Origin: Deltaproteobacteria bacterium
Lineage (GTDB): Bacteria > Desulfobacterota > Binatia > UBA9968
Assembly (NCBI GenBank): GCA_005879605.1
Contig: VBKE01000002.1
Location: 5,379 to 69,378 of the forward strand
Direction: 5' to 3'
Length of the DNA stretch: 64,000 nt
A program made the position numbers and the translations under genes. Numbering within the stretch: position 1 is the first letter of the stretch; each line of letters opens with the position of its first letter. Positions 1-64,000 of the stretch are shown piece after piece. The notes beneath the pieces are model-generated. The model had not been told where the DNA came from and searched no databases. It saw only the letters and a program-made list of their open reading frames with translations.

Positions 1-723
1 TACATGCGCAGCGTTGGGACAGAACCCAATCCGTTTTTGGGTTGGCGCTCCATCCGGATTTCACTTGAAGTGGAAGAGATCTTTAAAACACAGCTTCGAG
101 CGATTCTTCGTGCCGGGGATCTCGGGCGCGTGCGCTTGCTCCTGCCGATGGTATCGAGCCTTGAAGAAATAATCAAAGTAAAGGAACTTTTTGCGGAGGC
201 CAAAGAGGAACTTGGGCGAGAAGGAACTCCCTTTGACCGCCAAATGGAACTTGGGGTTATGGTGGAAGTTCCCGCCGCAGTCCAGTTGGCCGATCGGTTT
301 CTTCGTGAAGTGGATTTCATGAGCATTGGCACCAATGATCTGATCCAGTACATACTGGCCGTGGACAGAAGCAACCGCAAGGTCGCGAGTTTGTACGAAC
401 CGCTCCATCCGGCGGTTCTTGCTGCGCTTGCGTCAACGATCAAAGCCGGCAAACAGGTGGGCAAGCGCGTCGGGATGTGCGGCGAGATGGCCGGCGATCC
501 GCTCTGCGCTGTGCTCCTTTTGGGGATGGGGCTAGAAGAGTTCAGTATGGGCTCGCTCTATATACCGGTTATCAAAAAGACCATTCGGTCGATAACCTTC
601 CAAGCGGCCAAATCCATTGCCCAAATCGTTCTTCAAATGGATACGGTAGGCGAGATCAAACGATACCTTTTCGAGCAGATGCGGGAATTGGGGATGATCG
701 AGCTTCTTGAGATGTATCATTAA
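1..723 (+). CDS. PEP-utilizing enzyme (PTS enzyme I / PtsP type), C-terminal PEP-binding barrel; 5' end lies outside the window
   Basis: The frame is open from base 1. Motifs GWRSIR, MVEVPAA, SIGTNDLIQY and GMCGEMAGDP are typical of the enzyme I C-terminal domain. Confidence 0.8.
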   Translation, partial: YMRSVGTEPNPFLGWRSIRISLEVEEIFKTQLRAILRAGDLGRVRLLLPMVSSLEEIIKVKELFAEAKEELGREGTPFDRQMELGVMVEVPAAVQLADRFLREVDFMSIGTNDLIQYILAVDRSNRKVASLYEPLHPAVLAALASTIKAGKQVGKRVGMCGEMAGDPLCAVLLLGMGLEEFSMGSLYIPVIKKTIRSITFQAAKSIAQIVLQMDTVGEIKRYLFEQMRELGMIELLEMYH

Positions 724-847
724 CGGATACAGAAAAATCACGGGTATCTCGATCTACTTTCCTATCGGTGTTGATTTCTGTATCCCGAAGCGGTATAAAA
801 TCATTAGAACGATCGTTCGAACTAAATACCCACCGAAAGGGATTGGT

Positions 848-1954
848 ATGGCAAAAATTTCGACTTTTGATGATTGGATCGACTATTTTCGTCAGTGGCA
901 AAAAGACATTGGTTATGACCCGGCCGTGTTAGGGGATTACAAATTCGAAACGAAGCTAGGCGAGCTGCACTCTCCTGAAATAGAATTCGGAGATTTCAAA
1001 GGACAGCGCAAGTGGGAGCGCGTCGGCCAGATTCCTAACCAATCGATTCGTGACGCGCTCATGAATCTGATTGTCTATCAGGGCGACACGGAGTTTGCGT
1101 CAGTCGAACAGCAGAAGAACCTGCTCGAGACGGCCCCCACTGAATATGATCGCCAAGCTCTGACTCGTGTCAATAGCGAGGAAATGCGCCATGGCTGGCA
1201 AATGTGCTATCTCCTAGTTAACTACTTTGGAGATTCCGGAAAATTGGAGGCTCGAAAACTTTTGGAGCGAAGAGCCTTCAAAGGCGATCGGCTGCTGGGC
1301 TCGTTCAACGCGCCGGTTAACAACTGGCTCGATTTCTTCACCTACACTGAGTTTGTCGACCGGGATGGTAAATTTCAGCTGACGATGCTCAGCCATTCGT
1401 CTTTTGCCCCGTTGGCCGAGAGTGTGACCGCAATGCTCAAAGAAGAATTTTTTCATATGTTCACGGGTCACACCGGCTTGACGAGAATCCTTAGAGCGGG
1501 AAAGGTCCCGCTTCCCGTGATGCAGAAATATTTCAACAAATGGTTATCGACCGCATATGATTTGTTCGGCACGAATCATTCCTCGTCGGCGAACTGGGCT
1601 TATGTGTGGGGTTTGAAGGGAAGATTTGACGAACACGAGGCGAAGATCCCGGCAGACAAGGAAAAATTAAACGATTTAGCCCGCGATCATTATCTGGCTG
1701 AGGGCGCCAAGCTGATCGATCAGCTGAATCAGTTCATTCCGGAAGGACAACCAAAACTCTACGCGCCTGACCTGAAGTTTAACCGATCCATCGGCGAGCA
1801 CGTCGGCAAGCCCTACAGCGTTGCCGGCGAGCTTTTGTCGCCGGAAGCTTACAAAAAACACCTGACCGAGGTTCTACCTACGGCGGAAGATGAGCAATTG
1901 TTGAATGATCTTTTCAAAGAAAAAGATTGGGTCATACAGGTGCAGATGAACTAA
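848..1954 (+). CDS. Ferritin-like diiron oxygenase, BoxB/PaaA-like (benzoyl-CoA oxygenase component B-like), short form of about 368 aa
   Basis: ATG at 848 sits after AAAGGGA. QGDTEFASVEQQ, SEEMRHGWQM (ExxH), FVDRDGKFQL and MLKEEFFHMF (EExxH) match my recollection of BoxB. The ORF-track start at 707 looks like a spurious extension. Confidence 0.6.
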   Translation: MAKISTFDDWIDYFRQWQKDIGYDPAVLGDYKFETKLGELHSPEIEFGDFKGQRKWERVGQIPNQSIRDALMNLIVYQGDTEFASVEQQKNLLETAPTEYDRQALTRVNSEEMRHGWQMCYLLVNYFGDSGKLEARKLLERRAFKGDRLLGSFNAPVNNWLDFFTYTEFVDRDGKFQLTMLSHSSFAPLAESVTAMLKEEFFHMFTGHTGLTRILRAGKVPLPVMQKYFNKWLSTAYDLFGTNHSSSANWAYVWGLKGRFDEHEAKIPADKEKLNDLARDHYLAEGAKLIDQLNQFIPEGQPKLYAPDLKFNRSIGEHVGKPYSVAGELLSPEAYKKHLTEVLPTAEDEQLLNDLFKEKDWVIQVQMN

Positions 1955-2026
1955 GCAACGCGCGAGGTACCCTTGTCGCTACAAGACTTCCGCGGTAGAA
2001 AAAAATAAACGACTAAGGAGAGAGCA

Positions 2027-2350
2027 GTGAAACGCCTCTGTCTCGTCTGTCAAAACATCGACTGTAAAACTAGAGGCTCGGATAAACTCATGGCCGAGCT
2101 CGAGAAGAAAGTGGCAGCGAAAGGGCTAACCGACGTCGAAGTAAAACCCTACATGTGCTTTGGAGCCTGCCAAGAAGGACCCAACGTTGTCCTCTATCCT
2201 GAAAAGAGCTGGTATGCGGGCGTGAAAGCAGATGACCTCGACGAGATAACTGAGCATCTTGCCGGCGGGCCGCACGTCCAACGCCTCGATACGATTGATT
2301 CCTCTCTCAAGGAACTGATCTACCAGCTCCTTGATACGGGGGTGTTTTGA
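2027..2350 (+). CDS. Thioredoxin-like [2Fe-2S] ferredoxin (NuoE/HoxE-type fold)
   Basis: GTG start after AAGGAGAGAG. The Cys pattern is C-x4-C-x30-C-x3-C (CQNIDC ... CFGAC) followed by GPNV. Confidence 0.75.
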   Translation: MKRLCLVCQNIDCKTRGSDKLMAELEKKVAAKGLTDVEVKPYMCFGACQEGPNVVLYPEKSWYAGVKADDLDEITEHLAGGPHVQRLDTIDSSLKELIYQLLDTGVF

Positions 2351-2353
2351 TCG

Positions 2354-3613
2354 ATGGAAGGCATTCTTTTTCCCCGGGGCGTAGTAGCCGGACAGGAGGG
2401 CCTTGAGGAATACCGCGCGCGCGGCGGCTATGAGGCTCTCGTCAGAGCCGTCAAAACTACCCCAGAAGGGATCATCAAAGAAGTCTCGGATGCGGCTCTT
2501 CGCGGCCGAGGCGGAGCAGGCTTTCCCACCGGAAAGAAGTGGTCCTTCACGCGCGAACGTCCGGAACAGCCACGGTACATGGTGCTCAACGGCGGAGAGG
2601 ATGAACCAGGCAGCAAAAAAGATCGGCTGCTCATGGAAAATCTTCCCCATCTCGTCATCGAGGGCGTCATTATCGCCGCCTATGCCATCGGCGCAAACAA
2701 AGCCTACCTGTATGTAAACGCCAATTATGAAACCGCCATAAAGAGCACCACCGATGCTTTGGCGGAAGCAAAGGCCGCTGGCTACTGGGGAAAAGGTATT
2801 CTCGGCGATAGTTTTAACCTCGATATCGAACTCATACCTGCGCCGCACAACTACGTCGCCGGTGAGGATACGGCGGTACTCGAAGTGATCGAAGGCAAGA
2901 AAGCGTGGCCGCGCCAAAAGCCTCCGTTCCCGGTCACCGTCGGCCTTTTTGGAAAGCCGACAGCCGTAAACAATGTCGAGACTCTCGCCAACGTCGCCCC
3001 CATCATCTTACATGGCGCGAAATGGTACCGAAGTTTCGGTACGCCGGACAGCTCCGGTACCATGATTTTTTCCCTCAATGACGACGTCAATCGACCGGGA
3101 ATCTACGAGCTTCCTTTCGGCACGCCGCTCCGATACCTCATCGAAGAGTGCGGCGGTGGCATTAAAGGCGACAAAAAAATCAAAGCCATCATGCCGGCGG
3201 CGCCATCATCGGCCTATTTACCGGCGGATAAGATCGACACACCGCTGGATCACAATTCCATGCGAGAAGCGGGTTCCAGCCTGGGCTGTGGCGTCGTCCA
3301 CTTGGTGGGTGAAGGGACTTGCGTCGTCGAGGATGTTTTAAAAGCCTCCGAATTCTTCGCCGCCGAATCATGCGGTCAATGTCCTGCCTGCCGGATGGAA
3401 ACCAATACGCTGACCACCCTCCTGAAAAAACTCCAGCAAGGACAAGGGGGCCGGCCTATTCTTGAACAATTCGGAAAAGTGATCGCCTTCAACAAGGGAA
3501 AAGGGTTCTGCAATCTAATCGCTATGCCCGGTCCGCCCATCGAGAGCGCACTTAAACTCTTCCCCGGTGATTTTGAAGCGCACCTTGCCACGGGCAAGTG
3601 CCCGGTCAACTGA
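2354..3613 (+). CDS. NuoF/HoxF-like NAD(P)H-binding FMN, [4Fe-4S] flavoprotein
   Basis: GRGGAGFPTGKKW (FMN site), NGGEDEPGSKKDR (NADH site) and ESCGQCPACR plus a distal Cys ([4Fe-4S]). It starts 3 nt after the ferredoxin stop. Confidence 0.85.
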   Translation: MEGILFPRGVVAGQEGLEEYRARGGYEALVRAVKTTPEGIIKEVSDAALRGRGGAGFPTGKKWSFTRERPEQPRYMVLNGGEDEPGSKKDRLLMENLPHLVIEGVIIAAYAIGANKAYLYVNANYETAIKSTTDALAEAKAAGYWGKGILGDSFNLDIELIPAPHNYVAGEDTAVLEVIEGKKAWPRQKPPFPVTVGLFGKPTAVNNVETLANVAPIILHGAKWYRSFGTPDSSGTMIFSLNDDVNRPGIYELPFGTPLRYLIEECGGGIKGDKKIKAIMPAAPSSAYLPADKIDTPLDHNSMREAGSSLGCGVVHLVGEGTCVVEDVLKASEFFAAESCGQCPACRMETNTLTTLLKKLQQGQGGRPILEQFGKVIAFNKGKGFCNLIAMPGPPIESALKLFPGDFEAHLATGKCPVN

Positions 3614-3812
3614 TTTTTCGAAGCTTCCACAAACTGTTTCCGCAACGTCACGCTCACAGCGGCAATAAACTCTCTCCAAGCCTCTGCAAACTCCTTCTTC
3701 GATTCAAAGCAGCGGTCACGGTATTGATTGCTCCTCGGATCCGTTTCTTGAGTTGACGGTATTGAGCGGCCCTTGATAATATCCGCTTCGTTCCGCAAAC
3801 GGAGGTAGGATC

Positions 3813-4829
3813 ATGCGCGCTATTATGACGTGTCTCATGCTGGTCCTCGTCTTGGCGTTCGCCGCGCCGCCTTGCAAGTCTGCTACGAATGACGAGTCAT
3901 TCATAGAAGGGGCCAAGAAAGAAGGGACGCTGGTCCTCTATACATCCATGACCGTAGATCAGTCACAGAAAATTCTCGACGCCTTCAGAGCCAAGTATCC
4001 TTTCATCCAGCCCAAGATGTTTCGCGCAGTCGGCGAGAGACTGCTGACCAAAATCATGACTGAGGCACAAGCCGGCAAATACGATTTCGACGTGGTCCAA
4101 TCGGCCGAATCGCAAGCTTACTTTCTCAAAAAGAGAAATCTACTGCAAAAATATGTTTCGCCCGAAGCCAAGAACATTCAAAAACCCTTTTTCGATCCCG
4201 AAGGCTATTGGACAGCGGTTTACATCATGCCAAATGTGATCGGGTACAACACGCGCATGGTCAAGCGAACTGAAGTGCCCAAAACGGACGAGGATCTGTT
4301 GAACCCCAAGTGGAAGGGAAAAATGGGGATGGATAACACCAAACCGGAGTGGTTTGCATGGAAGCTTAAGCGAATGGGTGAGGAAAAAGGATTGGCTTAC
4401 ATGAGAAAGCTTGGCGCTCAAGAGTTTCGCCTTTACCCGGGGCTGACCGTTCTCACCGGTCTTTTGGCCGCCGGCGAGTTTCCCCTCGTGCTCAATACTT
4501 ATCTGCACAACGTTGAAGACATTAAGCGCAAAGGCGGTCCCGTGGAGTGGATCGCACAGGACCCAGTATTTACCAAATTTCAGCCGCTGGGAATTGGCTC
4601 TAAAGCCCCTCATCCTAATGCAGCCAAGCTTTTCACCGACTTCATGCTTTCTGAATACGGGCAAAAACTCATCGGCTCATTCGGGCGAGTGCCGACGCGC
4701 CGCGGCGTGCCGACCCACGTCCAAGGATTAGATAAACTGAATTACGTTATTGATGACATCAGCGCAGGAGATGATTTCAACAAGAACGCTGAGTTGTTTC
4801 GCTCAATCTTCGGCGCGTCTGGATCATAG
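3813..4829 (+). CDS. ABC transporter substrate-binding protein, family 1 (Fe3+/polyamine-type fold)
   Basis: Signal peptide, then LVLYTSMTVDQ..AFRAKYPFI..DVVQS and PKWKGKMGM. GGAGG RBS. Confidence 0.75.
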   Translation: MRAIMTCLMLVLVLAFAAPPCKSATNDESFIEGAKKEGTLVLYTSMTVDQSQKILDAFRAKYPFIQPKMFRAVGERLLTKIMTEAQAGKYDFDVVQSAESQAYFLKKRNLLQKYVSPEAKNIQKPFFDPEGYWTAVYIMPNVIGYNTRMVKRTEVPKTDEDLLNPKWKGKMGMDNTKPEWFAWKLKRMGEEKGLAYMRKLGAQEFRLYPGLTVLTGLLAAGEFPLVLNTYLHNVEDIKRKGGPVEWIAQDPVFTKFQPLGIGSKAPHPNAAKLFTDFMLSEYGQKLIGSFGRVPTRRGVPTHVQGLDKLNYVIDDISAGDDFNKNAELFRSIFGASGS

Positions 4830-4842
4830 AAAGGACCGAAAG

Positions 4843-5673
4843 ATGAGACCGGCGCCGATAAAATGGCCCAACGATGCCAAGATCGTCGTAAGCTTTTTCA
4901 TCGCATTCGAAGCGTTCAACAAATATTCACAATATCGTCGCGGCGGCGACAAGCCGGATTACGCCTCGCTCGCTTACGGGGAATACGGCGGCAAGGCTGG
5001 CATTTGGCGCATCATGGATGTTCTCGACCGAAACGGTGTTAAAGGCACCATAGACACCAACGGACGAGTTGCGGAAACTTTCCCTGATGCCGTAAAGGAG
5101 TTGCACAAAGCCGGCCACGAGATCGTCGGTCATGGGTGGGTGAACGATATCTATCTCACCTCCTTGGAACCTGAAGAAGAAAGAAAGAACATCAAGCAAA
5201 CTTTAGACGCGATTGCATCGGTAACGGGGAAACGCCCCGTGGGTTGGGTCAGTCCTGGTCACCGAATCAACGAGCATACGTTTGAATATTTGGTTGACGA
5301 AGGAATCTTCTGGAGCGGCGATTTGCCGGGTCCTGATATACCGGAGCACCGAATCATAAACGGCAAACCGCTGGTCATAATGCCGCGACTGGACTATGCC
5401 AACGATCACTCCCTAATTTTCCATCCGAAGAATCCCGCGCAGGTTTATTTTGAAAGTTTCAAGATAGCCTTCGATTACCTCTATGCGGAGGGTCAAGCGG
5501 GCTCGCCCAAGCTCATTGACGCTCTGGTCCACGCGCACATAGGTGGTAGACCGAACATCATCGGAGTCTTTGGAGAATGCATCCGCTACGCCAAAGGATT
5601 CAAAGATGTCTGGTTTTGCACCAAAGGCGAGATCGCCGAGTGGTATTTGGAGAATTACGTGAAGCGCAGTTAA
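4843..5673 (+). CDS. Polysaccharide deacetylase / PuuE-like divergent deacetylase family protein
   Basis: ATG at 4843. WPNDAKIVVSF..FEAF, YGGKAGIWRI.DVL and GHEIVGHGW. Paralog of 13851-14699. Confidence 0.75.
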   Translation: MRPAPIKWPNDAKIVVSFFIAFEAFNKYSQYRRGGDKPDYASLAYGEYGGKAGIWRIMDVLDRNGVKGTIDTNGRVAETFPDAVKELHKAGHEIVGHGWVNDIYLTSLEPEEERKNIKQTLDAIASVTGKRPVGWVSPGHRINEHTFEYLVDEGIFWSGDLPGPDIPEHRIINGKPLVIMPRLDYANDHSLIFHPKNPAQVYFESFKIAFDYLYAEGQAGSPKLIDALVHAHIGGRPNIIGVFGECIRYAKGFKDVWFCTKGEIAEWYLENYVKRS

Positions 5674-5842
5674 ACCAACGAGAGGAAAGGATGACCACTG
5701 GAACCGATTTTATAGATAAGTATCTAAGGACCTTTTCAAAAACGGATACTTCGACCGTCGAGCGGAGATTTTATAAATTCCGGATCATCATGGTAGAGAA
5801 AGCTCGTTAGCTCGCAGTCTCTATGCCACGGAGGGTGTATCG

Positions 5843-6931
5843 ATGATAGTGAAGAGAATAAAAACGGAGAGGCTTTCCCCCCTTCTCCTTGCACTTGCCC
5901 TCTCATTTTCAGTTTCGTCAAGCGACGCCGCCCAGAGCAAATCCTTGTCCTTGGCCGAACTGGCGCTTTACCAAGGAGCCGACCGCGAAAAAATACTTTT
6001 GGAAGGCGCGAAGAAGGAGGGGCAAGTCACTTTCTACACATCCAACACTTGGGTCGAGGGTCCTGTATCTAAAGAATTCGAGAAGAAATATCCCTTCGTC
6101 AAAGCCAACGTTTGGCGCAGCGACTCGAAATCATTGCTGAGGCGGTTAACCGAAGAGGTGGCTGCGGGGCGCTTTATTGCCGACGTCGTAGAGACCAGTC
6201 CGGAGTACATAACGATCCTGATGAGAAGCAACATGCTGCAAGAGTACTTATCTCCGGAACTCAGCGCGTACGGCGACGATGCAAAGGTAAAAGGCAAGGC
6301 CGGCGTCTATGCGTGGACCAACCGGGAGATCTATATTAGCCTGGGATTTAACACCAACCTTACACCCGCCGCAGAAGCACCAAAGAGCATCAAAGATTAT
6401 CTCGATCCTAAATGGAAGGGAAAGATGTCGATTGCCGGAACCACCACCGGCGTGCAGTGGGTGGGAGCCGTCATGGAGGCAATGGGACGCGAGTTTTTAG
6501 AAAAAGTAAGCGCCCAGGATATCAGCGTGCAAAACATGTCGGGCGCGGCGCTGTCGGGGCTGATCGCCTCGGGCGAAGTTCCCTTGTCGCCGACCATCTT
6601 CAATTCCAACATTTTTACCCATAAGCAACAGGGCGCCCCCGTCGAGTGGCGGCCGCTGGACCCTGTCATCGCCGGTGTCGGCACTTCGGGAATGGTCGTC
6701 AATTCACCTCATCCTCACGCCGCGCTGCTTTTTCTTGATTACCTCCATTCAAAATTCGGCCAGCAGGTTGCCATGAAGGGCGGTCTCAGCTCGGCGCGGA
6801 GCGATATCGGCTCTCTCGAACAAAAGTTCAAGAAGGTCTACATCGAGAGTAAATACACGCCGGAGGAATTCGATAAGAAGTTTAACGAATGGGAAAATCT
6901 GATGCGCCGGCTCTTTATCCAAAAGCGCTGA
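5843..6931 (+). CDS. ABC transporter substrate-binding protein, family 1
   Basis: Signal peptide, LYQGADREKILLEGAKKEG, KKYPFV, DPKWKGKMSIAG. Close paralog of 11339-12428. Confidence 0.75.
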   Translation: MIVKRIKTERLSPLLLALALSFSVSSSDAAQSKSLSLAELALYQGADREKILLEGAKKEGQVTFYTSNTWVEGPVSKEFEKKYPFVKANVWRSDSKSLLRRLTEEVAAGRFIADVVETSPEYITILMRSNMLQEYLSPELSAYGDDAKVKGKAGVYAWTNREIYISLGFNTNLTPAAEAPKSIKDYLDPKWKGKMSIAGTTTGVQWVGAVMEAMGREFLEKVSAQDISVQNMSGAALSGLIASGEVPLSPTIFNSNIFTHKQQGAPVEWRPLDPVIAGVGTSGMVVNSPHPHAALLFLDYLHSKFGQQVAMKGGLSSARSDIGSLEQKFKKVYIESKYTPEEFDKKFNEWENLMRRLFIQKR

Positions 6932-6953
6932 ACGACTTCAAACTAAGGCCGCC

Positions 6954-7952
6954 ATGACTTATGCAATCCTGATCACGGGTGCCAACGGGTTCATCGGTTC
7001 TCACACGACCCTCCTCATGGAATCCCTCGGCCACAATGTCATCCCCGTCGATGTCGTGCCGCGTTCAGCGGATCTTTCGCTGTTGGGAATCAAAACTCCT
7101 AGTCACATCATGGATGTCACCGACGGCGCGGCTTTCCGAGCGATCTGCGACAGAGAGAAGCCGACACATATATTTCACGCGGCGCATCCACCGCGCAACG
7201 AAACTCCCACGGTGTTGAACTACTGCTATCACGCAATGACTAACATTCTGGAAGCGGCCAAGGAATGCGGCATCAAGCGAGTTGTCTATTCGAGCTCCGC
7301 TTCGATCTACGGCCCGCTCAAAAAGCCGGACCGCAGTCTGGTCAAAGAGGATGACGCCGTGACAATCTATCCCACTTACTTTTATCGCGCAGCGAAAACC
7401 GTCTCGGAATGGATCGGCGACTTCTACAAGGAAAAGCACGGCGTAAACTTCATCGCTTTGAGATACTCGTCCGTTTATGGGCCCGGTCTCTATAGAAGCA
7501 TTCCCTTGGAACTAAAGAAAGGGATCCTCGGCCAACCCTGCCGGCCATTTCTCACCCGTCCGCTCGACGATCTGATCTACGTGGACGATGTCGTCGATGC
7601 CGTGCGCCGCGCCTTATTCGCCGACAAGCCGCTGAGCCGCGCCTACAATATCGGCCTCGACAAAGCCTACACTAGCGACGATTTGAAACGGGCAATTCGG
7701 AAAGCTCTGCCGGATCTTTCCTTTGAAATCGGCCAACACCCAAACGCCGCCGAAGTCAGCCCCCATCGCAACCGCGATCCGCTGGATATTTCCCTTGCTA
7801 AACGGGAACTGGACTGGGCTCCGAAGATCTATCTCGACGAAGGCATCGCGCGACTCGCGAAATGGTTGCAAGAGAACAAACCTAAACTACACATAACGGA
7901 CAGGTCACCGGAACGTATGCGGGGTGGCGATGGATTTGATGTATCGTTATAG
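6954..7952 (+). CDS. NAD-dependent epimerase/dehydratase (extended SDR)
   Basis: ITGANGFIGSH Rossmann motif and YxxxK (YRAAK). The last ~20 codons appear to read into a foreign gene remnant. Confidence 0.8.
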   Translation: MTYAILITGANGFIGSHTTLLMESLGHNVIPVDVVPRSADLSLLGIKTPSHIMDVTDGAAFRAICDREKPTHIFHAAHPPRNETPTVLNYCYHAMTNILEAAKECGIKRVVYSSSASIYGPLKKPDRSLVKEDDAVTIYPTYFYRAAKTVSEWIGDFYKEKHGVNFIALRYSSVYGPGLYRSIPLELKKGILGQPCRPFLTRPLDDLIYVDDVVDAVRRALFADKPLSRAYNIGLDKAYTSDDLKRAIRKALPDLSFEIGQHPNAAEVSPHRNRDPLDISLAKRELDWAPKIYLDEGIARLAKWLQENKPKLHITDRSPERMRGGDGFDVSL

Positions 7953-8090
7953 TAGGGTGAGTCAGGCGGAGATTGGAGAGGTATTGGGAAACTTCATTAC
8001 ACGGCGGTAAGTCGTGAACGTAAGCGGCTACGGGAGAGAATCGAAAACGATAGGAACATCTCTAATGTCATAGGTAAAGATTTGACCTAC
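7897..8090 (+). pseudogene. Remnant of a DnaA-C-like helix-turn-helix domain, as found at the C-terminus of IS200/RAYT-related transposase-like proteins
   Basis: Two frames joined by one frameshift read ..VAMDLMYRYSRVSQAEIGEVLGN / LHYTAVSRERKRLRERIENDRNISNVIGK. No N-terminal part is present. Confidence 0.4.
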
Positions 8091-8132
8091 ACTCGTTGTC
8101 GAGCTGGCCGCGCGATCTGATCAGAACCACTT

Positions 8133-9140
8133 ATGCCTAGTCCGCTGATTTCTTTCTTTACGAGTCTCGGTTCGCGACGAGTAGTGGAAACCGTCACGCC
8201 GGAGCGTACATTGGCCGACGTCGTTCTCCCGCCTCAAACCCGCCGCGCGCTGGAGCAAGCGCTGGCCCAAGTTCGAAATCACAGCCTGATCTTCCACCGC
8301 TGGGGTCTAGGTGAGCGGCATGCCTCAGGACGTGGGTTAGCGTTTAACTTTGCGGGGCCGCCTGGAACTGGAAAGACGCTCTGCGCCGAGGCGATTGCGC
8401 ATGCGCTCGGCATTAAGCTTCTGGTTGTCGATTATGCCGAGGCAGAGTCGATGTGGTTTGGCCAGACACCGAAAAACATAGTCGCGATATTTCGCGCGGC
8501 GGTCGAGCAAAACGCAGTGCTCCTTTTTGACGAAGCCGATGCCATCGCGACGCGCCGCTCGACTGGCGCCATTTTGCCACATGATCGTGAGAGCAACTTG
8601 ACCATTAACGTTCTCTTTCGCGAGTTGGAGGCGTTCAACGGCATAGTGATCTTTGCGACCAATTTAGCGGCAAACTTCGATCCGGCTTTTGAGCGCCGCA
8701 TCCGAACCCATGTGCTTTTCGAGATGCCGGGAGTGGAGGAGCGCGCGCAGATCTGGCAGTTGCAGATTCATCCGAAAAAGACGCCGCTGGCACCGGACGT
8801 CGATTTCCAGCGGCTCGCCGAGCAGTACGTGGTGAGCGGGGGCGATATCAAGAATGCAGTCATCAAGGCCGCGGCCGCAGCAGCGGCCGAACCAGGCCCA
8901 GACCTGGGGAAGCGTATATGCCAACGACATTTCGAACGTGCCACCGAAGAGGTACTCTCGGCAAAGGTAATAATGCAGCAATCGCTCTTCGCCGAGGGCG
9001 GTATTGCAGCACCCGATCCCCTTACTGTGTGGCGAAAGGTGGAGGCGCGGTGGCGGATCGCAATACTGGTGGCGCTAGGGCTAGCCGGCGCTGCATTCGT
9101 CGCCGCGCTTGTGGCAGTCGCGTTGGTGCTCCTGCGTTAA
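8133..9140 (+). CDS. AAA+ ATPase (single classic AAA module) with a C-terminal hydrophobic tail anchor
   Basis: Walker A GPPGTGKT, Walker B LLFDEADA, a FATN sensor-1 region and an FERR arginine-finger region. The last ~30 aa (IAILVALGLAGAAFVAALVAVALVLL) are hydrophobic. Confidence 0.8.
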   Translation: MPSPLISFFTSLGSRRVVETVTPERTLADVVLPPQTRRALEQALAQVRNHSLIFHRWGLGERHASGRGLAFNFAGPPGTGKTLCAEAIAHALGIKLLVVDYAEAESMWFGQTPKNIVAIFRAAVEQNAVLLFDEADAIATRRSTGAILPHDRESNLTINVLFRELEAFNGIVIFATNLAANFDPAFERRIRTHVLFEMPGVEERAQIWQLQIHPKKTPLAPDVDFQRLAEQYVVSGGDIKNAVIKAAAAAAAEPGPDLGKRICQRHFERATEEVLSAKVIMQQSLFAEGGIAAPDPLTVWRKVEARWRIAILVALGLAGAAFVAALVAVALVLLR

Positions 9141-9168
9141 TGGGTGTTATCCTTATCCTCACTTATCC

Positions 9169-9606
9169 TCACTTTACCGGCCGGAACTTGGGCAGCGTGT
9201 AATCCTCATGATCTTCGTAGACGACCTCCACCGGCATGCCGACCTTGACTTGCTCGGGCGGGCAATCGATGACATTGCTGATCAAGCGCGGTCCCTCTTC
9301 GAGATCGACTAACGAAACATTGTACGGCACTTTGCCTTCGTAGGACGGGTGCCAGGCGCGGTTGTAGCTGACAAAGGAGTAGACTTTGCCTTTGCCGCTG
9401 AGCGGCACCCATTCGTAGTCGGGCGAAAGGCAGTGCGGGCACGAGCCTTGCGGCGGAAAGGTGAATAATTTGCCGCATGCTCTGCAGCGCTGAGCCGTGA
9501 GTTCGTGCTTTCGGAGATTGGCCCAGAAAGGCTTGGCTTCAAGCTCGTCGAGAAAGGGTTTGACTTTGCGGACAGCCCGGCCGCGGTTATCGCTTGAGTC
9601 GCTCAT
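9169..9606 (-). CDS. Zn-ribbon/OB-fold protein (DUF35 family), thiolase partner
   Basis: CRACGKLFTFPPQGSCPHC zinc ribbon followed by an OB-fold. The ATG at 9606 overlaps the thiolase stop (ATGA). The Arg-rich upstream extension of the ORF is discarded. Confidence 0.8.
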   Translation of the reverse strand: MSDSSDNRGRAVRKVKPFLDELEAKPFWANLRKHELTAQRCRACGKLFTFPPQGSCPHCLSPDYEWVPLSGKGKVYSFVSYNRAWHPSYEGKVPYNVSLVDLEEGPRLISNVIDCPPEQVKVGMPVEVVYEDHEDYTLPKFRPVK

Positions 9607-10757
9607 AGGGCCCCCAAAATTAGCGTTGCGTGCATGCACAAGCTGCCGCCGTGGCCGCTGACGATGCCGGTTTTGGCATTTTTCACTTGGCGCTCGGGTT
9701 CGACTTGGTTGCCGCGCAGCTGTCTCACCGCTTCGGTCACATGCAACATGCCTTCGATGTGCGCTTGCGACAACAGGCCGCCGTGAGTGTTGACCGGCAG
9801 CTCGCCGCCGACTTCGATGCGGCCGTTCTTGACGAAATCCTTGCCTTCGCCCTTTTGACAAAAGCCGTAATCTTCGAGCGTGATCATCGTCGTGATCGTG
9901 AAACAGTCGTAGATCTCGGCGAAGTCCATGTCCTTCGGCGTGAGGCCCGCCCTCTGGTACGCCAGCTCCGACGACTTCTCACCGCCGAGCGTTGTCAAGG
10001 TTGGCGCGTCCATCAAACTGAAGTGCGGATGATGCTGGCCCATGCCTAAAATGGCCACGGGCCGCTTGGGAAAATCACGGGCGCGCTCGGCGCTAGTGAC
10101 GAGAACCGCGCCGCCGCCGTCGGACTCCAGCGCGCAATCGAACAGGCGGAGCGGATCGACGATGAACCGCGATGCCTGGTGGTCGGCGATAGTCATCGGC
10201 TTGCGCATGGTGGCGTTTTGGTTCAAGCATGCATGCTTGCGCGTCGCCACCGCGACATGAGCGAGGTCTTCGCTGGTGGTGCCGAACTCGTACATGTGGC
10301 GCTGTGCGGCAAAAGCATGGTTGGCGACAGCGGAAAAGTGTCCCCACGGTTCTTCCCAGTGCTCATCGCCGTGGCGGATCGGATGGCCCGGCGTCGGATC
10401 GGGCGTGCCGCGCTTGCGCGCATGCACGCACATCACCGTGTTGGCCATCCCGGCTTCGATGGCCATCACCGCGTTTTGAACCATGGCGATGGGCGTCGCG
10501 CCGCCGAGGGCAAGATCCGTGGCGTAGTTGGGACGCATACGCGCCATGTTCGCCATCCTAACCGCGTAACTTCGATGCGCGTCGTTGAGCGGCTGGTTGG
10601 TGATGAACCCGTCCACGTCGGCCGCGGTGATACCGGCGTCGTCAAGGCAAGCTTTGATGCATTCTAAGTGGAGTGAATGGGTGCTGGCATCCGGACGCTT
10701 GCCGACTTTGGTTTCCGCGACACCGACGATGGCGTACTTGCCGCTGATGTTCGACAT
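9603..10757 (-). CDS. Thiolase-like protein (SCP-x / lipid-transfer type acetyl-CoA acetyltransferase family)
   Basis: ATG at 10757 after GGAGGA. KYAIVGVAETKVGK N-terminus, a thiolase-fold C-terminal NTHGG motif, and pairing with DUF35. Confidence 0.8.
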   Translation of the reverse strand: MSNISGKYAIVGVAETKVGKRPDASTHSLHLECIKACLDDAGITAADVDGFITNQPLNDAHRSYAVRMANMARMRPNYATDLALGGATPIAMVQNAVMAIEAGMANTVMCVHARKRGTPDPTPGHPIRHGDEHWEEPWGHFSAVANHAFAAQRHMYEFGTTSEDLAHVAVATRKHACLNQNATMRKPMTIADHQASRFIVDPLRLFDCALESDGGGAVLVTSAERARDFPKRPVAILGMGQHHPHFSLMDAPTLTTLGGEKSSELAYQRAGLTPKDMDFAEIYDCFTITTMITLEDYGFCQKGEGKDFVKNGRIEVGGELPVNTHGGLLSQAHIEGMLHVTEAVRQLRGNQVEPERQVKNAKTGIVSGHGGSLCMHATLILGAL

Positions 10758-10776
10758 AAAGTCCTCCGTAGCAGGA

Positions 10777-10858
10777 CTGGAGCAACTGGAGTGGTGGAGT
10801 AATGGAGTGATGCATTCAAAACCCGACACTCCAATACTCCCCATACTCCAACACTCCA
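10777..10858. repeat. Imperfect hairpin built from 8-nt-periodic TGGAGT units (left arm) and ACTCCA units (right arm)
   Basis: CTGGAGCAACTGGAGTGGTGGAGTAATGGAGTG, then a 17-nt loop, then CACTCCAATACTCCCCATACTCCAACACTCCA. It lies 20 nt upstream of the thiolase start. Confidence 0.6.
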
Positions 10859-11010
10859 TTTTCCTCTTGAACTCTCTTTATCCCATGACGCCAATCTTTC
10901 CAATATCCACCTCGCAACGGATCTCATCGTGTCAGGCGTTCCTATCACGTCCTTTTGGTATAGCTGTGGCGAAGATATTCTCGCGCCAAGACGCCAAGCA
11001 ATCATTCACA

Positions 11011-11150
11011 AAATCCGAAATCCGAAGCGCGAAACAAACCCAAAGAATTCAATGCCAATTGTGAAATCCGAAACGAGCTTGTTTGGAACTTTGTGCTCTT
11101 TTGATCATTTAGAATTGTTTCGCCTTTCGGATTTCGAGCTTCGAGTTTTC
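11011..11150. repeat. Long imperfect inverted repeat carrying CGAAATCCGAA motifs
   Basis: The left arm AAATCCGAAATCCGAAGCGCGAAACAA pairs with the reverse complement of GTTTCGCCTTTCGGATTTCGAGCTTCGAG. A third CGAAATCCGAAA-like copy sits at 11064. Confidence 0.55.
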
Positions 11151-11338
11151 TCCGCGTTTCTCCCGATCAACCGCGAGGGGCGATGGTTACCGCGCAGGAT
11201 AAATGCTGCTGAAACTCTACACTCGGCTTTCGAAGCCATTGAGCCTCTTCTTAGGTTGCCGTTTCAGTTTTGGATTGACAGGAATAGCCACAATTCATAG
11301 CATCCGGCTGTTTATAGATATGACAAGGGGAGGTAATC

Positions 11339-12428
11339 ATGTCCCTGTTCCCAGTTATTCGAAGAGCCGGTCTTCCGCTCAGCATCGCGATCTTAATTTT
11401 CGCCGCCACAAGCGCGCTTCCGGCGAGTGCGCCAATGTCGCCCGCACAGGCACAGTTAGCCCTCTACCAGGGAGCCGATCGGCAAAAAATTCTCATGGAG
11501 GGCGCCAAGAAGGAAGGCCAACTCGCTTTATACGATTCACATACCTGGTTTCGCACCTACGTCAAGGAGTTCGAGAAGAAGTATCCGTTCATCACGGTTT
11601 CCGAATGGCGCAGCGACTCGAAGAACCTGCTTAGCCGAGCGATGGCAGAGTTCAATTCGAGCCGTTCCTTGGTTGACGTGATTGAAACCACCGCCGAGGC
11701 TATGGGAGTCATGAAACGGGATGGCATGTTTCAAGAATATTTTACTCCGGAAGCGCGCCATTATCCCGATGATGTCAAATCAAAAGGAAAAACCGGGCTC
11801 TATTATCTCGGAGATCGCGAGACTTATAACAGCCTGGGATTCAATACAACGCTCATCTCACCGAACGAAGTCCCGAAGTCGCTCAAGGACCTGCTCGATC
11901 CAAAATGGAAAGGCAAGATGTCCATCGCCGGCACCTCCACGGGCGTCAGATGGGTCGGCAGCGTACTCGATACATTAGGCCGTGAGTTTCTGAACAAAAT
12001 GGCCGAACAGGAAGTAACGGTGCAAAATATGTCCGGCGCCGCCTTGGCGGGTTTGGTGGCATCGGGTGAGGTTCCGTTGTCGCCGACGATTTTCGACGCC
12101 GACGTGACCGTCGCAAGACAAAGGGGCGCTCCCATCGAATGGCGTCCGCTGGACCCGGTCGTCACCACGGTGGGGCTATTCCGGATTGTCATCCAAAGCC
12201 CCGCATCCGCACGCCGCGCTGCTTTTTCTCGATTATGTTCATGCTAGGGAAGGGCAGCAGCTGATGATGAAAGGCGGGCTCTGGTCTCCGCGCCAGGATA
12301 TCGGATCTCTGGAGCAAAAGTTCAAGAAAGTCTACCTAGACGGCAGGTACTCGCTCGAAGAAATCGAAAAGAAACTCGCAGAGTGGGAAAATCTCATGCA
12401 CCAACTTTTCGTCAGGAAACGGCTGTAG
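11339..12428 (+). pseudogene. Family-1 ABC substrate-binding protein, reading frame broken by +1 G in a G4 run (12172-12175)
   Basis: ORFs 11339-12247 and 12186-12428 together align colinearly with the 5843-6931 paralog (..LDPVVTTVG / YSGLSSKAPHPHAALLFLDY..). Confidence 0.75.
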
Positions 12429-12458
12429 GGGGATGCCTGGTCGCCCCTATTCTAGCCA

Positions 12459-12911
12459 GTGACAAAAGTGATCAGACAAAAACTAATTGGTTGCGCGATT
12501 ATCGCCGCGGCAATACTCTGGCGCGTATTCACGTTAGATAATTATTTCCCAAGGTTAATTGGGGATAGTTTTTACGAGTGGGTATTAACGCTTCCCTTTT
12601 TTTCACTCTCGCTGAGTGCTTTGGTATTTCTCGGTTTGGCGTTTTTGGGGAAAATTAAACCTGCGACAGAGTGGGCACCGTTTCTTGCTAGCGTATTGGT
12701 GTGGTCATTTGCTGGCGTTGGAATCGCTTTTCTAATCATAATCTCACTTACAATATATCATAACAGTCCCCAAGGACCTTTCGCCTTGATTTCCGACAGC
12801 CCTCTGGGCGCCGCAGTGGGTATTATTGTTGGGCTTATTCTGTGGCTATTAAACAGGAAGTCAGCGGCTCCATCAGCTAATACCTCAACATTTACCGATA
12901 GCGAGCGTTAA
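12459..12911 (+). CDS. Hypothetical membrane protein (about 4 TM helices)
   Basis: 150-aa ORF with a hydrophobic periodic profile in an AT-rich segment. The start codon is uncertain (GTG). Confidence 0.45.
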   Translation: MTKVIRQKLIGCAIIAAAILWRVFTLDNYFPRLIGDSFYEWVLTLPFFSLSLSALVFLGLAFLGKIKPATEWAPFLASVLVWSFAGVGIAFLIIISLTIYHNSPQGPFALISDSPLGAAVGIIVGLILWLLNRKSAAPSANTSTFTDSER

Positions 12912-12919
12912 GCAAGCAA

Positions 12920-12940
12920 GTAGGGTGCGCTTCGCGCACC
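12920..12940 (+). repeat. REP-like hairpin with 5' GTAG
   Basis: GTAG followed by stem GGTGCGC, loop TTC, stem GCGCACC. Confidence 0.7.
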
Positions 12941-13006
12941 AACTTTAGTTTCGAACAGGCCCTACAACACCTTGCGTACAGTCTCCATCACATAGTAAAG
13001 GAGGCA

Positions 13007-13549
13007 ATGCCCGACTATCGTCGTGCCTATGTTCCAGGAGGCACCTATTTCTTTACCGTGAAGACCTTCGATCGCCGGCCCCTTTTGATCGACGACCGTT
13101 GCCGCACTGTATTACGCAAAGCGATTGTTCAGGTCCGCGCAACGCTGCCGTTTGAAATCATTGCGTGGGTTCTGCTCCCTGACCATATCCACTCTGTTTG
13201 GCAATTATCCGAGGCCGACGCAGACTTCTCCCTGCGTTGGTCACTCATCAAACAACGCGTAACAAAGCAATGTATAGACCGGACCGGCGCATCGCGGATC
13301 ACCCCATCGCGAAAGAAACGACGCGAGGGAACGTTTTGGCAGCGGCGCTTTTGGGAGCACCTAATTCGGGATGAGACTGATCTCGAGCGTCACGTTGATT
13401 ACGTTCATTATAACCCTGTCAAGCATGGCTACGTCCGCCGAGTCGCCGACTGGCCATACTCAACGTTTCATCGTTATGTCAGCCGTGGCATGTATCCGTT
13501 GGATTGGGCATGTGGCGATGAATATTCAGACGACGACTTCGGCGAATGA
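13007..13549 (+). CDS. REP-associated tyrosine transposase (RAYT, IS200/IS605 Y1 HUH family)
   Basis: GGTYFFT, HUH motif PDHIHSVW, FWQRRFWEH, and the catalytic Tyr region VDYVHYNPVKHG. Confidence 0.85.
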   Translation: MPDYRRAYVPGGTYFFTVKTFDRRPLLIDDRCRTVLRKAIVQVRATLPFEIIAWVLLPDHIHSVWQLSEADADFSLRWSLIKQRVTKQCIDRTGASRITPSRKKRREGTFWQRRFWEHLIRDETDLERHVDYVHYNPVKHGYVRRVADWPYSTFHRYVSRGMYPLDWACGDEYSDDDFGE

Positions 13550-13553
13550 AGAC

Positions 13554-13574
13554 GGTGCGCGGAGCGCACCCTAC
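13554..13574 (-). repeat. REP-like hairpin, inverted copy
   Basis: GGTGCGC-GGA-GCGCACC followed by CTAC, starting 5 nt after the RAYT stop. Confidence 0.7.
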
Positions 13575-13850
13575 GCAGTCTGTTCATTCGAAGAAAGTAA
13601 GCCTACGGGTCGGACCTCCAAACACAAGTGCGTAGGTCAATAGGTCGAATAAAATACGTCGCTTTCCCAAACGCCCAGCACTCGACGTAGAAAGCGAGCA
13701 GCTGCCCCAAGAACAGAGCTGATATAACAACGATCGGACCAATCACCAAAAACAAAAAGGTTCGACGAAATTCCTGGAAAAGCCTTTTCAGAATTAGTTT
13801 GAAAACAGTCACAGCTTTGTCTCCGGCTTGAACTGCTTAAACAGCCCCGA

Positions 13851-14699
13851 CTACTTCTCCGTGTAATACTTTCTCGCCCAGGCGGCGATGTCGCCGCGCC
13901 GTGCAAACCAGACATCCTTGTGGCCCTTGGCATACTTGATGATCTGCTCGAACGTATCGATATTCGGGACGCGCGAGCTTAAGTAACCATGGGTGATGAC
14001 GTTCATCATCGTGGGATTTTTAGGCCCGATCCTGTAGCGGAAATCGAACTCGTCTATGAATTTCGCGAAGAAGTCGTGGCGCGTTCCCTGCTCCTCCATC
14101 CGGTGGTCGTTGATCGTGTACTGGTGCGGGATCATGATAAGTAATTTGTCGCCGATCTTTCGCGGATAAGGCATCTCATCATCATGGTAGTCGCAGTTGT
14201 ATAAAAGCCCTGCCTCCAGATTCAGTTCCAATGTATTGTCGGTGGAGCGCACACCCGGTGAAGACCAGCCGGTCGGCCGTTCACCGGTTAATTTGGTGAT
14301 CGCTTCGACGGTCTTGAAGATGTTCTCTCTCTCCTGCTCGCGCGTGAGCATGTAAAGATACTCGCCTTGGTCCCAGCCATGGGCGACCATCTCATGGCCG
14401 CGGCTGTGCGCATGCTTTACGAGGTCCGGCCAGTATTCACAGGTGAGACCATTGATCGGCATGCTCACTTTAAGATCGTACTTATCGCAAACATCGAGCA
14501 GCCTTCTGACTCCGACTTTGCCGCCGAAATCCCTGAACGTCTCGGTGGAATAGTCGCGCTTGCATAGCGCGTTTGCGGGAAGCGGTGACTGCAACGCTCC
14601 GCCGCGTGACGGTTTGTTTCTGTCCCAAGCTTCGAAGGCAATGCCCAGAACGAATGCGATCCGCGCATCATTGGGCCAAGTGAAAGGCTCCTTCGCCAT
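13851..14699 (-). CDS. Polysaccharide deacetylase / PuuE-like family protein
   Basis: WPNDARIAFVLGIAFEAW, FGGKVGVRRLLDV, GHEMVAHGW. Confidence 0.75.
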   Translation of the reverse strand: MAKEPFTWPNDARIAFVLGIAFEAWDRNKPSRGGALQSPLPANALCKRDYSTETFRDFGGKVGVRRLLDVCDKYDLKVSMPINGLTCEYWPDLVKHAHSRGHEMVAHGWDQGEYLYMLTREQERENIFKTVEAITKLTGERPTGWSSPGVRSTDNTLELNLEAGLLYNCDYHDDEMPYPRKIGDKLLIMIPHQYTINDHRMEEQGTRHDFFAKFIDEFDFRYRIGPKNPTMMNVITHGYLSSRVPNIDTFEQIIKYAKGHKDVWFARRGDIAAWARKYYTEK

Positions 14700-14792
14700 T
14701 ATCGAGAACCTCCAATCTCAAAGATGATTGACATCCGATAACGAAGCGACCTATAGCGTAAGAGTTCGGAATGAGCAAGGAGGAAACACTTA

Positions 14793-16436
14793 ATGACGCT
14801 AAGAACGCCGGCCTATCCCGATTTGATTTTGTTCAACGGAAAAATCCGCAGCTTCAAAGCGGTCGGCTCCACTTTCGAAGCCCTCGCCTGCGCCGGCGGA
14901 CGCATCGTCGCCACCGGCAAGTCCGAGGACATTCGACGGCTCGCGGGGCCGAACACGCAGGCGATCGACCTCAAAGGTCGGACGACGATTCCCGGCCTTA
15001 CTGACACGCACGTCCATCTTTCGGAAAAAGGCACGGCGGAGATGGAGCTGGTCGACTGCCGCGACTTTTATACCGACGTCCACTCTATTTCCGACATTCT
15101 GGAACGGCTCGCCAAGCAAGCGGCGGAACTGCCGAAGGGCTCTTGGATCGTGGCCCACGGCAGCCCGATGCAGGATTTCCGTTTGAAGGACAAGCGCTTT
15201 CCCGACAAGCACGATTTGGATCGCGCAATCCCCGATCATCTGGTGTCCATCTCTTTCGGCGCGCATATCACGGTGGGCAACAGCAAAGCCTTGGCGGCCG
15301 CAAAGATCACCCGCGACACGCCTGACCCCGCCGGCGGGGCAATTCATAAAGATCCGCAGAGCGGCGAGCCCACCGGCGAGCTGCACGAGCGCGCGCAATT
15401 GATCCTAAAAAAAGTTGCGCCGGAATTTAATTACCTCCAGCTCAAAGACGGCATCGTGTTCGCCCTGAACCAGTGTCTCGAGCGCGGTGTCACCACCGTT
15501 CATGACATCGTCCGCTCAGGCGAACCGGTGCGCGCCTATCAAGAAATCTCGCGCGAAGGCCGTATGGACGCGCGCGTGAACCTTCTCCCGCGCGTCATCG
15601 AATCGAACATTGAATCCAAGAGCCTTATCGAGCTGGGGCTCATCACCGGCTTCGGCAATGAGTGGCTGCGATTGGGTGGCGTCAAAATGAGCATCGACGG
15701 CGGCATCACGGGGCGCAACGCCTGTTTTTACGATCCATACGAAGATGACGAGCACAACCACGGGATTATTCGCATTCAGCAGGACGAGCTGAACGATACC
15801 GTGCTCAAATGCCACAACGCCGGCCTGCGCTGCTGCGTGCACGCCATCGGCGACCGGGCGTTCGACATGGCGCTGGATGCCTATGAAAGCGCGATTCAGA
15901 AATCACCGCGCAAAGACCATCGTCACCGTATCGAGCACATGGGGAACTGGCTCAGCACGCCGGAGCGTATGCAGCGGATGGTGCGTTCGGGAATCATTGC
16001 CATTCCCAATATTGCCATCGGGTATTATGTCGGCGATGCCATTCTCGACTGTCTGGGAGAAAGGCGGCTAACGAAAGCTTTTCCTTTTAGAACTCTGCTC
16101 AAAAACGGCGTCATTATCGCCGGCGGCTCCGACTCGCCGGGCTACTGGCCCGTCGATCCGTTAAGGGACATCGCCGCCTGCGTTTCACGGAAAATGCGCT
16201 GGGGCGACGTGTGGGTGCCCGAGGAAAGAATCACCGTCGCCGAAGCTTTCGCCATGCACACAACCACCGCTTCTTATGTGGGCTTCGAAGAAAACGACAA
16301 AGGCACCTTGGAAGTCGGCAAGTTGGCGGACCTCGCAGTCCTGGCGGAAGATCCGTTCGAAATCCAAGCGGAGCGGATCAAAGATCTGAGAGTGGAGATG
16401 ACGATCGTCGGCGGCGAGGTGAAATATCAGGCCTGA
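14793..16436 (+). CDS. Amidohydrolase_3 family metal-dependent hydrolase (COG1574-like)
   Basis: AGGAGG RBS, PGLTDTHVHL, CVHAIGDRA, HRIEHM, GSDSP. Confidence 0.8.
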   Translation: MTLRTPAYPDLILFNGKIRSFKAVGSTFEALACAGGRIVATGKSEDIRRLAGPNTQAIDLKGRTTIPGLTDTHVHLSEKGTAEMELVDCRDFYTDVHSISDILERLAKQAAELPKGSWIVAHGSPMQDFRLKDKRFPDKHDLDRAIPDHLVSISFGAHITVGNSKALAAAKITRDTPDPAGGAIHKDPQSGEPTGELHERAQLILKKVAPEFNYLQLKDGIVFALNQCLERGVTTVHDIVRSGEPVRAYQEISREGRMDARVNLLPRVIESNIESKSLIELGLITGFGNEWLRLGGVKMSIDGGITGRNACFYDPYEDDEHNHGIIRIQQDELNDTVLKCHNAGLRCCVHAIGDRAFDMALDAYESAIQKSPRKDHRHRIEHMGNWLSTPERMQRMVRSGIIAIPNIAIGYYVGDAILDCLGERRLTKAFPFRTLLKNGVIIAGGSDSPGYWPVDPLRDIAACVSRKMRWGDVWVPEERITVAEAFAMHTTTASYVGFEENDKGTLEVGKLADLAVLAEDPFEIQAERIKDLRVEMTIVGGEVKYQA

Positions 16437-16483
16437 GCAGATTGGCAGTGTCCCGTCCCAGAAATTCACAACAAAATTCAGTC

Positions 16484-16560
16484 GTCATTCAAGGCCACCC
16501 CGGATCACAGTCCGGGGTGGCGCGACCCGGAATCCACGAATTTCAAAAACTTCTGGATGC
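16484..16560 (+). repeat. Palindromic intergenic element, family A (GTCATTC ... CCCCGGATCAnAGTCCGGGG ... GGAATCCA)
   Basis: About 85% identical over ~60 nt to the reverse complement of 35859-35919. Confidence 0.65.
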
Positions 16561-16622
16561 CCTAAATTCACAAACGAAGTGCAACACTTTTTCAGCGAAC
16601 TTCTGAGACGCCACACCAAGAA

Positions 16623-17171
16623 TCAGTGAGCGTTACTGACGTTGACAAACGGCCGGTGAGCGGACTTTTCGGATACAGAAGCGATTTTTTTTCTCTGTTT
16701 GTAAACGTGAATACAAAGCTCTTCGATGGTGACGTTCTGCGACTCCGCTCGATCTTTTCGCTCGCTCTCAAAAGGTTCGTACTGAATGGTAACCGACTGT
16801 ATCTTATCCGATTGATTCTGCCACGAGATTCTGACTAATCGGCCGCGCGCACGGTCAACGTAATTGCCGGCTAGCCGAAGAACTTGCGATAGACTCAAGA
16901 GATTGGGCGTTTCAAAAATTGGTTTTCTTTTTTCCCGCCCTTCGACCTCCAACCTCCTGATCTCCTCCAGCTTGTAATGTTTCTCCAGGTCCATGGACAT
17001 CGAGGTTCCCTTCTTCCAGGCCTGAACGATATAAGTCTCGCCGTGAGTTTTGATCTCGAGCGCCTTCAGGTCCATCGATTCCAACTGCTGACCGATACAA
17101 CGGAAGATGTTTGAATAACGCAGCTGCTTTTTCGTAGACACGCAATTCACTGAGAGCAACCTTTGTGCCAA
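16623..17171 (-). CDS. Hypothetical protein
   Basis: 182-aa ORF in a visibly AT-richer stretch with no motif I recognise. The true start may be the internal Met at 17075. Confidence 0.35.
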   Translation of the reverse strand: MAQRLLSVNCVSTKKQLRYSNIFRCIGQQLESMDLKALEIKTHGETYIVQAWKKGTSMSMDLEKHYKLEEIRRLEVEGREKRKPIFETPNLLSLSQVLRLAGNYVDRARGRLVRISWQNQSDKIQSVTIQYEPFESERKDRAESQNVTIEELCIHVYKQRKKIASVSEKSAHRPFVNVSNAH

Positions 17172-17310
17172 AGAAAACCGTGGAAGTTATGGATGTTTCT
17201 TCGAGCACTCGGTAGTGGATGTGCAAATTTGTGCGACCGAAGGACAAAGTCGTCGCGGAGCATCTTGTAAAAATCTAGGCGATTTCGAGGTTTTGGACCG
17301 GGCAGCGAGA

Positions 17311-18858
17311 TCAGGAACGAATCTTCATATCGGCGCTCAAGACTTTTTCATCCGGTCTCGCTTGCCAGATTATGTTGCGTGCAACACCGTAAATTTCGGC
17401 GAGCGTGTACAAAGGCACGAACGGCACATCTTCCATCAAAATGCGGCTCGCCTGCTGCAAGATAGCGACGCGCTTCTTTGGATCACCGCTTTTCTGCTCT
17501 GCGTCGATAAGCCGGTCGAATTCGGGATTCTTGTACTCGACTCGCTTGCTGCTGCCCGAGCGGAAATACTGATCGTACACGGTGTCGGCATCGGTGGCCG
17601 GCCGCCCAACATAGTAGAAGGGCAGCTTGCCGCCGTTCACGCCATCCTTGCCCCAGAAAATGACAAACTCTTGAGAGACCAGCTCGGTTTTAACACCGAC
17701 TTTGAGAAGTTGATCGGCGATAACCTGACAAACCTCGCGCGCTTTTGGATAACGATCCGGCGAAAAATAGAGCTTTACCTCGAGGCCCTTTGCATAGCCG
17801 GCTTTCGCGAGAAGCTCCTTGGCTTTCTTGGAATCGTACGGATAGCGCGTAACTTTGGGGTCATACCCAATGACGTTCGATCCCACAGGCCCGTCCATCA
17901 CGTAACCGTTGCCTTCGTAGATGTATTTAATGACGGCCTTCGGGTCGACGGCGTAATTAATCGCTTGGCGCACGAGCTGATTGTCGAAAGGCTTGTGGGT
18001 GACGTTCATCGCCAGAAAATACATCCTTAGGCCTTCCACTTTCTCGGCCCGCACTCGCGGGTGTTTCTCGAAACGTGAAAGCTCGTCCACCGGCACGTTG
18101 TTGATGATGTCCCCTTGACCGGCCAAAAGACCCGCGACGCGGCCGGCATCTTCGCCGACTTTTTTCAGCACGATTTCCTTGATCGCCGGATTCGGCCCCC
18201 AATAGTCATCGTTGCGCGTCATCACCAAGTTGCCATCGCGCTGCCAGCTCACAAACTTGTACGGCCCGGTGCCGATGGGATGTTGATCCGTCTGGTCGCC
18301 GTATTTGTCCGCCGCCGCTTTGCTGATCATGAAACGGTTGGTGAGGTGGTCAAGGAAAACAGCGCTGGGTGCCTCCGTCGTGACGACCACTGTGTAATCA
18401 TCCGGCGACTGCATCTCGGTCACATCCGAAAGGTTCGGCGCTTGCATGCTCTGCTTGTCGGTCTTGATCCGGTTGATCGAATGGATCACGTCCTTCGCCG
18501 TGAATGGGCCGCCGTCATGAAAGCGAACTCCTTTTCTTAGGCGAAGCACCCATTTGTTGCCTTGGAATTCCCATGACTCGGCCAAGACCCCGTAGTATTG
18601 CCTCTTTGCGTAATCGATATCGACGAGCGGCTCGATCATGTGCTGCCAAGCGCCATACTGGGGAGCCGAACTGTAGGCATAGGGATGAAGCGAATCCAGT
18701 CCGATGCTGCTGAGAATCGTGAGACGCTCCTTTGAGGCCGCCAGTATTGCTTGGATCCAAGAACTTCCCGCCAAAGCGCCCAGTCCAAGGCCAACTCCTC
18801 GCTTCAAGAAGGTTCTGCGATCCATTCCATGTGAACGCATAGAGACCTCCATCGTCAT
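17311..18858 (-). CDS. ABC transporter substrate-binding protein, family 5 (peptide/nickel, DppA/OppA-like) with Tat-type signal
   Basis: MDRRTFLKRGVGLGLGA signal and family-5 core (PYKFVSWQRD.., FYYVGR). Confidence 0.8.
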   Translation of the reverse strand: MTMEVSMRSHGMDRRTFLKRGVGLGLGALAGSSWIQAILAASKERLTILSSIGLDSLHPYAYSSAPQYGAWQHMIEPLVDIDYAKRQYYGVLAESWEFQGNKWVLRLRKGVRFHDGGPFTAKDVIHSINRIKTDKQSMQAPNLSDVTEMQSPDDYTVVVTTEAPSAVFLDHLTNRFMISKAAADKYGDQTDQHPIGTGPYKFVSWQRDGNLVMTRNDDYWGPNPAIKEIVLKKVGEDAGRVAGLLAGQGDIINNVPVDELSRFEKHPRVRAEKVEGLRMYFLAMNVTHKPFDNQLVRQAINYAVDPKAVIKYIYEGNGYVMDGPVGSNVIGYDPKVTRYPYDSKKAKELLAKAGYAKGLEVKLYFSPDRYPKAREVCQVIADQLLKVGVKTELVSQEFVIFWGKDGVNGGKLPFYYVGRPATDADTVYDQYFRSGSSKRVEYKNPEFDRLIDAEQKSGDPKKRVAILQQASRILMEDVPFVPLYTLAEIYGVARNIIWQARPDEKVLSADMKIRS

Positions 18859-18889
18859 TATCGACGAACTTTTCTACCGCGCCTTTTTG

Positions 18890-20428
18890 TCACGTGATCT
18901 TCATGTCCCAAGCGAGCACTTTCTCGTCGGGCCTCACCTTCCAGCTCACGTTCTTTGTGACGCCGTAAATGTCCGCGAGGTTATACAAAGGAACGAAAGG
19001 AGCCTCGTCCATAATAATTTTCCCGGCCTGCTGCAGTATGGCGGTCCGTTTCTTGAAATCGGGCGTCTTCTGTTGCTCCTCGATGAGTTTGTCCAATTCC
19101 GGATTGCTATAATTCGAGCGCTTGGTCGTGCCCGTCCTGAAGTACTGGTCGTACAGCGTGTCCGCGTCGGTGAGCGAGCCACGGCCGATGTAGTAAAATG
19201 GTAGCTTGCCGCCATTCACGCCGCTGGTTTCCCAAAAAATCGCCCACTCCTGAGAGATCAGCTCCACTCGAAAACCGCCCTTCACCATCTGCGCGGCAAC
19301 GACCTGGCAGACCTCCGTGTCCTTCGGATAGCGGCCCGCAGAATAATAAAGTTGGATGTCGCAGCCGTTAGGGTAACCGGCCTGAGCCAGAAGCTCTTTG
19401 GCCTTCTTGGGATCGTACGGATACCGTTTGAACTTGGGATCGGCACCGAGGACATTGGCGCCCACCGGGCCATTGATCGCGTAACCGATACCGTCGAATA
19501 TATTCTTGATAATGGCCGGGGCATCCACGGAATAGTTGACAGCCTGGCGAACGAGCTTATTATCGAACGGTTTGTGAGCGACATTGAAAGCCAGAAAAAA
19601 CATCCTGAGCCCTTCGATCTTCTCGATTTTGACGCGCGGATGGCGCTGCAGCCGCGCCACTTCATGGACCGGTATGTTGTTGATGAGGTCCGCCTGGCCT
19701 GACTCGAGCGCCGCAAGACGCGCCGCATCCTCGGTGACTTTCTTAAAGACGATTTCCTTGATATTTGCCTTCCCGCCCCAATAGTCATCGTTCCGGGTAA
19801 AAACAAAATTTCCGCCTCTTTGATAGCTCACGTATTTGTACGGTCCGGTGCCGATCGGATTCTGGTCCATCTGATCACCGTGCTTATCCGCCGCCAGTTT
19901 ACTAATAATGAAACGGTTCTCCAGACGATCCAAAAACACAGCCAGCGGTTGCTTGGTCACGAAGATGACGGTGTGATCATCGGGAGTTTGCACCTCCGTG
20001 ACATCCTTGAAATTGGATGCCTGCAGGCTGCCCCCTTTTTCGTCCCTCATCCGCTCGATCGAAAAGGCCACGTCTTTAGAGGTGAGCGGCGCGCCGTTGT
20101 GAAATTTGATGCCTTTTTTTAAATGCATCACCCAGCGCTTGCCCTGGAACTCCCACGACTCGGCGAGTATGCCGACGTAATCTTTACGCTTGTAATCGTA
20201 TTCCACGAGGGGCTCCATGATGTGTTGCCACTGACCATAGATGGGGCTTGAGCTGTGTTTATAGGGATGCAAAGAATCGGCAACGCTCGAATGATAAATC
20301 GTGATCCGATCTCTGGAAGCAGCGAAAGCATCGCGAGCGATGTAGGGCCCGACAACGGCGCCTACGCTTAAGGCTGCAGCCCGCCTGAGAAAGTCTCTCC
20401 GGCTGCTGGCCGGGATTTTTTTTGCCAT
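18890..20428 (-). CDS. ABC transporter substrate-binding protein, family 5, tandem paralog
   Basis: SSRRDFLRRAAALSVGA signal; colinear with 17311-18858. Confidence 0.8.
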   Translation of the reverse strand: MAKKIPASSRRDFLRRAAALSVGAVVGPYIARDAFAASRDRITIYHSSVADSLHPYKHSSSPIYGQWQHIMEPLVEYDYKRKDYVGILAESWEFQGKRWVMHLKKGIKFHNGAPLTSKDVAFSIERMRDEKGGSLQASNFKDVTEVQTPDDHTVIFVTKQPLAVFLDRLENRFIISKLAADKHGDQMDQNPIGTGPYKYVSYQRGGNFVFTRNDDYWGGKANIKEIVFKKVTEDAARLAALESGQADLINNIPVHEVARLQRHPRVKIEKIEGLRMFFLAFNVAHKPFDNKLVRQAVNYSVDAPAIIKNIFDGIGYAINGPVGANVLGADPKFKRYPYDPKKAKELLAQAGYPNGCDIQLYYSAGRYPKDTEVCQVVAAQMVKGGFRVELISQEWAIFWETSGVNGGKLPFYYIGRGSLTDADTLYDQYFRTGTTKRSNYSNPELDKLIEEQQKTPDFKKRTAILQQAGKIIMDEAPFVPLYNLADIYGVTKNVSWKVRPDEKVLAWDMKIT

Positions 20429-20463
20429 GGAGTGCTCCTTTAACGCACTATGAATGTTTCCTT

Positions 20464-21300
20464 TTACTGTCGCCTCAATTTCGGATCAAACATGTCCCGC
20501 AGGCCATCCCCGAGCAGATTGATGCCGAAAACCGTAATGAAGATCGCGAGCCCTGGAAAAATAGTGAGCCAGGGAGCGCGGTTCATATAACTTCTGCCCT
20601 CGTTAAGCATCGAGCCCCAGGTTGGAATGCTAGCAGGGACGCCGAGGCCGAGAAAACTCAAGCTCGCTTCGGAAATAATGACGATGGCCATGGCGAACGT
20701 CGCAACCACGGTAATGCTTGCGAGAGTATTCGGCACGACGTGCTTGAGGAGAATATAAAAGTCCTTGCCTCCCAGGGCCTTGGCCGCAGTAACGAAGTCG
20801 CGTTGCTTTAGAGACAATACCTCACCGCGCACAACCCGGCAGTACTGTACCCATCGGCTCATCATCAGGGCCAAAATAATATTGATGACGCCCTGTCCAA
20901 GGAAGGCCATCAGCGCGATGGCGAGGAGGAGAAAAGGAAAGGCTAAAAAAATCTCCGTCACCTTGCTGACCGCTTCATCGGTTCCGTTGCCGAAGTAGCC
21001 GGCGATGGCGCCCAAAAAGCATCCGACGAGGCCCGCAAGAATCACCGTCGTCACGCCCACCAACAGAGAAATACGCGAGCCATAAATGATCCGGCTCAAG
21101 ATATCGCGGCCGAGATTGTCGGTCCCGAGCCAGTTTGCGGCCGACTGGCCGCCCATCCAGGCAGGCGCTTGAAGACGCGTTTCGAGCCTTTGCTCCTGCG
21201 GATTGAAGGGAGCGAGAAGCGGAGCGGCCACCCCGCAGATGAAAAGGGTAGCGAGGATGCATCCACCCATGAACACCTTCAAGTGACGGAATCTCACCAT
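20464..21300 (-). CDS. ABC transporter permease (DppC/OppC-like)
   Basis: Six hydrophobic segments, an N-terminal OppC-type region, and an EAA-like loop ..AAKALGGKDFYILLKHVVPN. Confidence 0.8.
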   Translation of the reverse strand: MVRFRHLKVFMGGCILATLFICGVAAPLLAPFNPQEQRLETRLQAPAWMGGQSAANWLGTDNLGRDILSRIIYGSRISLLVGVTTVILAGLVGCFLGAIAGYFGNGTDEAVSKVTEIFLAFPFLLLAIALMAFLGQGVINIILALMMSRWVQYCRVVRGEVLSLKQRDFVTAAKALGGKDFYILLKHVVPNTLASITVVATFAMAIVIISEASLSFLGLGVPASIPTWGSMLNEGRSYMNRAPWLTIFPGLAIFITVFGINLLGDGLRDMFDPKLRRQ

Positions 21301-22292
21301 TAGAGCTTTATCCTGGGGTCGACCAACGTGTAGAGAACGTCCACCAACATGTTGACGACAAAGTAGATAATGCCGAAGAACAAGATCAGAACTTGAGTTA
21401 AACGGTAATCGCGCACGGAAATCGACTGAATCAGCAAATCGCCGATTCCCGGGTAAGAAAAAACCGTTTCCGTGATCACCGATCCATTCAAAAGCGCCCC
21501 CAGCTGCAAACCGAGGATCGTGATCACGGTGATAAGGGCGTTACGTAGGATATGGCGCCAGACCACGACGCGTTCACTGAGTCCTTTCGCCCGTGCCGTC
21601 ATGACGTACTCCTGGCGCATGACCTCGAGCACACTCGAGCGGGTAATCCGCGTCACAATCGCCGCGAGCGCGGTGCCCAAGGTCACGGCCGGCATCATGA
21701 GATGCTGTAATACGCTCCAGAAAGCCGTCAAGTTGCCGGTAATCAGGCTGTCCACGAGATACAGATGGGTGATCGGTTTGACCTCGATGCCATATTCGAT
21801 CCGGCCGGCCACCGGGAGCAGATTCCATTGCCCGCCGAGAAAATAGATCAGCATGATACCCAACCAAAAGTTAGGCAAAGAGACGCCGATCAGCGCCATC
21901 CCTGTCCCGGCATGGTCAATCAGAGTGTCCCGTTTAATTGCCGAATAAACGCCGATCGGGATGGAAATCAGAATCGCTACGAGCAAGCTCACGACCGCGA
22001 GTTCGACGGTCGCAGGCAGACGCTCGAAAACGAGATTGAGAACCGGTTCGCCGAATTTGAGCGACTGGCCGAAATCTCCGACCATGGCGCGCGAGACGAA
22101 CTGCCAGTATTGAACCGGCAACGATTGGTCCAGTCCCCATTCGTGCCGCACGCGCGCCACATCGGCCGGCGTGGCATCATCGCCCAAAAGGAGCACGACC
22201 GGATCACCGGGCGCGAGGTGCATCAGCAGGAAAACTAAAAACGAAATGCCCAGGAGAACCGGTATGGCACCGATAAGGCGGCGTCCGATCAT
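21300..22292 (-). CDS. ABC transporter permease (DppB/OppB-like)
   Basis: HLAPGDPV N-terminal motif and EAA loop YVMTARAKGLSERVVVWRHILRNA. Its stop overlaps the next start. Confidence 0.8.
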   Translation of the reverse strand: MIGRRLIGAIPVLLGISFLVFLLMHLAPGDPVVLLLGDDATPADVARVRHEWGLDQSLPVQYWQFVSRAMVGDFGQSLKFGEPVLNLVFERLPATVELAVVSLLVAILISIPIGVYSAIKRDTLIDHAGTGMALIGVSLPNFWLGIMLIYFLGGQWNLLPVAGRIEYGIEVKPITHLYLVDSLITGNLTAFWSVLQHLMMPAVTLGTALAAIVTRITRSSVLEVMRQEYVMTARAKGLSERVVVWRHILRNALITVITILGLQLGALLNGSVITETVFSYPGIGDLLIQSISVRDYRLTQVLILFFGIIYFVVNMLVDVLYTLVDPRIKL

Positions 22293-22510
22293 GTTTGTGC
22301 GCGTTTAAAGTCGAAACGTGGGAAGTGCGCTATCCGAAGTCGCGGTAAAAGCTAAATCCCGTTCATCCCCTTTAAGAGTATGTCGCAATGTCATTCTGAG
22401 GCGTTAGCCGAAGAATCTCTACTACTAGACTTCAAAGTTGTCTCCACTGCGCAAATTTTCCAAGCAGCGAAAAAATCTCCGACGGAATGCATTTACACCA
22501 ACGGTTCGAG

Positions 22511-22555
22511 CCCCCTCTCTTCTCTCCCCCGCGACGGGGGAGATGCAAGAGGGGG
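22511..22555 (+). repeat. Nested-hairpin element, family B
   Basis: CCCCCTCTCTTCTCTCCCCCGCGACGGGGGAGATGCAAGAGGGGG directly abuts the aminotransferase stop. An inverted copy lies at 46497-46540. Confidence 0.65.
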
Positions 22556-23839
22556 CTAGTGACCGAGTTGCGCAAAGGATTGATCCAAAACTTTCAGCGC
22601 CTGGTCGATCTGATCTTTAGTTACGTTCAGTGGCGGCGCGATGCGGACCACGTTGCCCATAAGCCCACCTTTGCCGATGAGCAAGCCGTGTTTTTTGGTC
22701 GCCTCGAAGAGCCGCTTCAGCGATTCGGTGTCCGGCTTTTTATTGTCGCCCACGAGCTCCATCGCCTGCATGAGTCCCATTCCCCGAACGTCCCCGACGA
22801 CGGGATACTTTTGCTTGAGAGCTTCGAGCCCATCTCTCAACCGTTTCCCCATCACGCGAGCGTTCTCGACGAGATTTTCTTCTTCGACGACCTGAATCGT
22901 CGCAAGCGCCGCTGCAGCCGTCACCGGATTGCCGCCAAAGGTAGAGATGGTCATCCCTTTGATGCTGTCCGCCACCTCGGGCGTAGCGATGGTCGCGCCG
23001 ATGGGCACGCCATTGGCCATGCCTTTGGCAAAGGTCATAATATCGGGCTCCACGCCCCATTGCTCTATGCCGAACATCTTGCCGCCGGTGCGACCCCAAC
23101 CCGTCTGAACTTCATCGGAGATGAGCAGCCCACCGTACTTTTTCAGAATAGAGACAATTTCCTTGAAGTATTCTTTGGGAGGCGTGATGTAGCCGCCGAC
23201 GCCCTGAATCGGCTCCGCGATAAGCGCGGCGACACGCCCTTGCGTCTGCGTCTGAATGGCCTCCTCTAAATCTTTGGCGCACTTGAGATCGCAACTCGGA
23301 TAGGTCAACCCGAATGGGCAGCGGTAGCAGTATGCGTTAGGAATGTGATGGATGCCGGGAACCGTCGTGGGCGCAATTCTCCACGAGGCATTGCCGGTAA
23401 GGCTCAAAGCCATATATGAACGGCCACTGTAGCTGTGGCGCAGCGCAATCACGTCCTGACACTTGGTGTAGAGCTGAGCAATCAAGACCGCGGTCTCATT
23501 CGCCTCGGTGCCGCTATTGGTGAAGAAAGATTTTTGCAGCCGTCCCGGTGTGATCTGCGCCAGTTTCTCGGCCAGGCGAACATGGGGCTCATTCGGATAC
23601 AGGGTCGAGGCATGCTGTAGCTTGTGGGTCTGCTCCTCGATGGCCTTGGTGACCTTCTCGTTGCAATGGCCGACGCTGACGGTGAGAATGCCGCCGAAGA
23701 AATCGAGATATTCCTTGCCGTCGATATCGTAAACGTAGTTGTCTTTGGCGTGATCCACCACCAACGGCTCGTCGTAATAAGTGGCCACACAGGAGAAGAG
23801 ATATTTCCGATGCTTGTCAATGATTTCTTGTTTGTTCAT
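22556..23839 (-). CDS. Class-III (omega) aminotransferase, PLP dependent
   Basis: ATG at 23839. GGILTVSVGH, SGTEANE, ISDEVQTGWGRTG, TFAKGMANG (Lys). Confidence 0.85.
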   Translation of the reverse strand: MNKQEIIDKHRKYLFSCVATYYDEPLVVDHAKDNYVYDIDGKEYLDFFGGILTVSVGHCNEKVTKAIEEQTHKLQHASTLYPNEPHVRLAEKLAQITPGRLQKSFFTNSGTEANETAVLIAQLYTKCQDVIALRHSYSGRSYMALSLTGNASWRIAPTTVPGIHHIPNAYCYRCPFGLTYPSCDLKCAKDLEEAIQTQTQGRVAALIAEPIQGVGGYITPPKEYFKEIVSILKKYGGLLISDEVQTGWGRTGGKMFGIEQWGVEPDIMTFAKGMANGVPIGATIATPEVADSIKGMTISTFGGNPVTAAAALATIQVVEEENLVENARVMGKRLRDGLEALKQKYPVVGDVRGMGLMQAMELVGDNKKPDTESLKRLFEATKKHGLLIGKGGLMGNVVRIAPPLNVTKDQIDQALKVLDQSFAQLGH

Positions 23840-23879
23840 GGTTCGTTTCTCAAATAATTCGCGCTTTGTCTGTGTTGGC

Positions 23880-24734
23880 TCAGTGGCGCCGCAAAAAATC
23901 CAGTATCGGCGGATGCCCCTTATCCGGCATCTCGCGCAAGTAGCCGTGTCTTCCGCCTTCGACCAACACCAACTCGGCGTTGGGAATCTTCTCACCGAGC
24001 ACTTTGGCGGATTCCACGTGACTGCCGGTTCCCCCTTCGTGAGTATCTTTGCTGCCGACGATAACCAGCGTGGGCGCTTTGATTTTAGGTAATAGATCCG
24101 TGGTCTCGTGGCATTGCCGGGCGATAACGTGACGCAGATAACACTTGAGCGGCGGAACTTCTTCGACGATGAGTTCCTGGAACTTCTTTACCACCTCCGG
24201 ATGCTCTTTCATGAATTGGTCTGTGAACATGAACCCTGGTCCCCAATGATCGTGCTGGTATTTCTCATAACCCTTTTCGATGATCTCGAGAGCGGCGTCC
24301 AGCGGAATGCCGCGCGGATAGTCTTGAAGCTTATCACTGTATTTCCCCGATCCCGGCCCGGAGAGAACCAGGCTACGGACTTTTTCCGGATAGTCGAGCG
24401 CGATCCATTGGGCGACCCGAGCCCCCATGGAATGGCCCATGATATGGGCGCGTCTAATGCCGAGAGCATCCATCAGTCCGACGCAGTCTTTGGCAAAGAG
24501 TTGGGTTGTATAAGGAACATCCGGCTTGTCGCTTCGGCCCAATCCCCGATGGTCGTAGATCAGCACCTGATAATGTTTGGAAAACTCCGGCACCTGAAAG
24601 ACGCGCCAGGGCGCGCAGCTGATACCCGTGCCAGCTATGAGCACCAAGGGATCTCCCTCGCCGTATAGTTCGTAATAAAGATTAACGTCGTTTACTTTAA
24701 CTTTGCCGCTCTCAACCGGCTTAGCCCCTTCCAT
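23880..24734 (-). CDS. Alpha/beta hydrolase
   Basis: ATG at 24734 after GGAGGGAACG. The nucleophile elbow is GHSMGA. Confidence 0.75.
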   Translation of the reverse strand: MEGAKPVESGKVKVNDVNLYYELYGEGDPLVLIAGTGISCAPWRVFQVPEFSKHYQVLIYDHRGLGRSDKPDVPYTTQLFAKDCVGLMDALGIRRAHIMGHSMGARVAQWIALDYPEKVRSLVLSGPGSGKYSDKLQDYPRGIPLDAALEIIEKGYEKYQHDHWGPGFMFTDQFMKEHPEVVKKFQELIVEEVPPLKCYLRHVIARQCHETTDLLPKIKAPTLVIVGSKDTHEGGTGSHVESAKVLGEKIPNAELVLVEGGRHGYLREMPDKGHPPILDFLRRH

Positions 24735-24900
24735 CGTTCCCTCCGATTTTTGCACCGCGGATATTTCGGTTGTACTGCAAGCATCGTGACGCTATCGAAT
24801 CCCAAAATTGCTGTCAACGCCGAATCCGTTCGGCAACATGTTGTCCGCATCCCGGGGAGCGAGGCGGGAGGCGGCGGACGTAGGACTCACGATAACTCGG

Positions 24901-26490
24901 TTAATTGACTTTCCCCGGTCCGTAGATGACTCTCCCTGGACGCGCGCCGGTGTGCTGGCCGCCGTCGATCACTACGGTGCCGTTGACCAAGACGTAATCG
25001 ATCCCCTTCGGATACTGCTTCGGATTATCATAGGTCGCCGTGTCGGCCACCGTATCGGGGTCGAACACGACAACGTCGGCCCAGTAACCTTCTTTGAGTA
25101 TCCCTCGATCTTTGAGTCCAAGAACCTGGGCGGGCAACGAAGTCATTTTGCGAATCGAGTCTTCGAGCTGAAGAACCTTTTCCTCTCTCGTGTACTTCCC
25201 TAGCACGCGCGGATTGGTGCCGAAGCTCCGCGGATGCGGCTTGCCGGGGTATTTTAAATTCAGCGCGCTGCCGTCGGAACCGATCGACACCCACGGCACC
25301 CGCATCACCGTCTTGACGTCATCTTCGGACATTGTGTGGTGTACGCCGTGAATAAACATCCCCTCTTCATAAATCATGTCGAAGCACGCACTGAGCGGAT
25401 CCTGTCCGCGCATCTTGGCGATCTCCGCGATGGTTTTCCCTTCGAAGGGTTTTAGGCTCTCCGTGTCCACACGCGCCGCGACGATGCCTTCCCAGCCACC
25501 GTGCTCATTGACGTACTGATCGAACTCCGGATCTTTTATCACCCTTTCGCGGAACGCTGTCTTCTTGAATTGTGAAATCGTCTCGTTGAGCGGCGCGTCT
25601 TGCACCCATCGCGGAAACAGCCGCCGCCACGGATGTTGCATAGCCGTGTAGGGATATTGGTTCGCGGTAATCTCAATCCCCTCGCGCCGCGCTTCTTCGA
25701 TTTGCTCGATCACCTGGCGTATCCGGCCCCAATTGCTCTTCGCTCGCATCTTGAGATGATAGACGTGCACCGGAATGGCCGACTCCCGGGCGATACGCAG
25801 CGTCTTTTCCAGCTCTTCCATGATATCGAAACCCTCGCTGCCCAAGTGAACTCCGTAGTAGCCGCCGTAACGCCGAACCACCTTCGCCATGTCGACGACT
25901 TCATCGGGATACTCGGGGCCTCTTGCGTGCCACGCCGCGGTGAGGCCGAGCGCCCCCTCTTCCATCGCTTGCGCGACGAAGCGATTCATCTTCTCCCGCT
26001 CGGCAGCGCTTGCCGGTCTCTCATCGAATCCGACAACTACCCGCTTGACCTGCTGGGGCGAAACGCCCGAGGCGACGTTGATGGAGATGCCGCCGTTCAT
26101 GACTTTTTCGAAATAGCCGGTGAAGGTACTCCAATCGGTCTCGATTCCGTTTCGCCGCCGATGCTCGAGTCGGTATTCTTCCAACAGGGCACCTTCTAAC
26201 GGGGCCACGGTTTCGCTCTCTCCGATAATATCGAGTGTCACGCCCTGCCGCACTTTGCTCTCGGCATTGCCGTCGGCGATCAACGGCTGGTCACTATGGG
26301 TATGCATGTCGATATAGCCCGGCGTAACCACGTCTCCCTTGGCGGAGATCGCCCGCTGGCCTGACTCAGGGTTTATTCTGCCGATGCTGGCGATTTTGCC
26401 GTCTTTGATGGCGAGATCGCCGTAGAACCAGGGATTCCCTGTGCCGTCTATCAGTCTGCCGCCGTGAATCACGATGTCGAACTGAGCCAT
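24901..26490 (-). CDS. N-acyl-D-amino-acid deacylase (D-aminoacylase) family amidohydrolase
   Basis: ATG at 26490. FDIVIHGGRLIDGTG, PGYIDMHTHSD, C-terminal VLVNG..GQHTGARPGRV. Confidence 0.8.
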   Translation of the reverse strand: MAQFDIVIHGGRLIDGTGNPWFYGDLAIKDGKIASIGRINPESGQRAISAKGDVVTPGYIDMHTHSDQPLIADGNAESKVRQGVTLDIIGESETVAPLEGALLEEYRLEHRRRNGIETDWSTFTGYFEKVMNGGISINVASGVSPQQVKRVVVGFDERPASAAEREKMNRFVAQAMEEGALGLTAAWHARGPEYPDEVVDMAKVVRRYGGYYGVHLGSEGFDIMEELEKTLRIARESAIPVHVYHLKMRAKSNWGRIRQVIEQIEEARREGIEITANQYPYTAMQHPWRRLFPRWVQDAPLNETISQFKKTAFRERVIKDPEFDQYVNEHGGWEGIVAARVDTESLKPFEGKTIAEIAKMRGQDPLSACFDMIYEEGMFIHGVHHTMSEDDVKTVMRVPWVSIGSDGSALNLKYPGKPHPRSFGTNPRVLGKYTREEKVLQLEDSIRKMTSLPAQVLGLKDRGILKEGYWADVVVFDPDTVADTATYDNPKQYPKGIDYVLVNGTVVIDGGQHTGARPGRVIYGPGKVN

Positions 26491-26616
26491 TTCGGTCTCC
26501 CATTCAATCGAATCCTGCAGCCCATATAGCACCGCCAATTCCCCGCTACAAGGTTACTCCCACCATGCAAGACATCGACGGAGATATTATGGTAAGAAGC
26601 CCGGAAGGAACTGTTC

Positions 26617-27147
26617 ATGATTCGACCCGAATTCAAACAAATCCTCATGGACCAGCGCGGAGCAGCCGTCATTCTCTGGAGCTGCTTCATGATTTCGATT
26701 GTCATCTACATTGTGATCGCTGAGCACGTGCTGGCCAATCCACGGTTCGCCCGCGGCTTTTCCGTCGCAGAAACGTTGAGAATCGTGCTATGGGCGCTCG
26801 TCGTTGTCGATCTGGGCTATTACGCCTACTGGAAAAAACGCTACGTCACGTCGGAAGCGATGTTTGCTGAATCGCAAAAGACAAAGCTTTTTCGCGCCTT
26901 GGAAGAACACAAAGGAGCGCTCGAAGAGCGCGCTGCCGCCGTCGTCTCAACCTATGTCACTCGCAAGGTCGTTCTTTTCGCCATCATCGAAGCCATCGCC
27001 GTTTATGGCCTGGTATTGGCTTTGGTTGGCCATTATCTCCTCGACCAATATTTGCTGTCCGGGCTGAGCTTGCTCCTTTTGGCTTTTGAATTTCCCTCAG
27101 AAAAATCTCTTGAGGAGCTCGTTCTGCGAGTGGAAACCGTTGGCTGA
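26617..27147 (+). CDS. Hypothetical membrane protein (4 TM)
   Basis: 176-aa ORF with four clear hydrophobic helices. Confidence 0.45.
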   Translation: MIRPEFKQILMDQRGAAVILWSCFMISIVIYIVIAEHVLANPRFARGFSVAETLRIVLWALVVVDLGYYAYWKKRYVTSEAMFAESQKTKLFRALEEHKGALEERAAAVVSTYVTRKVVLFAIIEAIAVYGLVLALVGHYLLDQYLLSGLSLLLLAFEFPSEKSLEELVLRVETVG

Positions 27148-27228
27148 GCGGCAAACCGAATGAGCTTGACAGGCAATGATTCGTTATCGCGCGACCTGGA
27201 TTGGCTTCACAATTCAAAGGAGGTAAAG

Positions 27229-28254
27229 ATGGTGAGGTTAAGACCCAAATTCCTTGAAACCGTTTTTACTATCGCGCTCCTGATCGGCCTTACCCACTCC
27301 ACGTCGGCTCAGGAGAAAATCAGGCTGAGCTACTCAGCGCTGAGCCCGAGCACGGCGTTCCTGTGGATTCCGCGCGAAAAGGCTTTTTTTAAAAAGCATG
27401 GCCTCGACGCTGAGATCATTTTGATCGAGAGCGGCACGTTAACTTCCCAAGCGCTAGCCTCCGGTGAAATCGGCATCGCCGACAATGCCGGCGCGCCGGC
27501 CATCATCTCCAATGCGTCGGGATCGGGCGAAACGATCATCATGGGCCTGGTGAACTCGCTGGAGTACAACATGGTCTCCACGAAGCAGGTCAAAGACCTC
27601 GCTGACCTCAAGGGGAAGAGAATCGGTGTCAGCCGCATCGGCAGCTCATCGCACGCGGCGGCCGAGATCGCCCTGGACCATTTCAAGCTCGACGCCAAGC
27701 GCGACCATATCACGTTTGTTCAGAGTGGAACGATGACGACTCGGGTCGCCGGGCTCCGGGTCGGAGCCATCGATGCTACCGTGGTGGATCCCGCCTTCGT
27801 GCCGTTCATGCTCAAAGAAGGATACAAAGACCTCGGGTATCTCGGAAAATTCGGCATCCCGTACCAGCATGAGTCGCTGGATAGCAGCAAAGCCTATCTG
27901 GCAAAGCATCGTGACACGGCGCTGAAGGCCGTGAGAGGCATCATCGAGGGAATCGCTTTCATCGCGCAAGAACGAAACAGCTCTGAAGTGAAGCGGGTCC
28001 TGGGGAAATATCTCAAGTTCGACGATCCGTCTAAGATCGACGATGCATACAAGTCGCTGAGAGGCTACGCGCTGAATATTCGCAAACCTTATCCCACCAA
28101 CGAGGGCGTCAACTCCTTGATCAATTTTCTTGCGAAATTTAATCCCAAAGTGGCGAAGCTCACGGCGCAGGATGTTGTCGATGCGAGTTTGGTTGAAGAG
28201 CTCGAAAAAAACGGCTTTATTGACGCCGTTTACAAGGAAGCGCAGGGAAGATAA
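27229..28254 (+). CDS. NMT1/THI5-like ABC substrate-binding protein (NitT/TauT family)
   Basis: ATG at 27229 after AAGGAGG. Signal peptide, FFKKHGLDAEII, DLKGKRIGVSRIGS. Confidence 0.75.
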   Translation: MVRLRPKFLETVFTIALLIGLTHSTSAQEKIRLSYSALSPSTAFLWIPREKAFFKKHGLDAEIILIESGTLTSQALASGEIGIADNAGAPAIISNASGSGETIIMGLVNSLEYNMVSTKQVKDLADLKGKRIGVSRIGSSSHAAAEIALDHFKLDAKRDHITFVQSGTMTTRVAGLRVGAIDATVVDPAFVPFMLKEGYKDLGYLGKFGIPYQHESLDSSKAYLAKHRDTALKAVRGIIEGIAFIAQERNSSEVKRVLGKYLKFDDPSKIDDAYKSLRGYALNIRKPYPTNEGVNSLINFLAKFNPKVAKLTAQDVVDASLVEELEKNGFIDAVYKEAQGR

Positions 28255-28282
28255 TCGTCAGATTCCTTCCACCGGAGCGCGC

Positions 28283-28969
28283 CTACTCGCCCGCGCGCCA
28301 TTTGCCTCGCTTGGTGGGATGACGTAGCGCTCCTTGCAACCGTTTGAGAAAAATGCGGCGCGACATCTCTTTCGCGCCGAGACTCATCATGTGATCCGTG
28401 GTCATTTGCGCGTCAATGAAGTGAAAATCCCAGCCTTTTAACTTCTCCACGAGGGCCGCTAAGGCGACCTTTGACGCGTCGGTCTGGCGATGAAACATCG
28501 ATTCGCCAAAGAATGCCTTCCCCAGGGAAATTCCGTAGAGGCCGCCCACCAATTCCTCTTGAAACCAACTTTCAATGGAATGGGCATATCCGAGACCATG
28601 GAGATGGATATAGGCCGCCTGCATCTCCTGGGTAATCCAAGTACCGCTCTGCCCTTCGCGCGGGACCGATGCACAGGCTTGAATCACCTCATCGAACGCG
28701 CGATCGAAGGTGACCTGAAAAATTCCCTTCTTGAGAGTTTTGCGCAGGCTTCGGGAAATTTTGAAATCTCCGAGTTCAAGGACCAAACGGGGATCGGGCG
28801 ACCACCAAAGTATCGGCTGGTCCTCCGAATACCAGGGAAAAATCCCCACGCGATAGGCTTCCAAAAGCCGCTCGTTCGACAGGTCGCCGCCGACCGCCAA
28901 TAGCCCGCTGGGATCGGCATACTCTGGCGGTGGAAAGACCAGCTCTTCTACAAGGCGATAGATAGGCAT
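28283..28969 (-). CDS. aat: Leucyl/phenylalanyl-tRNA--protein transferase
   Basis: GLLAVGGDLS..LLEAYRVGIFPWYS..PILWWSPDPR, GTWIT, GYAHSIE, ELVGGLYG, FFGESMF. Confidence 0.9.
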   Translation of the reverse strand: MPIYRLVEELVFPPPEYADPSGLLAVGGDLSNERLLEAYRVGIFPWYSEDQPILWWSPDPRLVLELGDFKISRSLRKTLKKGIFQVTFDRAFDEVIQACASVPREGQSGTWITQEMQAAYIHLHGLGYAHSIESWFQEELVGGLYGISLGKAFFGESMFHRQTDASKVALAALVEKLKGWDFHFIDAQMTTDHMMSLGAKEMSRRIFLKRLQGALRHPTKRGKWRAGE

Positions 28970-29079
28970 AGGACGACCGCCACGCATTTTACCTTCTGCC
29001 GCAGCTTTTTCACACTCGGTCAGGAGCTTGCAAATTCACACCCTAAAAGCCTATGCTTTGCTAGCTGAAGGAGAACGTC

Positions 29080-29448
29080 ATGTTCAAGCGCATCGACCAC
29101 GTCGCCATCCACGTCAGCGATCTCAATCGCTCCGTTGCCTTCTACGAAAAACACTTCGGCTTCAAAAAGTATTTTCAGCACGCCGCCACGGGCGGATTGC
29201 AGATCGCCTATCTGAAACTCGGCGACACCGTCTTGGAATTGACTCACAAATCCGACGGCGCCGTGGCCGGCTTTCATTTCTGCTTGGAAACGGACAACTT
29301 CGCCGAAACAGTCGAGGATCTTCAGAAACAAGGCGTGCGGCTGGTTCGCCCGCCCCACGACACTGCCGCGCGCGAGCCCAGAGAAACCGGCTGGCGCCGT
29401 GTCGTTTTCGGCGGACCCGACGGCGAGCAGATTGAGCTAAGAGGCTAG
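29080..29448 (+). CDS. VOC family protein (glyoxalase I / methylmalonyl-CoA epimerase-like)
   Basis: IDHVAIHVSDL..S..FY and a GFHFC.E metal-ligand pattern; 122 aa. Confidence 0.7.
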   Translation: MFKRIDHVAIHVSDLNRSVAFYEKHFGFKKYFQHAATGGLQIAYLKLGDTVLELTHKSDGAVAGFHFCLETDNFAETVEDLQKQGVRLVRPPHDTAAREPRETGWRRVVFGGPDGEQIELRG

Positions 29449-29466
29449 TTTGAAATTGGAGGCGTT

Positions 29467-29775
29467 GTGAGCGAGCAAAAATCCATCACCATCCAGCTGA
29501 TCTGCCCTTGCTGCGATGCGATCTTAACAATCGATCCGTCCCTCCCTGCCATCTTGGATCATAAGCTTCCTCCCAAGCCACAGGTTGTCGCACAAATGAA
29601 GGATGTGGGAAAACATCTGCAACAGGAAGCGACTCGCCGTGACGAGAAGATTCAGCAGATCGTCGAAGCGGAAAAAAACAAGTCAAAGGTGCTGGAGGCT
29701 AAATTTCAGGAACTGCTGAAGAAGGCCAAAGAAGAGCCGATCACGAAGCCGCTGAAGGATATTGATTTGGATTGA
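29467..29775 (+). CDS. Hypothetical protein with an N-terminal CPCC half zinc-ribbon-like motif and a Lys/Glu-rich helical tail
   Basis: 102-aa ORF with a GTG start 18 nt after the VOC stop. Confidence 0.4.
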   Translation: MSEQKSITIQLICPCCDAILTIDPSLPAILDHKLPPKPQVVAQMKDVGKHLQQEATRRDEKIQQIVEAEKNKSKVLEAKFQELLKKAKEEPITKPLKDIDLD

Positions 29776-29840
29776 CGGGCCATATATCCAGCTCGCCGAC
29801 TCACAGATGTCGAAATTAGTGGAGACCGCTCGGATTAATC

Positions 29841-29993
29841 CTAGCCGCGCCGCTTAAAATACTGCACCGCCCGTTCATGTCTCTCGGCGGCAGCGCGTGT
29901 TTTAAACGTCCCGAGGTTCTTGCGCTTCCCGGTCTTAGAATCCTTCTTCTTGGAATATAACCGATATTCCCCTGACGCGAGTTTACGAATCAT
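29841..29993 (-). CDS. Small basic protein (50 aa), not in the ORF track
   Basis: My own translation is MIRKLASGEYRLYSKKKDSKTGKRKNLGTFKTRAAAERHERAVQYFKRRG, with AGAGGG about 8 nt upstream. It resembles small conserved hypotheticals I recall from other bacteria. Confidence 0.5.
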   Translation of the reverse strand: MIRKLASGEYRLYSKKKDSKTGKRKNLGTFKTRAAAERHERAVQYFKRRG

Positions 29994-30147
29994 GACGAAA
30001 CCCTCTGCTTAATATCCGCTCCAAAAATTTCTCTAGTTTTAGTTAATGATATTGATCGGCATAGCGCAACTCTGGAGATCGTTTACTGGAGTCTCATAAA
30101 ATTTCCCGGATTGCTTTTCTAGACAAATTGCCGATAAAAAGAACCTA

Positions 30148-31161
30148 ATGACCATGCGCGCCATGCAGTTGGAAAAACCCGGTGAACCCCTGCGCAAAGC
30201 AGAACTGCCGGTACCTGGACTTGGTGCCGGTCAGTTACTGATCCGTGTGCGCGCCTGCGCGGTTTGCAGAACTGATCTTCATGTGGTCGATGGCGAGCTG
30301 ACTCAACCCAAACTTCCCCTCATCCCCGGGCACGAAATCGTGGGTACGATCGAAGCAAAAGGCCAGGACGTACAACGCTTCAAGATCGGCGATCGTGTCG
30401 GCATTCCGTGGCTGGGTTGGAGTTGCGACGTTTGCTCATACTGCCGTGCAGGGCAGGAGAATCTATGCGATCAGGCCCGCTTCACAGGTTACACACTCGA
30501 CGGCGGCTACGCGGAATACACAGTGGCCGATCAGCGCTTCTGTTTTCCGATCCCGGATACCTATAGCGATGCGGCAGCGGCACCCCTCTTATGCGCAGGG
30601 CTGATCGGATACCGGAGTCTGGTGAAGGCCGGAAATGGCAAACGGCTAGGTATTTACGGATTCGGCGCGGCAGCGCACATCATCGCGCAAGTCGCGCGTT
30701 ATCAGAAGCGCGAGATCTACGCCTTCACGCGTCCGGGGGACAAGGAAGCGGAGAAGTTTGCAATCGAACTCGGTTCGGTTTGGGCTGGCGGTTCGAACGA
30801 ATTGCCGCCAACAAAACTCGATGCCGCAATCATCTTCGCTCCTGTTGGGGATCTTGTGCCGCTCGCTTTGAAGGCCGTCACCAAAGGAGGCATCGTCGTC
30901 TGCGGCGGCATCCATATGAGCGATATTCCGTCCTTTCCTTACGAAATCTTATGGGAAGAGCGCTCGATTTGTTCCGTCGCCAATCTTACGCGCCGTGACG
31001 GCGAAGAATTTCTCGCCTTGGCGCCAAAAGTTCCGGTCAGCACTGAAGTTCAAACTTTTCCGTTAGAAGAGGCGAACGAAGCTTTGGCCCGTCTGCGCTC
31101 CGGAAAGATACGGGGCGCGGCGGTGTTAACTATGAACCGGACCAATTTGGCTCAGGTTTGA
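30148..31161 (+). CDS. Zinc-dependent alcohol dehydrogenase (MDR family)
   Basis: CAVCRTDLH, GHEIVG, structural zinc CDVCSYCRAGQENLC, GFGAAAH Rossmann motif. Confidence 0.85.
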   Translation: MTMRAMQLEKPGEPLRKAELPVPGLGAGQLLIRVRACAVCRTDLHVVDGELTQPKLPLIPGHEIVGTIEAKGQDVQRFKIGDRVGIPWLGWSCDVCSYCRAGQENLCDQARFTGYTLDGGYAEYTVADQRFCFPIPDTYSDAAAAPLLCAGLIGYRSLVKAGNGKRLGIYGFGAAAHIIAQVARYQKREIYAFTRPGDKEAEKFAIELGSVWAGGSNELPPTKLDAAIIFAPVGDLVPLALKAVTKGGIVVCGGIHMSDIPSFPYEILWEERSICSVANLTRRDGEEFLALAPKVPVSTEVQTFPLEEANEALARLRSGKIRGAAVLTMNRTNLAQV

Positions 31162-31622
31162 TCCGCTTCCTTTCCTCTTACGCGCATATATTGCGACCAA
31201 TTCGCGTGTTCTTTAGAAATGGTATTTTCGATACGCTGGACGAAGAGAGGAAACGGATCACCCTGGTCGTATGGCGGAGTTTTGGTAAGAAATAGATATT
31301 TTTCTTGCTTCAATGCCTCACAGGTAGTTCGGTAACCGGTCCACAGCTCTTGAAATTGGTACACACCGAGGACGCCGGCTATGACTGCGACTAGGAGTCC
31401 AAGACCGCCGACGATGAGCTTAATGGGAGCGATTGTGTCCGCGTACGCCGCTAGCAAAGGGATCGCAGCTGCAGCAACAATTTCCACAATCCGCAGCAAC
31501 CTGAACCATTGCTGATTATTCTCGCTCTTCCGGTTGTACCAATCGATTTGGCGATCAACTCGATTTTGAATGTACTCGTCCTGATTCATTGCAAACTCAC
31601 TACGGTTGGCCGACAACGCCAC
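31152..31622 (-). CDS. DUF4231-like two-TM protein (SLATT-related, by recollection)
   Basis: RQIDWYNRKSENNQQWFRLLRIVEIVAAAAIPLLA, then a second TM, then YRTTCEALKQEKYLF. The start is 31622 or 31589. Confidence 0.6.
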   Translation of the reverse strand: MALSANRSEFAMNQDEYIQNRVDRQIDWYNRKSENNQQWFRLLRIVEIVAAAAIPLLAAYADTIAPIKLIVGGLGLLVAVIAGVLGVYQFQELWTGYRTTCEALKQEKYLFLTKTPPYDQGDPFPLFVQRIENTISKEHANWSQYMRVRGKEADQT

Positions 31623-31631
31623 TGAACTTTA

Positions 31632-32630
31632 TCATTTTTCATACAGCTTCTTGATAAACCCGCCTTTATCGAGCTCCTCGACAAAACTCGGATCCACGAA
31701 CTCCTCTGGCTTGTGTTTATAGACATCCGGCCGCGTCAGTGCGACGTATTCGTAGCTAGTCTTCATTCCCTTTGTATTAGGGTAGGGAGCGGGCAGCCGG
31801 TATTTGGCGAACAGCTCCCATGACTCCTGGGCCAACGAATCGTCGTCCAAGCGAAGTGTTTTCTTGATCACCTTCTTGGCGAATTCAGGATCCTTTTTGA
31901 AAAGCGCAATCCCCTCAAGGTGGGCTCGCATATATCGCATCACCAGGTCGCGATCGCGTTGAATTTGGGAGCGCGTCGTTGCAATCTCGCTCCAGGGATA
32001 CTCGACTTCTTTGAAAAAATCCCAGAGCAACGTAAAGCCCGCTCTCTGGGCGAGGATGAATTGCGGGTGTCCTAGGGTTGCCGCCGGAATCTTACCCAGC
32101 TTCAGAGCGAGCAGTCGCTCCGAGTCGGTGCCGATCTGCAGGAGCGCAAAATCTTTATCCGGATTGAGCCCCTTTATTCTGGCAAGATGGCGCACGAGAA
32201 AATCCGCGAGCGAGCCGAACGTTGTGACCCCAATGGTTTTTCCTTTGAGATCTTCCGTTTTCTTGATGTCGGGCCGCACCATGAGCGATTGAATGACCCC
32301 GGGCATCGTGTGGGCCAAGATCACCATGTCGGAGCCCGCCAGCACCGCACTCATAACCGCCGGAGTAGTGATCGGCGAGATCGCCACGCTGCCTGCGACG
32401 AGAGCCCTGGAAGCTATGCCGGAGCCTTGCATAACGACGACATCCGCGTCGAGACCGTGCTTTTCAAAGAGCTTCGCCTCCTGAGTGAAAAAAATAATCA
32501 TATTGCCCATGCTGACGGCGGGGACACCGACGTGGATCTTCTTCAGTCCTTTACTCTGGGCAAAGCTCGTCGATGATAAAGCAAGGGCTCCAAGAAGCAT
32601 CAACGACAACATGAATCGACGGTGAATCAT
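31632..32630 (-). CDS. NMT1/THI5-like ABC substrate-binding protein
   Basis: Signal peptide, FEKHGLDADVV, DLKGKTIGVT. Its C-terminus is nearly identical to that of 41360-42364. Confidence 0.75.
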   Translation of the reverse strand: MIHRRFMLSLMLLGALALSSTSFAQSKGLKKIHVGVPAVSMGNMIIFFTQEAKLFEKHGLDADVVVMQGSGIASRALVAGSVAISPITTPAVMSAVLAGSDMVILAHTMPGVIQSLMVRPDIKKTEDLKGKTIGVTTFGSLADFLVRHLARIKGLNPDKDFALLQIGTDSERLLALKLGKIPAATLGHPQFILAQRAGFTLLWDFFKEVEYPWSEIATTRSQIQRDRDLVMRYMRAHLEGIALFKKDPEFAKKVIKKTLRLDDDSLAQESWELFAKYRLPAPYPNTKGMKTSYEYVALTRPDVYKHKPEEFVDPSFVEELDKGGFIKKLYEK

Positions 32631-32744
32631 AAATACCCCAGTTCAGAGCATCTCTGTTGGCATATAGTCCTGACTTTCGAGACTTGTCAATGTAAAACGC
32701 CAACGTTGACAAACTCTACCGTTTTGAATAAGTCAAAAACCATC

Positions 32745-33764
32745 ATGTTGCCCAAAGTAGCCCGAGACACCCTGCTGGATTTTTGCCGCCGGATGTTCGT
32801 CATTCGCCACTTCGAAGAGAGTTTGGTTCCGCTCCACGACAAAGGAGTTTTCGGCGGACATTATCATCTTTACATCGGCCAAGAAGCCACCGGAGTTCCC
32901 GCGCTCTCGTGTCTCAGAGCGGACGATTATCTTTTCACCACGCACAGGAATCATGGCCATCTGCTCGCCCGCGGCGCCGATCCGAAGAAACTCTGCGCGG
33001 AAATCTTGGGGCGCGCCGACGGCTATAACAAAGGCAAGGGCGGATCGTTTCATACCGTTGTTCCTTCATTGGGTTTTCTCCATACTTCTGCCGTCGTCGC
33101 CGGTATCATTCCACTCGCCACCGGCGCGGCATACGCGTCGAAGGCGCTGAAGAACGGCCGCATCACCGTTTGCCTCTTCGGCGACGGCGCGTTGGAAGAA
33201 GGCGCTGCCCCCGAGGCCTTCAATCTGGCATCGCTTTGGAAGCTTCCTGTGCTGTTTCTCTGCGAGAACAACGGCAAATACGGCGCCGGTCGGGCCACGG
33301 GCGCCGCGCAGTCATCGACGATGGCGGCCCATCCGCTGACCGACCTTCCCAAAGCGTACAAAGTTCCGGCGCAGCAGGTTGATGGCCTCGATTCGGGCAC
33401 GGTTCATGCCACCATTTCACAAGCGGTCGAAAAGATTCGCCGCGGTGAAGGGCCGCAGTTCATCGAGGCGCAAACCGTGCGCTGGCCCGGCAGTGAAAGC
33501 AACTGGCCGGTGGTATTGCAGAATACCAACGCGTCGCTGGCCTGGGACGTTAATGCCGTTCCGGAAAAAGTGCGCGAGTGGTATCGCTCGTGCGATCCGC
33601 TATTGATCTACACTCGGGAGCTGGTCGAAGCGAAGCAAGCCACGCGTGAAGAGATTGCTGCGATCGATAGAAAAGTCAAAGCAGAGATCGATGAAGCGGT
33701 GAAGGTCGCCGTGTCGAGTCCATATCCGAAGCCCGAAGAGGCGGCAAAGGATTATTTTGCCTGA
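32745..33764 (+). CDS. ThDP-dependent 2-oxoacid/acetoin dehydrogenase E1 component, alpha subunit (pair 1)
   Basis: ATG at 32745. YIGQEA, HRNHGH, ThDP motif GDGALEEG..x..LCENNG. Confidence 0.8.
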   Translation: MLPKVARDTLLDFCRRMFVIRHFEESLVPLHDKGVFGGHYHLYIGQEATGVPALSCLRADDYLFTTHRNHGHLLARGADPKKLCAEILGRADGYNKGKGGSFHTVVPSLGFLHTSAVVAGIIPLATGAAYASKALKNGRITVCLFGDGALEEGAAPEAFNLASLWKLPVLFLCENNGKYGAGRATGAAQSSTMAAHPLTDLPKAYKVPAQQVDGLDSGTVHATISQAVEKIRRGEGPQFIEAQTVRWPGSESNWPVVLQNTNASLAWDVNAVPEKVREWYRSCDPLLIYTRELVEAKQATREEIAAIDRKVKAEIDEAVKVAVSSPYPKPEEAAKDYFA

Positions 33765-33771
33765 GTCAATT

Positions 33772-34743
33772 ATGAGAGAGCTTGCCTACTACGAAGCCAA
33801 GTTCGAAGCCTTGCATGAAATCATGGCCGCCGATGAGCGCGTGCATCTGATCAACGGTACTTTCTTAAGTTTGAGCCCGCACCGTCACGTCTTTCAGGAC
33901 CTCGTGAAAAAATATGGTGACCGCATGAAATCGCCGCCGATATCTGAACTCGGCTTCTGCGGTCTGGCTACCGGCGCCGCGATGGCAGGCCTCAGGCCGA
34001 TTGTCGACATCAGCACCGGCAGTTTCATTTTCGAAGGCTGGCCACAAGTCTGCAACGAAGCCGCCAATGCTTTTTCCATGTCGGCCGGGCAAACCCGTGT
34101 GCCCGTGGTTTTCCACCTCTTTCACGGCCTCCGCGGCGGCGGCGCCGCGCAGCACTCCGCCAGCCCGCAAGCGATGCTTTGGAACAATCCAGGACTTGAG
34201 ATCGTCCTGCCCTCTTCTCCAAGAGATGTGAAGGGACTCCTCAAAACTGCCGTCGCCAGCGATAACCCGACGATCTTTGTCGATCACGTGCAGCTTTTGG
34301 AGATCCGTGGCGAAGTGCCTGACAACGACTCGCCGATTCGCTTTGGTCAAGCCGATATCAAGCGCAAAGGCAACGACGTCACGGTGATCTCCACCTCCTA
34401 CATGGTGCAGCGTTGCTTGCAAGTTGCCGACAAGCTGGCTGGGGAGAAAATTAGCGTGGAAGTCGTGGACCCGCGCACCTTGGTGCCCTTTGATATGGCG
34501 ACGCTCATGTCATCGGTGGAAAAAACCGGCCGCGTCGTCATCGTCGATGAAACGCACCAGAGCTGCGGGGTTGCCGCGGAGATCGCGGCACGCATCGCTG
34601 AAAGCGGTTTCGACAAGCTCAAAGCGCCAGTCCGCCGCGTCGCCACGCTCGACGTGCCGGTTCCCTATAGCCCGCCTCTGGAAGAGTACATCGGTCCGAG
34701 AGAAGATCGGATTATCGAAGCTATCCGCGCAGTCCTCCGCTAG
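33772..34743 (+). CDS. E1 component beta subunit (pair 1)
   Basis: Transketolase-like Pyr and C-terminal domains (PISELGF.G.A.GAA, VVDPRTLVPFD). An alternative start lies at 33757. Confidence 0.8.
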   Translation: MRELAYYEAKFEALHEIMAADERVHLINGTFLSLSPHRHVFQDLVKKYGDRMKSPPISELGFCGLATGAAMAGLRPIVDISTGSFIFEGWPQVCNEAANAFSMSAGQTRVPVVFHLFHGLRGGGAAQHSASPQAMLWNNPGLEIVLPSSPRDVKGLLKTAVASDNPTIFVDHVQLLEIRGEVPDNDSPIRFGQADIKRKGNDVTVISTSYMVQRCLQVADKLAGEKISVEVVDPRTLVPFDMATLMSSVEKTGRVVIVDETHQSCGVAAEIAARIAESGFDKLKAPVRRVATLDVPVPYSPPLEEYIGPREDRIIEAIRAVLR

Positions 34744-34780
34744 TCGCTCGCGACTATTGCTTCCTTCCGGTCGAGAACCC

Positions 34781-35749
34781 ATGGCAAAAAAAGCGCAAAA
34801 TCAGAAGGAATTTGTGTCCCTCCTGCGCAACATGTACCTCATTCGTGCGTTCGAGGAGAAAGTTTCTGCGCTTTATGCCGCGCGGGAGATTGTCGGCTTG
34901 CTGCATCTCGGAATCGGCCAAGAGGCGGTGGCGGTTGGAACCTGTGCTCAACTCAGACAAGACGATTATGTCTTCGGTAGCCATCGTTCTCACGGCCATG
35001 CCATCGCCAAAGGAGCGGACATCAATCGACTGATGGCGGAGATCGCCGGCCGCGCGACTGGTTACTGCGCAGGCAAGGGCGGTTCGATGCATATCGTCGC
35101 CATGGATGCAGGCTTCGTCACGGCCACCGGCGTTGTCGGCGGCACGATCCCGCTTGCTTTAGGAGCGGCGTTTGCCGCAAAGGAGCGAAGCAAAGGACAA
35201 GTCGCAGTCGTCTTTTTCGGTGACGGTGCCGGACAGGCCGGCGCGTTTCACGAATCCCTCAACATCGCCAGCTTATGGCGGCTACCAGTGATCTTTGTCT
35301 GCGAGAATAACGGCTACGCAGAATTCACTCCGCTGTCGGCTCACACTAAAGTCGAACGGTTGGCCGAGCACGCCAAGACGTACGGGATTCCGAGCCGCAC
35401 CGTCGACGGCAACGATCTTTTAGCGGTGCATGATGCGATCGGCAAAGCTCTAAAACAGGCGCGCGCTGGCAAGGGACCGACGTTTGTCGAATGCCTGACT
35501 CATCGCTTGCGCGGTCATTACGAAGGTGATCCGGCAAAGTACCGCGAGCTATCGGAGCTCGCCGAATGGAAGAAAAAAGATCCTGTCGCTCGCTTTACCC
35601 GTGAGCTTAAACGTCGAAAAAAGATATCCGACAAAGAGATCGAAGCCATCGAAGCCGAGGCCCGCGACCGCACCGAAAAGGCGGCCGAGTTCGCTCTTTC
35701 CTCCCCATGGCCGGCGCCCGAAGAAGTCGACAGCCAAGTGACAGCGTAA
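34781..35749 (+). CDS. E1 component alpha subunit (pair 2)
   Basis: ATG at 34781. LHLGIGQEA, HRSHGH, GDGAGQAG..x..VCENNGYA. The ORF-track start at 34424 overlaps beta-1 and is rejected. Confidence 0.8.
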   Translation: MAKKAQNQKEFVSLLRNMYLIRAFEEKVSALYAAREIVGLLHLGIGQEAVAVGTCAQLRQDDYVFGSHRSHGHAIAKGADINRLMAEIAGRATGYCAGKGGSMHIVAMDAGFVTATGVVGGTIPLALGAAFAAKERSKGQVAVVFFGDGAGQAGAFHESLNIASLWRLPVIFVCENNGYAEFTPLSAHTKVERLAEHAKTYGIPSRTVDGNDLLAVHDAIGKALKQARAGKGPTFVECLTHRLRGHYEGDPAKYRELSELAEWKKKDPVARFTRELKRRKKISDKEIEAIEAEARDRTEKAAEFALSSPWPAPEEVDSQVTA

Positions 35750-35821
35750 TGGTAACCATTTGCCTTACAAGCAGCACGACTCAGCCCGATGAAGTTCGTT
35801 TAAAAGTCGATGTGCGATTTC

Positions 35822-35919
35822 CGTCATTGCCGCGGAAGCGGCAATCCAGGCTTGTGTTGAAGTTCCTGGATTCCGGCTCGCGCTACCCCGGACTCTGATC
35901 CGGGGTTGGCCGGAATGAC
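35822..35919 (-). repeat. Family A palindromic element (longer copy with GTCATT-type termini)
   Basis: CCGTCATTGCCGCGGAAGCGGCAATCCAGG ... CCTGGATTCCGG..CCCCGGACTCTGATCCGGGG..CCGGAATGAC. Matches 16484-16560. Confidence 0.65.
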
Positions 35920-36027
35920 ACAATGGATACGACCATGACAACGCTCTTCCCTGTCACTCTGAGCGCCGGCAAAGGGTCTCGCCCGATGGAGAGTTCCTTC
36001 GGCTTTGCCTAACAAGACGTTGTAACT

Positions 36028-37005
36028 ATGCCACAGCAAACCTATCTGGAAGCGATTCGCTCGGGATTACACGAGGAGATGAGCCGCGACCCATCGGTCT
36101 ATCTTTTCGGGGAAGACGTTGCTCTCGGCGGGCCGTTCGGGGTAACCAACGGATTGGCGGAAGCATTTGGCAAAAACCGGGTCGTCAATACACCGATCAG
36201 CGAAGGCACGGTCACGGGACTCGCCATCGGCGCGGCGACAGCGGGACTTCGTCCCGTCGTCGAGATCATGTTTATCGATTTCATCACTCTAGCGATGGAT
36301 CAGCTCGTCAATCACGCCGCAAAGCTCCATTACATGTCCGGCGGACAGCTCAAAATCCCATTGACCGTCCGAGTCCAGTGCGGCATCAGCGGCACCATGG
36401 GCGCGCATCATTCCCAGAGCCTCGAGTCCTGGATCACTCATGTGCCCGGATTGAAGGTCGTCATGCCCTCCACTCCCGCCGACGCCAAAGGGCTGCTCAA
36501 AGCCGCCATCCGCGACGACAACCCGGTCGTCTTCATCGAGCATCGAGGTCTGTATTGGTCACGCGGTGCAATTGCTGACGGCGATCACGTCGTTCAAATT
36601 GGCAAAGCATCCGTCGTGAGAGCCGGTGACCAAGTAACGATTGTCGCTCTTGCTAAAATGTTGCAGCCTGCTCTGGAGGCAGCGGAAGAACTTTCCTCTG
36701 AAGGTATCGCCGCGGAAGTCATCGACCCACGTAGCCTCTCCCCGCTGGATACCGAGAGCATTGTCGCGTCAGTCAAGAAAACCACGCGGCTTGTCCTTGC
36801 CCATGAAGCTGTCGAACAGAGCGGCATCGGCGCTGAGATCGCGGCCAAAGTTCAGGAAGCCGCTTTCTACTATCTCGATAGTCCGATCATTCGCGTCGCC
36901 GCGCCCTTCGCTCCGGTTCCCGCCAGCCCGGCGCTAGAAAAGACATTCCTGCCGGGAAAGCAACGTCTCATGGAAGCCGTTCACAGAGTGTTAAGCGGGG
37001 CCTGA
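36028..37005 (+). CDS. E1 component beta subunit (pair 2)
   Basis: FGEDV..GG.FGVT, PISEG...G.AIGAA, VIDPRSLSPLD. Confidence 0.85.
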   Translation: MPQQTYLEAIRSGLHEEMSRDPSVYLFGEDVALGGPFGVTNGLAEAFGKNRVVNTPISEGTVTGLAIGAATAGLRPVVEIMFIDFITLAMDQLVNHAAKLHYMSGGQLKIPLTVRVQCGISGTMGAHHSQSLESWITHVPGLKVVMPSTPADAKGLLKAAIRDDNPVVFIEHRGLYWSRGAIADGDHVVQIGKASVVRAGDQVTIVALAKMLQPALEAAEELSSEGIAAEVIDPRSLSPLDTESIVASVKKTTRLVLAHEAVEQSGIGAEIAAKVQEAAFYYLDSPIIRVAAPFAPVPASPALEKTFLPGKQRLMEAVHRVLSGA

Positions 37006-37085
37006 CGCGCCGGTCTTTTCCAACGGATCTCCATCGATTAGGATGGATACGGGAATGTTATTTTGATTTTGCTGGAGAGAGAGCG

Positions 37086-37985
37086 GTGGAAAGACGCAAA
37101 TTCGGCAAAACGGACATGAGTGTAAGCGTTCTCGGCTTCGGCGGATCGGAAATAGGCTATGAACGCGTCTCCGTTAAAACCGCCAAGACCTTGCTCAATG
37201 AAGCGCTCGATGCCGGCCTCAACGTGATCGATACGGCCGAGTGTTACGCCACCAGCGAGGAGCTGATCGGCGAGGCGGTGGGTAAGCGCCGCAAAGATTA
37301 CTATCTCTTCACTAAATGTGGCCACGAGCGAGGATGGAGTTATCCGGACTGGAGGCCGGAATCGCTGCTTCGCAGCATCGAGCGCAGCCTCAAACGGTTA
37401 AAAACCGGTTACGTGGATCTGCTTCAACTCCACAGTTGTTCGGAGTCGGAGTTGCGCAAGGGCGACGTCATCGAAGCGCTGAAGCGCGCTCGCGAGCGCG
37501 GCTACACGCGCTACATCGGTTACAGCGGCGACGGCCAGGCAGCGCTGTATGCAGTCAAATGCGGCGACTTTGACACGTTGCAAACCTCCGTCAGCATTGC
37601 CGATCAAGAAGCTGTCGATCTCCTTCTGCCTGCAGCCCTAGAGCGTAACATCGGCGTCATCGCCAAACGTCCCGTCGCCAACGTAGCGTGGCAAAATGGT
37701 AATCGCCCGCCCGGTGACTCCTATGGCCGTCCCTACTGGGATCGATTGCAGAAATTGAAATATGATTTCCTGCAAAAAGATCTAAAAGAAAGCGTGGCCG
37801 TCGCCCTGCGCTTCACCTTGAGCGTGCCCGGCATTCATACGGCGATCGTGGGAACGTCCAAACCCGGAAGATTTGGCGAAAACGCCGCCGTGCTGGCAGC
37901 GGGACCTTTACCGAAAGATGTTTTTGAGACCATTCGCACCCATTGGCGGGAAATCGCAAGCGACCATTGGCTCGGGCAAAATTGA
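37086..37985 (+). CDS. Aldo/keto reductase
   Basis: GTG start. RKFGKTDMSVSVLGFGG, IDTAECY, DLLQLH. Confidence 0.8.
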   Translation: MERRKFGKTDMSVSVLGFGGSEIGYERVSVKTAKTLLNEALDAGLNVIDTAECYATSEELIGEAVGKRRKDYYLFTKCGHERGWSYPDWRPESLLRSIERSLKRLKTGYVDLLQLHSCSESELRKGDVIEALKRARERGYTRYIGYSGDGQAALYAVKCGDFDTLQTSVSIADQEAVDLLLPAALERNIGVIAKRPVANVAWQNGNRPPGDSYGRPYWDRLQKLKYDFLQKDLKESVAVALRFTLSVPGIHTAIVGTSKPGRFGENAAVLAAGPLPKDVFETIRTHWREIASDHWLGQN

Positions 37986-38116
37986 TCTGATTCGCGTCCT
38001 ATCGGCACCGGCGACATTCATTGACACGACAAGCTGGTCTGAAATAAGTTTCTCGCCAGGACTCAACTAAAATTCTTCGGAAAACACTTAATGAGAAAGT
38101 AAAGACAGGTGCCCTA

Positions 38117-39166
38117 ATGATCAGAATCGATTCCGATACTCACTTCACACCGCTGGATGCGTTCGATGATCTTGATCCGAAATACGCCGAGATCGGGCCG
38201 CATTTTGTTAAGCTGCCCACCGGTAATTATCGCGTCGTTTACAAAGCGAGGGAACCCTTCGTTCCCTCACATATCAAACCCTTGCGAGAAAACGGCCATC
38301 CCCCTTCAGTTTTCGACGCGGCTCCAAGGATCGATGCCATGGCGCAAGACGGCTTCGACAGGCAAGTGCTGATCCCTAACAATGCTCCCTTTTATTATGA
38401 CGTTGACGGGCAAATGGGCGCCAGTGTCAGTCGCTCGTTTAACAGAGCCGTAGCGAGGCCACTCAAACGTTATCCCGACCGGTTCATCGGCGTCGCGACG
38501 GCACCCTTGCAAGACGTTCGCCTTGGCATCGCCGAAGCGGAGTACGCGATCAAGGAGCTGGGGCTTCATGCCGTCATCATTTACCAGAACGTCAACGGCA
38601 AAGATCTCGACGGCGAGTTTCTCTGGCCTTTTTACGAACGTATCGAAGCACTGGGCGTTCCGCTGCTTGTCCACGGCGTGGACAGCGGTCCCCTACTTGG
38701 AGTGGATCGCTTTGCGAGGTTTAACCTCGACGTTTGTCTGGGATTCCCTTTTGAGGTTTTCACGGCGATCTCTGCGCTCGTCTTTAGCGGCGTTCTCGAC
38801 CGCTTCCCCAACCTCAAGTTCGGTTTCTTCGAAGTCGGCGTCGGCTGGATTCCCTGGTTGATGGACCGGCTGGAGATGGCTTACGATGCGCGACCGGCGG
38901 CCCGCGAAAGAGCAACGAGGCGGCCAAAGGAGTGCTTCAATAACTTCTATTTTTCACTTGGCGCAGACGATTCTACTCTACCTGACGTGGTCAAGCGCAT
39001 CGGCAGCAGTAGGCTCATGATCGGCAGCGACTATCCTCATCCCGATGGGACTTTCCCCAACACGGTGACGATGCTCGAAACACGCGAAGGACTGGCCAAG
39101 CAAGACATCGAAAATCTGCTGGGCGGCACGGCGGCAAATTTTTTCGGCCTCGATCAATATCTTTGA
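38117..39166 (+). CDS. Amidohydrolase_2 (ACMSD/decarboxylase-like) family protein
   Basis: IDSDTH start motif, LLVHG, MIGSDYPHPDG. Confidence 0.75.
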   Translation: MIRIDSDTHFTPLDAFDDLDPKYAEIGPHFVKLPTGNYRVVYKAREPFVPSHIKPLRENGHPPSVFDAAPRIDAMAQDGFDRQVLIPNNAPFYYDVDGQMGASVSRSFNRAVARPLKRYPDRFIGVATAPLQDVRLGIAEAEYAIKELGLHAVIIYQNVNGKDLDGEFLWPFYERIEALGVPLLVHGVDSGPLLGVDRFARFNLDVCLGFPFEVFTAISALVFSGVLDRFPNLKFGFFEVGVGWIPWLMDRLEMAYDARPAARERATRRPKECFNNFYFSLGADDSTLPDVVKRIGSSRLMIGSDYPHPDGTFPNTVTMLETREGLAKQDIENLLGGTAANFFGLDQYL

Positions 39167-39389
39167 ATTAGTCCACCCTTCGACGCGCTCAGGGCGACAG
39201 TTCGGAACTTAAAACTATCACGCTGACACTCCTGGCACGGCGTTGACACAACGGGGTTGTCAGCAGTCGCCCTTAGTCGAATCAACCATTCAGAGAACGC
39301 AAGGAAATCCCGCTTCTTTCAATACGTTTGAGACATGGCAGCGCCATGGCATGTCACTTGCTTCATTCGCAGTAAGAAGGAGACGAAAC

Positions 39390-39599
39390 ATGGAGCCATT
39401 TTTGACGTGCGACTCTCAAGCAATCCTAGTTGAGGATAAAAGCTTTCAAGCGGCAAAATGCGATCAATGCGGAGCCAAGATGTACCCCCAGTCGCTTCTT
39501 CAACCGCACCTCACGCGTCATCAACGCCGCCAGCGTTTGTTAATGAGGGAGCTTAGAAAGCTTCGGCACACATTCACCCATATGAGAGATATCGCGTGA
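39390..39599 (+). CDS. Small hypothetical protein (69 aa)
   Basis: ATG after AAGGAGA. The stop is embedded in a strong intrinsic terminator. Contains CDQCG. Confidence 0.45.
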   Translation: MEPFLTCDSQAILVEDKSFQAAKCDQCGAKMYPQSLLQPHLTRHQRRQRLLMRELRKLRHTFTHMRDIA

Positions 39600-39627
39600 G
39601 ATGCCCGGCCAACTCACGCTTTTTTTT
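39594..39627 (+). terminator. Rho-independent terminator
   Basis: Stem GCGTGAG ... CTCACGC followed by T8. Confidence 0.7.
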
Positions 39628-39835
39628 CCTGAACGACATTGCCTTTAGCCTTTTAGCCCTAAAACTATCGACCTCGCAGTGAAAAAAAATAAGATCGCTC
39701 TCTTACCCTCCAATCAGTCATGAATCTGCTTTGTCTTCCGTGAATCCAGCCCCAGTGCTTCTCGCTCGATTGTTCCGGTGGCTCAAGCTGACATTCTCGG
39801 CTTCGCCATTTTCAGGTGTAAAGTTTCGACCTTGT

Positions 39836-40312
39836 TCACTCAAAGAACGCGCCTTCAATCAGCACCGCTTTCGCGGCGCCTTGCTCGTGCGTTCTGCCGG
39901 GGATTGGCGTGCCATCGGGGTTGAGGCGCATGTCCTGTTTGTCCGAACCGGCGCCGATGCGAGCCATCACAAGCGGAGTATCACCGGAATTGCAGAACTG
40001 ATAGTAGCAACCCGCCGGCAGAACAACGGCTTGGTGCTTGCTCGCCTTTAGTTCCTTTTTTCCGTCCCTGCCGGTATTAAACCGCGCCGTTCCTTCTAAA
40101 ACCAGAAAAATGTGATCCTCTTTGGTGTGGGAATGGAGCGCGTTTTCTCCGATGCCCGGCGCATAGCAATGAATTCTCAAACTCATCAGATCCGTTTCAG
40201 CCAGTAAGTGTCGGGTGTGACCCTGGCTCACGAGCTGGGTTTTCAATTGCACGACTTGAGCTGGGACTTCCTTACTGTTTTCCATAGATCCTCCCTTTGG
40301 GTTTACGATCAA
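39836..40312 (-). CDS. Cupin domain protein
   Basis: Cupin_2 pattern (..LHSHTKEDHIFLVLEG.. and ..PAGCYYQF.N.G). The start is 40312 or 40285. Confidence 0.65.
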   Translation of the reverse strand: MIVNPKGGSMENSKEVPAQVVQLKTQLVSQGHTRHLLAETDLMSLRIHCYAPGIGENALHSHTKEDHIFLVLEGTARFNTGRDGKKELKASKHQAVVLPAGCYYQFCNSGDTPLVMARIGAGSDKQDMRLNPDGTPIPGRTHEQGAAKAVLIEGAFFE

Positions 40313-40434
40313 GCCGATACTAGGCCAGCTCAGGCTGTTTTCGCAAGAGGAGTCGCCGCCAGTGGTACTTGCAAATTCTGGTTGGCTCGGATTAGCTGGA
40401 TTTTTTTCCCGTCGGACGAAACGAGAGCAGGCCT

Positions 40435-41295
40435 TTGATTCCTGAAATTGTCGCGATGTTTTCCGCCATGGGTTGGGCCGGAGATTCTGTGTTGGTGCGC
40501 CTAGGCGTGCGCCGATCGAATATCTTTGCAGCGATGCTGATGAGCTATCTCGTCTCGGTCACCTGCATTTGGACGTATCTAGTTGCGACGACACCGTTAG
40601 TCTTTCTCCGCTCGCGCGCCATGGTGTACTTTTTGATCAGCGGCTGCCTTCAGCCGCTATTCGCTCGCGCGCTGTTCTATGAGGGCATCACTCGCATCGG
40701 CGTGGCGCGAGCGGGACCGCTTCGCGGCGCCGAGCCTCTCTTTGCCACCATCATCGCAGTTGTCCTGCTGCACGAACGGCCAGGTATCATGGTTTATCTG
40801 GGGACTGCGCTGATCATGGGGAGTCTCTGGCTCATCTCCGGTAGTCGAGGTGGTGCTGCCAAGTGGCGGCTCGTCGATGCGGCTTTACCTTTGGGGGCCG
40901 GCTTGGTTTCAGCGATTTCACAGACCTTGCGAAAAGAAGGACTAAAAATTCTACCCAATCCCTTCGTTGCGACGGCGATCGTCACCTCGACCTCGTTAGC
41001 GTTGCTCATTAGCTTCATACTACTCACGAAAAGGGTGAACCTGCTCCGCATGCCGCGCCAGAGTTTTCTCTTCTTTGTTGCTGCCGGTTGTGTTGCGGTG
41101 TCGGCTCAAGTCACCAATTTCATCGCAATAGGACAAGGCGATCTGTCCGTAATCATTCCACTGCTCAACACCACCCCGCTGTTTACGGTGCTGTTTAGCG
41201 GACTATTTCTCCGCAGCCTGGAAACCCTGAGTCCGCGAATTGTTGTTGGCGCGAGTCTGATGGTGGGTGGCGTCGTGCTGATCACGCTGCGCTGA
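40435..41295 (+). CDS. EamA/DMT family transporter
   Basis: Ten hydrophobic segments with two EamA-like halves. The start is TTG at 40435 or ATG at 40456. Confidence 0.7.
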   Translation: MIPEIVAMFSAMGWAGDSVLVRLGVRRSNIFAAMLMSYLVSVTCIWTYLVATTPLVFLRSRAMVYFLISGCLQPLFARALFYEGITRIGVARAGPLRGAEPLFATIIAVVLLHERPGIMVYLGTALIMGSLWLISGSRGGAAKWRLVDAALPLGAGLVSAISQTLRKEGLKILPNPFVATAIVTSTSLALLISFILLTKRVNLLRMPRQSFLFFVAAGCVAVSAQVTNFIAIGQGDLSVIIPLLNTTPLFTVLFSGLFLRSLETLSPRIVVGASLMVGGVVLITLR

Positions 41296-41359
41296 CGAAT
41301 TTTCGATGAATGAGTTTCGCATGGATAGTAAAAGCTGCCGCGCTGCCGAGATGGAAAGA

Positions 41360-42364
41360 CTACTTCTCGTAAAGCTTTTTAATGAACCCGCTTTTGTCGA
41401 GCTCTTCGACGAAGCTCGAGTCCGCGAATTCTTCAGGTTTGTGCTTCCAGACGTCCGGGCGAGTGGCCGCGACGTATTCGAAACTAACTTTCATTCCCGC
41501 TAGATTCGGATAGGGCGTCGGTAAGAACATTTTGGAAAAAATGTCATAAGACTCGTTAATCAACTCGTCATCATCTATCCGCAGCGTCTTCTTGATCACT
41601 TTTATGCCGAAGTCACGATCCTTCTTGAAACGGGCGATGCCTTCGAGGTGCGCTTTCATATAATTCATGATCGTCTCGCGGTCGGCCTTGATATTCGCCC
41701 GACGCGTCGTGATTTCCATCCAGGGATAATCAAGCTCCTTCGCCGAGTCCCAGAGCATGGTGAAGCCCATTTTTTTGGCCCGACCGTATCCCGGGTGGGA
41801 CATCGCCGCCCCGTCTACAACGCCGCTTTTGAGCGCCACAATGCGATCAGAGTCGCTGCCGGTCTGGATTAGAGTCAAATCGCGGTCAGGATTGAGCCTT
41901 TTTTTCTTGGCAATGGCACGGACCAGGAAGTCCGTGAGGGAACCCAAGCTGGATACCGCGATCTTTTTCCCCTTCAAGTCCTCAACCCGTTTGATCTCAG
42001 GCTTCACCATCAGCGCGTGAACCACGCCGGGCATGGTGTGAGCCAAAATAACCATGTCCGAACCAGCTAGATCCGCGGCGATAACGGTCGGTGTCGCAAC
42101 CGGCACGATATCGAGATTTCCGCCGATCAGCGCCTTCGATGCGATGCCGGAGCCGTTGATCGCAATAACCTCGGCGTCGAGCCCATACTTCTCGTAAAGT
42201 CGCGCCTCTTTGGTGACATAAATGATAATGTTAGCAACGCTGACGGAAGGAACTCCGACGTGGATCTTTTTAAACGGCTTTCCTTGAGAGAAAGCCGAGA
42301 AAGGAAAGGCTAGCGACATAGAAAAAAAGATACCCAGAAAAAGCCTGACGCTTCGCGCCGCCAT
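41360..42364 (-). CDS. NMT1/THI5-like ABC substrate-binding protein
   Basis: ATG at 42364. Signal peptide, YEKYGLDAEVI, DLKGKKIAVS. Confidence 0.75.
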   Translation of the reverse strand: MAARSVRLFLGIFFSMSLAFPFSAFSQGKPFKKIHVGVPSVSVANIIIYVTKEARLYEKYGLDAEVIAINGSGIASKALIGGNLDIVPVATPTVIAADLAGSDMVILAHTMPGVVHALMVKPEIKRVEDLKGKKIAVSSLGSLTDFLVRAIAKKKRLNPDRDLTLIQTGSDSDRIVALKSGVVDGAAMSHPGYGRAKKMGFTMLWDSAKELDYPWMEITTRRANIKADRETIMNYMKAHLEGIARFKKDRDFGIKVIKKTLRIDDDELINESYDIFSKMFLPTPYPNLAGMKVSFEYVAATRPDVWKHKPEEFADSSFVEELDKSGFIKKLYEK

Positions 42365-42387
42365 ATCCTTATTCCCTCGCAATTCTA

Positions 42388-44307
42388 TCAAACTTTTCGC
42401 GTGCGCAGCTGCGCGATTCGAATCGCCGGGGTCCACGGTTTTTCCGCCCAGGCTGCGCCCGTTCGCCTGACCTCGGCGTCGATGAGATACGGCTTACCAT
42501 CCTGAGTGGCCCTGCGCGCTCGGGCGAGAGCCTCTTTGAGTTGCCCGGGGGATTCGACCTTTTCTCCTGAAACTCCGAACCCCCTCGCGATATCCGCCAT
42601 GTTCATGTTCGGATCGCCGAGATAATCGTGGAAGAACTTCCCGGTCGCGACCATCCGTCCATCGGGTACGTTTGCAATGGCACGGCTATGCGGGCCCGCG
42701 TATGCGTGATTATTGTAGACCACGGTGACTACCGGCAGCTCCAAGCGCGCCATGTTCCAGAGCGCCGTCGGGCCGAAAATGAAAGAACCGTCTCCGACTA
42801 AGCAAATCACCTGCTGGTTGGGTCGGGCCAGCTTCACCCCAGCCGCAGTTCCCACGCCGGAACCGAGGTGCGAACCGTAATAGAAAAACAGCTCGCGTCC
42901 ACCGATGGGGTTAAAGTCGAAACTGTGGAGTCCGATGGATCCGGCTTCATGAACGATGATGGCGTCCTTTTCCGCGAATTGCGCCACCTCGTAAGTCAGC
43001 CGGTCCGCCAGTAGTGGACTGTTGTTCCAGTCGGGGTTCTTTACCAACTGCGCTCTAAGCTTCTTATTGCGCTCTGTCGCTTTGCGGACTTCTTCGCTCC
43101 GTTCTTGCACCTTGGCTTTAATCGCCGGTGTCATCATGCCGTCTACCGCAACCATAAGATCGTCGAGGCCATAAGCGACGTCGGCAACCAACGGCGCCTC
43201 GGTGGTGATGACGTTTCCCATGCTCCAACTATCATTCCGTAAGTCGATGAACTTGACCTGGCGTGGAACCATGGGCGCAGTGCTGTTATGTTGGAGTTTG
43301 TTTCCGACGTTGATCACCACGTCCGGGGTTTTAGGAAAAGCGAGAGTGTCGATCCTGCCGCCGGGAAGCGCGCCGACCCACATGGGATGGCTCTCCGGAA
43401 AGCTGGCGAATATCTGTCTTGCCTGGGTCACGGACATGCCCAACATCTCCGCCAGCTTGACCGCTTTGCTCGCCGCCTTGGCTTTATAAACTTCATCACC
43501 GACAATCATCAGCGGAGTCTTCGCCTCAACGAGAACTTTGGCCGCCCGTTCGATTTCCTTGGGATTCGGTCTTACCCGCATGCGCGGATCGACTTTATCC
43601 TGCGTGATAATCTCGGTGCGGATCTTTGCCTGGTTAAAATCGGCATGCCATGAGGCGTAGGTGGGACCGTAGGGAGGCGTCCATGCCGCTTTAAAGGCGC
43701 GGCGCACCGTCTCAGGAAGCATTTCAGGGCGGCGGGCCAGCCAATAGTATTTGGCGAGCGGCGCAACGATCTGCTCCTGATTCGCCACTTCTTCGAAGCC
43801 GTCACGTCCTGCGGCGCCGCTTTGTTCCGACCGATAGCTATAGAAAACCAGCGGGGTCTGCTCCTTGAAAGCATTAAACATCTGCCCCATCGCGTTCATC
43901 AGACCGACGGAACCCGCCTGCATCACGATGGAGGGCTCCCCCGAAGCCTTCACGTAGCCCGCCGCCATGGCCGCGCCCGGACCTTCATGCGGAGTTAAAA
44001 TGTATTGAAGCTGCGACCGGTCAACGAGCGCATCATAAAACTCGGCATCCTCGCTGGCAGAGTTGCCAAAGACATACTGGACGCCCGAGGCGATCAACTG
44101 CTCCGCGAAAGCCGCCGCCGCGGTGCCTTGAAATATCTTCACTCCTTCCGGCCCGCCCCTGCGGACCTCTTGCGCCTGGGCAACCGCGGAGACGGAATCG
44201 AGTATGGACTGCGCGGCAGCGATGGACACGCCCGCAGTGGTCAGTCCTTTGAGAAAACCGCGTCGAGAAATCGATTCTGACAGGTACCGAGCGACTAATT
44301 CTCTCAT
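42388..44307 (-). CDS. ThDP-dependent enzyme (acetolactate synthase/PoxB superfamily) with N-terminal twin-arginine signal peptide
   Basis: ATG at 44307 after AAAGGAGG. SISRRGFLKG, a hydrophobic region and AVAQA; HEGPGAAMAAGY; GDGSFIF..x..VYNNHAY. Confidence 0.8.
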   Translation of the reverse strand: MRELVARYLSESISRRGFLKGLTTAGVSIAAAQSILDSVSAVAQAQEVRRGGPEGVKIFQGTAAAAFAEQLIASGVQYVFGNSASEDAEFYDALVDRSQLQYILTPHEGPGAAMAAGYVKASGEPSIVMQAGSVGLMNAMGQMFNAFKEQTPLVFYSYRSEQSGAAGRDGFEEVANQEQIVAPLAKYYWLARRPEMLPETVRRAFKAAWTPPYGPTYASWHADFNQAKIRTEIITQDKVDPRMRVRPNPKEIERAAKVLVEAKTPLMIVGDEVYKAKAASKAVKLAEMLGMSVTQARQIFASFPESHPMWVGALPGGRIDTLAFPKTPDVVINVGNKLQHNSTAPMVPRQVKFIDLRNDSWSMGNVITTEAPLVADVAYGLDDLMVAVDGMMTPAIKAKVQERSEEVRKATERNKKLRAQLVKNPDWNNSPLLADRLTYEVAQFAEKDAIIVHEAGSIGLHSFDFNPIGGRELFFYYGSHLGSGVGTAAGVKLARPNQQVICLVGDGSFIFGPTALWNMARLELPVVTVVYNNHAYAGPHSRAIANVPDGRMVATGKFFHDYLGDPNMNMADIARGFGVSGEKVESPGQLKEALARARRATQDGKPYLIDAEVRRTGAAWAEKPWTPAIRIAQLRTRKV

Positions 44308-44332
44308 CGCAACCTCCTTTGGCCAGCCCGCA

Positions 44333-44650
44333 TTACTTCGACGTCTTGCCGGATGTCGGTCCAAAAACTGTGCTTAGATAGGTAGCCATACTCTCGATCT
44401 CATCGTCAGTCCAAAGCGCTCCCCGTCCCATCATCCGGTAGAGCACTCCTTCCCATGCCGTTTTGTCCTGGTGGAGATTTCTCCAAATTCGATCGTTGTG
44501 ACATTGGAAACAGCGCGACATAAGCACGTCTTTGCCCGGACCGTCCGGGAACGCTGGATCCTCGGCTGACTGCGCCAACTTCCCTCCTGCCATGAAGCCA
44601 ATTAGAAGTCCTGACAGAGAAAAAAGAAAAAACACGCGGTGCAATGACAT
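44333..44650 (-). CDS. Monohaem c-type cytochrome with N-terminal signal/anchor helix
   Basis: A single CFQCH motif, a downstream Met-rich segment (YRMMGRG) and a hydrophobic N-terminus. Confidence 0.75.
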   Translation of the reverse strand: MSLHRVFFLFSLSGLLIGFMAGGKLAQSAEDPAFPDGPGKDVLMSRCFQCHNDRIWRNLHQDKTAWEGVLYRMMGRGALWTDDEIESMATYLSTVFGPTSGKTSK

Positions 44651-44722
44651 TATGCTCCCTCCTAAGAATGTACGAACGCGCAGAGATTACTGCCATGCGG
44701 ATCAACGTGTCAACGGCGGCGT

Positions 44723-46471
44723 TTAAACAGCCTGAATGTAAACATCCACCAGCGCCGGTCGCTTTTCTTCTTTGATCACTCTCAGAGCGCGATCCAACGC
44801 GGGGCGGATTTTGTCCGGCTCGGTGATAGGCCCTTCGCCGGCAATGCCAAAGGACCGGGCGAGATTGGCAAAGTCCACGGGCGGTTTTTCCATGCGCATC
44901 CCGACGACTTTATTTTCCGGCGGGCGGCCGCGTGCGATAGCAATTTTTTCCTGGTGTTCTTCGTCGTTGTAGTAAGTGCGATTGTTGGTCATCACGGTGA
45001 GCAACGGCACGCCGGTGTTTGAAGCCGTCCAGAGAGCGCTCGTGGTGTAAAGCAGTTCGCCGTCGCGTTGGAGATTGACGCAGATCGTTTCCGTCCCGCG
45101 GTACGGAAGCGCCGCGCCGACCGACGCCCCCGGGCCGTAGCCTAATCCGCCGCCGCCGTAGCCGCCGAGAAAGAGTCCTGGCTTGTCCCAGTTCCACAGT
45201 CTGCCAGGCCAGCCTCTGAAACCGCCGGCCACAAGCAACCACGATTCATTCTTAATTGCTTCCCAAACTTCGTGGGCGAGCCGCGGCGGCGAGACCGGCC
45301 TCTCATCCCAGCGCTTCTTGAGGTCGCTCTGCCAGCGCGCGCGGACCTCGTCGTGCTGGACGGCAAAAGTTTTGCGCCTCTCCTCGACTACGCTCCTGGA
45401 AAATTTTCCCTGCCGCTTAATCTCTTCAATTAATGCCGGGAGAAAAACTCTGGTGTTGGCCACAATCGGCAGATCCACCGGCGCAAGCTCTTGAAAGTCG
45501 GTGGTCCAGCCGCGCATGGAAATATCCGCGAGCGTTACATGAATGACTTTGCAGCCCGGTTTGATGGCCGGTACAGTGCTGTGCGCGGCAGGATCCTGCC
45601 GCACCAGCGAGCCAAAGAGATCCATGACGTCGAGCCCGAGAACGACATCGGCGTTGCTTACCAGCTCGCGATTTTTACCGGTGAGGTTAAGGGAATGCGT
45701 GTTGGGAAAATTCAGCCGCGCACCGAGATCGATGACCGGTATCGACAGGAGATCCGCCAGCTCCACCAGACTCAACACCGCCCCATTATCTCTTCCCAGA
45801 TAGTCGGCGAGAATCACCGGGTTCTGCGCTTCGGAAAGCAACCGCGCCGCTTCTTTGATCGCATCAGTCTCTGCCTGCAGCGGCGCCGGCGGGCGAAAGC
45901 GCGCCGGATCCGGAAGCGGAATTTCTTTTTCCAGCGCCGACTCTTGATCGGTCACATCGAAGCAAAGATAAATCGGACCGGCTGGGTCGCTCATAGCGAT
46001 GCGGTAGCCACGCATCATGGACGAAGGAATGGATTCGATACCAACGGGTTGGTCGTCCCATTTGACGAAGTCGCGCACCAAATTTCCCTGAACCAGCGCC
46101 GTGTGAATCCAGTCGATCCACGGCCGCCGTTTGCTCGTGTTCATGGGGCCGGTGCCGCCCATGACCAGGATCGGCGTACGGTCACACCAGGCGTTGTAGA
46201 TCGCCATGGAAGCATGCTGCAGACCAACGACGTTGTGCACGATGGCGGCCATCGGCTTGCCGGTAGCCTTGGCATAACCGTGCGCGACCGCGACGGCGAT
46301 TTCTTCGTGGCAGCAGAGAATGATTTCAGGATTGGCTTGGCGGCCGCTCTCGTAATTAACGAGAGAATCGTGAATGCCGCGAAAGCTCGAACCGGGATTA
46401 AGCGCGACGTATTCGATGCCCAGGACTTTCAGCAGATCGACGATGAGATCCGATCCATAACGTGCGGCCAT
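44723..46471 (-). CDS. ThDP-dependent enzyme (ALS/PoxB superfamily), no signal peptide
   Basis: ATG at 46471 after GGAGG. CCHEEIAVAVAHGY catalytic Glu region; three-domain length. Confidence 0.8.
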   Translation of the reverse strand: MAARYGSDLIVDLLKVLGIEYVALNPGSSFRGIHDSLVNYESGRQANPEIILCCHEEIAVAVAHGYAKATGKPMAAIVHNVVGLQHASMAIYNAWCDRTPILVMGGTGPMNTSKRRPWIDWIHTALVQGNLVRDFVKWDDQPVGIESIPSSMMRGYRIAMSDPAGPIYLCFDVTDQESALEKEIPLPDPARFRPPAPLQAETDAIKEAARLLSEAQNPVILADYLGRDNGAVLSLVELADLLSIPVIDLGARLNFPNTHSLNLTGKNRELVSNADVVLGLDVMDLFGSLVRQDPAAHSTVPAIKPGCKVIHVTLADISMRGWTTDFQELAPVDLPIVANTRVFLPALIEEIKRQGKFSRSVVEERRKTFAVQHDEVRARWQSDLKKRWDERPVSPPRLAHEVWEAIKNESWLLVAGGFRGWPGRLWNWDKPGLFLGGYGGGGLGYGPGASVGAALPYRGTETICVNLQRDGELLYTTSALWTASNTGVPLLTVMTNNRTYYNDEEHQEKIAIARGRPPENKVVGMRMEKPPVDFANLARSFGIAGEGPITEPDKIRPALDRALRVIKEEKRPALVDVYIQAV

Positions 46472-46496
46472 AAGAACCTCCAATAAAAAAATCAAT

Positions 46497-46540
46497 CCCC
46501 CTCTTACATCTCCCCCGTCACGGGGGAGAGAAGAGAGGAG
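46497..46540 (-). repeat. Nested-hairpin element, family B (inverted copy)
   Basis: CCCCCTCTTACATCTCCCCCGTCACGGGGGAGAGAAGAGAGGAG; the reverse complement matches 22511-22555. Confidence 0.65.
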
Positions 46541-46588
46541 CTAAAGTTTTGAAGAGCCGGTCGCTCCGATGAAGTCAAAAATCTTTAA

Positions 46589-47677
46589 TCAATGAATTGC
46601 GGCCGATTGGGACACCGCCTCTAACGGCTGGGGGACTTCCATGTCGTAGAGCTTCGCCACGTTCGTGCAGACAAGTTTCTTGCGCACGTCTGCTGGCAAG
46701 TGCCCTAGGTCGCGATCGATATATTTTTTAGATTCCGGCCAGGTCGAGTTGCCGTGCGGATAGTCATTGGACCACATGCAGTTGTCCTGACCCCACCATT
46801 CGAAACTATGCCCAGCCACGGTGTCTCGGAAGAACGTCCCATAGACTTGACGGTTGAAATATTCGCTGGGGTTTTTCGTAATCGGCGGAGGATTCACACC
46901 CTTGAATCTGTTGTAGTAGTAATCCCACTGCTGCAGCATAAACGGCATCCAACCGATCTCGTTCTCCACACTGACGAATCGAAGCTTAGGGTAGCGCTCC
47001 AAAACTCCGTAAAAGATAAGCTCAAAAAAAGCATCCGTAATCTCCTTGAGCTTGAGGTTAACGCTGCCTCGGTAGTGCTCGACCCCCGTCCTCTTCTTAC
47101 CGAACACGGTTTCCTTGTGGTAGCCATGCCCGGTAAGGATATGCAAGTTGACGGGCATGTTCAGATCCTGGGACGCCGCCCAGAACTTATTGTAATGCTC
47201 CGAGTGAAACGGCAGGTCCGGATGCGGCGCTTGCCAGATGATCGATCCCTTAAGGCCAGCTTTGGTACAGCGCTCGAGCTCTTTTACCGCCTCATCGATG
47301 TTGTAAACCGAGATAGCGGCAATACCGATCAGGCGCTTGGGCGCCACCTGACAATACTCGATCAACCAATCGTTGTACGCCCGGAAGCAGGCCTCCTGCA
47401 GTTTAGCGTCGTCCATGGCGAAGTGCGGCAGCAGATTGGTCGGGTATAGCACTTCTGCGCTGAGACCATCGGTTTCCATCTCTTTGATTCGACACGTTGG
47501 ATCAGACCCTCCGGGATGGGTCTGAAAACTTTCTCCGACTTTGAGCACAGGAAAAATAGGAGCTTGGTCTCGCAATGCCGGCGCAACCCTCTCCTTCAAA
47601 GTGTTGGGTGGCTCCATCACGTGCGAGTCTGAAGAAATCAGCACTTCTAAACCTGAGTCATTTCCATTTCCAGACAT
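46589..47677 (-). CDS. Amidohydrolase_2 family protein
   Basis: ISSDSHVMEP, NLHILTGHG, WSNDYPHGNSTWP. Confidence 0.75.
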   Translation of the reverse strand: MSGNGNDSGLEVLISSDSHVMEPPNTLKERVAPALRDQAPIFPVLKVGESFQTHPGGSDPTCRIKEMETDGLSAEVLYPTNLLPHFAMDDAKLQEACFRAYNDWLIEYCQVAPKRLIGIAAISVYNIDEAVKELERCTKAGLKGSIIWQAPHPDLPFHSEHYNKFWAASQDLNMPVNLHILTGHGYHKETVFGKKRTGVEHYRGSVNLKLKEITDAFFELIFYGVLERYPKLRFVSVENEIGWMPFMLQQWDYYYNRFKGVNPPPITKNPSEYFNRQVYGTFFRDTVAGHSFEWWGQDNCMWSNDYPHGNSTWPESKKYIDRDLGHLPADVRKKLVCTNVAKLYDMEVPQPLEAVSQSAAIH

Positions 47678-48187
47678 GAACTTTTCCTCCTTGGCGCTTG
47701 ATCTCTGTCACCTGAGGTCTACCACCAGAGGGCTTGAACGGTCAAGATTAGGCGGCTCACGGGACCGCAAACCGCATGAGGAATGCACCGGCACGCCGCT
47801 ACGAATCAAGCACCATCTCTCGAAGGTTTTCGGTCCTGGCTTGACGAGTCGATATTCAAGTCGAAGTGCCAACCTTGCGGACTCACGAGCTTCTAACATT
47901 TCGGCAATGAGCCGCCCGCGAGCAAGTCTCGGTTCTGTGCAGGATGAATCGCTTCGCGTCCTGGAAGATCAAAAAGTCGAGCGGCTAACTAGATGGGCGA
48001 CGCCGCCCACTTTCAAAATTGAGACACAATACCGGGCGTTCGCATACCTCTGATCTTCGCCTTTCTTAGTACTTCTGCGACCCTTTACGTCCATGCGTGT
48101 CCAGTTCTGCTTCGGCCCCGCCATTGCTCCCTTAGGGCCAGCGCGCAGGCGAGCCGAGCGAGGCAACAAGCGCAGCCGAACCCCTGA

Positions 48188-48589
48188 ATGCTGCCCTATC
48201 GAACTTTGGCACGTAGGACCGCGAATATGGAAATACGCTCTAAGTTTTCAAGACGGAGGAAAAAAAAGGATCCTTCTTTACGGATCAAAGTCGCCTCCGC
48301 GATCGAGATCTTTATTTCAATCCATGGATACGATTGGCTGAAGAATGGGAGCACGGCTGTCGTGCTCCGGGACGACCACGCACTATTCGTAACGCGCGAT
48401 GTGGAGGGGATAAATCGCGAAAGCGTCATCGCCCTGGTCTATCTCAAACAGATGTACTCTTTTCAAGATTTTAAGACCATCCAAGCCGATGCTCATCTTC
48501 GCGCCACTGCGCTCGGCCAATCGGTTCTAAATCAGTTAGCGGATCAGGTGGCAAGTCAACTCTCCAAAGTAGCGGAGAGAGTTGTGTAG
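48188..48589 (+). CDS. Hypothetical protein
   Basis: 133-aa ORF (perhaps starting at 48227) with no recognised motif. Confidence 0.3.
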   Translation: MLPYRTLARRTANMEIRSKFSRRRKKKDPSLRIKVASAIEIFISIHGYDWLKNGSTAVVLRDDHALFVTRDVEGINRESVIALVYLKQMYSFQDFKTIQADAHLRATALGQSVLNQLADQVASQLSKVAERVV

Positions 48590-48821
48590 CAGGCGAGGGA
48601 TAAATGGTCAATTAAAATTATCTATCATCGGCCGCAATGAATGACCTCGATATCCTTGTTTTCCGATCGGTTCTCGTCACCAGGCATACTTGGCGTCGCG
48701 CTGAGCCTCTATCTATTACGGGACAATCTTTGGTGGTTCACCGGCGGATTAATTCTCGTACTCATAGGACTTTGACTCGATGCCATGAGTCTCTCCACGA
48801 GGATTTAATTTTCCAAAACTA

Positions 48822-49430
48822 ATGGAAACAATCATCACCTGCGACATGTGCGGTCTCACGCAACGTGTGGATGAACTGGAGCCGACCTTTATGGCCGAGT
48901 GTTGTCGCTGCAGCTCAATCCTCGTCAAGCGCAAGATCAACAGCCTGGCACGAACGGCAGCGTTTTCGCTAGCGGCGCTGGTTCTTTACGTTCCGGCCAA
49001 CATCTATCCGATCCTGCGCATGAATTACTACGGCGCCTATTCTGAAAGTACCGTTTGGGACGGTTGTGTGACTCTCTTCAGGGACGGCCAGTGGCTGGTG
49101 GCCGTGATCGTTTTTCTCGCCAGCCTCTTGATTCCATTGTTCAAGCTGTTCGGTCTTTTCTTTTTGGTGAGCACGACAAAATTCAACTCCCTGCGCCTGC
49201 GGCGGCAACGGACCTGGCTTTATAAGACCATTGACGTGATCGGTCCATGGGCGATGGTTGACGTGTTTCTCCTGTCGATTCTGGTGGCATTGGTTAAGCT
49301 GCAGCAGATCGCCACTGTCCTTCCGGGTCCAGGTCTGTTGGCGTTTGCCGCGATGGTGGTGTGTACGATCTCGGCTTCGGCCAGCTTTGATCCAAAGTTG
49401 ATTTGGGATGAAACGGATCGATCGTCATGA
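48822..49430 (+). CDS. PqiA-family integral membrane protein (single-repeat form)
   Basis: N-terminal CDMCG..CCRC zinc-finger-like motif, PANIYPIL, and four TM segments. Confidence 0.75.
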   Translation: METIITCDMCGLTQRVDELEPTFMAECCRCSSILVKRKINSLARTAAFSLAALVLYVPANIYPILRMNYYGAYSESTVWDGCVTLFRDGQWLVAVIVFLASLLIPLFKLFGLFFLVSTTKFNSLRLRRQRTWLYKTIDVIGPWAMVDVFLLSILVALVKLQQIATVLPGPGLLAFAAMVVCTISASASFDPKLIWDETDRSS

Positions 49431-50422
49431 ACGAGTCGCAAGAAAACCTTGAAGCGGCCGATGAATTGCCCAAGGCAAAGGTGAAGCGGAGCCGATGGCG
49501 CTTTCCCGTCGTATGGGTCGTTCCTGCGATCGCCGTCATTGTTGCGGGCTACCTTGCATATGGCCGGCTCGAGCAGCTCGGCCCGAAAATCACTATTAGG
49601 TTCAAAGACGGGAACGGCCTGAAGACGGGCCAAACACCGATTAAGTATCGCGGTGTGCAGATTGGTGAAGTGACGGCGGTCGAATTGAGCCCCGACCAAC
49701 AAGCCGTGGTGGTAAGGGCGCGTTTGCAACGCTCGGCCGCTTCCGTTGCTAAGGAAGGAGCCGTGTTCTGGATTGTACGGCCTGAGGTGGGTATCGGAAA
49801 CATCACCGGCTTGGACACCGTTATTACTGGACCGGAAGTTGACGTATTGCCAGGCACCGGCAAAGAGCAATCGGAATTTGTCGGCCTGGAAAACGCGCCC
49901 GTCGCGTTAGAAGAAAGGGGGCTGAAAATTATTCTGATTACCCCGCGGCTCGGATCGTTGCGGCCGGGTTCGCCTGTCTACTACCGCGGCGTCGAGGTGG
50001 GTACGATACAACAGTGTGATCTAAGCCCAAACGCCGCTACAGTGGCCATCCAAGTATTGATTAAGCAACGCTATGCAAGGCTCGTCCGGACCGGCTCGAA
50101 ATTCTGGAATGTGAGCGGTGTGGACGTGAGCCTTAGCTTGTTTCGCGGTCTAGAAGTCAACATGGAGTCGTTGAGGTCTATCGCGGCTGGCGGAATCGCC
50201 TTTGCCACGCCCGCTGATCCCACAGAACAGCTGGTAAAGGATGGAATGTCTTTTCCCCTGTATAACAAAGCCGCGAAAGAATGGCTGGAATGGGCACCGA
50301 ACATACCGCTTAGAGCCGTGAAACAGTCACCTCAAAAAGATATAAAGCGAAAGCCCGCAAGGCCGTCGGCAAGGCAGATAGAGACAACGAAGAGGCCAGA
50401 GCCGCAACGTATCGAAGATTAA
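49427..50422 (+). CDS. MCE/MlaD-domain protein (PqiB-like, two MCE domains)
   Basis: ATGA overlap with the pqiA-like gene. N-terminal TM, then repeats of G..V.YRGV.IG.V. Confidence 0.75.
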   Translation: MNESQENLEAADELPKAKVKRSRWRFPVVWVVPAIAVIVAGYLAYGRLEQLGPKITIRFKDGNGLKTGQTPIKYRGVQIGEVTAVELSPDQQAVVVRARLQRSAASVAKEGAVFWIVRPEVGIGNITGLDTVITGPEVDVLPGTGKEQSEFVGLENAPVALEERGLKIILITPRLGSLRPGSPVYYRGVEVGTIQQCDLSPNAATVAIQVLIKQRYARLVRTGSKFWNVSGVDVSLSLFRGLEVNMESLRSIAAGGIAFATPADPTEQLVKDGMSFPLYNKAAKEWLEWAPNIPLRAVKQSPQKDIKRKPARPSARQIETTKRPEPQRIED

Positions 50423-50633
50423 AGAAAGAGGCGAATGGCTTACGCCGGGGCTCCGCCACCGGCCGTGAGTGCCACGCCATAAAGGATTCAATTGATTGTT
50501 TTGGGACCAAGCTTGAGGCTGAAACTTTCGCAATTGAAATAGCTAAGGCGTGGGTTGATGCACGTTTCAAGGCAGCTTAGCGATTGAGATCCGAGCGACG
50601 CGGTGGAGTCAAAGGAAGCGGCAGCGGATTACG

Positions 50634-51629
50634 CTAGAAGAGTCCTTCCTTTTCTAACTTCTTTGCAATCCGTTCGTCGATGATATCCTCGACTTTCAGG
50701 CGGCGGATTTGCTCGTTGCTTCTACCGAGGATGCGGATCACGTTGCGGAGTCCGTCTACGTTGGCGTAAATCCGCCGGTCATAAAGCACTTTCATCATTT
50801 CATAGCCAGCCTCGGCGTCTTCCACCTTTGACAGGCGCAAGGTGCGCATCAAACTTCGGACGACAACAGGTTTGTTCTCAGGGTTATTGATGAATTTTAT
50901 CGTCTCGATCATCGCTCTGAGATAGCGCTCCACGGTATCGGGCGAGCGATCGACAAAGCTCCGCCGCGCCATGATTCCCAGACCCTGAAAGGGGATACAG
51001 AGCTTGAGAAGATCGGCGAGGACGCGGAACCCCTGGCGCTCCAACTGTGCGCCGAACGTGTAGCCGAGATACGCGCCGTCGATAATCCCTCCGGTCGCGA
51101 GCGCTTGAGCCATAACCGACTGATCTCCGATGATGCGAAATTGAATGTTGTCACGCTCGGGATTGAGACCCCAATGATCGAAAGCCAGCATGCTGAACAT
51201 CCACACGCCGCCGCCGATGCTTTGCACGCCGATCTTTTTGCCCTTCAAATCCGCAGGCGTCTTGATGTTGGGCGCGACCACGAATGTGCCATCGAGTTTG
51301 TTAATCAGACCCGCGACGAAGACCAAATCGAGTCCGCCGGCCATCGCGCCGATGGACGCGCCGGTCGCCGAGCCGCCGTGGAACTGCGTCTCGCCGGCGG
51401 CCAGGGCTGACAATCCGACCGCGCCGCTCCGGACGTTGACCACCTGGGCATCAAGCCCATGCTTTTGGAAGATCCCGGCATCTTTAGCGACAAAAAGCAC
51501 GCCGCTCCGCTCATTCAGGCCGCCATAAGTCACGACGATCTTCGCCGGCGCGGAGGCCGCACGGGAGAACAAAGGCATAGAGAGAAGAAGTGTGACTGTG
51601 ACGAGCACTGGCTTAAAAGAAACCTTCAT
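50634..51629 (-). CDS. NMT1-like ABC substrate-binding protein
   Basis: Signal peptide, FQKHGLDAQVV, DLKGKKIGVQS. Confidence 0.7.
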   Translation of the reverse strand: MKVSFKPVLVTVTLLLSMPLFSRAASAPAKIVVTYGGLNERSGVLFVAKDAGIFQKHGLDAQVVNVRSGAVGLSALAAGETQFHGGSATGASIGAMAGGLDLVFVAGLINKLDGTFVVAPNIKTPADLKGKKIGVQSIGGGVWMFSMLAFDHWGLNPERDNIQFRIIGDQSVMAQALATGGIIDGAYLGYTFGAQLERQGFRVLADLLKLCIPFQGLGIMARRSFVDRSPDTVERYLRAMIETIKFINNPENKPVVVRSLMRTLRLSKVEDAEAGYEMMKVLYDRRIYANVDGLRNVIRILGRSNEQIRRLKVEDIIDERIAKKLEKEGLF

Positions 51630-51717
51630 AGACCCTCCTTCTGCCGATTTGTGGCTCTTGTCGGTTTACCGGTGAAAGACTTACTTACCACAGGACCTGA
51701 GCAGAGCACGCAGAGTT

Positions 51718-51810
51718 CCGTCATTCCCGCATGCTTTTAGCGGGAATCCAGGCCAGACCGGAACTGGACCCCCGATTAAAACATTCGGGGGTGACGCCTT
51801 TGGGAATCGC
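51718..51810 (+). repeat. Double-hairpin intergenic element (family C)
   Basis: Hairpin TTCCCGC-ATGCTTTTA-GCGGGAA followed by CCCCCGA-TTAAAACA-TTCGGGGG. The first hairpin is related to GTCATTGCCGCGGAAGCGGCAATCCAGG at 35823-35850. Confidence 0.6.
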
Positions 51811-51891
51811 AGCCTTATGTTGTAATACCTGGCAACTTGCTGGGGCAATCTATTTTCTCTCCGCGTCCTCCGCGGTAGATGCTAAAGAGGC

Positions 51892-52905
51892 TTATTTGTA
51901 AAGAGCGTCGATATAGCCGCTCTGGTCGAGATCCCTGACTACAGACATGTCGATGAACTGTTCGGGATTCGCCGTTTTAGCGGCCGGGTTTCTCTCGCCA
52001 ATCTCTTCGAGCGCCAGTTGGATTCCCTTGATTGGAGTATAAGGCCTCTTGAGAAAGGTTTTGGCGGCAAAGTCGTAGCCATATTCGATCTTTTCTATAT
52101 CGTTGCTCTTTGTGTAGCGGGCGATGACGTCCATGGAAAACTTTTTGTTGTTGGTGTAGAAACTCACTCCCTTGGTCATGCCTTTGACGAACCGCTGAAC
52201 GGTCTCCTTCGACTCCCGGATAAACCTTCGCGTCGTGACGACATCGCTGTTCAAGGCTTCAACGCCGAACTCCAAAAGGTTCAGTAGAACGTTAAAGCCC
52301 ATTTTCTTGGCAACCATCATCTCCTCGAAGGTAAGCGCAGTCCCGTCAGCGACGCCGTTGGCTAGCGCGGCCATTCTGACCGGCGAAGAGCCAATCTGAA
52401 TGATCGCCACGTCTTTGTCGGGGACCAATCCGATCTTCTTAAGAATCAGTCTGAGGATAAAATCCGAAGAAGCGCCGAGCCGGCTCACCGCCAATTTTTT
52501 CCCTTTAAGCTGCGCGGGTTGGGAAATTCCTTTCGCGGTGACGAGAAAAGCCTGAGCCGGATCTTTTTTTGTGCTCGCCGCTATGACGAGATCCGATCCC
52601 GCGAGTTGCGAATTGATCGCCGCAGTGCCGGACATGATCGCGATCGGCACATCCCTGGCGATCACGGCTTGCGATAAAATGCTCGAGCTGCCGATGAAAA
52701 TAAGCTGCACGTCGAGACCATTCTCTTTGAAGAGCCCGGCCTCTTTGGCAACCCAAACGAGCGACTGGCCCACCCCGATCGAGGAATAGCCGACCTTGAT
52801 TCGTGTAACCTGAGCACTTGCAACCGAAGCGAAAATCAAGCAAAGAGTTGCAGCAAACGGTACGATCATGATTGGCTTATATTTCATTCTCTTCCTTCGC
52901 GCCAC
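51892..52905 (-). CDS. NMT1-like ABC substrate-binding protein
   Basis: Signal peptide, FKENGLDVQLI, QLKGKKLAVS. The start is 52905 or 52887. Confidence 0.7.
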   Translation of the reverse strand: MARRKRMKYKPIMIVPFAATLCLIFASVASAQVTRIKVGYSSIGVGQSLVWVAKEAGLFKENGLDVQLIFIGSSSILSQAVIARDVPIAIMSGTAAINSQLAGSDLVIAASTKKDPAQAFLVTAKGISQPAQLKGKKLAVSRLGASSDFILRLILKKIGLVPDKDVAIIQIGSSPVRMAALANGVADGTALTFEEMMVAKKMGFNVLLNLLEFGVEALNSDVVTTRRFIRESKETVQRFVKGMTKGVSFYTNNKKFSMDVIARYTKSNDIEKIEYGYDFAAKTFLKRPYTPIKGIQLALEEIGERNPAAKTANPEQFIDMSVVRDLDQSGYIDALYK

Positions 52906-52910
52906 ATTTT

Positions 52911-53694
52911 CTACGATAACGCTTCGAGCAGGGCCTTGGCCTCTTTCAGGTCGGCCGTGTCAAACCCTTCAGTAAACCAATCGTAAATCTCAGCCACCAG
53001 TTTTTGAGCTCCCGCCCTCTTACCTTTGCTCTGCCGCAGACGGCTCAAGCCCATCTGCTCCATGCGCGCGGCTAGATGTGCCGTCTGGCCCACCGCCGTG
53101 TAGTTCATCTTTAGGTCGTTCCCGATTGAGCCGACCACCACTTCCCCTGAGTTCAGCCCGACTCTAATCTGAACCGGAATGCCCTCTATCTTTTGAACCT
53201 CCTCGGCATATTTCTTGACCGAATCCTGCATCCTGAGCGCCGCGTAGCATGCACGCACCGCGTGATCCTCATGCGCCAAAGGCGCGCCGAAGAGTGCCAT
53301 GATGCCGTCGTCCATTAAGTTGCTGACTGTCCCTTCGTAGCGGTGAACGGATTCCATCATATATTCGATCACCGGGTCGAGTAGCTTTCTGGCGTCCTCT
53401 GGATCACGATCAGCCAGTAACTCCATCGAGCCTTTCATGTCGGCAACAAAACCGTGACTTGTTTGAGTTCGCCTTCGAGCGCGCTCTTGGATGTGAGGAT
53501 TTTTTCGGCGAGATATTTAGGGGGTAAGTTTCAGGCGACGCGAATTTTGTAAAACTTGGCGCTTGCACGAGTGACGCTCTGCACTGGCCGCAAAATTTGT
53601 CTCCTGGTGGGTTTGCAGCCCCGCAGGCGGCGCATGTGAATTCAAGCCGCGCGCCGCACTCGCCGCAAAACTTCACCCCAGAGGGATTTTTCAT
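52911..53694 (-). pseudogene. Collapsed multidomain regulator: double zinc ribbon plus class III adenylate/guanylate cyclase domain, fused to the extreme C-terminal TPR tail
   Basis: There are two frame breaks (a G5 run at 53520-53524 and a T-run near 53445). The cyclase domain joins directly to ..QSKGKRAGAQKLVAEIYDWFTEGFDTADLKEAKALLEALS, so the AAA/TPR body is missing. Confidence 0.65.
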
Positions 53695-53764
53695 GCTGGC
53701 AAAGAGAACACTTCACAATTTAGACCAATTTAGAACGCGCAAAATTATAACCAATATGAAATCA

Positions 53765-54856
53765 CTACGGCTCCTGGGTTTCTTTGAGCGTCTCTTCGTT
53801 TGGCGTTAGCCCAAGGCCAGGCTGCTCGGTCAATGTCACCGTTCCGCGGGACGGCTTCGGTGGATCGCGGAAGATCATCTCGCCCGTCACCCACATCGGC
53901 ACGTGAAACTCGACCCGCCAGCCGTTGGCCACACCCGCAATCAAGTGCATGTTGTGGTGCGGCCAGCCACCGCCGTTGGCAATTGGTATGTTGTAGGCCT
54001 GCGCCATCGCGGCAACCTTCACGCCTTCCGTGTAGCCTCCCACATAGACAACGTTGGGCTGAAGGATGTCCACCGCCTCGTGGACTAGCAACTCACGGTG
54101 GCGCCATTTGTGTCCTTCGTTCTGACCGGCAGAGATGGGGATCTTAGTTTGACGCCTGAGATTGGCAAGCAGCCGCGCGTCATTTCCGTAGAGGGGTTCC
54201 TCGAACCACTTAATTCCATAGGGCTCAATGCGTTTGGCAAGATCGAGCGCCACCGGAAACGAAAAGAGATAGTTCGCATCGATCATGAGCTCTACCTGAT
54301 CGCCCACCGCCTCGCGCACCGCGCGCACTCGCGCGGCGTCCTCGGCCGGGTCTTGGGCGCCGTTGATAGCTACCACCATCTTGAGCTTGTCGTGCCCCTG
54401 CGCCGTAAAGTGCTTTGCCGCCTCCACGAGCTGGTCGCGACTATATTCCAGCAGGCCGAAGGTGATATATGCGGGAACAGTGGCACTGTATCCGCCCAGA
54501 AGTTTCCATACGGGCTGGCCGAGATGCTTTCCTTTTATGTCCCAGAGCGCGATGTCCACCGCGCTGACAGCGGAGGACCAGGCGCCGGTTTGAGCCCGAG
54601 GATTCAGCCGATAGAAAAGATCGTACCAGTGACGCTCCGTCAACAGCGGGTCTTTGCCGACGAGCAAGGGGGCGATCTCGCGATTGATAAGTTCCCGCGC
54701 CGCAAACCGTTGAATCGGTCCCGTCAATCCGTACCCCGTTACCCCACCGTCCGTCTCTACGCGAACGAACACGATCTCACGTATAATCGGCTGGTGCATT
54801 AGGGGCACCTTTGCTGGGACGCGATGAGAGGTTGCTTCGATGCGAGTAATCTTCAT
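53765..54856 (-). CDS. Enolase-superfamily enzyme (mandelate racemase/muconate lactonizing family)
   Basis: KITRIE..VP, AVDIALWDIKGK, MIDAN, FEEP. Length 363 aa. Confidence 0.8.
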   Translation of the reverse strand: MKITRIEATSHRVPAKVPLMHQPIIREIVFVRVETDGGVTGYGLTGPIQRFAARELINREIAPLLVGKDPLLTERHWYDLFYRLNPRAQTGAWSSAVSAVDIALWDIKGKHLGQPVWKLLGGYSATVPAYITFGLLEYSRDQLVEAAKHFTAQGHDKLKMVVAINGAQDPAEDAARVRAVREAVGDQVELMIDANYLFSFPVALDLAKRIEPYGIKWFEEPLYGNDARLLANLRRQTKIPISAGQNEGHKWRHRELLVHEAVDILQPNVVYVGGYTEGVKVAAMAQAYNIPIANGGGWPHHNMHLIAGVANGWRVEFHVPMWVTGEMIFRDPPKPSRGTVTLTEQPGLGLTPNEETLKETQEP

Positions 54857-55061
54857 TAGTTTATCTCCTGGATTGAGACTTTAAACGCGGCGAAAAGTCC
54901 AAAGTACAAACGCGGACGCTACATGTCAGGAGCATCCACGCACCTGATTAGTGAAACGAAGATTAGACGGGTGAAACTAACCCACGAAGATTGACGGGTC
55001 AAGTATCGCTACGAATTGCCTGCATCGGTCTTCTCCCTAATCTAAAATCGGCGATCAAAAA

Positions 55062-56102
55062 TCATCTGATCACCTTATCCGCCATCGCCAGCATCTTTGG
55101 CGGCATCACGAGACCGATCTGCTTGGCGGTCTTCAAATTGACCGTGAAAATAAACTTGGTCGGATACTCAATAGGCAGCTCGGCTGGCTTTGCCCCTTTC
55201 AGAATCTTGTCCACGAAAATGGCGGCTCGGCGATACGAGTCCGTGAGATCTGCGCCAAATGACATAAGGCCCCCAGCCTCCACAAATTCCTTTGTTGGGT
55301 ATATTGCTGGCAGCCGACTCTCTGACGCCAGCTCGACGATGCGTGCTCGTTGACTCACGACCAGCGGGTCCAGCAGGGTCACGAGACCCATCCCGCGCTG
55401 CTTGGGTACGTTTTTGAACGCGGGGGCGAGATCCTCGCTGCGTCGCACCTCTAGGGACTGGACTGATAACTTCAACACCCGGACTGCGTCTTGCATTTCT
55501 CGGAAGGCAATCGCTGTCCCTGGATTGGCTGCATTCCAGAGGATGGCGATGCGAGAGAGCTTAGGGACGGCTTCCTTGAGCAATTCGAGCTGCTTCCCGC
55601 TGTAGTCCGGGGATGCGCTGCTCAAGCCCGTGACGTTACCGCCGGGTCGAGCGAGGCTCGCGACAAGCCCGAGCGCAACGGGATCTGCGCTGTGCACGAT
55701 AATGATTGGAATGGTTGCGGTCGCTTGTTTGGCAGCCTTGACCGCGGGCGTAGCGGCGGCGACTATGATGTCAACCCGGAGACGGATCAGGTCGGCCGCC
55801 AGCGCCGGTAGTCGCTCCTCCCTATCATCGTCAAACCGCTGCTCAAGAGCGATGTTCTTGCCCTCCACGTAGCCCCGCTCGCGCAGCCCCTGCTGGAAGG
55901 CTTCGAGCCGGGTCATGAGAGAGGTAGAAGTACCCTGCAATAGAAGACCAACGCGCGGCGCTTTCATCGGCTGCTGCGCCTCGGCCGACGAGAGAGTCGG
56001 CAGAAAGACAGTTAGCAGTAGGCAGGTAAGAGTCTGTTTGATGATCTGTTTTGCACCCGATTTCTTACTGCTAACTGCTTGCTGCTGTCTGCTCGCTGTC
56101 AT
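55062..56102 (-). CDS. ABC_sub_bind (COG2984) substrate-binding protein, B-type copy 1
   Basis: RVGLL.., FQQGLRERGYVEGKNI, SLARPGGNVTGLS, DKILKGAKPAELP, ADKVIR. The start ATG overlaps the upstream stop (ATGA). Confidence 0.8.
   Translation of the reverse strand: MTASRQQQAVSSKKSGAKQIIKQTLTCLLLTVFLPTLSSAEAQQPMKAPRVGLLLQGTSTSLMTRLEAFQQGLRERGYVEGKNIALEQRFDDDREERLPALAADLIRLRVDIIVAAATPAVKAAKQATATIPIIIVHSADPVALGLVASLARPGGNVTGLSSASPDYSGKQLELLKEAVPKLSRIAILWNAANPGTAIAFREMQDAVRVLKLSVQSLEVRRSEDLAPAFKNVPKQRGMGLVTLLDPLVVSQRARIVELASESRLPAIYPTKEFVEAGGLMSFGADLTDSYRRAAIFVDKILKGAKPAELPIEYPTKFIFTVNLKTAKQIGLVMPPKMLAMADKVIR
56065..56099. repeat. Five tandem heptamers TnnCTGC
   Basis: TTACTGC TAACTGC TTGCTGC TGTCTGC TCGCTGT sit immediately 3' (on the minus strand) of the coupled ATG. 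Confidence 0.6.
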
Positions 56103-57082
56103 TTGATCACCTTGTCTGCCCGGTACAGCACAGACTGCGGAATCGTGACCCCGATTTGCTTCGCCGCTTTGAGGTTGATGACCAGCTCGAACTTTGCCGG
56201 GGCTTCAACGGGCAGATCCGCCGGCTTAGCTCCTTTCAGGATCTTATCTACATACGTCGCGGCCCGCCTGTGCATGCCCGGGTAGCTTGGCCCATAGGAC
56301 ATCAAGCCACCTGCTTCGACCAACTCCTCGTATGCATGCACCCCTGGTAAGCGATTTTGAGTGGCGAAGTCCATGATGCGCGCGCGGTTGTGCAGGAACA
56401 GGCGATCCGCCAATACGAGGAGCGCACCCGGCCGGTCTCTGCGAATTATCGCAAACGCATTGTCGAACTGCTCCTGCGCTTGCACCCCGAGGGAGAGCAC
56501 TTTTATTCCCATCGCGTGAGCAGCCGCCTGCGTCTCCCTTTCCCCCACCACCTGCAAAGGGCTGGTGGGGTTCCAGAGTACAGCAACGTGCGAGATTTTA
56601 GGGACCACTTCCCTAAGCAGCTCCAACCGCTTCCCGTCTAGCTCCGGTGAGATCGAGGTCAACCCGGTGAGGTTTCCGCCAGGGTGAGCGAGGCTTGCGA
56701 TGAGGCCAGTCCCCACTGGGTCGCCGACGGCGATCATGACAAGGGGCAAGGTCGTTGTCGCCTTCTTGAGAGCGATCGTGGCGGGCGTGCCGGCGGTAAC
56801 GATCAGGTCAACGTTAAGGGCGATCAGCTCGGCGATAAGGGTGGGAAAGCGCTCATACTTTCCCTCGGCCCATCGCCACTCAATGACGATGTTTTTACCC
56901 TCGATATAGCCAAGGTCACGCAACCCTTCGCGAAACGGCCCGACGAGATTCTCCTCAAGCGCAGGGGTAGAGTTCCCCAGAAAACCTATCCGGGGGATTT
57001 TCTTTGGCTGCTGCGCTTCCGCGAGATGGACCGACACGAGAATTAAAGTTGCTAGAAATGAGACGACGATCTTTTTATTCAT
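56099..57082 (-). CDS. ABC_sub_bind (COG2984) substrate-binding protein, A-type copy 2
   Basis: MNKKIVVSFLATL signal, FREGLRDLGYIEGKNIVIEWRWAEGK, ADKVIK. Confidence 0.8.
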   Translation of the reverse strand: MNKKIVVSFLATLILVSVHLAEAQQPKKIPRIGFLGNSTPALEENLVGPFREGLRDLGYIEGKNIVIEWRWAEGKYERFPTLIAELIALNVDLIVTAGTPATIALKKATTTLPLVMIAVGDPVGTGLIASLAHPGGNLTGLTSISPELDGKRLELLREVVPKISHVAVLWNPTSPLQVVGERETQAAAHAMGIKVLSLGVQAQEQFDNAFAIIRRDRPGALLVLADRLFLHNRARIMDFATQNRLPGVHAYEELVEAGGLMSYGPSYPGMHRRAATYVDKILKGAKPADLPVEAPAKFELVINLKAAKQIGVTIPQSVLYRADKVIK

Positions 57083-57160
57083 CGAGTTTCTCCGCCAATC
57101 GAAAATCCAAAACCTGTGGTGAGCCCTTCGGCTGAACTCAGGATAAACTCCGTCGAACCA

Positions 57161-58201
57161 TCACTTGATCACCCTATCCGCCTGCGCCAGCACATTCGGC
57201 GGTATCGTCAGGCCGATCTGCTTCGCCGCCTTCAGGTTGATGATGAACTCGAACTTCTTCGGCTGTTCCACGGGGAGATCGGCGGGCTTGGCTCCTTTCA
57301 AGATCTTGTCCACATACGTAGCGGCGCGCCGGAACAAGTCGGTACTGCTCACGCTGTAGGTCATGAGGCCCCCGTCTTCCACAAATTCTGCCCTGTCATA
57401 TATCGCCGGTAGCCGGTTCTTTACCGCGAGGTCTGTAATCTGTGTTCGCTGAGAAGTAGCGAAGGGGCTCGTCAGCACGAGGACTGCGTCAGCACGCCCC
57501 TTGCTTGCGGCTCGGAACGCAGTCTCAATATCCTTGGGACTTAGTATGTCCAGGTATTGAAGCTTCACTCCGAACGCGCCGGCCGCGAGTTCCGTTTCTT
57601 TTAACGATTGTGCGTTGCCCGACCTGGTTGAACTCCCGAGGACAGCCACGCGCGAGAGCCTGGGAACGATCTCCTTCATAAGCTCCAGTTGTTTTCCGCT
57701 TAGCTCCGGGGCAAGGGTTGCCAGTCCAGTAATGTTACCGCCCGGTCGCGCAAGGCTGGCGACGAAGCCGCTCCCGACAGGGTCGGTATCCTGCGCCATG
57801 ACAATGGGAATCGTAGAAGTTGCTTTTTTGGCCGGACGGGTTGCTGTCGAACCACCCGAGACGATGATGTCGACCTTGAGACGCACTAGCTCGGCGGCGA
57901 GCGCAGGGAGGCGATCGGGTTTTCCCTCTGCGTATCGCCACTCAATGACGATGTTCTTTCCCTCGACGTAGCCAAGGTCCCGCAGACCCTGCCGGAAAGC
58001 CCCGAAGCGGGCCGAGTTAGCGGAAAGGGAGACAGCGGCTAGGAATCCTATCCGGGGGATTTTTATTGGCTGCTGCTGCGCCTCGACTGCAAAGCACGGA
58101 GCAAGGAGGAGGGAGCATAGAGAAAGGAGAATGATTTTTTTTGTCATTGCTGCCCGTCCTGCTTTTCCGATCTCTGACGTCTGACTTCTGACCTCTGTCA
58201 T
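57161..58201 (-). CDS. ABC_sub_bind (COG2984) substrate-binding protein, B-type copy 3
   Basis: Family motifs as above. The coupled ATG is at 58201, with an alternative Met at 58147 just before the signal peptide. Confidence 0.8.
   Translation of the reverse strand: MTEVRSQTSEIGKAGRAAMTKKIILLSLCSLLLAPCFAVEAQQQPIKIPRIGFLAAVSLSANSARFGAFRQGLRDLGYVEGKNIVIEWRYAEGKPDRLPALAAELVRLKVDIIVSGGSTATRPAKKATSTIPIVMAQDTDPVGSGFVASLARPGGNITGLATLAPELSGKQLELMKEIVPRLSRVAVLGSSTRSGNAQSLKETELAAGAFGVKLQYLDILSPKDIETAFRAASKGRADAVLVLTSPFATSQRTQITDLAVKNRLPAIYDRAEFVEDGGLMTYSVSSTDLFRRAATYVDKILKGAKPADLPVEQPKKFEFIINLKAAKQIGLTIPPNVLAQADRVIK
58173..58200. repeat. Four tandem heptamers TCTGACn
   Basis: TCTGACG TCTGACT TCTGACC TCTGTCA; the last unit contains the stop/start overlap. 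Confidence 0.65.
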
Positions 58202-59184
58202 TTGATGACTTTGTCCGCCCGATATAGCACCGACTGCGGAATCGTTAGGCCGATCTGCTTGGCCGCCTTCAGGTTGACGATGAACTCAAACTTCGTCGGC
58301 TGCTCCACGGGCAGATCGGCCGGCTTCGTTCCTTTCAAAATCTTATCCACATACGTGGCAGCGCGGCGGTGCATGTCGGGAGCGCTGAACCCATAGGACA
58401 TGACCCCGCCAGCGTCTACGAACTCCCTTTGTCCATACATGGACGGCAGCCGATTCGTCTGCGCAAAGCTCGCGATCCGGTCTCGGTTAGCGAACGCTAC
58501 GGGATTCGGTCCAGGTACAATCAACGCCTGCGCGCGCTGTTTCGTCACTGCTGAGAAAGCGCGGTCGAAGTCCTCGGCGCGGACCACTTCAGCGGATTGA
58601 AGCTGCAGACCCAGCGAACGGGCCGCACCCTCTGTTTGGTTGTAGTCAAGCACGGCGCCCCGGACGTCGGGATTCCAGAGAAAGGCCAAGCGGGAAAGCC
58701 CGGGGACGGCTTCCATCAGCAGCTCCAGCCGCTTCCCGCTGAGCTCCGGGGAGATAGTGCTGTTGCCGGTGACATTTCCACCGGGGCGCGCAAGACTCGC
58801 AACTAACCCGGTCCCGACCGGATCGCTGCTTATCGCCATGACGATCGGGATCGTCTGAGTCTCTCGTTTGACCGCCGCAATCGCTACATCTGTGGACGCC
58901 ACAATCACGTCCACCTTGAGGCCCACCAGCTCACGCGCGAGCTCCGCAATTCGTTCGGCTCTGGCCTCGCCGTAGCGAACCTCCAAAACGAGAGTTTTCC
59001 CTTCGACATAGCCAAGCTCCCGCATCCCTTGCCGGAACGCCTCGATATTATGCGCTGCAGCCGCTGGAGTGCTCGCAAGAAGGTAGCCGATCTTCGCGAT
59101 CTTCTTTGGCTGCTGCGCCTCGACCAGCTGTACCGAAGCTGGAATTAAGGCAGCTAGCATAGAGACGATGATCTTTTTATTCAT
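58198..59184 (-). CDS. ABC_sub_bind (COG2984) substrate-binding protein, A-type copy 4
   Basis: MNKKIIVSMLAAL signal and family motifs, ADKVIK end. Confidence 0.8.
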   Translation of the reverse strand: MNKKIIVSMLAALIPASVQLVEAQQPKKIAKIGYLLASTPAAAAHNIEAFRQGMRELGYVEGKTLVLEVRYGEARAERIAELARELVGLKVDVIVASTDVAIAAVKRETQTIPIVMAISSDPVGTGLVASLARPGGNVTGNSTISPELSGKRLELLMEAVPGLSRLAFLWNPDVRGAVLDYNQTEGAARSLGLQLQSAEVVRAEDFDRAFSAVTKQRAQALIVPGPNPVAFANRDRIASFAQTNRLPSMYGQREFVDAGGVMSYGFSAPDMHRRAATYVDKILKGTKPADLPVEQPTKFEFIVNLKAAKQIGLTIPQSVLYRADKVIK

Positions 59185-59218
59185 CGGTTTCTCCGCTTTC
59201 TATTGCAATCAAAATCCC

Positions 59219-59827
59219 TTAACGCGAGGACGATGCTTCATGGAGCGTGTCCCAATACATCAGCTCGTATGCCTGGAGTAACCGCGCCGCGCGTCGGATC
59301 AGACGCGGCTCTGTGCCGGAATCAAGCCCTCGCTGGATAACGCTCAGGGCACTGGCTTCAAACGTGGCCGGAGGCGAGGCGAAGAGATCAAAAAAAGCGA
59401 CCTCCTTCTCGTTCAGGCCGAACCGCTCTTCTAAAATACGGCTTAGACGGCCACAGTTCTGACCCCAGGCAGGAAAATTGACCAGATAGGCAGCAGCAAT
59501 CTCGGCGTCAGAGGCATAGAGCGCCAGCCAGGCCATGTAGCAGGTATAGGCGTGAGCGCCGGGCAGTGGCTCGTGCTCGCGTAATTGAGCTTCGCTCAGA
59601 TCCAGGGCATGAGCAAACGTCAGTAGCGCATCCCAGGCGGCTCTTTCGCCCTGGAGGATGCCAAGGAAAAAATCACGGCTCGGCGAGCTACCGAAGCGGC
59701 TGACCAGATGAGCGGCGTTTCTGAGATCGCTTCCTATAATGGCGTACTGCTCGCCGGCGAAAAGCTGTTCGTTGACGGGCTCCAATTCCTGCCGGATCTC
59801 ATCAACCAGAGCCTTAGCATCGATCAT
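59219..59827 (-). CDS. TenA/PqqC-like haem-oxygenase-fold protein
   Basis: All-helical, about 200 aa. The layout ..AHAYTCYMAWLA..AAAYLVNF.. ..ELMYWD resembles TenA family members. Confidence 0.5.
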   Translation of the reverse strand: MIDAKALVDEIRQELEPVNEQLFAGEQYAIIGSDLRNAAHLVSRFGSSPSRDFFLGILQGERAAWDALLTFAHALDLSEAQLREHEPLPGAHAYTCYMAWLALYASDAEIAAAYLVNFPAWGQNCGRLSRILEERFGLNEKEVAFFDLFASPPATFEASALSVIQRGLDSGTEPRLIRRAARLLQAYELMYWDTLHEASSSR

Positions 59828-59836
59828 GGCAACCTC

Positions 59837-60822
59837 TCACTTGATCACCTTATCCGCCCGCGCCAGCACATTCGGCGGAATCGTCAGGCCGTTCTGCTTC
59901 GCCGCTTTCAGGTTTATGATGAATTCGAACTTCTTCGGCTGCTCCACGGGGAGATCGGCGGGCTTAGCGCCTTTCAAAATCTTGTCGACATACGTAGCCG
60001 CGCGCCGGTCCAAGTCGGGCAAGCTCACGCCGTAGCTCATAAGCCCGCCGGCTTCCACAAAATCAGACCTCCAGTATATCGCCGGGAGCCGGCTCTTTAC
60101 CGCGAGGTCTGCAATTTGTGTTTGCTGAGAAGCGAGGACAGGACCACCCAGCGCGAAGACTGCCTCAGCCCGCCCCTTGCCTGCGGCTCGGAATGCCGTC
60201 TCAATATCCCTAACATCGAGTACGTCTAGATATTGAACCTGCACCTTGAATGCTCCGGCGGCGAGTTCCACTTCTTTTAACGATTGTGCGTTGCCCGGGT
60301 CGGTCGAAGTCCCAAGGACGGCCAGGCGCGAGAGCTTGGGAACGATTTCCTTCAGAAGCTCCAGTCGTTTTCCGCTGATCTCCGGAGAAAGGGTTGACAA
60401 CCCAGTAATGTTTCCTCCAGGTCGCGCAAGGCTGGCGACGAACCCGTTGGCAACAGGATCGCTATCCTGCGTCATGACAATGGGAATCGTAGAGGTAGCT
60501 TCCTTGGCACTAGCTCGGCCGCAATCTCACTCAAGCGATCCAGTTTTCCTTCTTCTGCGTATCGCCACTCAATGACAATGTTTTTTCCCTCCACGTACCC
60601 AAGCTCGCGCAGTCCCTGCCGGAATGCCTCGCGGCGGGCCAAGTTAGAGGAAGGGGAGCCGGCACCTAGGCGTCCTATCAGGGGGACTTTCGTCGGCTGC
60701 TGCGCGTGAGCCGAAAGGCTAAGCGCTAAGAGCAAAGCGCCGAGAAAGCTAAGCGCAAAGAGCCTAGCGCCAAGCGTATGGCTCTTGCTGACACCCGACC
60801 TTTGACTTCTGACCTCTATCAT
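59837..60822 (-). pseudogene. ABC_sub_bind substrate-binding protein, B-type copy 5, disrupted by an internal 52-nt deletion
   Basis: DNA alignment to copy 3 shows that the stretch corresponding to 57832-57883 is absent, with the junction near 60508/60509. This splits the gene into ORFs 60472-60822 and 59837-60475. Confidence 0.75.
60787..60821. repeat. Heptamer tract (three good units plus two degenerate units) of the TCTGACn type
   Basis: GCTGACA CCCGACC TTTGACT TCTGACC TCTATCA. Confidence 0.55.
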
Positions 60823-60880
60823 TTGATTACCTTATCGGCCTGCAATAGCGCCTCGGATGGGATCAGCGTTCGCTCACGAC
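60819..60880 (-). pseudogene. 3'-terminal remnant (about 19 codons) of another ABC_sub_bind paralog
   Basis: The minus strand reads ..RERTLIPSEALLQADKVIK*. Its stop overlaps the copy-5 ATG (ATGA). Confidence 0.6.
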
Positions 60881-60905
60881 TGCAAAAATCAACTCGCAGC
60901 CCGCC

Positions 60906-61243
60906 CTACCACATCGTTCGAACAGAATATTGGTTAATCAGTTCATCGGGAGTCAGTATCACAAGATGGTGCACGATAGCCTGACAAACCAGCATCCTGT
61001 CAAAGGGATCCCTGTGCAGAGCCGGAAGCCGGGTCAGATGCAGCGTGGCTTCTTCGTCAAGCGGAAGCGCTCCGGAAGCGGCAGCTTACCCAAAGAATGT
61101 TTGATGACGATCTCCCAGGTAGAGACCGAGCTAAGGTAGATCTCATTCCCCGGATCTACGAACAACTCCCGTGCGTCATCGGAGAGATCAGGAGCATCAG
61201 TCACCGCCCACAAGAACGTGACCGTGTCTAAAAGAATCCTCAC
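60906..61243 (-). pseudogene. vapC: PIN-domain VapC toxin with a frame break and probably a small internal deletion
   Basis: Frame 1 reads MRILLDTVTFLW..STWEIVIKHSLGKLPLPE and stops at 61034. A second frame continues LDEEATLHLTRLPALHRDPFDRMLVCQAIVHHLVILTPDELINQYSVRTMW*. Confidence 0.75.
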
Positions 61244-61485
61244 GGCTTTTCGCCATGAAACGCATCGACCAGTTCGGATGGAAGAGGTTCGAAAAACTCA
61301 GGCGGGACCTTAAACTTCCCTTTCGCCAGCCCTATCGGACGCTTGGTTTTGCGCTGTCGTGGGAGCGGACGAATTTCCGCAATGGGAATGTTCCGCTTAC
61401 ATAAAAGTATTGTTTCTCCCCGCGCGAGTCTTTCCAGATAGCGTGAGAGATGGGTTTTGGCCTCGTGCACGTTTAGCTTGATCAT
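61240..61485 (-). CDS. Phd/YefM-type antitoxin
   Basis: MIKLNVHEAKTHLSRYLERLARGETILLCKRNIPIAEIRPL. It has a 4-nt overlap with vapC. Confidence 0.8.
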   Translation of the reverse strand: MIKLNVHEAKTHLSRYLERLARGETILLCKRNIPIAEIRPLPRQRKTKRPIGLAKGKFKVPPEFFEPLPSELVDAFHGEKP

Positions 61486-61647
61486 GGTTTTCTTCTAGCC
61501 TAACAAGTGAACTCAGTCAATACCATTGGCTCATAATCAGCGCCTGTCGAACAACGGCCATAAGCTTTCCCGTTCGTCAATCGTGGCTTTCTCCCTTGTC
61601 ACTATCTCTATCTCTGTCTGTTTGCTCCAATCAAAATCGAAAATCAT

Positions 61648-61755
61648 TTATTTAATCACCTTGTCCGCCCGCATAAACGCCATCGGAGGAACCGTCAGAG
61701 TAAATCGACGGCAAACGATTTTTCATCGCAAGGTCCGCGATTCGCCTTAGGTCAG
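61648..61755 (-). pseudogene. Internally deleted remnant of an ABC_sub_bind paralog
   Basis: ..RRIADLAMKNRLPSIYS is joined out of frame to LTVPPMAFMRADKVIK*. Confidence 0.55.
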
Positions 61756-61777
61756 AATGGAAGAACGAGCTTCCCGC

Positions 61778-63433
61778 CTAAGAGCGCCAAGATTCAAAGA
61801 TGATCACCCTACTTGCGGCTACTGCTGCGCGGGGCTGCTGCTGCGCGCCACCTTGCCGGGATAAGCGCCGGTGTGTTTGCCCCTTTCCATCAATACTTGC
61901 CCGTTGATCGCCCGGTTCCAACGGGCTGATGGTCGCGGGATCGAACACCATCAGGTCTGCGGCCATGCCGGGGCGCACCAGCTCTCGGTTGAAGAATCCG
62001 AAGAGCGACGCCGGCACGAAAGTGAGCTTCCGGATGGCATCCTCCAGCGACATGATTTCTTTCTCCCGGACCCAGTGAGACAGCAGATAGGTGGAGTAGC
62101 TATAGTCGGTGCGAAAAACCACATGGGCTCCGCCGTCCGATTGCCCGATGACTGTGTACGGACTGGTGAGCAGAGCTGTCATCGCGGCTTCGTCGCTGTT
62201 GACTTCGCGCCGTTCGAATTCCGTTTCCAGGTTTTCTTCCAACGCCAAGTCGAGGAATGCATCGAGCAGGTCTTTGTTCTGTTCGCGCGCGATCTCGGCC
62301 ACGCTCTTGCCCGTGAGGCGCTGGTTTTTCGGCAGCGCCGGCCGGAACACGAACTGTAAATCCCAGCGGCGCGTGAAGTCGCCGGGGCGGGTCCGATCGG
62401 GGGGAGTTTCGACGGCCTCCACGTGCAGTTTGGCGCGGGTCTCAGGGTCGCGAAACGCTTCTTTGCGCTGCTCCAGAGGAAGCAACATGACGGGTTTCCA
62501 ACTGGCCATGGCGTCGAAGTGTTGGGCGGTCTTCAGCGTGTAACGCAGGTCGCCGGGCCGAGGCATGACGAACTGGTAGGCGCGATGCCCCTGGCGCATC
62601 ATGTTCTCGGCTTCCGCCAGTTGTTTGCGCCAGCGGTCGGGAGCCACCGCCTGCTGGGTGATGTTGCCATAGAAGACCGGCCGCCGGCTGTTCTTGGCTA
62701 CCTGAGTGCTGAGATTGCGGTCGCCGCCAAACTGGATAACCCCACGTCCCATCTCGTCCGGCACGCCCGCTACGGCGAAAATCTCCGCCTCGGAGGCGAG
62801 ATTGGTCGGCGCCAGCCGCCCATTCCAGTCGAAATGGCGCAGATTGCGCTCGAAGGAGACACCCACGGCGCCGGCCTCTAACCCCTCGCGGACGATCGCC
62901 TTCATGGCCGCAACCTCGTCATCGGTAGCGTGCCGCTCCTGCGACGCTTCACCCATCACGTAGCGACGCACCGCCGAGTGGCCGATGAGCGAGGCGACGT
63001 TTATGCCCAGCCGTTGGTCCAGAGCATTAAGATACTCGGGGATTGTTTCCCAGGACCAGTTGACCCCGGCCTGGATCGCTTCCAACGGGATCGCCTCAAC
63101 GTGGGACAGGACTCCGGCAAGCATCTCGCGATCTTCCCGATGGGCTGGGGCCATCGCCAGAGAACAGTTGCCCATGACGACGGTGGTAATGCCGTGATAG
63201 CAAGAGTAGGTGCAGAGCGGATCCCAGGTGACCTGGGCATCGTAATGAGTGTGGTTGTCGATGATTCCAGGAGCGACCACCAAGCCGTCTGCATTCAGCA
63301 TTTGGCGCGCCTCTCCGTTCACTTTTCCGATCTCGACGATACGACCGCCGCTGACGGCGACGTCGCCGTGAAAGCCGGGCAGGCCGGAACCGTCAACAAT
63401 CTTTCCGTTCTTGATAATCAGGTCGTATGGCAT
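61778..63433 (-). CDS. N-acyl-D-amino-acid deacylase family amidohydrolase with an aberrant C-terminus (possible pseudogene)
   Basis: YDLIIKNGKIVDGSG and PGIIDNHTHYD are present. After ..DLMVFDPATISPLEP the expected AINGQVLMERGKHTGAYPGKV is found only in another frame, with the break near 61905-61915. Confidence 0.7.
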   Translation of the reverse strand: MPYDLIIKNGKIVDGSGLPGFHGDVAVSGGRIVEIGKVNGEARQMLNADGLVVAPGIIDNHTHYDAQVTWDPLCTYSCYHGITTVVMGNCSLAMAPAHREDREMLAGVLSHVEAIPLEAIQAGVNWSWETIPEYLNALDQRLGINVASLIGHSAVRRYVMGEASQERHATDDEVAAMKAIVREGLEAGAVGVSFERNLRHFDWNGRLAPTNLASEAEIFAVAGVPDEMGRGVIQFGGDRNLSTQVAKNSRRPVFYGNITQQAVAPDRWRKQLAEAENMMRQGHRAYQFVMPRPGDLRYTLKTAQHFDAMASWKPVMLLPLEQRKEAFRDPETRAKLHVEAVETPPDRTRPGDFTRRWDLQFVFRPALPKNQRLTGKSVAEIAREQNKDLLDAFLDLALEENLETEFERREVNSDEAAMTALLTSPYTVIGQSDGGAHVVFRTDYSYSTYLLSHWVREKEIMSLEDAIRKLTFVPASLFGFFNRELVRPGMAADLMVFDPATISPLEPGDQRASIDGKGQTHRRLSRQGGAQQQPRAAVAASRVIIFESWRS

Positions 63434-63492
63434 CGTTCCTCCTGTGCGGCAGGCAAGTTTGCTGGCGTGAAGAATATTGTCATTCTGCGTCG

Positions 63493-63521
63493 AAAGTATT
63501 CGTTGACGCGCTTGCTGTCAA
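63493..63521 (-). promoter_or_regulatory. Candidate sigma70-type promoter inside a GTTGAC-N9-GTCAAC palindrome
   Basis: The minus strand reads TTGACA, a 17-nt spacer, then TACTTT, about 55 nt upstream of the 63433 ATG. Confidence 0.3.
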
Positions 63522-63757
63522 CATGAACTGAGCTGCATGCTTAAGAAGACTGTCAATCAGCGCGCGGGCAGGACTGGATGCAATCACTCATCGACATCTA
63601 TCATCGAGCGGGCAACAAAAAATCCGCGACAGATTTGTGCAAGCCTACTGCTGCTATGCAACCTCGCGTTTGGTCGCAATGAGAAAGAAACCTATTGCTT
63701 ACTCGCAGAAAGCTGGACGGACGGATGGAACAATGCACTCCGGACCCGGCGGGGGGA

Positions 63758-64000
63758 TTACTTGCGCTCTCGCCCCTCGTTCTCGTAGAGCCGTTTAACA
63801 AACCCGCTCGCTTCGATCTCCCGCGCAACCTTGTATGAGACGAATTGTTCCGGATCGGCGTTCTTTGCCGCCGGTACCGTAGTGGAAAGTTCCGTCAGAA
63901 TCGTCCGTATCGCGTCGGATGTTGGAATCGGGAAAGCCAAATACTTGTTTGCGTAATTGCTGTAGCTATCTTCCAACACCTCAGGGTCGTCGTTGCGCGT
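63758..64000 (-). CDS. NMT1-like substrate-binding protein, C-terminal part; 5' end lies outside the window
   Basis: The frame is open to base 64000. ..DPEQFVSYKVAREIEASGFVKRLYE parallels the C-termini of 31632 and 41360. Confidence 0.65.
   Translation of the reverse strand, partial: TRNDDPEVLEDSYSNYANKYLAFPIPTSDAIRTILTELSTTVPAAKNADPEQFVSYKVAREIEASGFVKRLYENEGRERK

Follow-up and report, generated by a model that had tools for sequence, protein, structure and literature searches.

A three-gene Binatia locus encodes a compact BoxB homologue beside a [2Fe-2S] ferredoxin and a NuoF-type flavoprotein that may serve as its reductase

Results

Organization of the locus

Three adjacent genes (g1, g2 and g3) of an uncultured soil bacterium lie on the forward strand of the window, by which we mean the whole stretch of 64,000 nucleotides that was analysed. 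They occupy positions 848-1954, 2027-2350 and 2354-3613, encode proteins of 368, 107 and 419 aa, and are separated by gaps of 72 and 3 nt, in agreement with the arrangement described in an earlier note on this DNA. The features of the locus are as follows.

848-1954, forward strand: g1, short BoxB-like diiron oxygenase, 368 aa (Pfam, NCBIfam, PDB, AlphaFold/Foldseek)
1091-1192, forward strand: first iron half-site of g1, Glu82 (1091-1093), Glu112 (1181-1183) and His115 (1190-1192) (3PER alignment)
1358-1456, forward strand: second iron half-site of g1, Asp171 (1358-1360), Glu200 (1445-1447) and His203 (1454-1456) (3PER alignment)
1955-2026, forward strand: g1-g2 spacer, 72 nt, with a Shine-Dalgarno-like AAGGAGAG at 2015-2022 (site scan)
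2027-2350, forward strand: g2, thioredoxin-like [2Fe-2S] ferredoxin, 107 aa, GTG start (Pfam PF01257, NCBIfam, PDB)
2354-3613, forward strand: g3, NuoF/HydB-type flavoprotein, 419 aa (Pfam, TIGR01959, PDB)

A site scan detected no terminator-like site in the g1-g2 spacer (1955-2026), and no Rfam family matched positions 1-6000 of the window. The proteins of the triad are small and soluble. Pfam-based gene tables of the window span about 1-49.2 kb and 51.5-64 kb, and within these parts no enoyl-CoA hydratase, aldehyde dehydrogenase, CoA ligase, BoxA-like gene or BoxC was found, as had been claimed for BoxA, BoxC and the CoA ligase. PaaB, PaaC, PaaD and PaaE are likewise absent from the window, and the gene table lists neither nuo genes nor a NuoE/HydC or NuoG/HydA partner near g3.

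g1 is a compact BoxB homologue

The product of g1 is a full-length yet compact homologue of BoxB. Over residues 64-246 it passes the gathering threshold of the diiron family PaaA_PaaC (PF05138; 44.7 against 28.5 bits), and its best NCBIfam family is BoxB (TIGR03225), matched in three stretches with 237.4 bits and an E-value of 2.8e-70, which is less than half of the equivalog cut-off of 499.1 bits. All of the motifs named in the earlier note (QGDTEFASVEQQ, SEEMRHGWQM, FVDRDGKFQL, KEEFFHMF and WGLKGRFDE) were located in the protein. BoxB was matched in the PDB (3PER) with an E-value of 1e-52, and a canonical-length BoxB homologue of 475 aa showed 38% identity over 362 aligned columns. Relative to this homologue, g1 is collinear except for six deletions totalling 108 residues, which bears out the estimate that it is about 100 aa shorter than BoxB. 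An AlphaFold 2 model of g1 (pLDDT 90.1) matched BoxB 3PM5_A in Foldseek (TMq 0.89, rmsd 2.4) and superposes on the BoxB structure with bound benzoyl-CoA at that score; the model and the alignment together show that the entire BoxB fold is retained, the C-terminal part included. In both structure and sequence, the g1 core was matched second best by SSO1313 of Sulfolobus solfataricus (4MUD; E-value 1e-18, TMt 0.81), a structural-genomics 'ring oxidation complex' protein of 235 aa that comprises the helical core only, in contrast to the full-length g1.

The diiron ligands of BoxB are Glu120, Glu150, His153, Asp211, Glu240 and His243 (PMC5489048). All six have counterparts in g1 in the 3PER alignment, with Glu82, Glu112 and His115 in place of the first three and Asp171, Glu200 and His203 in place of the last three, and they are invariant in 74 of the 74 short-form sequences that were grouped, in every short-form clade. 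Among the BoxB residues that position the benzoyl moiety, Gln116, Thr119, Ser123 and Phe193 are invariant in the short forms and Phe203 is nearly so; Phe206 is replaced by Tyr and Thr210 by Val (or Ile) in nearly all of them. The pocket-lining substitutions found across the short forms comprise T115Y, P121F, L154G, F206Y, T210V and H242F. The clade that carries the triad differs from the other short forms at Asn147 and Phe241, two positions beside ligands.

The short forms make up a clade separate from canonical-length BoxB, and g1 groups within it. Judged from this grouping, g1 is a member of a large uncharacterised short-BoxB clade, not a one-off. Its hosts include Acidobacteriota, Binatia and Chloroflexota, among others, and thousands of metagenomic sequences belong to it. 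One sequence from Zixibacteria (P0134) is a deep-branching short form, whose locus added no information. Our search of the literature returned no study of the short-BoxB clade, nor any of a NuoF-type reductase that serves a diiron oxygenase.

Gene context of short BoxB in relatives

Neighbourhoods of GC-rich loci were surveyed using gene calls filtered on third-position GC. Enoyl-CoA hydratase (ECH) genes adjoin short BoxB in 16 non-Binatia loci from Acidobacteriota, Chloroflexota, Planctomycetota and others. The conserved cluster in Terriglobia has the order TetR - ECH - aldehyde dehydrogenase - Mug - PaaG-like ECH - short BoxB - (CoA-transferase/ECH) - 4-hydroxybenzoyl-CoA reductase gamma/alpha/beta - Amidohydro_2 - 3-hydroxyacyl-CoA dehydrogenase. 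With 1006 bits, the alpha subunit of the reductase exceeds the TIGR03194 cut-off (994.6), and the hydratase beside short BoxB had PaaG as its best family at 235 bits, below the cut-off of 345. 4-Hydroxybenzoyl-CoA reductase yields benzoyl-CoA, and the gene content of the Terriglobia cluster suggests that the substrate is benzoyl-CoA or a closely related aryl-CoA. The suggestion in the earlier note of a possible CoA-thioester substrate thereby gains support, by analogy, from the gene clusters of Acidobacteriota. The paralogues that provide this context are 60-66% identical to the triad copy and, since the window tables contain no hydratase, aldehyde dehydrogenase or CoA ligase, the substrate proposed for the triad is borrowed from them. 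In two metagenome-assembled genomes (MAGs), a copy of the triad type coexists with a paralogue that stands alone, so the triad enzyme could have a different substrate. Relatives of the second Binatia paralogue have no conserved hydratase or PaaC-like neighbour. A preprint describes benzoyl-CoA pathway genes, 4-hydroxybenzoyl-CoA reductase included, as abundant in Binatota MAGs.

The hydratases that flank short BoxB in Terriglobia were also considered as a split BoxC. This was rejected, as their best matches were generic crotonases, PaaG, PaaF and dienoyl-CoA hydratase, and BoxC was not among their top 60 PDB matches. BoxC was absent from the annotated related loci, and no BoxA-like gene was found among the conserved neighbour clusters or annotated short-BoxB loci. 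These results bear on whether g1 is a plain BoxB orthologue of an ordinary Box pathway with BoxA encoded elsewhere, which we regard as very unlikely, even though BoxB is the best family match and the automated JGI source annotation reads 'benzoyl-CoA 2,3-epoxidase subunit B'. Its score of 237 bits, where the equivalog cut-off is 499, the 108 residues removed by six deletions and the separation of short and canonical-length forms into different clades all argue against it, in addition to the lack of a BoxA-like gene in those clusters and loci and to adjacent hydratases that resemble PaaG or generic crotonases.

The gene context and the pocket also bear on whether g1 is an aryl-CoA epoxidase at all. 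It could act on another acyl-CoA or a non-CoA substrate, or carry out a protective, NADH-driven reduction of O2 or H2O2, much as rubrerythrin-type ferritin-like proteins do. Consistent with such roles are the missed BoxB equivalog cut-off, the substitutions in the pocket throughout the short forms, the absence of a catabolic context from the window, and the neighbours linked to oxidative damage that occur in other clades (MutY, Mug and a ferritin-like gene). We nevertheless judge them improbable: the residues that hold the benzoyl thioester are kept (Phe203 nearly always), the complete BoxB fold is retained, and genes for enoyl-CoA hydratase, aldehyde dehydrogenase and 4-hydroxybenzoyl-CoA reductase recur nearby in several phyla.

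g2 and g3 resemble a split HydB/NfnB-type flavoprotein

The cysteine pattern claimed for g2 was found as Cys8-x4-Cys13-x30-Cys44-x3-Cys48 (codons 2048, 2063, 2156 and 2168). The protein passes the threshold of Pfam 2Fe-2S_thioredx (PF01257) with 33.2 bits against 24.8, covering only profile positions 68-144 of 145. The description of g2 as NuoE-like held for the thioredoxin-like [2Fe-2S] fold and failed for NuoE itself: against TIGR01958 the score was 33.8 bits (cut-off 142.4) over profile positions 73-147 of 148 only, and the N-terminal helical domain of NuoE is missing from the 107-aa protein. The best NCBIfam matches are stand-alone 2Fe-2S ferredoxins, and the best PDB matches are the N-terminal domain of HydB (7q4v_B, residues 8-92; 1.7e-12), whose cysteines align with Cys8, Cys13, Cys44 and Cys48, and Aquifex Fd4 (1f37; 7e-12), whose cysteines align with Cys13, Cys44 and Cys48.

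Three Pfam domains are above threshold in g3, namely Complex1_51K (151.8 bits), SLBB (34.1 bits) and NADH_4Fe-4S (56.7 bits), and the FMN, NADH and [4Fe-4S] motifs attributed to it are all present: the FMN loop GRGGAGFPTG at residue 51 (2504-2533), the NADH motif GEDEPG at residue 81 (from 2594) and C340-x2-C343-x2-C346-x39-C386 (codons 3371-3391 and 3509-3511). Its score against NuoF (TIGR01959) was 424.2 bits, under the cut-off of 558.65. In the PDB, g3 matched residues 127-531 of the 602 of NfnB (9n5u_B; 4.9e-103), and Aquifex NuoF and HydB were also matched within an E-value range of 1e-97 to 5e-103. The end of g3 coincides with the end of the NuoF core.

Relatives of g3 at 62-86% identity occur only in such triads among the matches listed, and the next relatives are HydB-type proteins of anaerobes that are 40-44% identical; the search was pattern-based, so intermediates may be missing among these matches. 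Many of the HydB-type relatives have a g2-like segment ahead of the NuoF core, at a distance of about 100 nt and in frame with it at the locus inspected (L102), and because this domain precedes the core in relatives outside the triads, g2-g3 looks like a split HydB/NfnB-type flavoprotein. Going by these similarities, g2 and g3 are best described as a split, C-terminally truncated flavoprotein of this type rather than as NuoE plus NuoF, and the module looks like a derivative of the hydrogenase/diaphorase side, not of complex I itself. The earlier idea of an NADH-input module borrowed from complex I or a hydrogenase diaphorase is supported, with the second of these as the likelier source. Reading g2-g3 as one gene with TGA read-through was also considered, as the two share a frame in the window; it was rejected because their frames differ in several other triads.

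The triad is conserved among close relatives

The order g1-g2-g3 with short gaps was found in 28 of 29 loci with g1 relatives (72-91% identity); in the exception (L026), the contig ends just after g2. The same order is present in further loci anchored on g3, and synteny of the triad held throughout the close relatives that were sampled (about 35 genomes). Complete Binatia chromosomes with the triad include OZ244617.1, OZ244869.1, OY282432.1 and OZ219754.1. It is retained while the flanks vary, with PtsP upstream in some genomes and TctABC and a luciferase-like gene in others, and g2 and g3 stay close together in other triads. The outcomes that the earlier note named as refuting its reading (a first gene under the diiron-family threshold, metal ligands lacking in a model, or a triad syntenic in no relative) did not occur. 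The sister clade holds a two-gene unit of short BoxB and ferredoxin with unrelated genes on its flanks (L068) and decayed remnants of fdx and nuoF (L073), which fits the ferredoxin as the direct partner of short BoxB.

Other loci point to more freedom between the parts. At one Binatia locus (L096), g2-g3 is kept and g1 is deleted down to its last ~20 codons, so g2-g3 may also serve something else. An adjacent ferredoxin or NuoF-type gene is missing in 51 of the 80 best short-BoxB loci, which indicates that the oxygenase can do without this specific reductase. All triads belong to one clade, and their synteny therefore counts as roughly one evolutionary event followed by retention. Each of these observations would suit a soluble NAD(P)H:ferredoxin oxidoreductase that works independently of g1 for a different client, with g1 lying next to it through inherited linkage in a single lineage rather than functional coupling. 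We consider this unlikely in view of the persistence of the triad with both flanks replaced, the short gaps in the window and elsewhere, the restriction of the g3 lineage to triads among the matches listed, and the independent pairing of short BoxB with a ferredoxin in the sister clade.

Discussion

We favour, with moderate confidence, the reading that g1, g2 and g3 make up a single unit, a diiron oxygenase of three proteins that is driven by NAD(P)H and most likely epoxidises benzoyl-CoA or a close aryl-CoA. In the proposed mechanism, g3 would bind NAD(P)H, accept a hydride onto FMN and hand the electrons on one at a time to its [4Fe-4S] cluster; g2, a free-standing [2Fe-2S] ferredoxin and the counterpart of the HydB N-terminal domain, would carry them from g3 to g1; and the diiron site of g1 would activate O2, most likely to epoxidise the ring of the aryl-CoA substrate. 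Electrons would thus run from NAD(P)H through FMN/[4Fe-4S] (g3) and [2Fe-2S] (g2) to the diiron epoxidase (g1). The sequence and fold relationships, the intact cofactor motifs, the conserved synteny and, among the matches listed, the restriction of this g3 lineage to triads are observed, and we infer this direction and order, along with the interaction of the three proteins, the choice between NADH and NADPH, the substrate and the epoxide product. Against the unit stand the many short-BoxB loci that lack adjacent ferredoxin or NuoF-type genes, the Binatia locus with a deleted g1, the window tables free of hydratase, aldehyde dehydrogenase and CoA ligase genes, the differences at Asn147 and Phe241, the paralogue pairs and the low BoxB score.

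Two versions of the aerobic 'hybrid' epoxidation of aromatic CoA esters are known, Box and Paa, and they differ in the type of reductase that serves them. Compared with the benzoyl-CoA 2,3-epoxidase BoxAB of Azoarcus evansii (3PER/3PM5), g1 has the same fold throughout and the same six iron ligands, and its relatives are likewise embedded in CoA-ester catabolic clusters; it differs in being 108 aa shorter and in the absence of BoxA and BoxC from the annotated loci. BoxA is an NADPH reductase with FAD and two [4Fe-4S] clusters (PMC4498308), whereas the role of donor would here fall to a [2Fe-2S] ferredoxin together with a NuoF-type protein that carries FMN and [4Fe-4S]. With the phenylacetyl-CoA 1,2-epoxidase PaaABC(D)E the locus shares the Pfam family PF05138 and, in Terriglobia, an adjacent hydratase that best matches PaaG below cut-off, but the match of g1 to PaaA is only distant (E-values 1e-7 to 1e-10; TMq 0.55). 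The Paa reductase, PaaE, is of class IA type (PMC4498308).

On the reductase side, g3 can be aligned over its full length with the FMN/NADH/[4Fe-4S] core of HydB, NfnB, HoxF and NuoF, the flavoprotein subunits found in electron-bifurcating hydrogenases, in Nfn and in complex I. The N-terminal [2Fe-2S] domain that belongs to the single chain of HydB/NfnB (Bfu) is here the separate gene g2, the C-terminal domain with two [4Fe-4S] clusters is lacking, and HydC/HydA-type partners are absent nearby. Toluene 4-monooxygenase, a four-component diiron system, passes electrons from an NADH reductase through a small soluble [2Fe-2S] ferredoxin to a diiron hydroxylase, and the triad shares this logic. Enzymes of that type use an FAD/plant-type [2Fe-2S] reductase and a Rieske-type ferredoxin and require an effector protein, all of which are absent from the triad.

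A broader proposal is more tentative, and we give it slightly less than an even chance: g2-g3, as a descendant of HydB/NuoF-type flavoproteins, may represent a type of diiron-oxygenase reductase not recognised before, and short BoxB may define a third aerobic CoA-epoxide route besides Box and Paa, with PaaG-like hydratases in place of BoxC and fed by 4-hydroxybenzoyl-CoA reductase.

If true, g1-g2-g3 would be an undescribed way of supplying electrons to a BoxB-type oxygenase, and a new kind of oxygenase reductase would have arisen from the module through which hydrogenases and complex I take up electrons from NADH. It would correct the blanket annotation of such genes as 'benzoyl-CoA 2,3-epoxidase subunit B' or 'phenylacetic acid catabolic protein', and it would offer a handle on the use of lignin-derived aromatics by Acidobacteriota and Binatia at low oxygen. 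The short-BoxB clade extends through dominant, largely uncultured soil phyla, and one of its lineages may have a dedicated electron supply of FMN/[4Fe-4S] and [2Fe-2S] proteins.

Organization of the gene triad

Three genes on the same strand of the window had been read in an earlier note, from sequence alone, as a three-component oxygenase:

848-1954, + strand: g1, ORF of 368 aa, short BoxB-like diiron oxygenase gene (BoxB, benzoyl-CoA 2,3-epoxidase subunit B)
2027-2350, + strand: g2, ORF of 107 aa, thioredoxin-like [2Fe-2S] ferredoxin gene; GTG start with AAGGAGAG just before it
2354-3613, + strand: g3, ORF of 419 aa, NuoF/HydB-type flavoprotein gene

The ORF coordinates agree with the note on strand and on the intergenic gaps (72 nt for g1-g2, 3 nt for g2-g3), and all of the motifs that it quoted were found in the window. 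Our scan returned no terminator-like sites between the three genes, and the next gene 3′ of the triad is preceded by a promoter-like site (3753-3780). In the window g2 and g3 share one reading frame, with only a TGA and one codon between them (2348-2356). The split is nevertheless real, because the two genes are in different frames in several other triads.

g1 is a compact BoxB

The diiron oxygenase assignment of g1 held in HMM searches, where it scored 44.7 bits against Pfam PaaA_PaaC (threshold 28.5). Its best NCBIfam match was BoxB at 237 bits; the equivalog cut-off is 499, and by this curated threshold g1 is not a BoxB equivalog. Among solved structures the closest was Azoarcus BoxB (E 1e-52), followed by SSO1313 (1e-18) and PaaA (~1e-7). 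Alignment recovered all six BoxB iron ligands (list from PMC5489048) in g1, namely Glu82, Glu112, His115, Asp171, Glu200 and His203. Of the residues that position the benzoyl thioester, Gln116, Thr119, Ser123, Phe193 and Phe203 (BoxB numbering) are kept, Phe206 is replaced by Tyr and Thr210 by Val. An AlphaFold2 model built from 58 homologues (mean pLDDT 90.1, pTM 0.88) superposed on benzoyl-CoA-bound BoxB with a query-normalised TM-score of 0.89 and an rmsd of 2.4 Å. Against a canonical-length BoxB homologue of 475 aa, g1 is collinear end to end (38% identity over 362 columns) and lacks six blocks totalling 108 residues, in line with the roughly 100 aa estimated earlier. The scores, ligands, superposition and collinearity therefore identify g1 as a compact BoxB and not a fragment.

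A word-indexed search with g1 returned 5,653 proteins at E ≤ 0.001, named 'benzoyl-CoA 2,3-epoxidase subunit B' or 'Phenylacetic acid catabolic protein' at source; the best 120 are all 366-388 aa long. In a 50%-identity library, the short forms of full length fall into a few clusters at 63, 54, 45, 43 and 35% identity, apart from the canonical 465-495-aa proteins. Species-representative genomes gave at least 593 matching loci, and the best 80 were examined. All relatives are metagenome-assembled, and the genomes with a short BoxB are labelled Binatia, Acidobacteriota (Terriglobia, Thermoanaerobaculia, Acidoferrales), Chloroflexota, Planctomycetota, Zixibacteria and one Thermoplasmatota archaeon. 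Taxon counts are approximate, because some triad loci carry Udaeobacter, Verrucomicrobiia, Limnocylindrales or Eisenbacteria labels at 82-89% identity, which suggests mis-binning or recent transfer.

The pocket is nearly invariant across the short-form clades. Nearly all share T115Y, P121F, L154G, F206Y, T210V/I and H242F relative to BoxB; Asn147 and, mostly, Phe241 occur in the triad clade alone. One short-form homologue, P0165 (367 aa), retains a single one of the six iron ligands, and in one Binatia MAG a 266-aa PaaA_PaaC-family paralogue lies directly 3′ of the short BoxB (L062, 4950-5750); both may be PaaC-like structural partners.

g2 and g3 resemble a split flavoprotein

The earlier note described g2 as NuoE-like. 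g2 covers only the C-terminal, thioredoxin-like half of the NuoE family profile and scores 33.8 bits, where the cut-off is 142.4. Its best family matches are stand-alone 2Fe-2S ferredoxins, and the best solved structures are the N-terminal [2Fe-2S] domain of the hydrogenase flavoprotein HydB (7q4v_B, residues 8-92) and Aquifex ferredoxin 4. The FMN loop, NADH motif and CxxCxxCx39C cluster motif are all present in g3, which can be aligned from end to end with NfnB (residues 127-531 of 602), Aquifex NuoF, HydB and HoxF. Unlike HydB and NfnB, g3 ends before the C-terminal 2x[4Fe-4S] domain.

Among the matches listed, g3 relatives at 62-86% identity are all in the triad arrangement and the next best stand at 40-44% (Clostridia, Thermotogae and others), a gap that describes this sample. 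Many of the latter have a g2-like segment ~100 nt upstream of the NuoF core; at the locus checked, L102, segment (5677-5913) and core (6001-7218) are in one reading frame. These matches and the in-frame upstream segment point to g2 plus g3 as a split, C-terminally shortened HydB-type flavoprotein.

Conservation of the triad

Synteny was surveyed by searching the 80 loci with the window proteins (tblastn). The order g1-g2-g3 is kept in 28 of 29 loci with g1 identities of 72-91%, as the earlier reading would predict; the exception, L026, breaks off right behind g2. Across these loci, identities to the window proteins are 71-92% for g2 and 62-84% for g3. All triad copies form one clade in a neighbour-joining tree. 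Its sister group comprises three loci. In L068 a 111-aa thioredoxin-like ferredoxin directly follows the short BoxB, both between unrelated genes; in L069 a ferredoxin is encoded upstream on the opposite strand. L073 has frame-shifted fragments of ferredoxin and NuoF-type genes (10750-11813) ~1.7 kb 3′ of the short BoxB, which represent a pseudogene or else a fault in the assembly; two aldehyde dehydrogenase genes come next. A convergent HdrD/GlpC-like gene (CCG domain, 4Fe-4S dicluster) lies right after the short BoxB in L069 (3164-4618, −) and L073 (9031-10407, −). No ferredoxin/NuoF-type partner was found nearby by tblastn in the remaining 48 of the 80 loci.

In one Binatia locus, L096, g1 is cut to its last ~20 codons (~5540-5620) and g2-g3 are intact (5672-7221). 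A role of g2-g3 independent of the oxygenase is unlikely in our view. A minus-strand gene occupies the place of the deleted short BoxB in L096.

Two MAGs, DATJFG01 (L013/L173) and JBGPGE01 (L014/L062), carry both a triad-type and a stand-alone short BoxB, the latter of the 59-63% identity type, which implies paralogues with possibly different roles.

The flanks are less conserved. The 3′ end of a GAF-domain PtsP-like gene (nitrogen-PTS enzyme I-like, 799 aa; window 4-723) lies ~125 nt upstream of g1, and PtsP is retained in only part of the triad loci, the shallower half of the clade (L001-L019). In deeper branches, TctC/TctA-B and a luciferase-like gene precede the triad, and a Leu/Phe-tRNA protein transferase gene follows it.

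Window surroundings

The triad is followed by solute-binding proteins, a polysaccharide-deacetylase-family gene, an epimerase, an AAA ATPase and a ChsH2-OB/thiolase pair. The Pfam gene tables (~1-49.2 and 51.5-64 kb of the 64-kb window) contain no enoyl-CoA hydratase, aldehyde dehydrogenase, CoA ligase or BoxA-like gene, in agreement with the earlier note for BoxA and CoA ligase. That g1 is a standard BoxB which draws its electrons from a distant BoxA is, with the equivalog score in mind, the least probable reading that we considered.

The window as a whole encodes unusually many binding proteins (NMT1, SBP_bac_5/6/8/11), amidohydrolases and TPP enzymes. Five solute-binding paralogues of family PF04392 (ABC_sub_bind) stand in tandem with a TENA/THI-4 gene among them (~55062-60475, −), and an ORF between a solute-binding and a deacetylase gene (~12996-13538, +) has a weak Y1 transposase (IS200-like) match.

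Neighbors and probable substrate of the clade

Outside the triad clade, the commonest informative neighbor is an enoyl-CoA hydratase (16 loci, mostly directly adjacent; Terriglobia, Acidoferrales, a Chloroflexi MAG, a Planctomycetota MAG with the order hydratase - aldehyde dehydrogenase - short BoxB, and others). The conserved Terriglobia cluster consists, in this order, of TetR, hydratase, aldehyde dehydrogenase, Mug-type glycosylase, hydratase, short BoxB, (CoA-transferase A, hydratase, CoA-transferase B), rhodanese, three xanthine-dehydrogenase-family subunits, Amidohydro_2 and 3-hydroxyacyl-CoA dehydrogenase. The large subunit of the xanthine-dehydrogenase-family enzyme scores 1006 bits against the 4-hydroxybenzoyl-CoA reductase alpha equivalog, above the 994.6 cut-off; this reductase is the best match of the beta and virtually the joint-best match of the gamma subunit, neither of which reaches its cut-off. 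Of the two hydratases that flank the short BoxB, the upstream one best matches PaaG and the downstream one comes nearest to cyclohexa-1,5-dienecarbonyl-CoA hydratase, again below cut-off. Neither resembles BoxC, which was absent from their top 60 PDB hits, and a split BoxC was rejected.

The substrate of the short-BoxB clade is, judged from these sequences, most likely benzoyl-CoA or a close aryl-CoA, because 4-hydroxybenzoyl-CoA reductase yields benzoyl-CoA and the benzoyl-binding residues are conserved. For the triad copies the assignment is indirect, by way of other clade members, because the Pfam tables show no downstream pathway genes in the window; the coexistence of triad copy and stand-alone paralogue in two MAGs limits it further. 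That g1 acts on some other substrate or serves as a protective oxidase is improbable. Benzoyl-CoA pathway genes, including 4-hydroxybenzoyl-CoA reductase, are especially abundant in Binatota MAGs according to a preprint.

Two separate clades have a DNA glycosylase gene next to short BoxB. In 11 Thermoanaerobaculia-type loci (L035-L066 and others; e.g. L063, 9123-10220) it is MutY, immediately 3′ of the oxygenase gene and in the same orientation; in Terriglobia it is a Mug/UDG-family gene within the hydratase-aldehyde dehydrogenase cluster (L033, 6157-6705; L164, 7587-8099). L033 also has a ferritin-like gene at 6727-7146.

Proposed electron transfer

The cofactor motifs, fold and linkage of the triad are shown by the analysis. 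We consider it somewhat probable that its products form a three-protein aryl-CoA epoxidase, NAD(P)H → g3 → g2 → g1. NAD(P)H would reduce the FMN of g3, whose [4Fe-4S] cluster would pass electrons one at a time to the free [2Fe-2S] ferredoxin g2; g2 would dock on g1 and reduce the diferric site, and diferrous g1 would bind O2 and epoxidise the aryl-CoA ring as in BoxB. Transfer order, nucleotide, protein contacts and chemistry are taken by analogy from BoxAB (PMC5489048, PMC4498308). The triad would work like BoxAB with electron donors unlike BoxA (FAD and 2x[4Fe-4S]), PaaE or the reductases of classical multicomponent monooxygenases. Ferredoxin-dependent diiron monooxygenases provide a second analogy for the scheme. 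Full-text literature searches found neither the short-BoxB clade described nor any diiron oxygenase with a reductase of the NuoF type. In strict anaerobes, class II benzoyl-CoA reductase is accompanied by NuoEFG-like subunits (BamGHI), and a comparison of these with g2-g3 may be worthwhile.

Follow-up and report, generated by a model that had tools for sequence, protein, structure and literature searches.

A conserved gene pair for a putative Tat-exported ThDP enzyme and a c-type cytochrome points to a possible two-component periplasmic dehydrogenase

Introduction

Can a ThDP-dependent enzyme be exported from the cytoplasm and pass its electrons to a c-type cytochrome in the periplasm? The question is raised by a gene string in a 64,000-nucleotide stretch of DNA from an uncultured Deltaproteobacteria bacterium (the window), for which this arrangement had been proposed from the sequence alone. 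Three outcomes would have refuted the original prediction: rejection of the enzyme's N-terminus by signal predictors, homologues starting downstream of its twin-arginine motif, or a cytochrome adjacency not conserved in related genomes.

Results

Organization of the locus

Every predicted gene was found at its place on the minus strand, in the order Amidohydro_2 (46589..47677; 362 aa; Pfam match PF04909), ThDP-1 (44723..46471), monohaem c-type cytochrome (44333..44650), ThDP enzyme with a twin-arginine N-terminus (RR-ThDP; 42388..44307) and NMT1/SsuA-like periplasmic substrate-binding protein (41360..42364; 334 aa from the Met at 42364). ThDP-1, the expected 582-aa paralogue without a signal, ends 72 nt before the cytochrome gene. 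The cytochrome itself, the 105-aa protein with a signal or anchor helix and a single CFQCH, is separated by 25 nt from the gene of the 639-aa RR-ThDP enzyme.

Catalytic features of the RR-ThDP enzyme

Both ThDP proteins were assigned with HMMs, and each matched the Pfam models TPP_enzyme_N, M and C, in agreement with the complete three-domain enzyme originally described. The best NCBIfam matches of RR-ThDP all stayed under cutoff (PRK08327, 253 bits against 456; BFD, 245 bits against 493), and ThDP-1, only 24% identical to it, was PRK08327-like by Pfam and NCBIfam (289 bits, cutoff 456). When the AF2 model of RR-ThDP (pLDDT 88) was compared by Foldseek, the best matches were 4-hydroxybenzoylformate decarboxylase and benzoylformate decarboxylase (BFD) (PDB 1BFD, 7ORX and 6QSI), which share the PYR/middle/PP fold (TM 0.83-0.85) at an identity of only 22-25%.

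The cofactor-activating Glu is retained in both proteins, within HEG in RR-ThDP and HEE in ThDP-1. In RR-ThDP this residue, Glu108 (codon 43984..43986, minus strand), which activates the ThDP aminopyrimidine, aligns with Glu47 of BFD and is invariant in both alignments. The (G/R)DG-X24-NN motif is also common to both; it reads RDG-X24-NN in ThDP-1, and in RR-ThDP the GDG-X24-NN motif for ThDP/Mg2+ binding spans residues 505-533 (42709..42795, minus strand), with D506, G507, N532 and N533 invariant. The ThDP motifs are thus intact, and they support a putative catalytic competence for which there is no biochemistry.

The activating Glu and GDG-X24-NN are shared with BFD-type decarboxylases, as are an equivalent of Ser26 and the lack of flavin motifs, whereas the catalytic His70 of BFD is replaced by Ala and His281 is not aligned. 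Unlike RR-ThDP, the BFDs are cytoplasmic, without signal peptide, C-terminal Trp tail or cytochrome partner. The tail (residues 616-639, ending ...KPWTPAIRIAQLRTRKV; 42391..42462, minus strand) is clade-specific, with a near-invariant Trp625 conserved to at least 90% in the RR-ThDP alignments, and its motif is confined to members with a Tat-type N-terminus (0/77 non-Tat relatives). The RR-ThDP enzymes are a deep, uncharacterised clade, closest to the benzoylformate decarboxylases and defined by the twin-arginine N-terminus.

A PoxB-like or pyruvate-oxidase-like flavoenzyme, in which FAD in the middle domain relays electrons from ThDP to the cytochrome, was also considered. The middle domain is there (TPP_enzyme_M, E 1e-18), the FAD-containing cyclohexane-1,2-dione hydrolase (CDH) is among the structural neighbours, and known natural ThDP oxidations mostly use FAD, the exceptions known to us being PFOR, with Fe-S clusters, and the lipoamide-linked 2-oxo-acid dehydrogenases. 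However, the glycine-rich G(G/S)G, RFxxR and GMxGxxG motifs of the FAD site, common to E. coli PoxB, Gcl and IlvI, were not found in the RR-ThDP enzyme, which at these positions looks like flavin-free BFD. The score with the pyruvate oxidase model, 137 bits, fell far short of the cutoff of 742, and the nearest structures are nearly all flavin-free, with the exception of CDH. We consider a flavin relay very unlikely, the absence of flavin being an inference.

The cytochrome partner and its conservation

The cytochrome carries a hydrophobic Sec-type signal peptide, and its haem-attachment motif CFQCH (residues 47-51; 44498..44512, minus strand) is invariant, together with Met73 (YRMxGRGALW), in 43 homologues. 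Judged by these features, it is periplasmic in type. No Pfam or NCBIfam model reached its cutoff on the 105-aa protein, and the only matches, all weak, were to SorB (16 bits) and SorU (Foldseek E 0.46).

Among the 77 related loci with enough upstream sequence, a cytochrome gene lay directly upstream of the RR-ThDP gene in 75 and within 2.2 kb in all 77, the other two having it about 2 kb off. The two genes are on the same strand, separated by a median of 40 nt, and often their start and stop codons overlap. These loci, all from metagenome-assembled genomes, span several phyla and classes (Binatia, Burkholderiales, Xanthobacteraceae, Acidobacteriota), and the uncultured soil bacteria with the pairing number well over a hundred. 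Furthermore, an adjacent mono- or dihaem cytochrome occurs in 40 of 67 loci of a second subfamily (about 36% identity), and a reverse look-up of two cytochrome homologues placed both upstream of a ThDP gene of 630-634 aa. The adjacency on which the original prediction depended is, therefore, conserved, and on this evidence the cytochrome is a dedicated partner of the RR-ThDP enzyme, electron transfer between them being inferred.

The five-gene string was present in the window as predicted, but its conserved part consists of the cytochrome c and RR-ThDP genes only. Orthologues of ThDP-1 were found upstream in 3 of 84 related loci (L003, L005 and L012), those of the amidohydrolase only in L003 and L012 among the loci compared, and those of the downstream binding protein in six loci only (L003-L006 and L011 among them); no third gene recurred in more than 14 of the 84. 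These three genes are lineage-specific neighbours, outside the conserved system.

The distribution of ThDP-1 bears on the possibility that the whole string is one pathway unit, in which the ThDP paralogues hetero-oligomerise and ThDP-1 is exported by Tat "hitchhiking" with RR-ThDP. ThDP enzymes are obligate dimers, the two genes lie in one co-directional string with short gaps, and the synteny is held in L003, L005 and L012. Hitchhiking is established among other Tat substrates, such as PaoABC (PMC4273604). Nevertheless, ThDP-1 orthologues are missing from 81 of the 84 loci while the cytochrome is always there; ThDP-1 falls in a different family, and a mixed active-site dimer is unlikely because the paralogues are just 24% identical. 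Such a joint export appears highly improbable.

The same loci were weighed for a periplasmic but non-redox enzyme, catalysing decarboxylation, carboligation or C-C cleavage beside a cytochrome that either works with a different enzyme in the pathway or simply comes under the same regulation. The closest structural relatives are all non-oxidative decarboxylases, lyases and ligases, or a hydrolase (CDH), which would agree with this, as would the missing flavin motifs. Several of the Tat-ThDP subfamilies examined had no adjacent cytochrome, so that the clade overall need not be redox-active, and no residues were found that tell cytochrome-linked from cytochrome-less members. Yet only two genes are conserved together, with no third, dehydrogenase gene recurring, the adjacency holds across phyla and in the second subfamily, and the cytochrome family occurred only beside these enzymes in the two contexts examined. 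A non-redox role is unlikely, although it retains some weight.

The twin-arginine N-terminus

The RR-ThDP protein opens with MRELVARYLSESISRRGFLKG and reads MRELVARYLSESISRRGFLKGLTTAGVSIAAAQSILDSVSAVAQA up to the putative cleavage site, which is followed by Q. In this putative Tat signal peptide (residues 1-45; 44173..44307, minus strand), an n-region MRELVARYLSES precedes SRRGFLK, a weakly hydrophobic GLTTAGVSIAAAQSIL and a cleavage site between AQA and Q. The predicted S-R-R-x-F-L-K signal with its AxA site was accepted by the curated Tat model TIGR01409 TAT_signal_seq (26.1 bits, cutoff 16.7, E 7.5e-6); it remained under the cutoff of Pfam TAT_signal (15.9 against 22.7 bits). As had been claimed, there is no early alternative Met, the next one being residue 114. 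The start codon that includes the signal is supported by a Shine-Dalgarno sequence, GGAGG within AAGGAGG (44313..44317, minus strand), 5-6 nt before the ATG at 44307; AGGAGG also precedes the ATG of the cytochrome gene.

Among the matches listed, the same MRELV...SRRxFLK opens all 120 close homologues, and the RR motif is present in 114 of 117 distant ones, the other three looking N-truncated; the twin-arginine N-terminus is thus retained in 234 of the 237 listed homologues, to about 30% identity. R15, R16 and F18 were invariant in a 24-sequence alignment reaching 28% identity, so that homologues do not begin past the motif. Past RR, close homologues keep an [AV]-x-A site at a distance of 28-30 residues, and relatives without the extension begin directly at the PYR domain.

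The signal is, by its sequence, atypical, with a short hydrophobic region and an unusually conserved n-region. In most orthologues only 12 uncharged residues follow RRxFLK before a Glu, Lys or Arg. Conservation of residues 1-12 exceeds that of the catalytic domains, both in near (0.86 vs 0.73-0.83) and in distant relatives (0.47 vs 0.32-0.44), and AF2 pLDDT is high over residues 1-45 (80-86; the cytochrome's Sec signal has 55-57). The high conservation and pLDDT would be compatible, too, with an element kept for structure or for chaperone binding. The segment could then be a retained or vestigial Tat-like sequence (cf. NarG) that binds a chaperone or acts as a structural helix, in an enzyme that stays in the cytoplasm or at the inner side of the membrane; the Pfam score and the short, charge-flanked hydrophobic region are compatible with this. 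However, vestigial Tat signals typically lose both arginines and the Phe at +2, invariant here; the TIGR01409 cutoff was passed, the conserved AxA-type site lies as far downstream as would be expected, and the uncharged stretch in the window's own protein has 16 residues. Moreover, the enzyme's obligate partner, a c-type cytochrome exported by Sec, can function only in the periplasm, and genes of the TonB-dependent receptor type, for outer-membrane receptors, lie directly upstream of three distant RR-ThDP members. A non-exported enzyme seems quite unlikely, export itself being inferred.

Discussion

None of the three refuting outcomes occurred. The genomic data are thus best explained by a periplasmic ThDP enzyme with a c-type cytochrome as its electron acceptor, an interpretation that is biochemically untested. 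With moderate confidence, we propose that the genes at 44650..44333 and 44307..42388 (minus strand) encode a two-component periplasmic dehydrogenase.

In the proposed mechanism, the 639-aa enzyme would fold, dimerise and take up ThDP/Mg2+ in the cytoplasm, as family knowledge suggests. ThDP sites sit at the dimer interface, and we know of no ThDP supply to the periplasm. The Tat pathway may then carry the folded enzyme out through its SRRGFLK signal, an inference from sequence and conservation, and the cytochrome, given its signal peptide and CxxCH, would leave unfolded by Sec and receive its haem in the periplasm. There the enzyme would form a hydroxyalkyl-ThDP carbanion/enamine, either by decarboxylation of a 2-oxo acid or by addition to an aldehyde or 1,2-diketone, the substrate being unidentified. 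This strongly reducing intermediate might be oxidised by the cytochrome in two one-electron steps, probably without an intervening flavin, and the acyl-ThDP subsequently hydrolysed to a carboxylate; the reduced cytochrome would pass the electrons to a terminal oxidase. This direction of electron flow is inferred. We know of no characterised natural case in which electrons pass directly from ThDP to haem, and the ThDP site is buried in related enzymes, so that the tunnelling distance to the haem is not known.

Parts of this scheme have counterparts in known systems. The SorAB and SorT/SorU sulfite dehydrogenases, flavocytochrome c sulfide dehydrogenase and NicA2/CycN likewise combine a Tat-exported, cofactor-loaded RR-signal subunit with an adjacent small, Sec-exported mono- or dihaem cytochrome acceptor. 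Their cofactor is molybdopterin or flavin instead of ThDP, and, unlike in those systems, the cytochrome described here belongs to no described family and electron transfer is only inferred. E. coli PoxB (pyruvate:quinone oxidoreductase), from the same superfamily, oxidises hydroxyethyl-ThDP and feeds the respiratory chain; it is, however, a cytoplasmic, membrane-peripheral FAD enzyme that reduces ubiquinone by way of a C-terminal lipid-binding helix, whereas RR-ThDP has no FAD motifs, bears a Tat signal and has a soluble cytochrome c as presumed acceptor. A precedent for a folded protein carrying ThDP along is peroxisomal import, in which HACL1 (2-hydroxyacyl-CoA lyase), of the same superfamily, is thought to cross the membrane folded with ThDP (PMC7463629). 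Lyases of this kind are among the structural neighbours of the RR-ThDP model (8vzk), but HACL1 is eukaryotic, imported by the PTS pathway, non-oxidative and without a cytochrome partner.

No description of such a pair of exported ThDP enzyme and cytochrome c was found in the literature. The pairing suggests a kind of periplasmic dehydrogenase that has not been described before.

Gene Organization Around the RR-ThDP Gene

Five co-directional genes were found on the minus strand of the window, from 47677 to 41360. They encode, in order, a protein with the Pfam Amidohydro_2 domain (47677..46589), the signal-less thiamine diphosphate (ThDP) enzyme ThDP-1 of 582 aa (46471..44723), a 105-aa cytochrome whose N-terminus is hydrophobic and which has one CFQCH motif (44650..44333), the 639-aa ThDP enzyme with a twin-arginine N-terminus, RR-ThDP (44307..42388), and an NMT1/SsuA-like binding protein (42364..41360). 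The successive gaps are 117, 72, 25 and about 23 nt, and no convincing terminator was found between the genes. RR-ThDP begins with MRELVARYLSESISRRGFLKGLTTAGVSIAAAQSILDSVSAVAQA|Q at an ATG (44307) preceded at 6 nt by a strong AAGGAGG, and its next Met is residue 114. When the coordinates, domains, signals and gaps of this string were re-read, all the sequence details given in the original prediction were correct. Genes for Tat or Ccm components were looked for in the window, and none were found.

The window is also rich in solute-binding protein genes (3813-12247, 17311-20428, 27160-28254, 31632-32630, 41360-42364, 50634-52905 and 55062-60475), comprising five NMT1-like proteins, two tandem SBP_bac_5, three of the SBP_bac_1/6/8/11 types and an ABC_sub_bind array (55062-60475) of four full tandem paralogues and a truncated fifth. 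The only ABC permease or ATPase genes among the scanned ORFs were two BPD_transp_1 permeases adjoining the SBP_bac_5 pair. A protein of the TENA/THI-4/PQQC family (thiaminase II or PqqC-like; 59219-59827) adjoins the ABC_sub_bind array. Additionally, the region 32622-37005 encodes two E1 alpha/beta pairs in succession (E1_dh plus Transket_pyr/Transketolase_C), which are of the 2-oxo-acid-dehydrogenase or acetoin-dehydrogenase type and have no E2 or E3 gene nearby; the next genes are those of an aldo-keto reductase and of a further Amidohydro_2 protein. One of the starts called in this region is probably wrong, since the ORFs 33757-34743 and 34424-35749 share about 320 nt. Together with RR-ThDP and ThDP-1, the E1 pairs make four ThDP-dependent systems in 15 kb.

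The Twin-Arginine N-Terminus of RR-ThDP

Residues 14-20 of RR-ThDP read SRRGFLK. The predicted Tat signal was judged with two models: TIGR01409 accepted the N-terminus (26.1 bits against a cutoff of 16.7), and Pfam TAT_signal, which has a stricter cutoff, scored it at 15.9 bits, under the required 22.7. The twin-arginine signal is further supported by the conservation of the motif. All 120 close homologues (74-99% identity) open with MRELV...SRRxFLK. When the representatives of 50%-identity clusters were searched exhaustively, about 25 full-length relatives of 630-650 aa and 30-47% identity were found, all of them with the RR extension. The next-best relatives were proteins of 550-565 aa, at most 34% identical, that start directly at the PYR domain. 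A profile search of distant members found the RR motif in 114 of 117 further proteins, the remaining three looking N-truncated. Hence, the homologues do not begin downstream of the motif; had they done so, it would have spoken against the signal. In an alignment of 24 sequences reaching down to 28% identity, R15, R16 and F18 were invariant, together with Glu108, D506/G507 and N532/N533. Judged from these comparisons, the Tat-type N-terminus marks a large and deep clade, since the motif is kept among the 120 close homologues, the relatives at 30-47% identity and nearly all of the distant members.

The n-region of this signal is unusual. Residues 1-12 (MRELVARYLSxS; 44272-44307, minus strand) are more conserved than the catalytic domains, with identities of 0.86 versus 0.73-0.83 among the near homologues and 0.47 versus 0.32-0.44 among the distant ones in the two RR-ThDP alignments (A1 and A5). 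The cause of this conservation is unexplained, and the segment may be a chaperone-binding or structural element. In the RR-ThDP of the window, the uncharged run after RRxFLK comprises 16 residues and is followed by AQA|Q; in 90 of the 120 close orthologues it comprises only 12 and ends in Glu. For comparison, Tat substrates are expected to have about 13 or more uncharged, moderately hydrophobic residues ahead of an AxA cleavage site. In most orthologues the 12-residue run is followed by a position conserved as polar or charged, then by an amphipathic segment, S(I/V)LxSL, and a conserved [AV]-x-A site. In the AlphaFold2 model, residues 1-45 of RR-ThDP form three helices with a pLDDT of 80-86, as against 55-57 for the Sec signal of the cytochrome.

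In the Tat signals of hydrogenase, DmsA and NapA, the n-region is bound by a proofreading chaperone. By analogy, the odd features described here are compatible with a Tat signal of this kind. The same features keep alive a second reading, in which the RR element is a vestige that has been retained without exporting the protein. This reading is weakened by the invariance of RR-x-F and by the conserved cleavage site, and two further points against it, the periplasmic nature of the partner cytochrome and the presence of outer-membrane receptor genes in some loci, are described below.

RR-ThDP as a ThDP-Dependent Enzyme

The domains TPP_enzyme_N (PYR), TPP_enzyme_M and TPP_enzyme_C (PP) were all detected above the Pfam gathering cutoffs in both ThDP-1 and RR-ThDP, which are therefore three-domain ThDP enzymes, as had been proposed for RR-ThDP. 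The superfamily is also marked by a cofactor-activating Glu in the PYR domain and by the Mg2+/diphosphate motif GDG-X(24-27)-NN; each of the two proteins has this Glu and a (G/R)DG-X24-NN. In RR-ThDP, E108 (HEG) and GDG-X24-NN (residues 505-533) are invariant across the clade. The predicted structure (AlphaFold2 and Foldseek) confirmed a ThDP-dependent decarboxylase fold. The nearest solved structures by sequence and fold were 4-hydroxybenzoylformate and benzoylformate decarboxylases, HKA synthase, cyclohexane-1,2-dione hydrolase and carboxyethylarginine synthase, at 22-25% identity and TM-scores of 0.8-0.87.

None of the NCBIfam equivalog cutoffs was reached by RR-ThDP. The best scores were 253 bits for PRK08327 (cutoff 456) and 245 bits for benzoylformate decarboxylase (BFD; NF005485, EC 4.1.1.7; 244.6 bits, cutoff 493). 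Among the catalytic residues of BFD, Ser26 and Glu47 are kept; His70 corresponds to Ala, and His281 has no match, Ser standing opposite it in the HMMER alignment. In the databases, these proteins carry only generic names, "thiamine pyrophosphate-binding protein" or "acetolactate synthase-like".

An enzyme of this superfamily that passes electrons on could be a flavoenzyme similar to PoxB. RR-ThDP was aligned with the FAD-binding E. coli enzymes PoxB, Gcl and IlvI and with the ADP-binding Oxc. At the three shared motif positions RR-ThDP has IVGDEV for the glycine-rich turn, NKLQHN for RFxxR and VGALPGG for GMxGxxG, the motifs that we take to bind FAD in PoxB, Gcl and AHAS. The flavin- and ADP-associated motifs are thus absent, and at these positions RR-ThDP resembles the flavin-free BFD, unlike PoxB, Gcl and IlvI. 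On these grounds, which are those of sequence alone, a flavin site in RR-ThDP is unlikely. The pyruvate oxidase model NF006377 gave 136.8 bits against a cutoff of 742. The motif comparison weakens the PoxB-like reading.

Furthermore, a C-terminal tail of the form DSTW(Y/H)P..S(V/L)A..R.R.V with a near-invariant Trp (residues 616-639; 42391-42462, minus strand) was present only in members of the Tat-type clade; among the non-Tat relatives, 0 of 77 had it. The tail may serve for docking of the cytochrome, as an electron relay or for membrane contact.

Conservation of the Partner Cytochrome

A genome scan for the close family located relatives of RR-ThDP in 215 species-representative genomes. The best 80 loci (67-82% identity), all from metagenome-assembled or single-cell genomes, belonged to Binatia, Burkholderiales, Usitatibacter, Xanthobacteraceae, other Hyphomicrobiales, Acidobacteriota and others, and four more loci recovered from three protein look-ups brought the set to 84. 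Upstream sequence of 330 nt or more was available for 77 loci, and in 75 of them a homologue of the 105-aa cytochrome lay directly upstream on the same strand, with a median gap of 40 nt and some genes overlapping. In the other two the cytochrome gene was about 2 kb upstream, so that all 77 had it within 2.2 kb. The adjacency on which the proposed function depended is therefore kept in related genomes. The two exceptions (L033 and L059) come from Burkholderiales or Betaproteobacteria; in L033 (2661-4729) two lipoprotein-like genes are inserted between cytochrome and RR-ThDP, one of which encodes TPR-like repeats and an HExxH motif resembling that of proteases.

The remainder of the five-gene string was not conserved. 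Orthologues of ThDP-1 were found only in three of the 84 loci and orthologues of the amidohydrolase in two, so the string of the original prediction is reduced to the pair of cytochrome and RR-ThDP. ThDP-1 was also rejected as a hitchhiking partner or as a subunit of a hetero-oligomer with RR-ThDP, to which it is 24% identical. Paralogues about 53% identical to ThDP-1 occur 4-6 kb downstream of the pair in three loci (L008, 6596-8305; L009, 9734-11128; L010, 12514-13914), an association that is loose and variable. Clustering of the neighbourhoods revealed no family other than the cytochrome in more than 14 of the 84 loci, and no third conserved gene emerged that might encode, for example, a transporter, a chaperone or a membrane-bound cytochrome, within an ORF set that is noisy because the DNA is GC-rich. 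This result bears on the possibility that RR-ThDP is a non-redox periplasmic lyase or decarboxylase and that the cytochrome serves another enzyme; the absence of a third conserved gene weakens it.

The cytochrome family comprises 108 detected members, most of them of 95-113 aa and without a Pfam match. In 43 homologues CFQCH, Met73 and a WEGVLYRMxGRGALW motif were invariant, and all 43 have a hydrophobic Sec-type N-terminal signal ending in an AxA-type site. The protein thus meets the features of a class I c-type cytochrome, namely CxxCH (CFQCH), a distal Met ligand (Met73) and an export signal. It could not be assigned to a known family by HMM or fold: its scores were under the cutoffs of Cytochrome_CBB3 (15.7/27 bits), Cytochrom_C (15.4/21.3 bits) and NCBIfam SorB (16/93 bits), the best Foldseek match was SorU with an E-value of 0.46, and SorB, SorU and cytochrome c6 appeared only as sub-threshold matches.

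The pairing extends beyond the close family. Two cytochrome members that were looked up, a dihaem protein of 179 aa and one of 104 aa, were both encoded immediately upstream of a ThDP gene of 630-634 aa. A metagenome scan was aimed at a second subfamily, which shares about 36% identity with the enzyme of the window. In 40 of its 67 loci the ORF immediately upstream encodes a mono- or dihaem CxxCH protein; other subgroups have no such ORF. Dihaem cytochromes (L085, 6001-6540; L089, 5354-6004; and 13 loci among L097-L176) consist of two tandem copies of one domain, for example with CDSCH and CFQCH. Their genes often reach into the beginning of the ThDP gene, and some of the proteins match PF09098 (Dehyd-heme_bind) weakly or faintly. 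Fusions of the cytochrome and ThDP genes were ruled out, the N-terminal extensions of two homologous proteins (P0124 and P0163) being out-of-frame read-through gene calls. When residues separating cytochrome-linked from cytochrome-less members were sought as candidates for docking or relay, only P539 and L590 were found, both plausibly phylogenetic.

Among five distant contexts that were looked up, one had an overlapping dihaem cytochrome. Three of them, including that one and each representing a distant Tat-ThDP subfamily, carry a TonB-dependent-receptor-type gene for an outer-membrane protein (CarboxypepD_reg plus beta-barrel), which immediately precedes the gene of the enzyme or of its cytochrome (L089, 2047-5187; L090, 2655-5360; L092, 2711-5989). 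A TonB_C gene also lies downstream in L089. These arrangements suggest outer-membrane substrate uptake coupled to periplasmic processing, and the receptor genes are an independent hint that the enzyme works in the periplasm, where the partner cytochrome is also expected; both points weaken the vestigial reading of the RR element.

Proposed Function of the Pair

The genes of RR-ThDP and the cytochrome are adjacent and encode a catalytic subunit with a Tat signal and a cytochrome c with a Sec signal, as in two-component periplasmic dehydrogenase:cytochrome c systems, from which electron transfer is inferred. SorAB, SorT/SorU, flavocytochrome c sulfide dehydrogenase and NicA2/CycN are such systems, made of a catalytic subunit and a cytochrome c, and the tightly linked, often translationally coupled pair mirrors them. 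The pair has different neighbours in different genomes, and this suggests that the module is self-contained and acts on a common small metabolite.

ThDP sits non-covalently at the dimer interface, and we know of no supply of ThDP to the periplasm; Tat export of a pre-assembled holo-oligomer of RR-ThDP would therefore be the logical route. The cytochrome would be exported by Sec and matured in the periplasm, export being inferred for both proteins. The hydroxyalkyl-ThDP enamine is a strong reductant that is oxidised by artificial one-electron acceptors. RR-ThDP is therefore proposed, as the most likely reading, to be a ThDP-dependent 2-oxo-acid (or aldehyde/diketone):cytochrome c oxidoreductase, in which the cytochrome would oxidise the enamine in two one-electron steps and the acyl-ThDP would then be hydrolysed. 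A eukaryotic parallel is provided by 2-hydroxyacyl-CoA lyase, which is thought to enter peroxisomes folded and loaded with ThDP (PMC7463629). In the model for RR-ThDP, export, the direction of electron flow and the absence of flavin are inferences, and the substrate is unknown.

We tentatively put forward a new class of respiratory enzyme, a possibility that we rate somewhat below even: a periplasmic ThDP dehydrogenase free of flavin and iron-sulfur clusters, exported by Tat as a ThDP-loaded oligomer with a signal n-region possibly used for proofreading, in which a c-type cytochrome dedicated to the enzyme would take electrons straight from the ThDP enamine. Many uncultured soil bacteria could then use such an enzyme to oxidise small 2-oxo acids or aldehydes without taking them into the cytoplasm. 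This develops the periplasmic oxidative step of the original prediction. A full-text literature search found no description of a Tat-exported or periplasmic ThDP enzyme, or of a ThDP-cytochrome c pair. All the family members seen are from uncultured bacteria, which is probably why the family has remained uncharacterised. Enzymes exported by Tat that work with a cytochrome exported by Sec are a known architecture; the pair described here would be a new variant in that the catalytic cofactor exported is ThDP and its oxidant is haem c. To our knowledge, ThDP enzymes are regarded as cytoplasmic or organellar, and the natural oxidants known for them are FAD, lipoamide and iron-sulfur clusters. Since the module consists of only two genes, the proposal is directly testable by heterologous expression. 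If it is true, ThDP would become one of the few cofactors that Tat moves across the membrane, the ThDP enamine and haem c would form a new electron-transfer pair, and abundant uncultured soil lineages (Binatia, Acidobacteriota, Burkholderiales and Xanthobacteraceae) would possess an unrecognised periplasmic route for the oxidation of organic acids or aldehydes.
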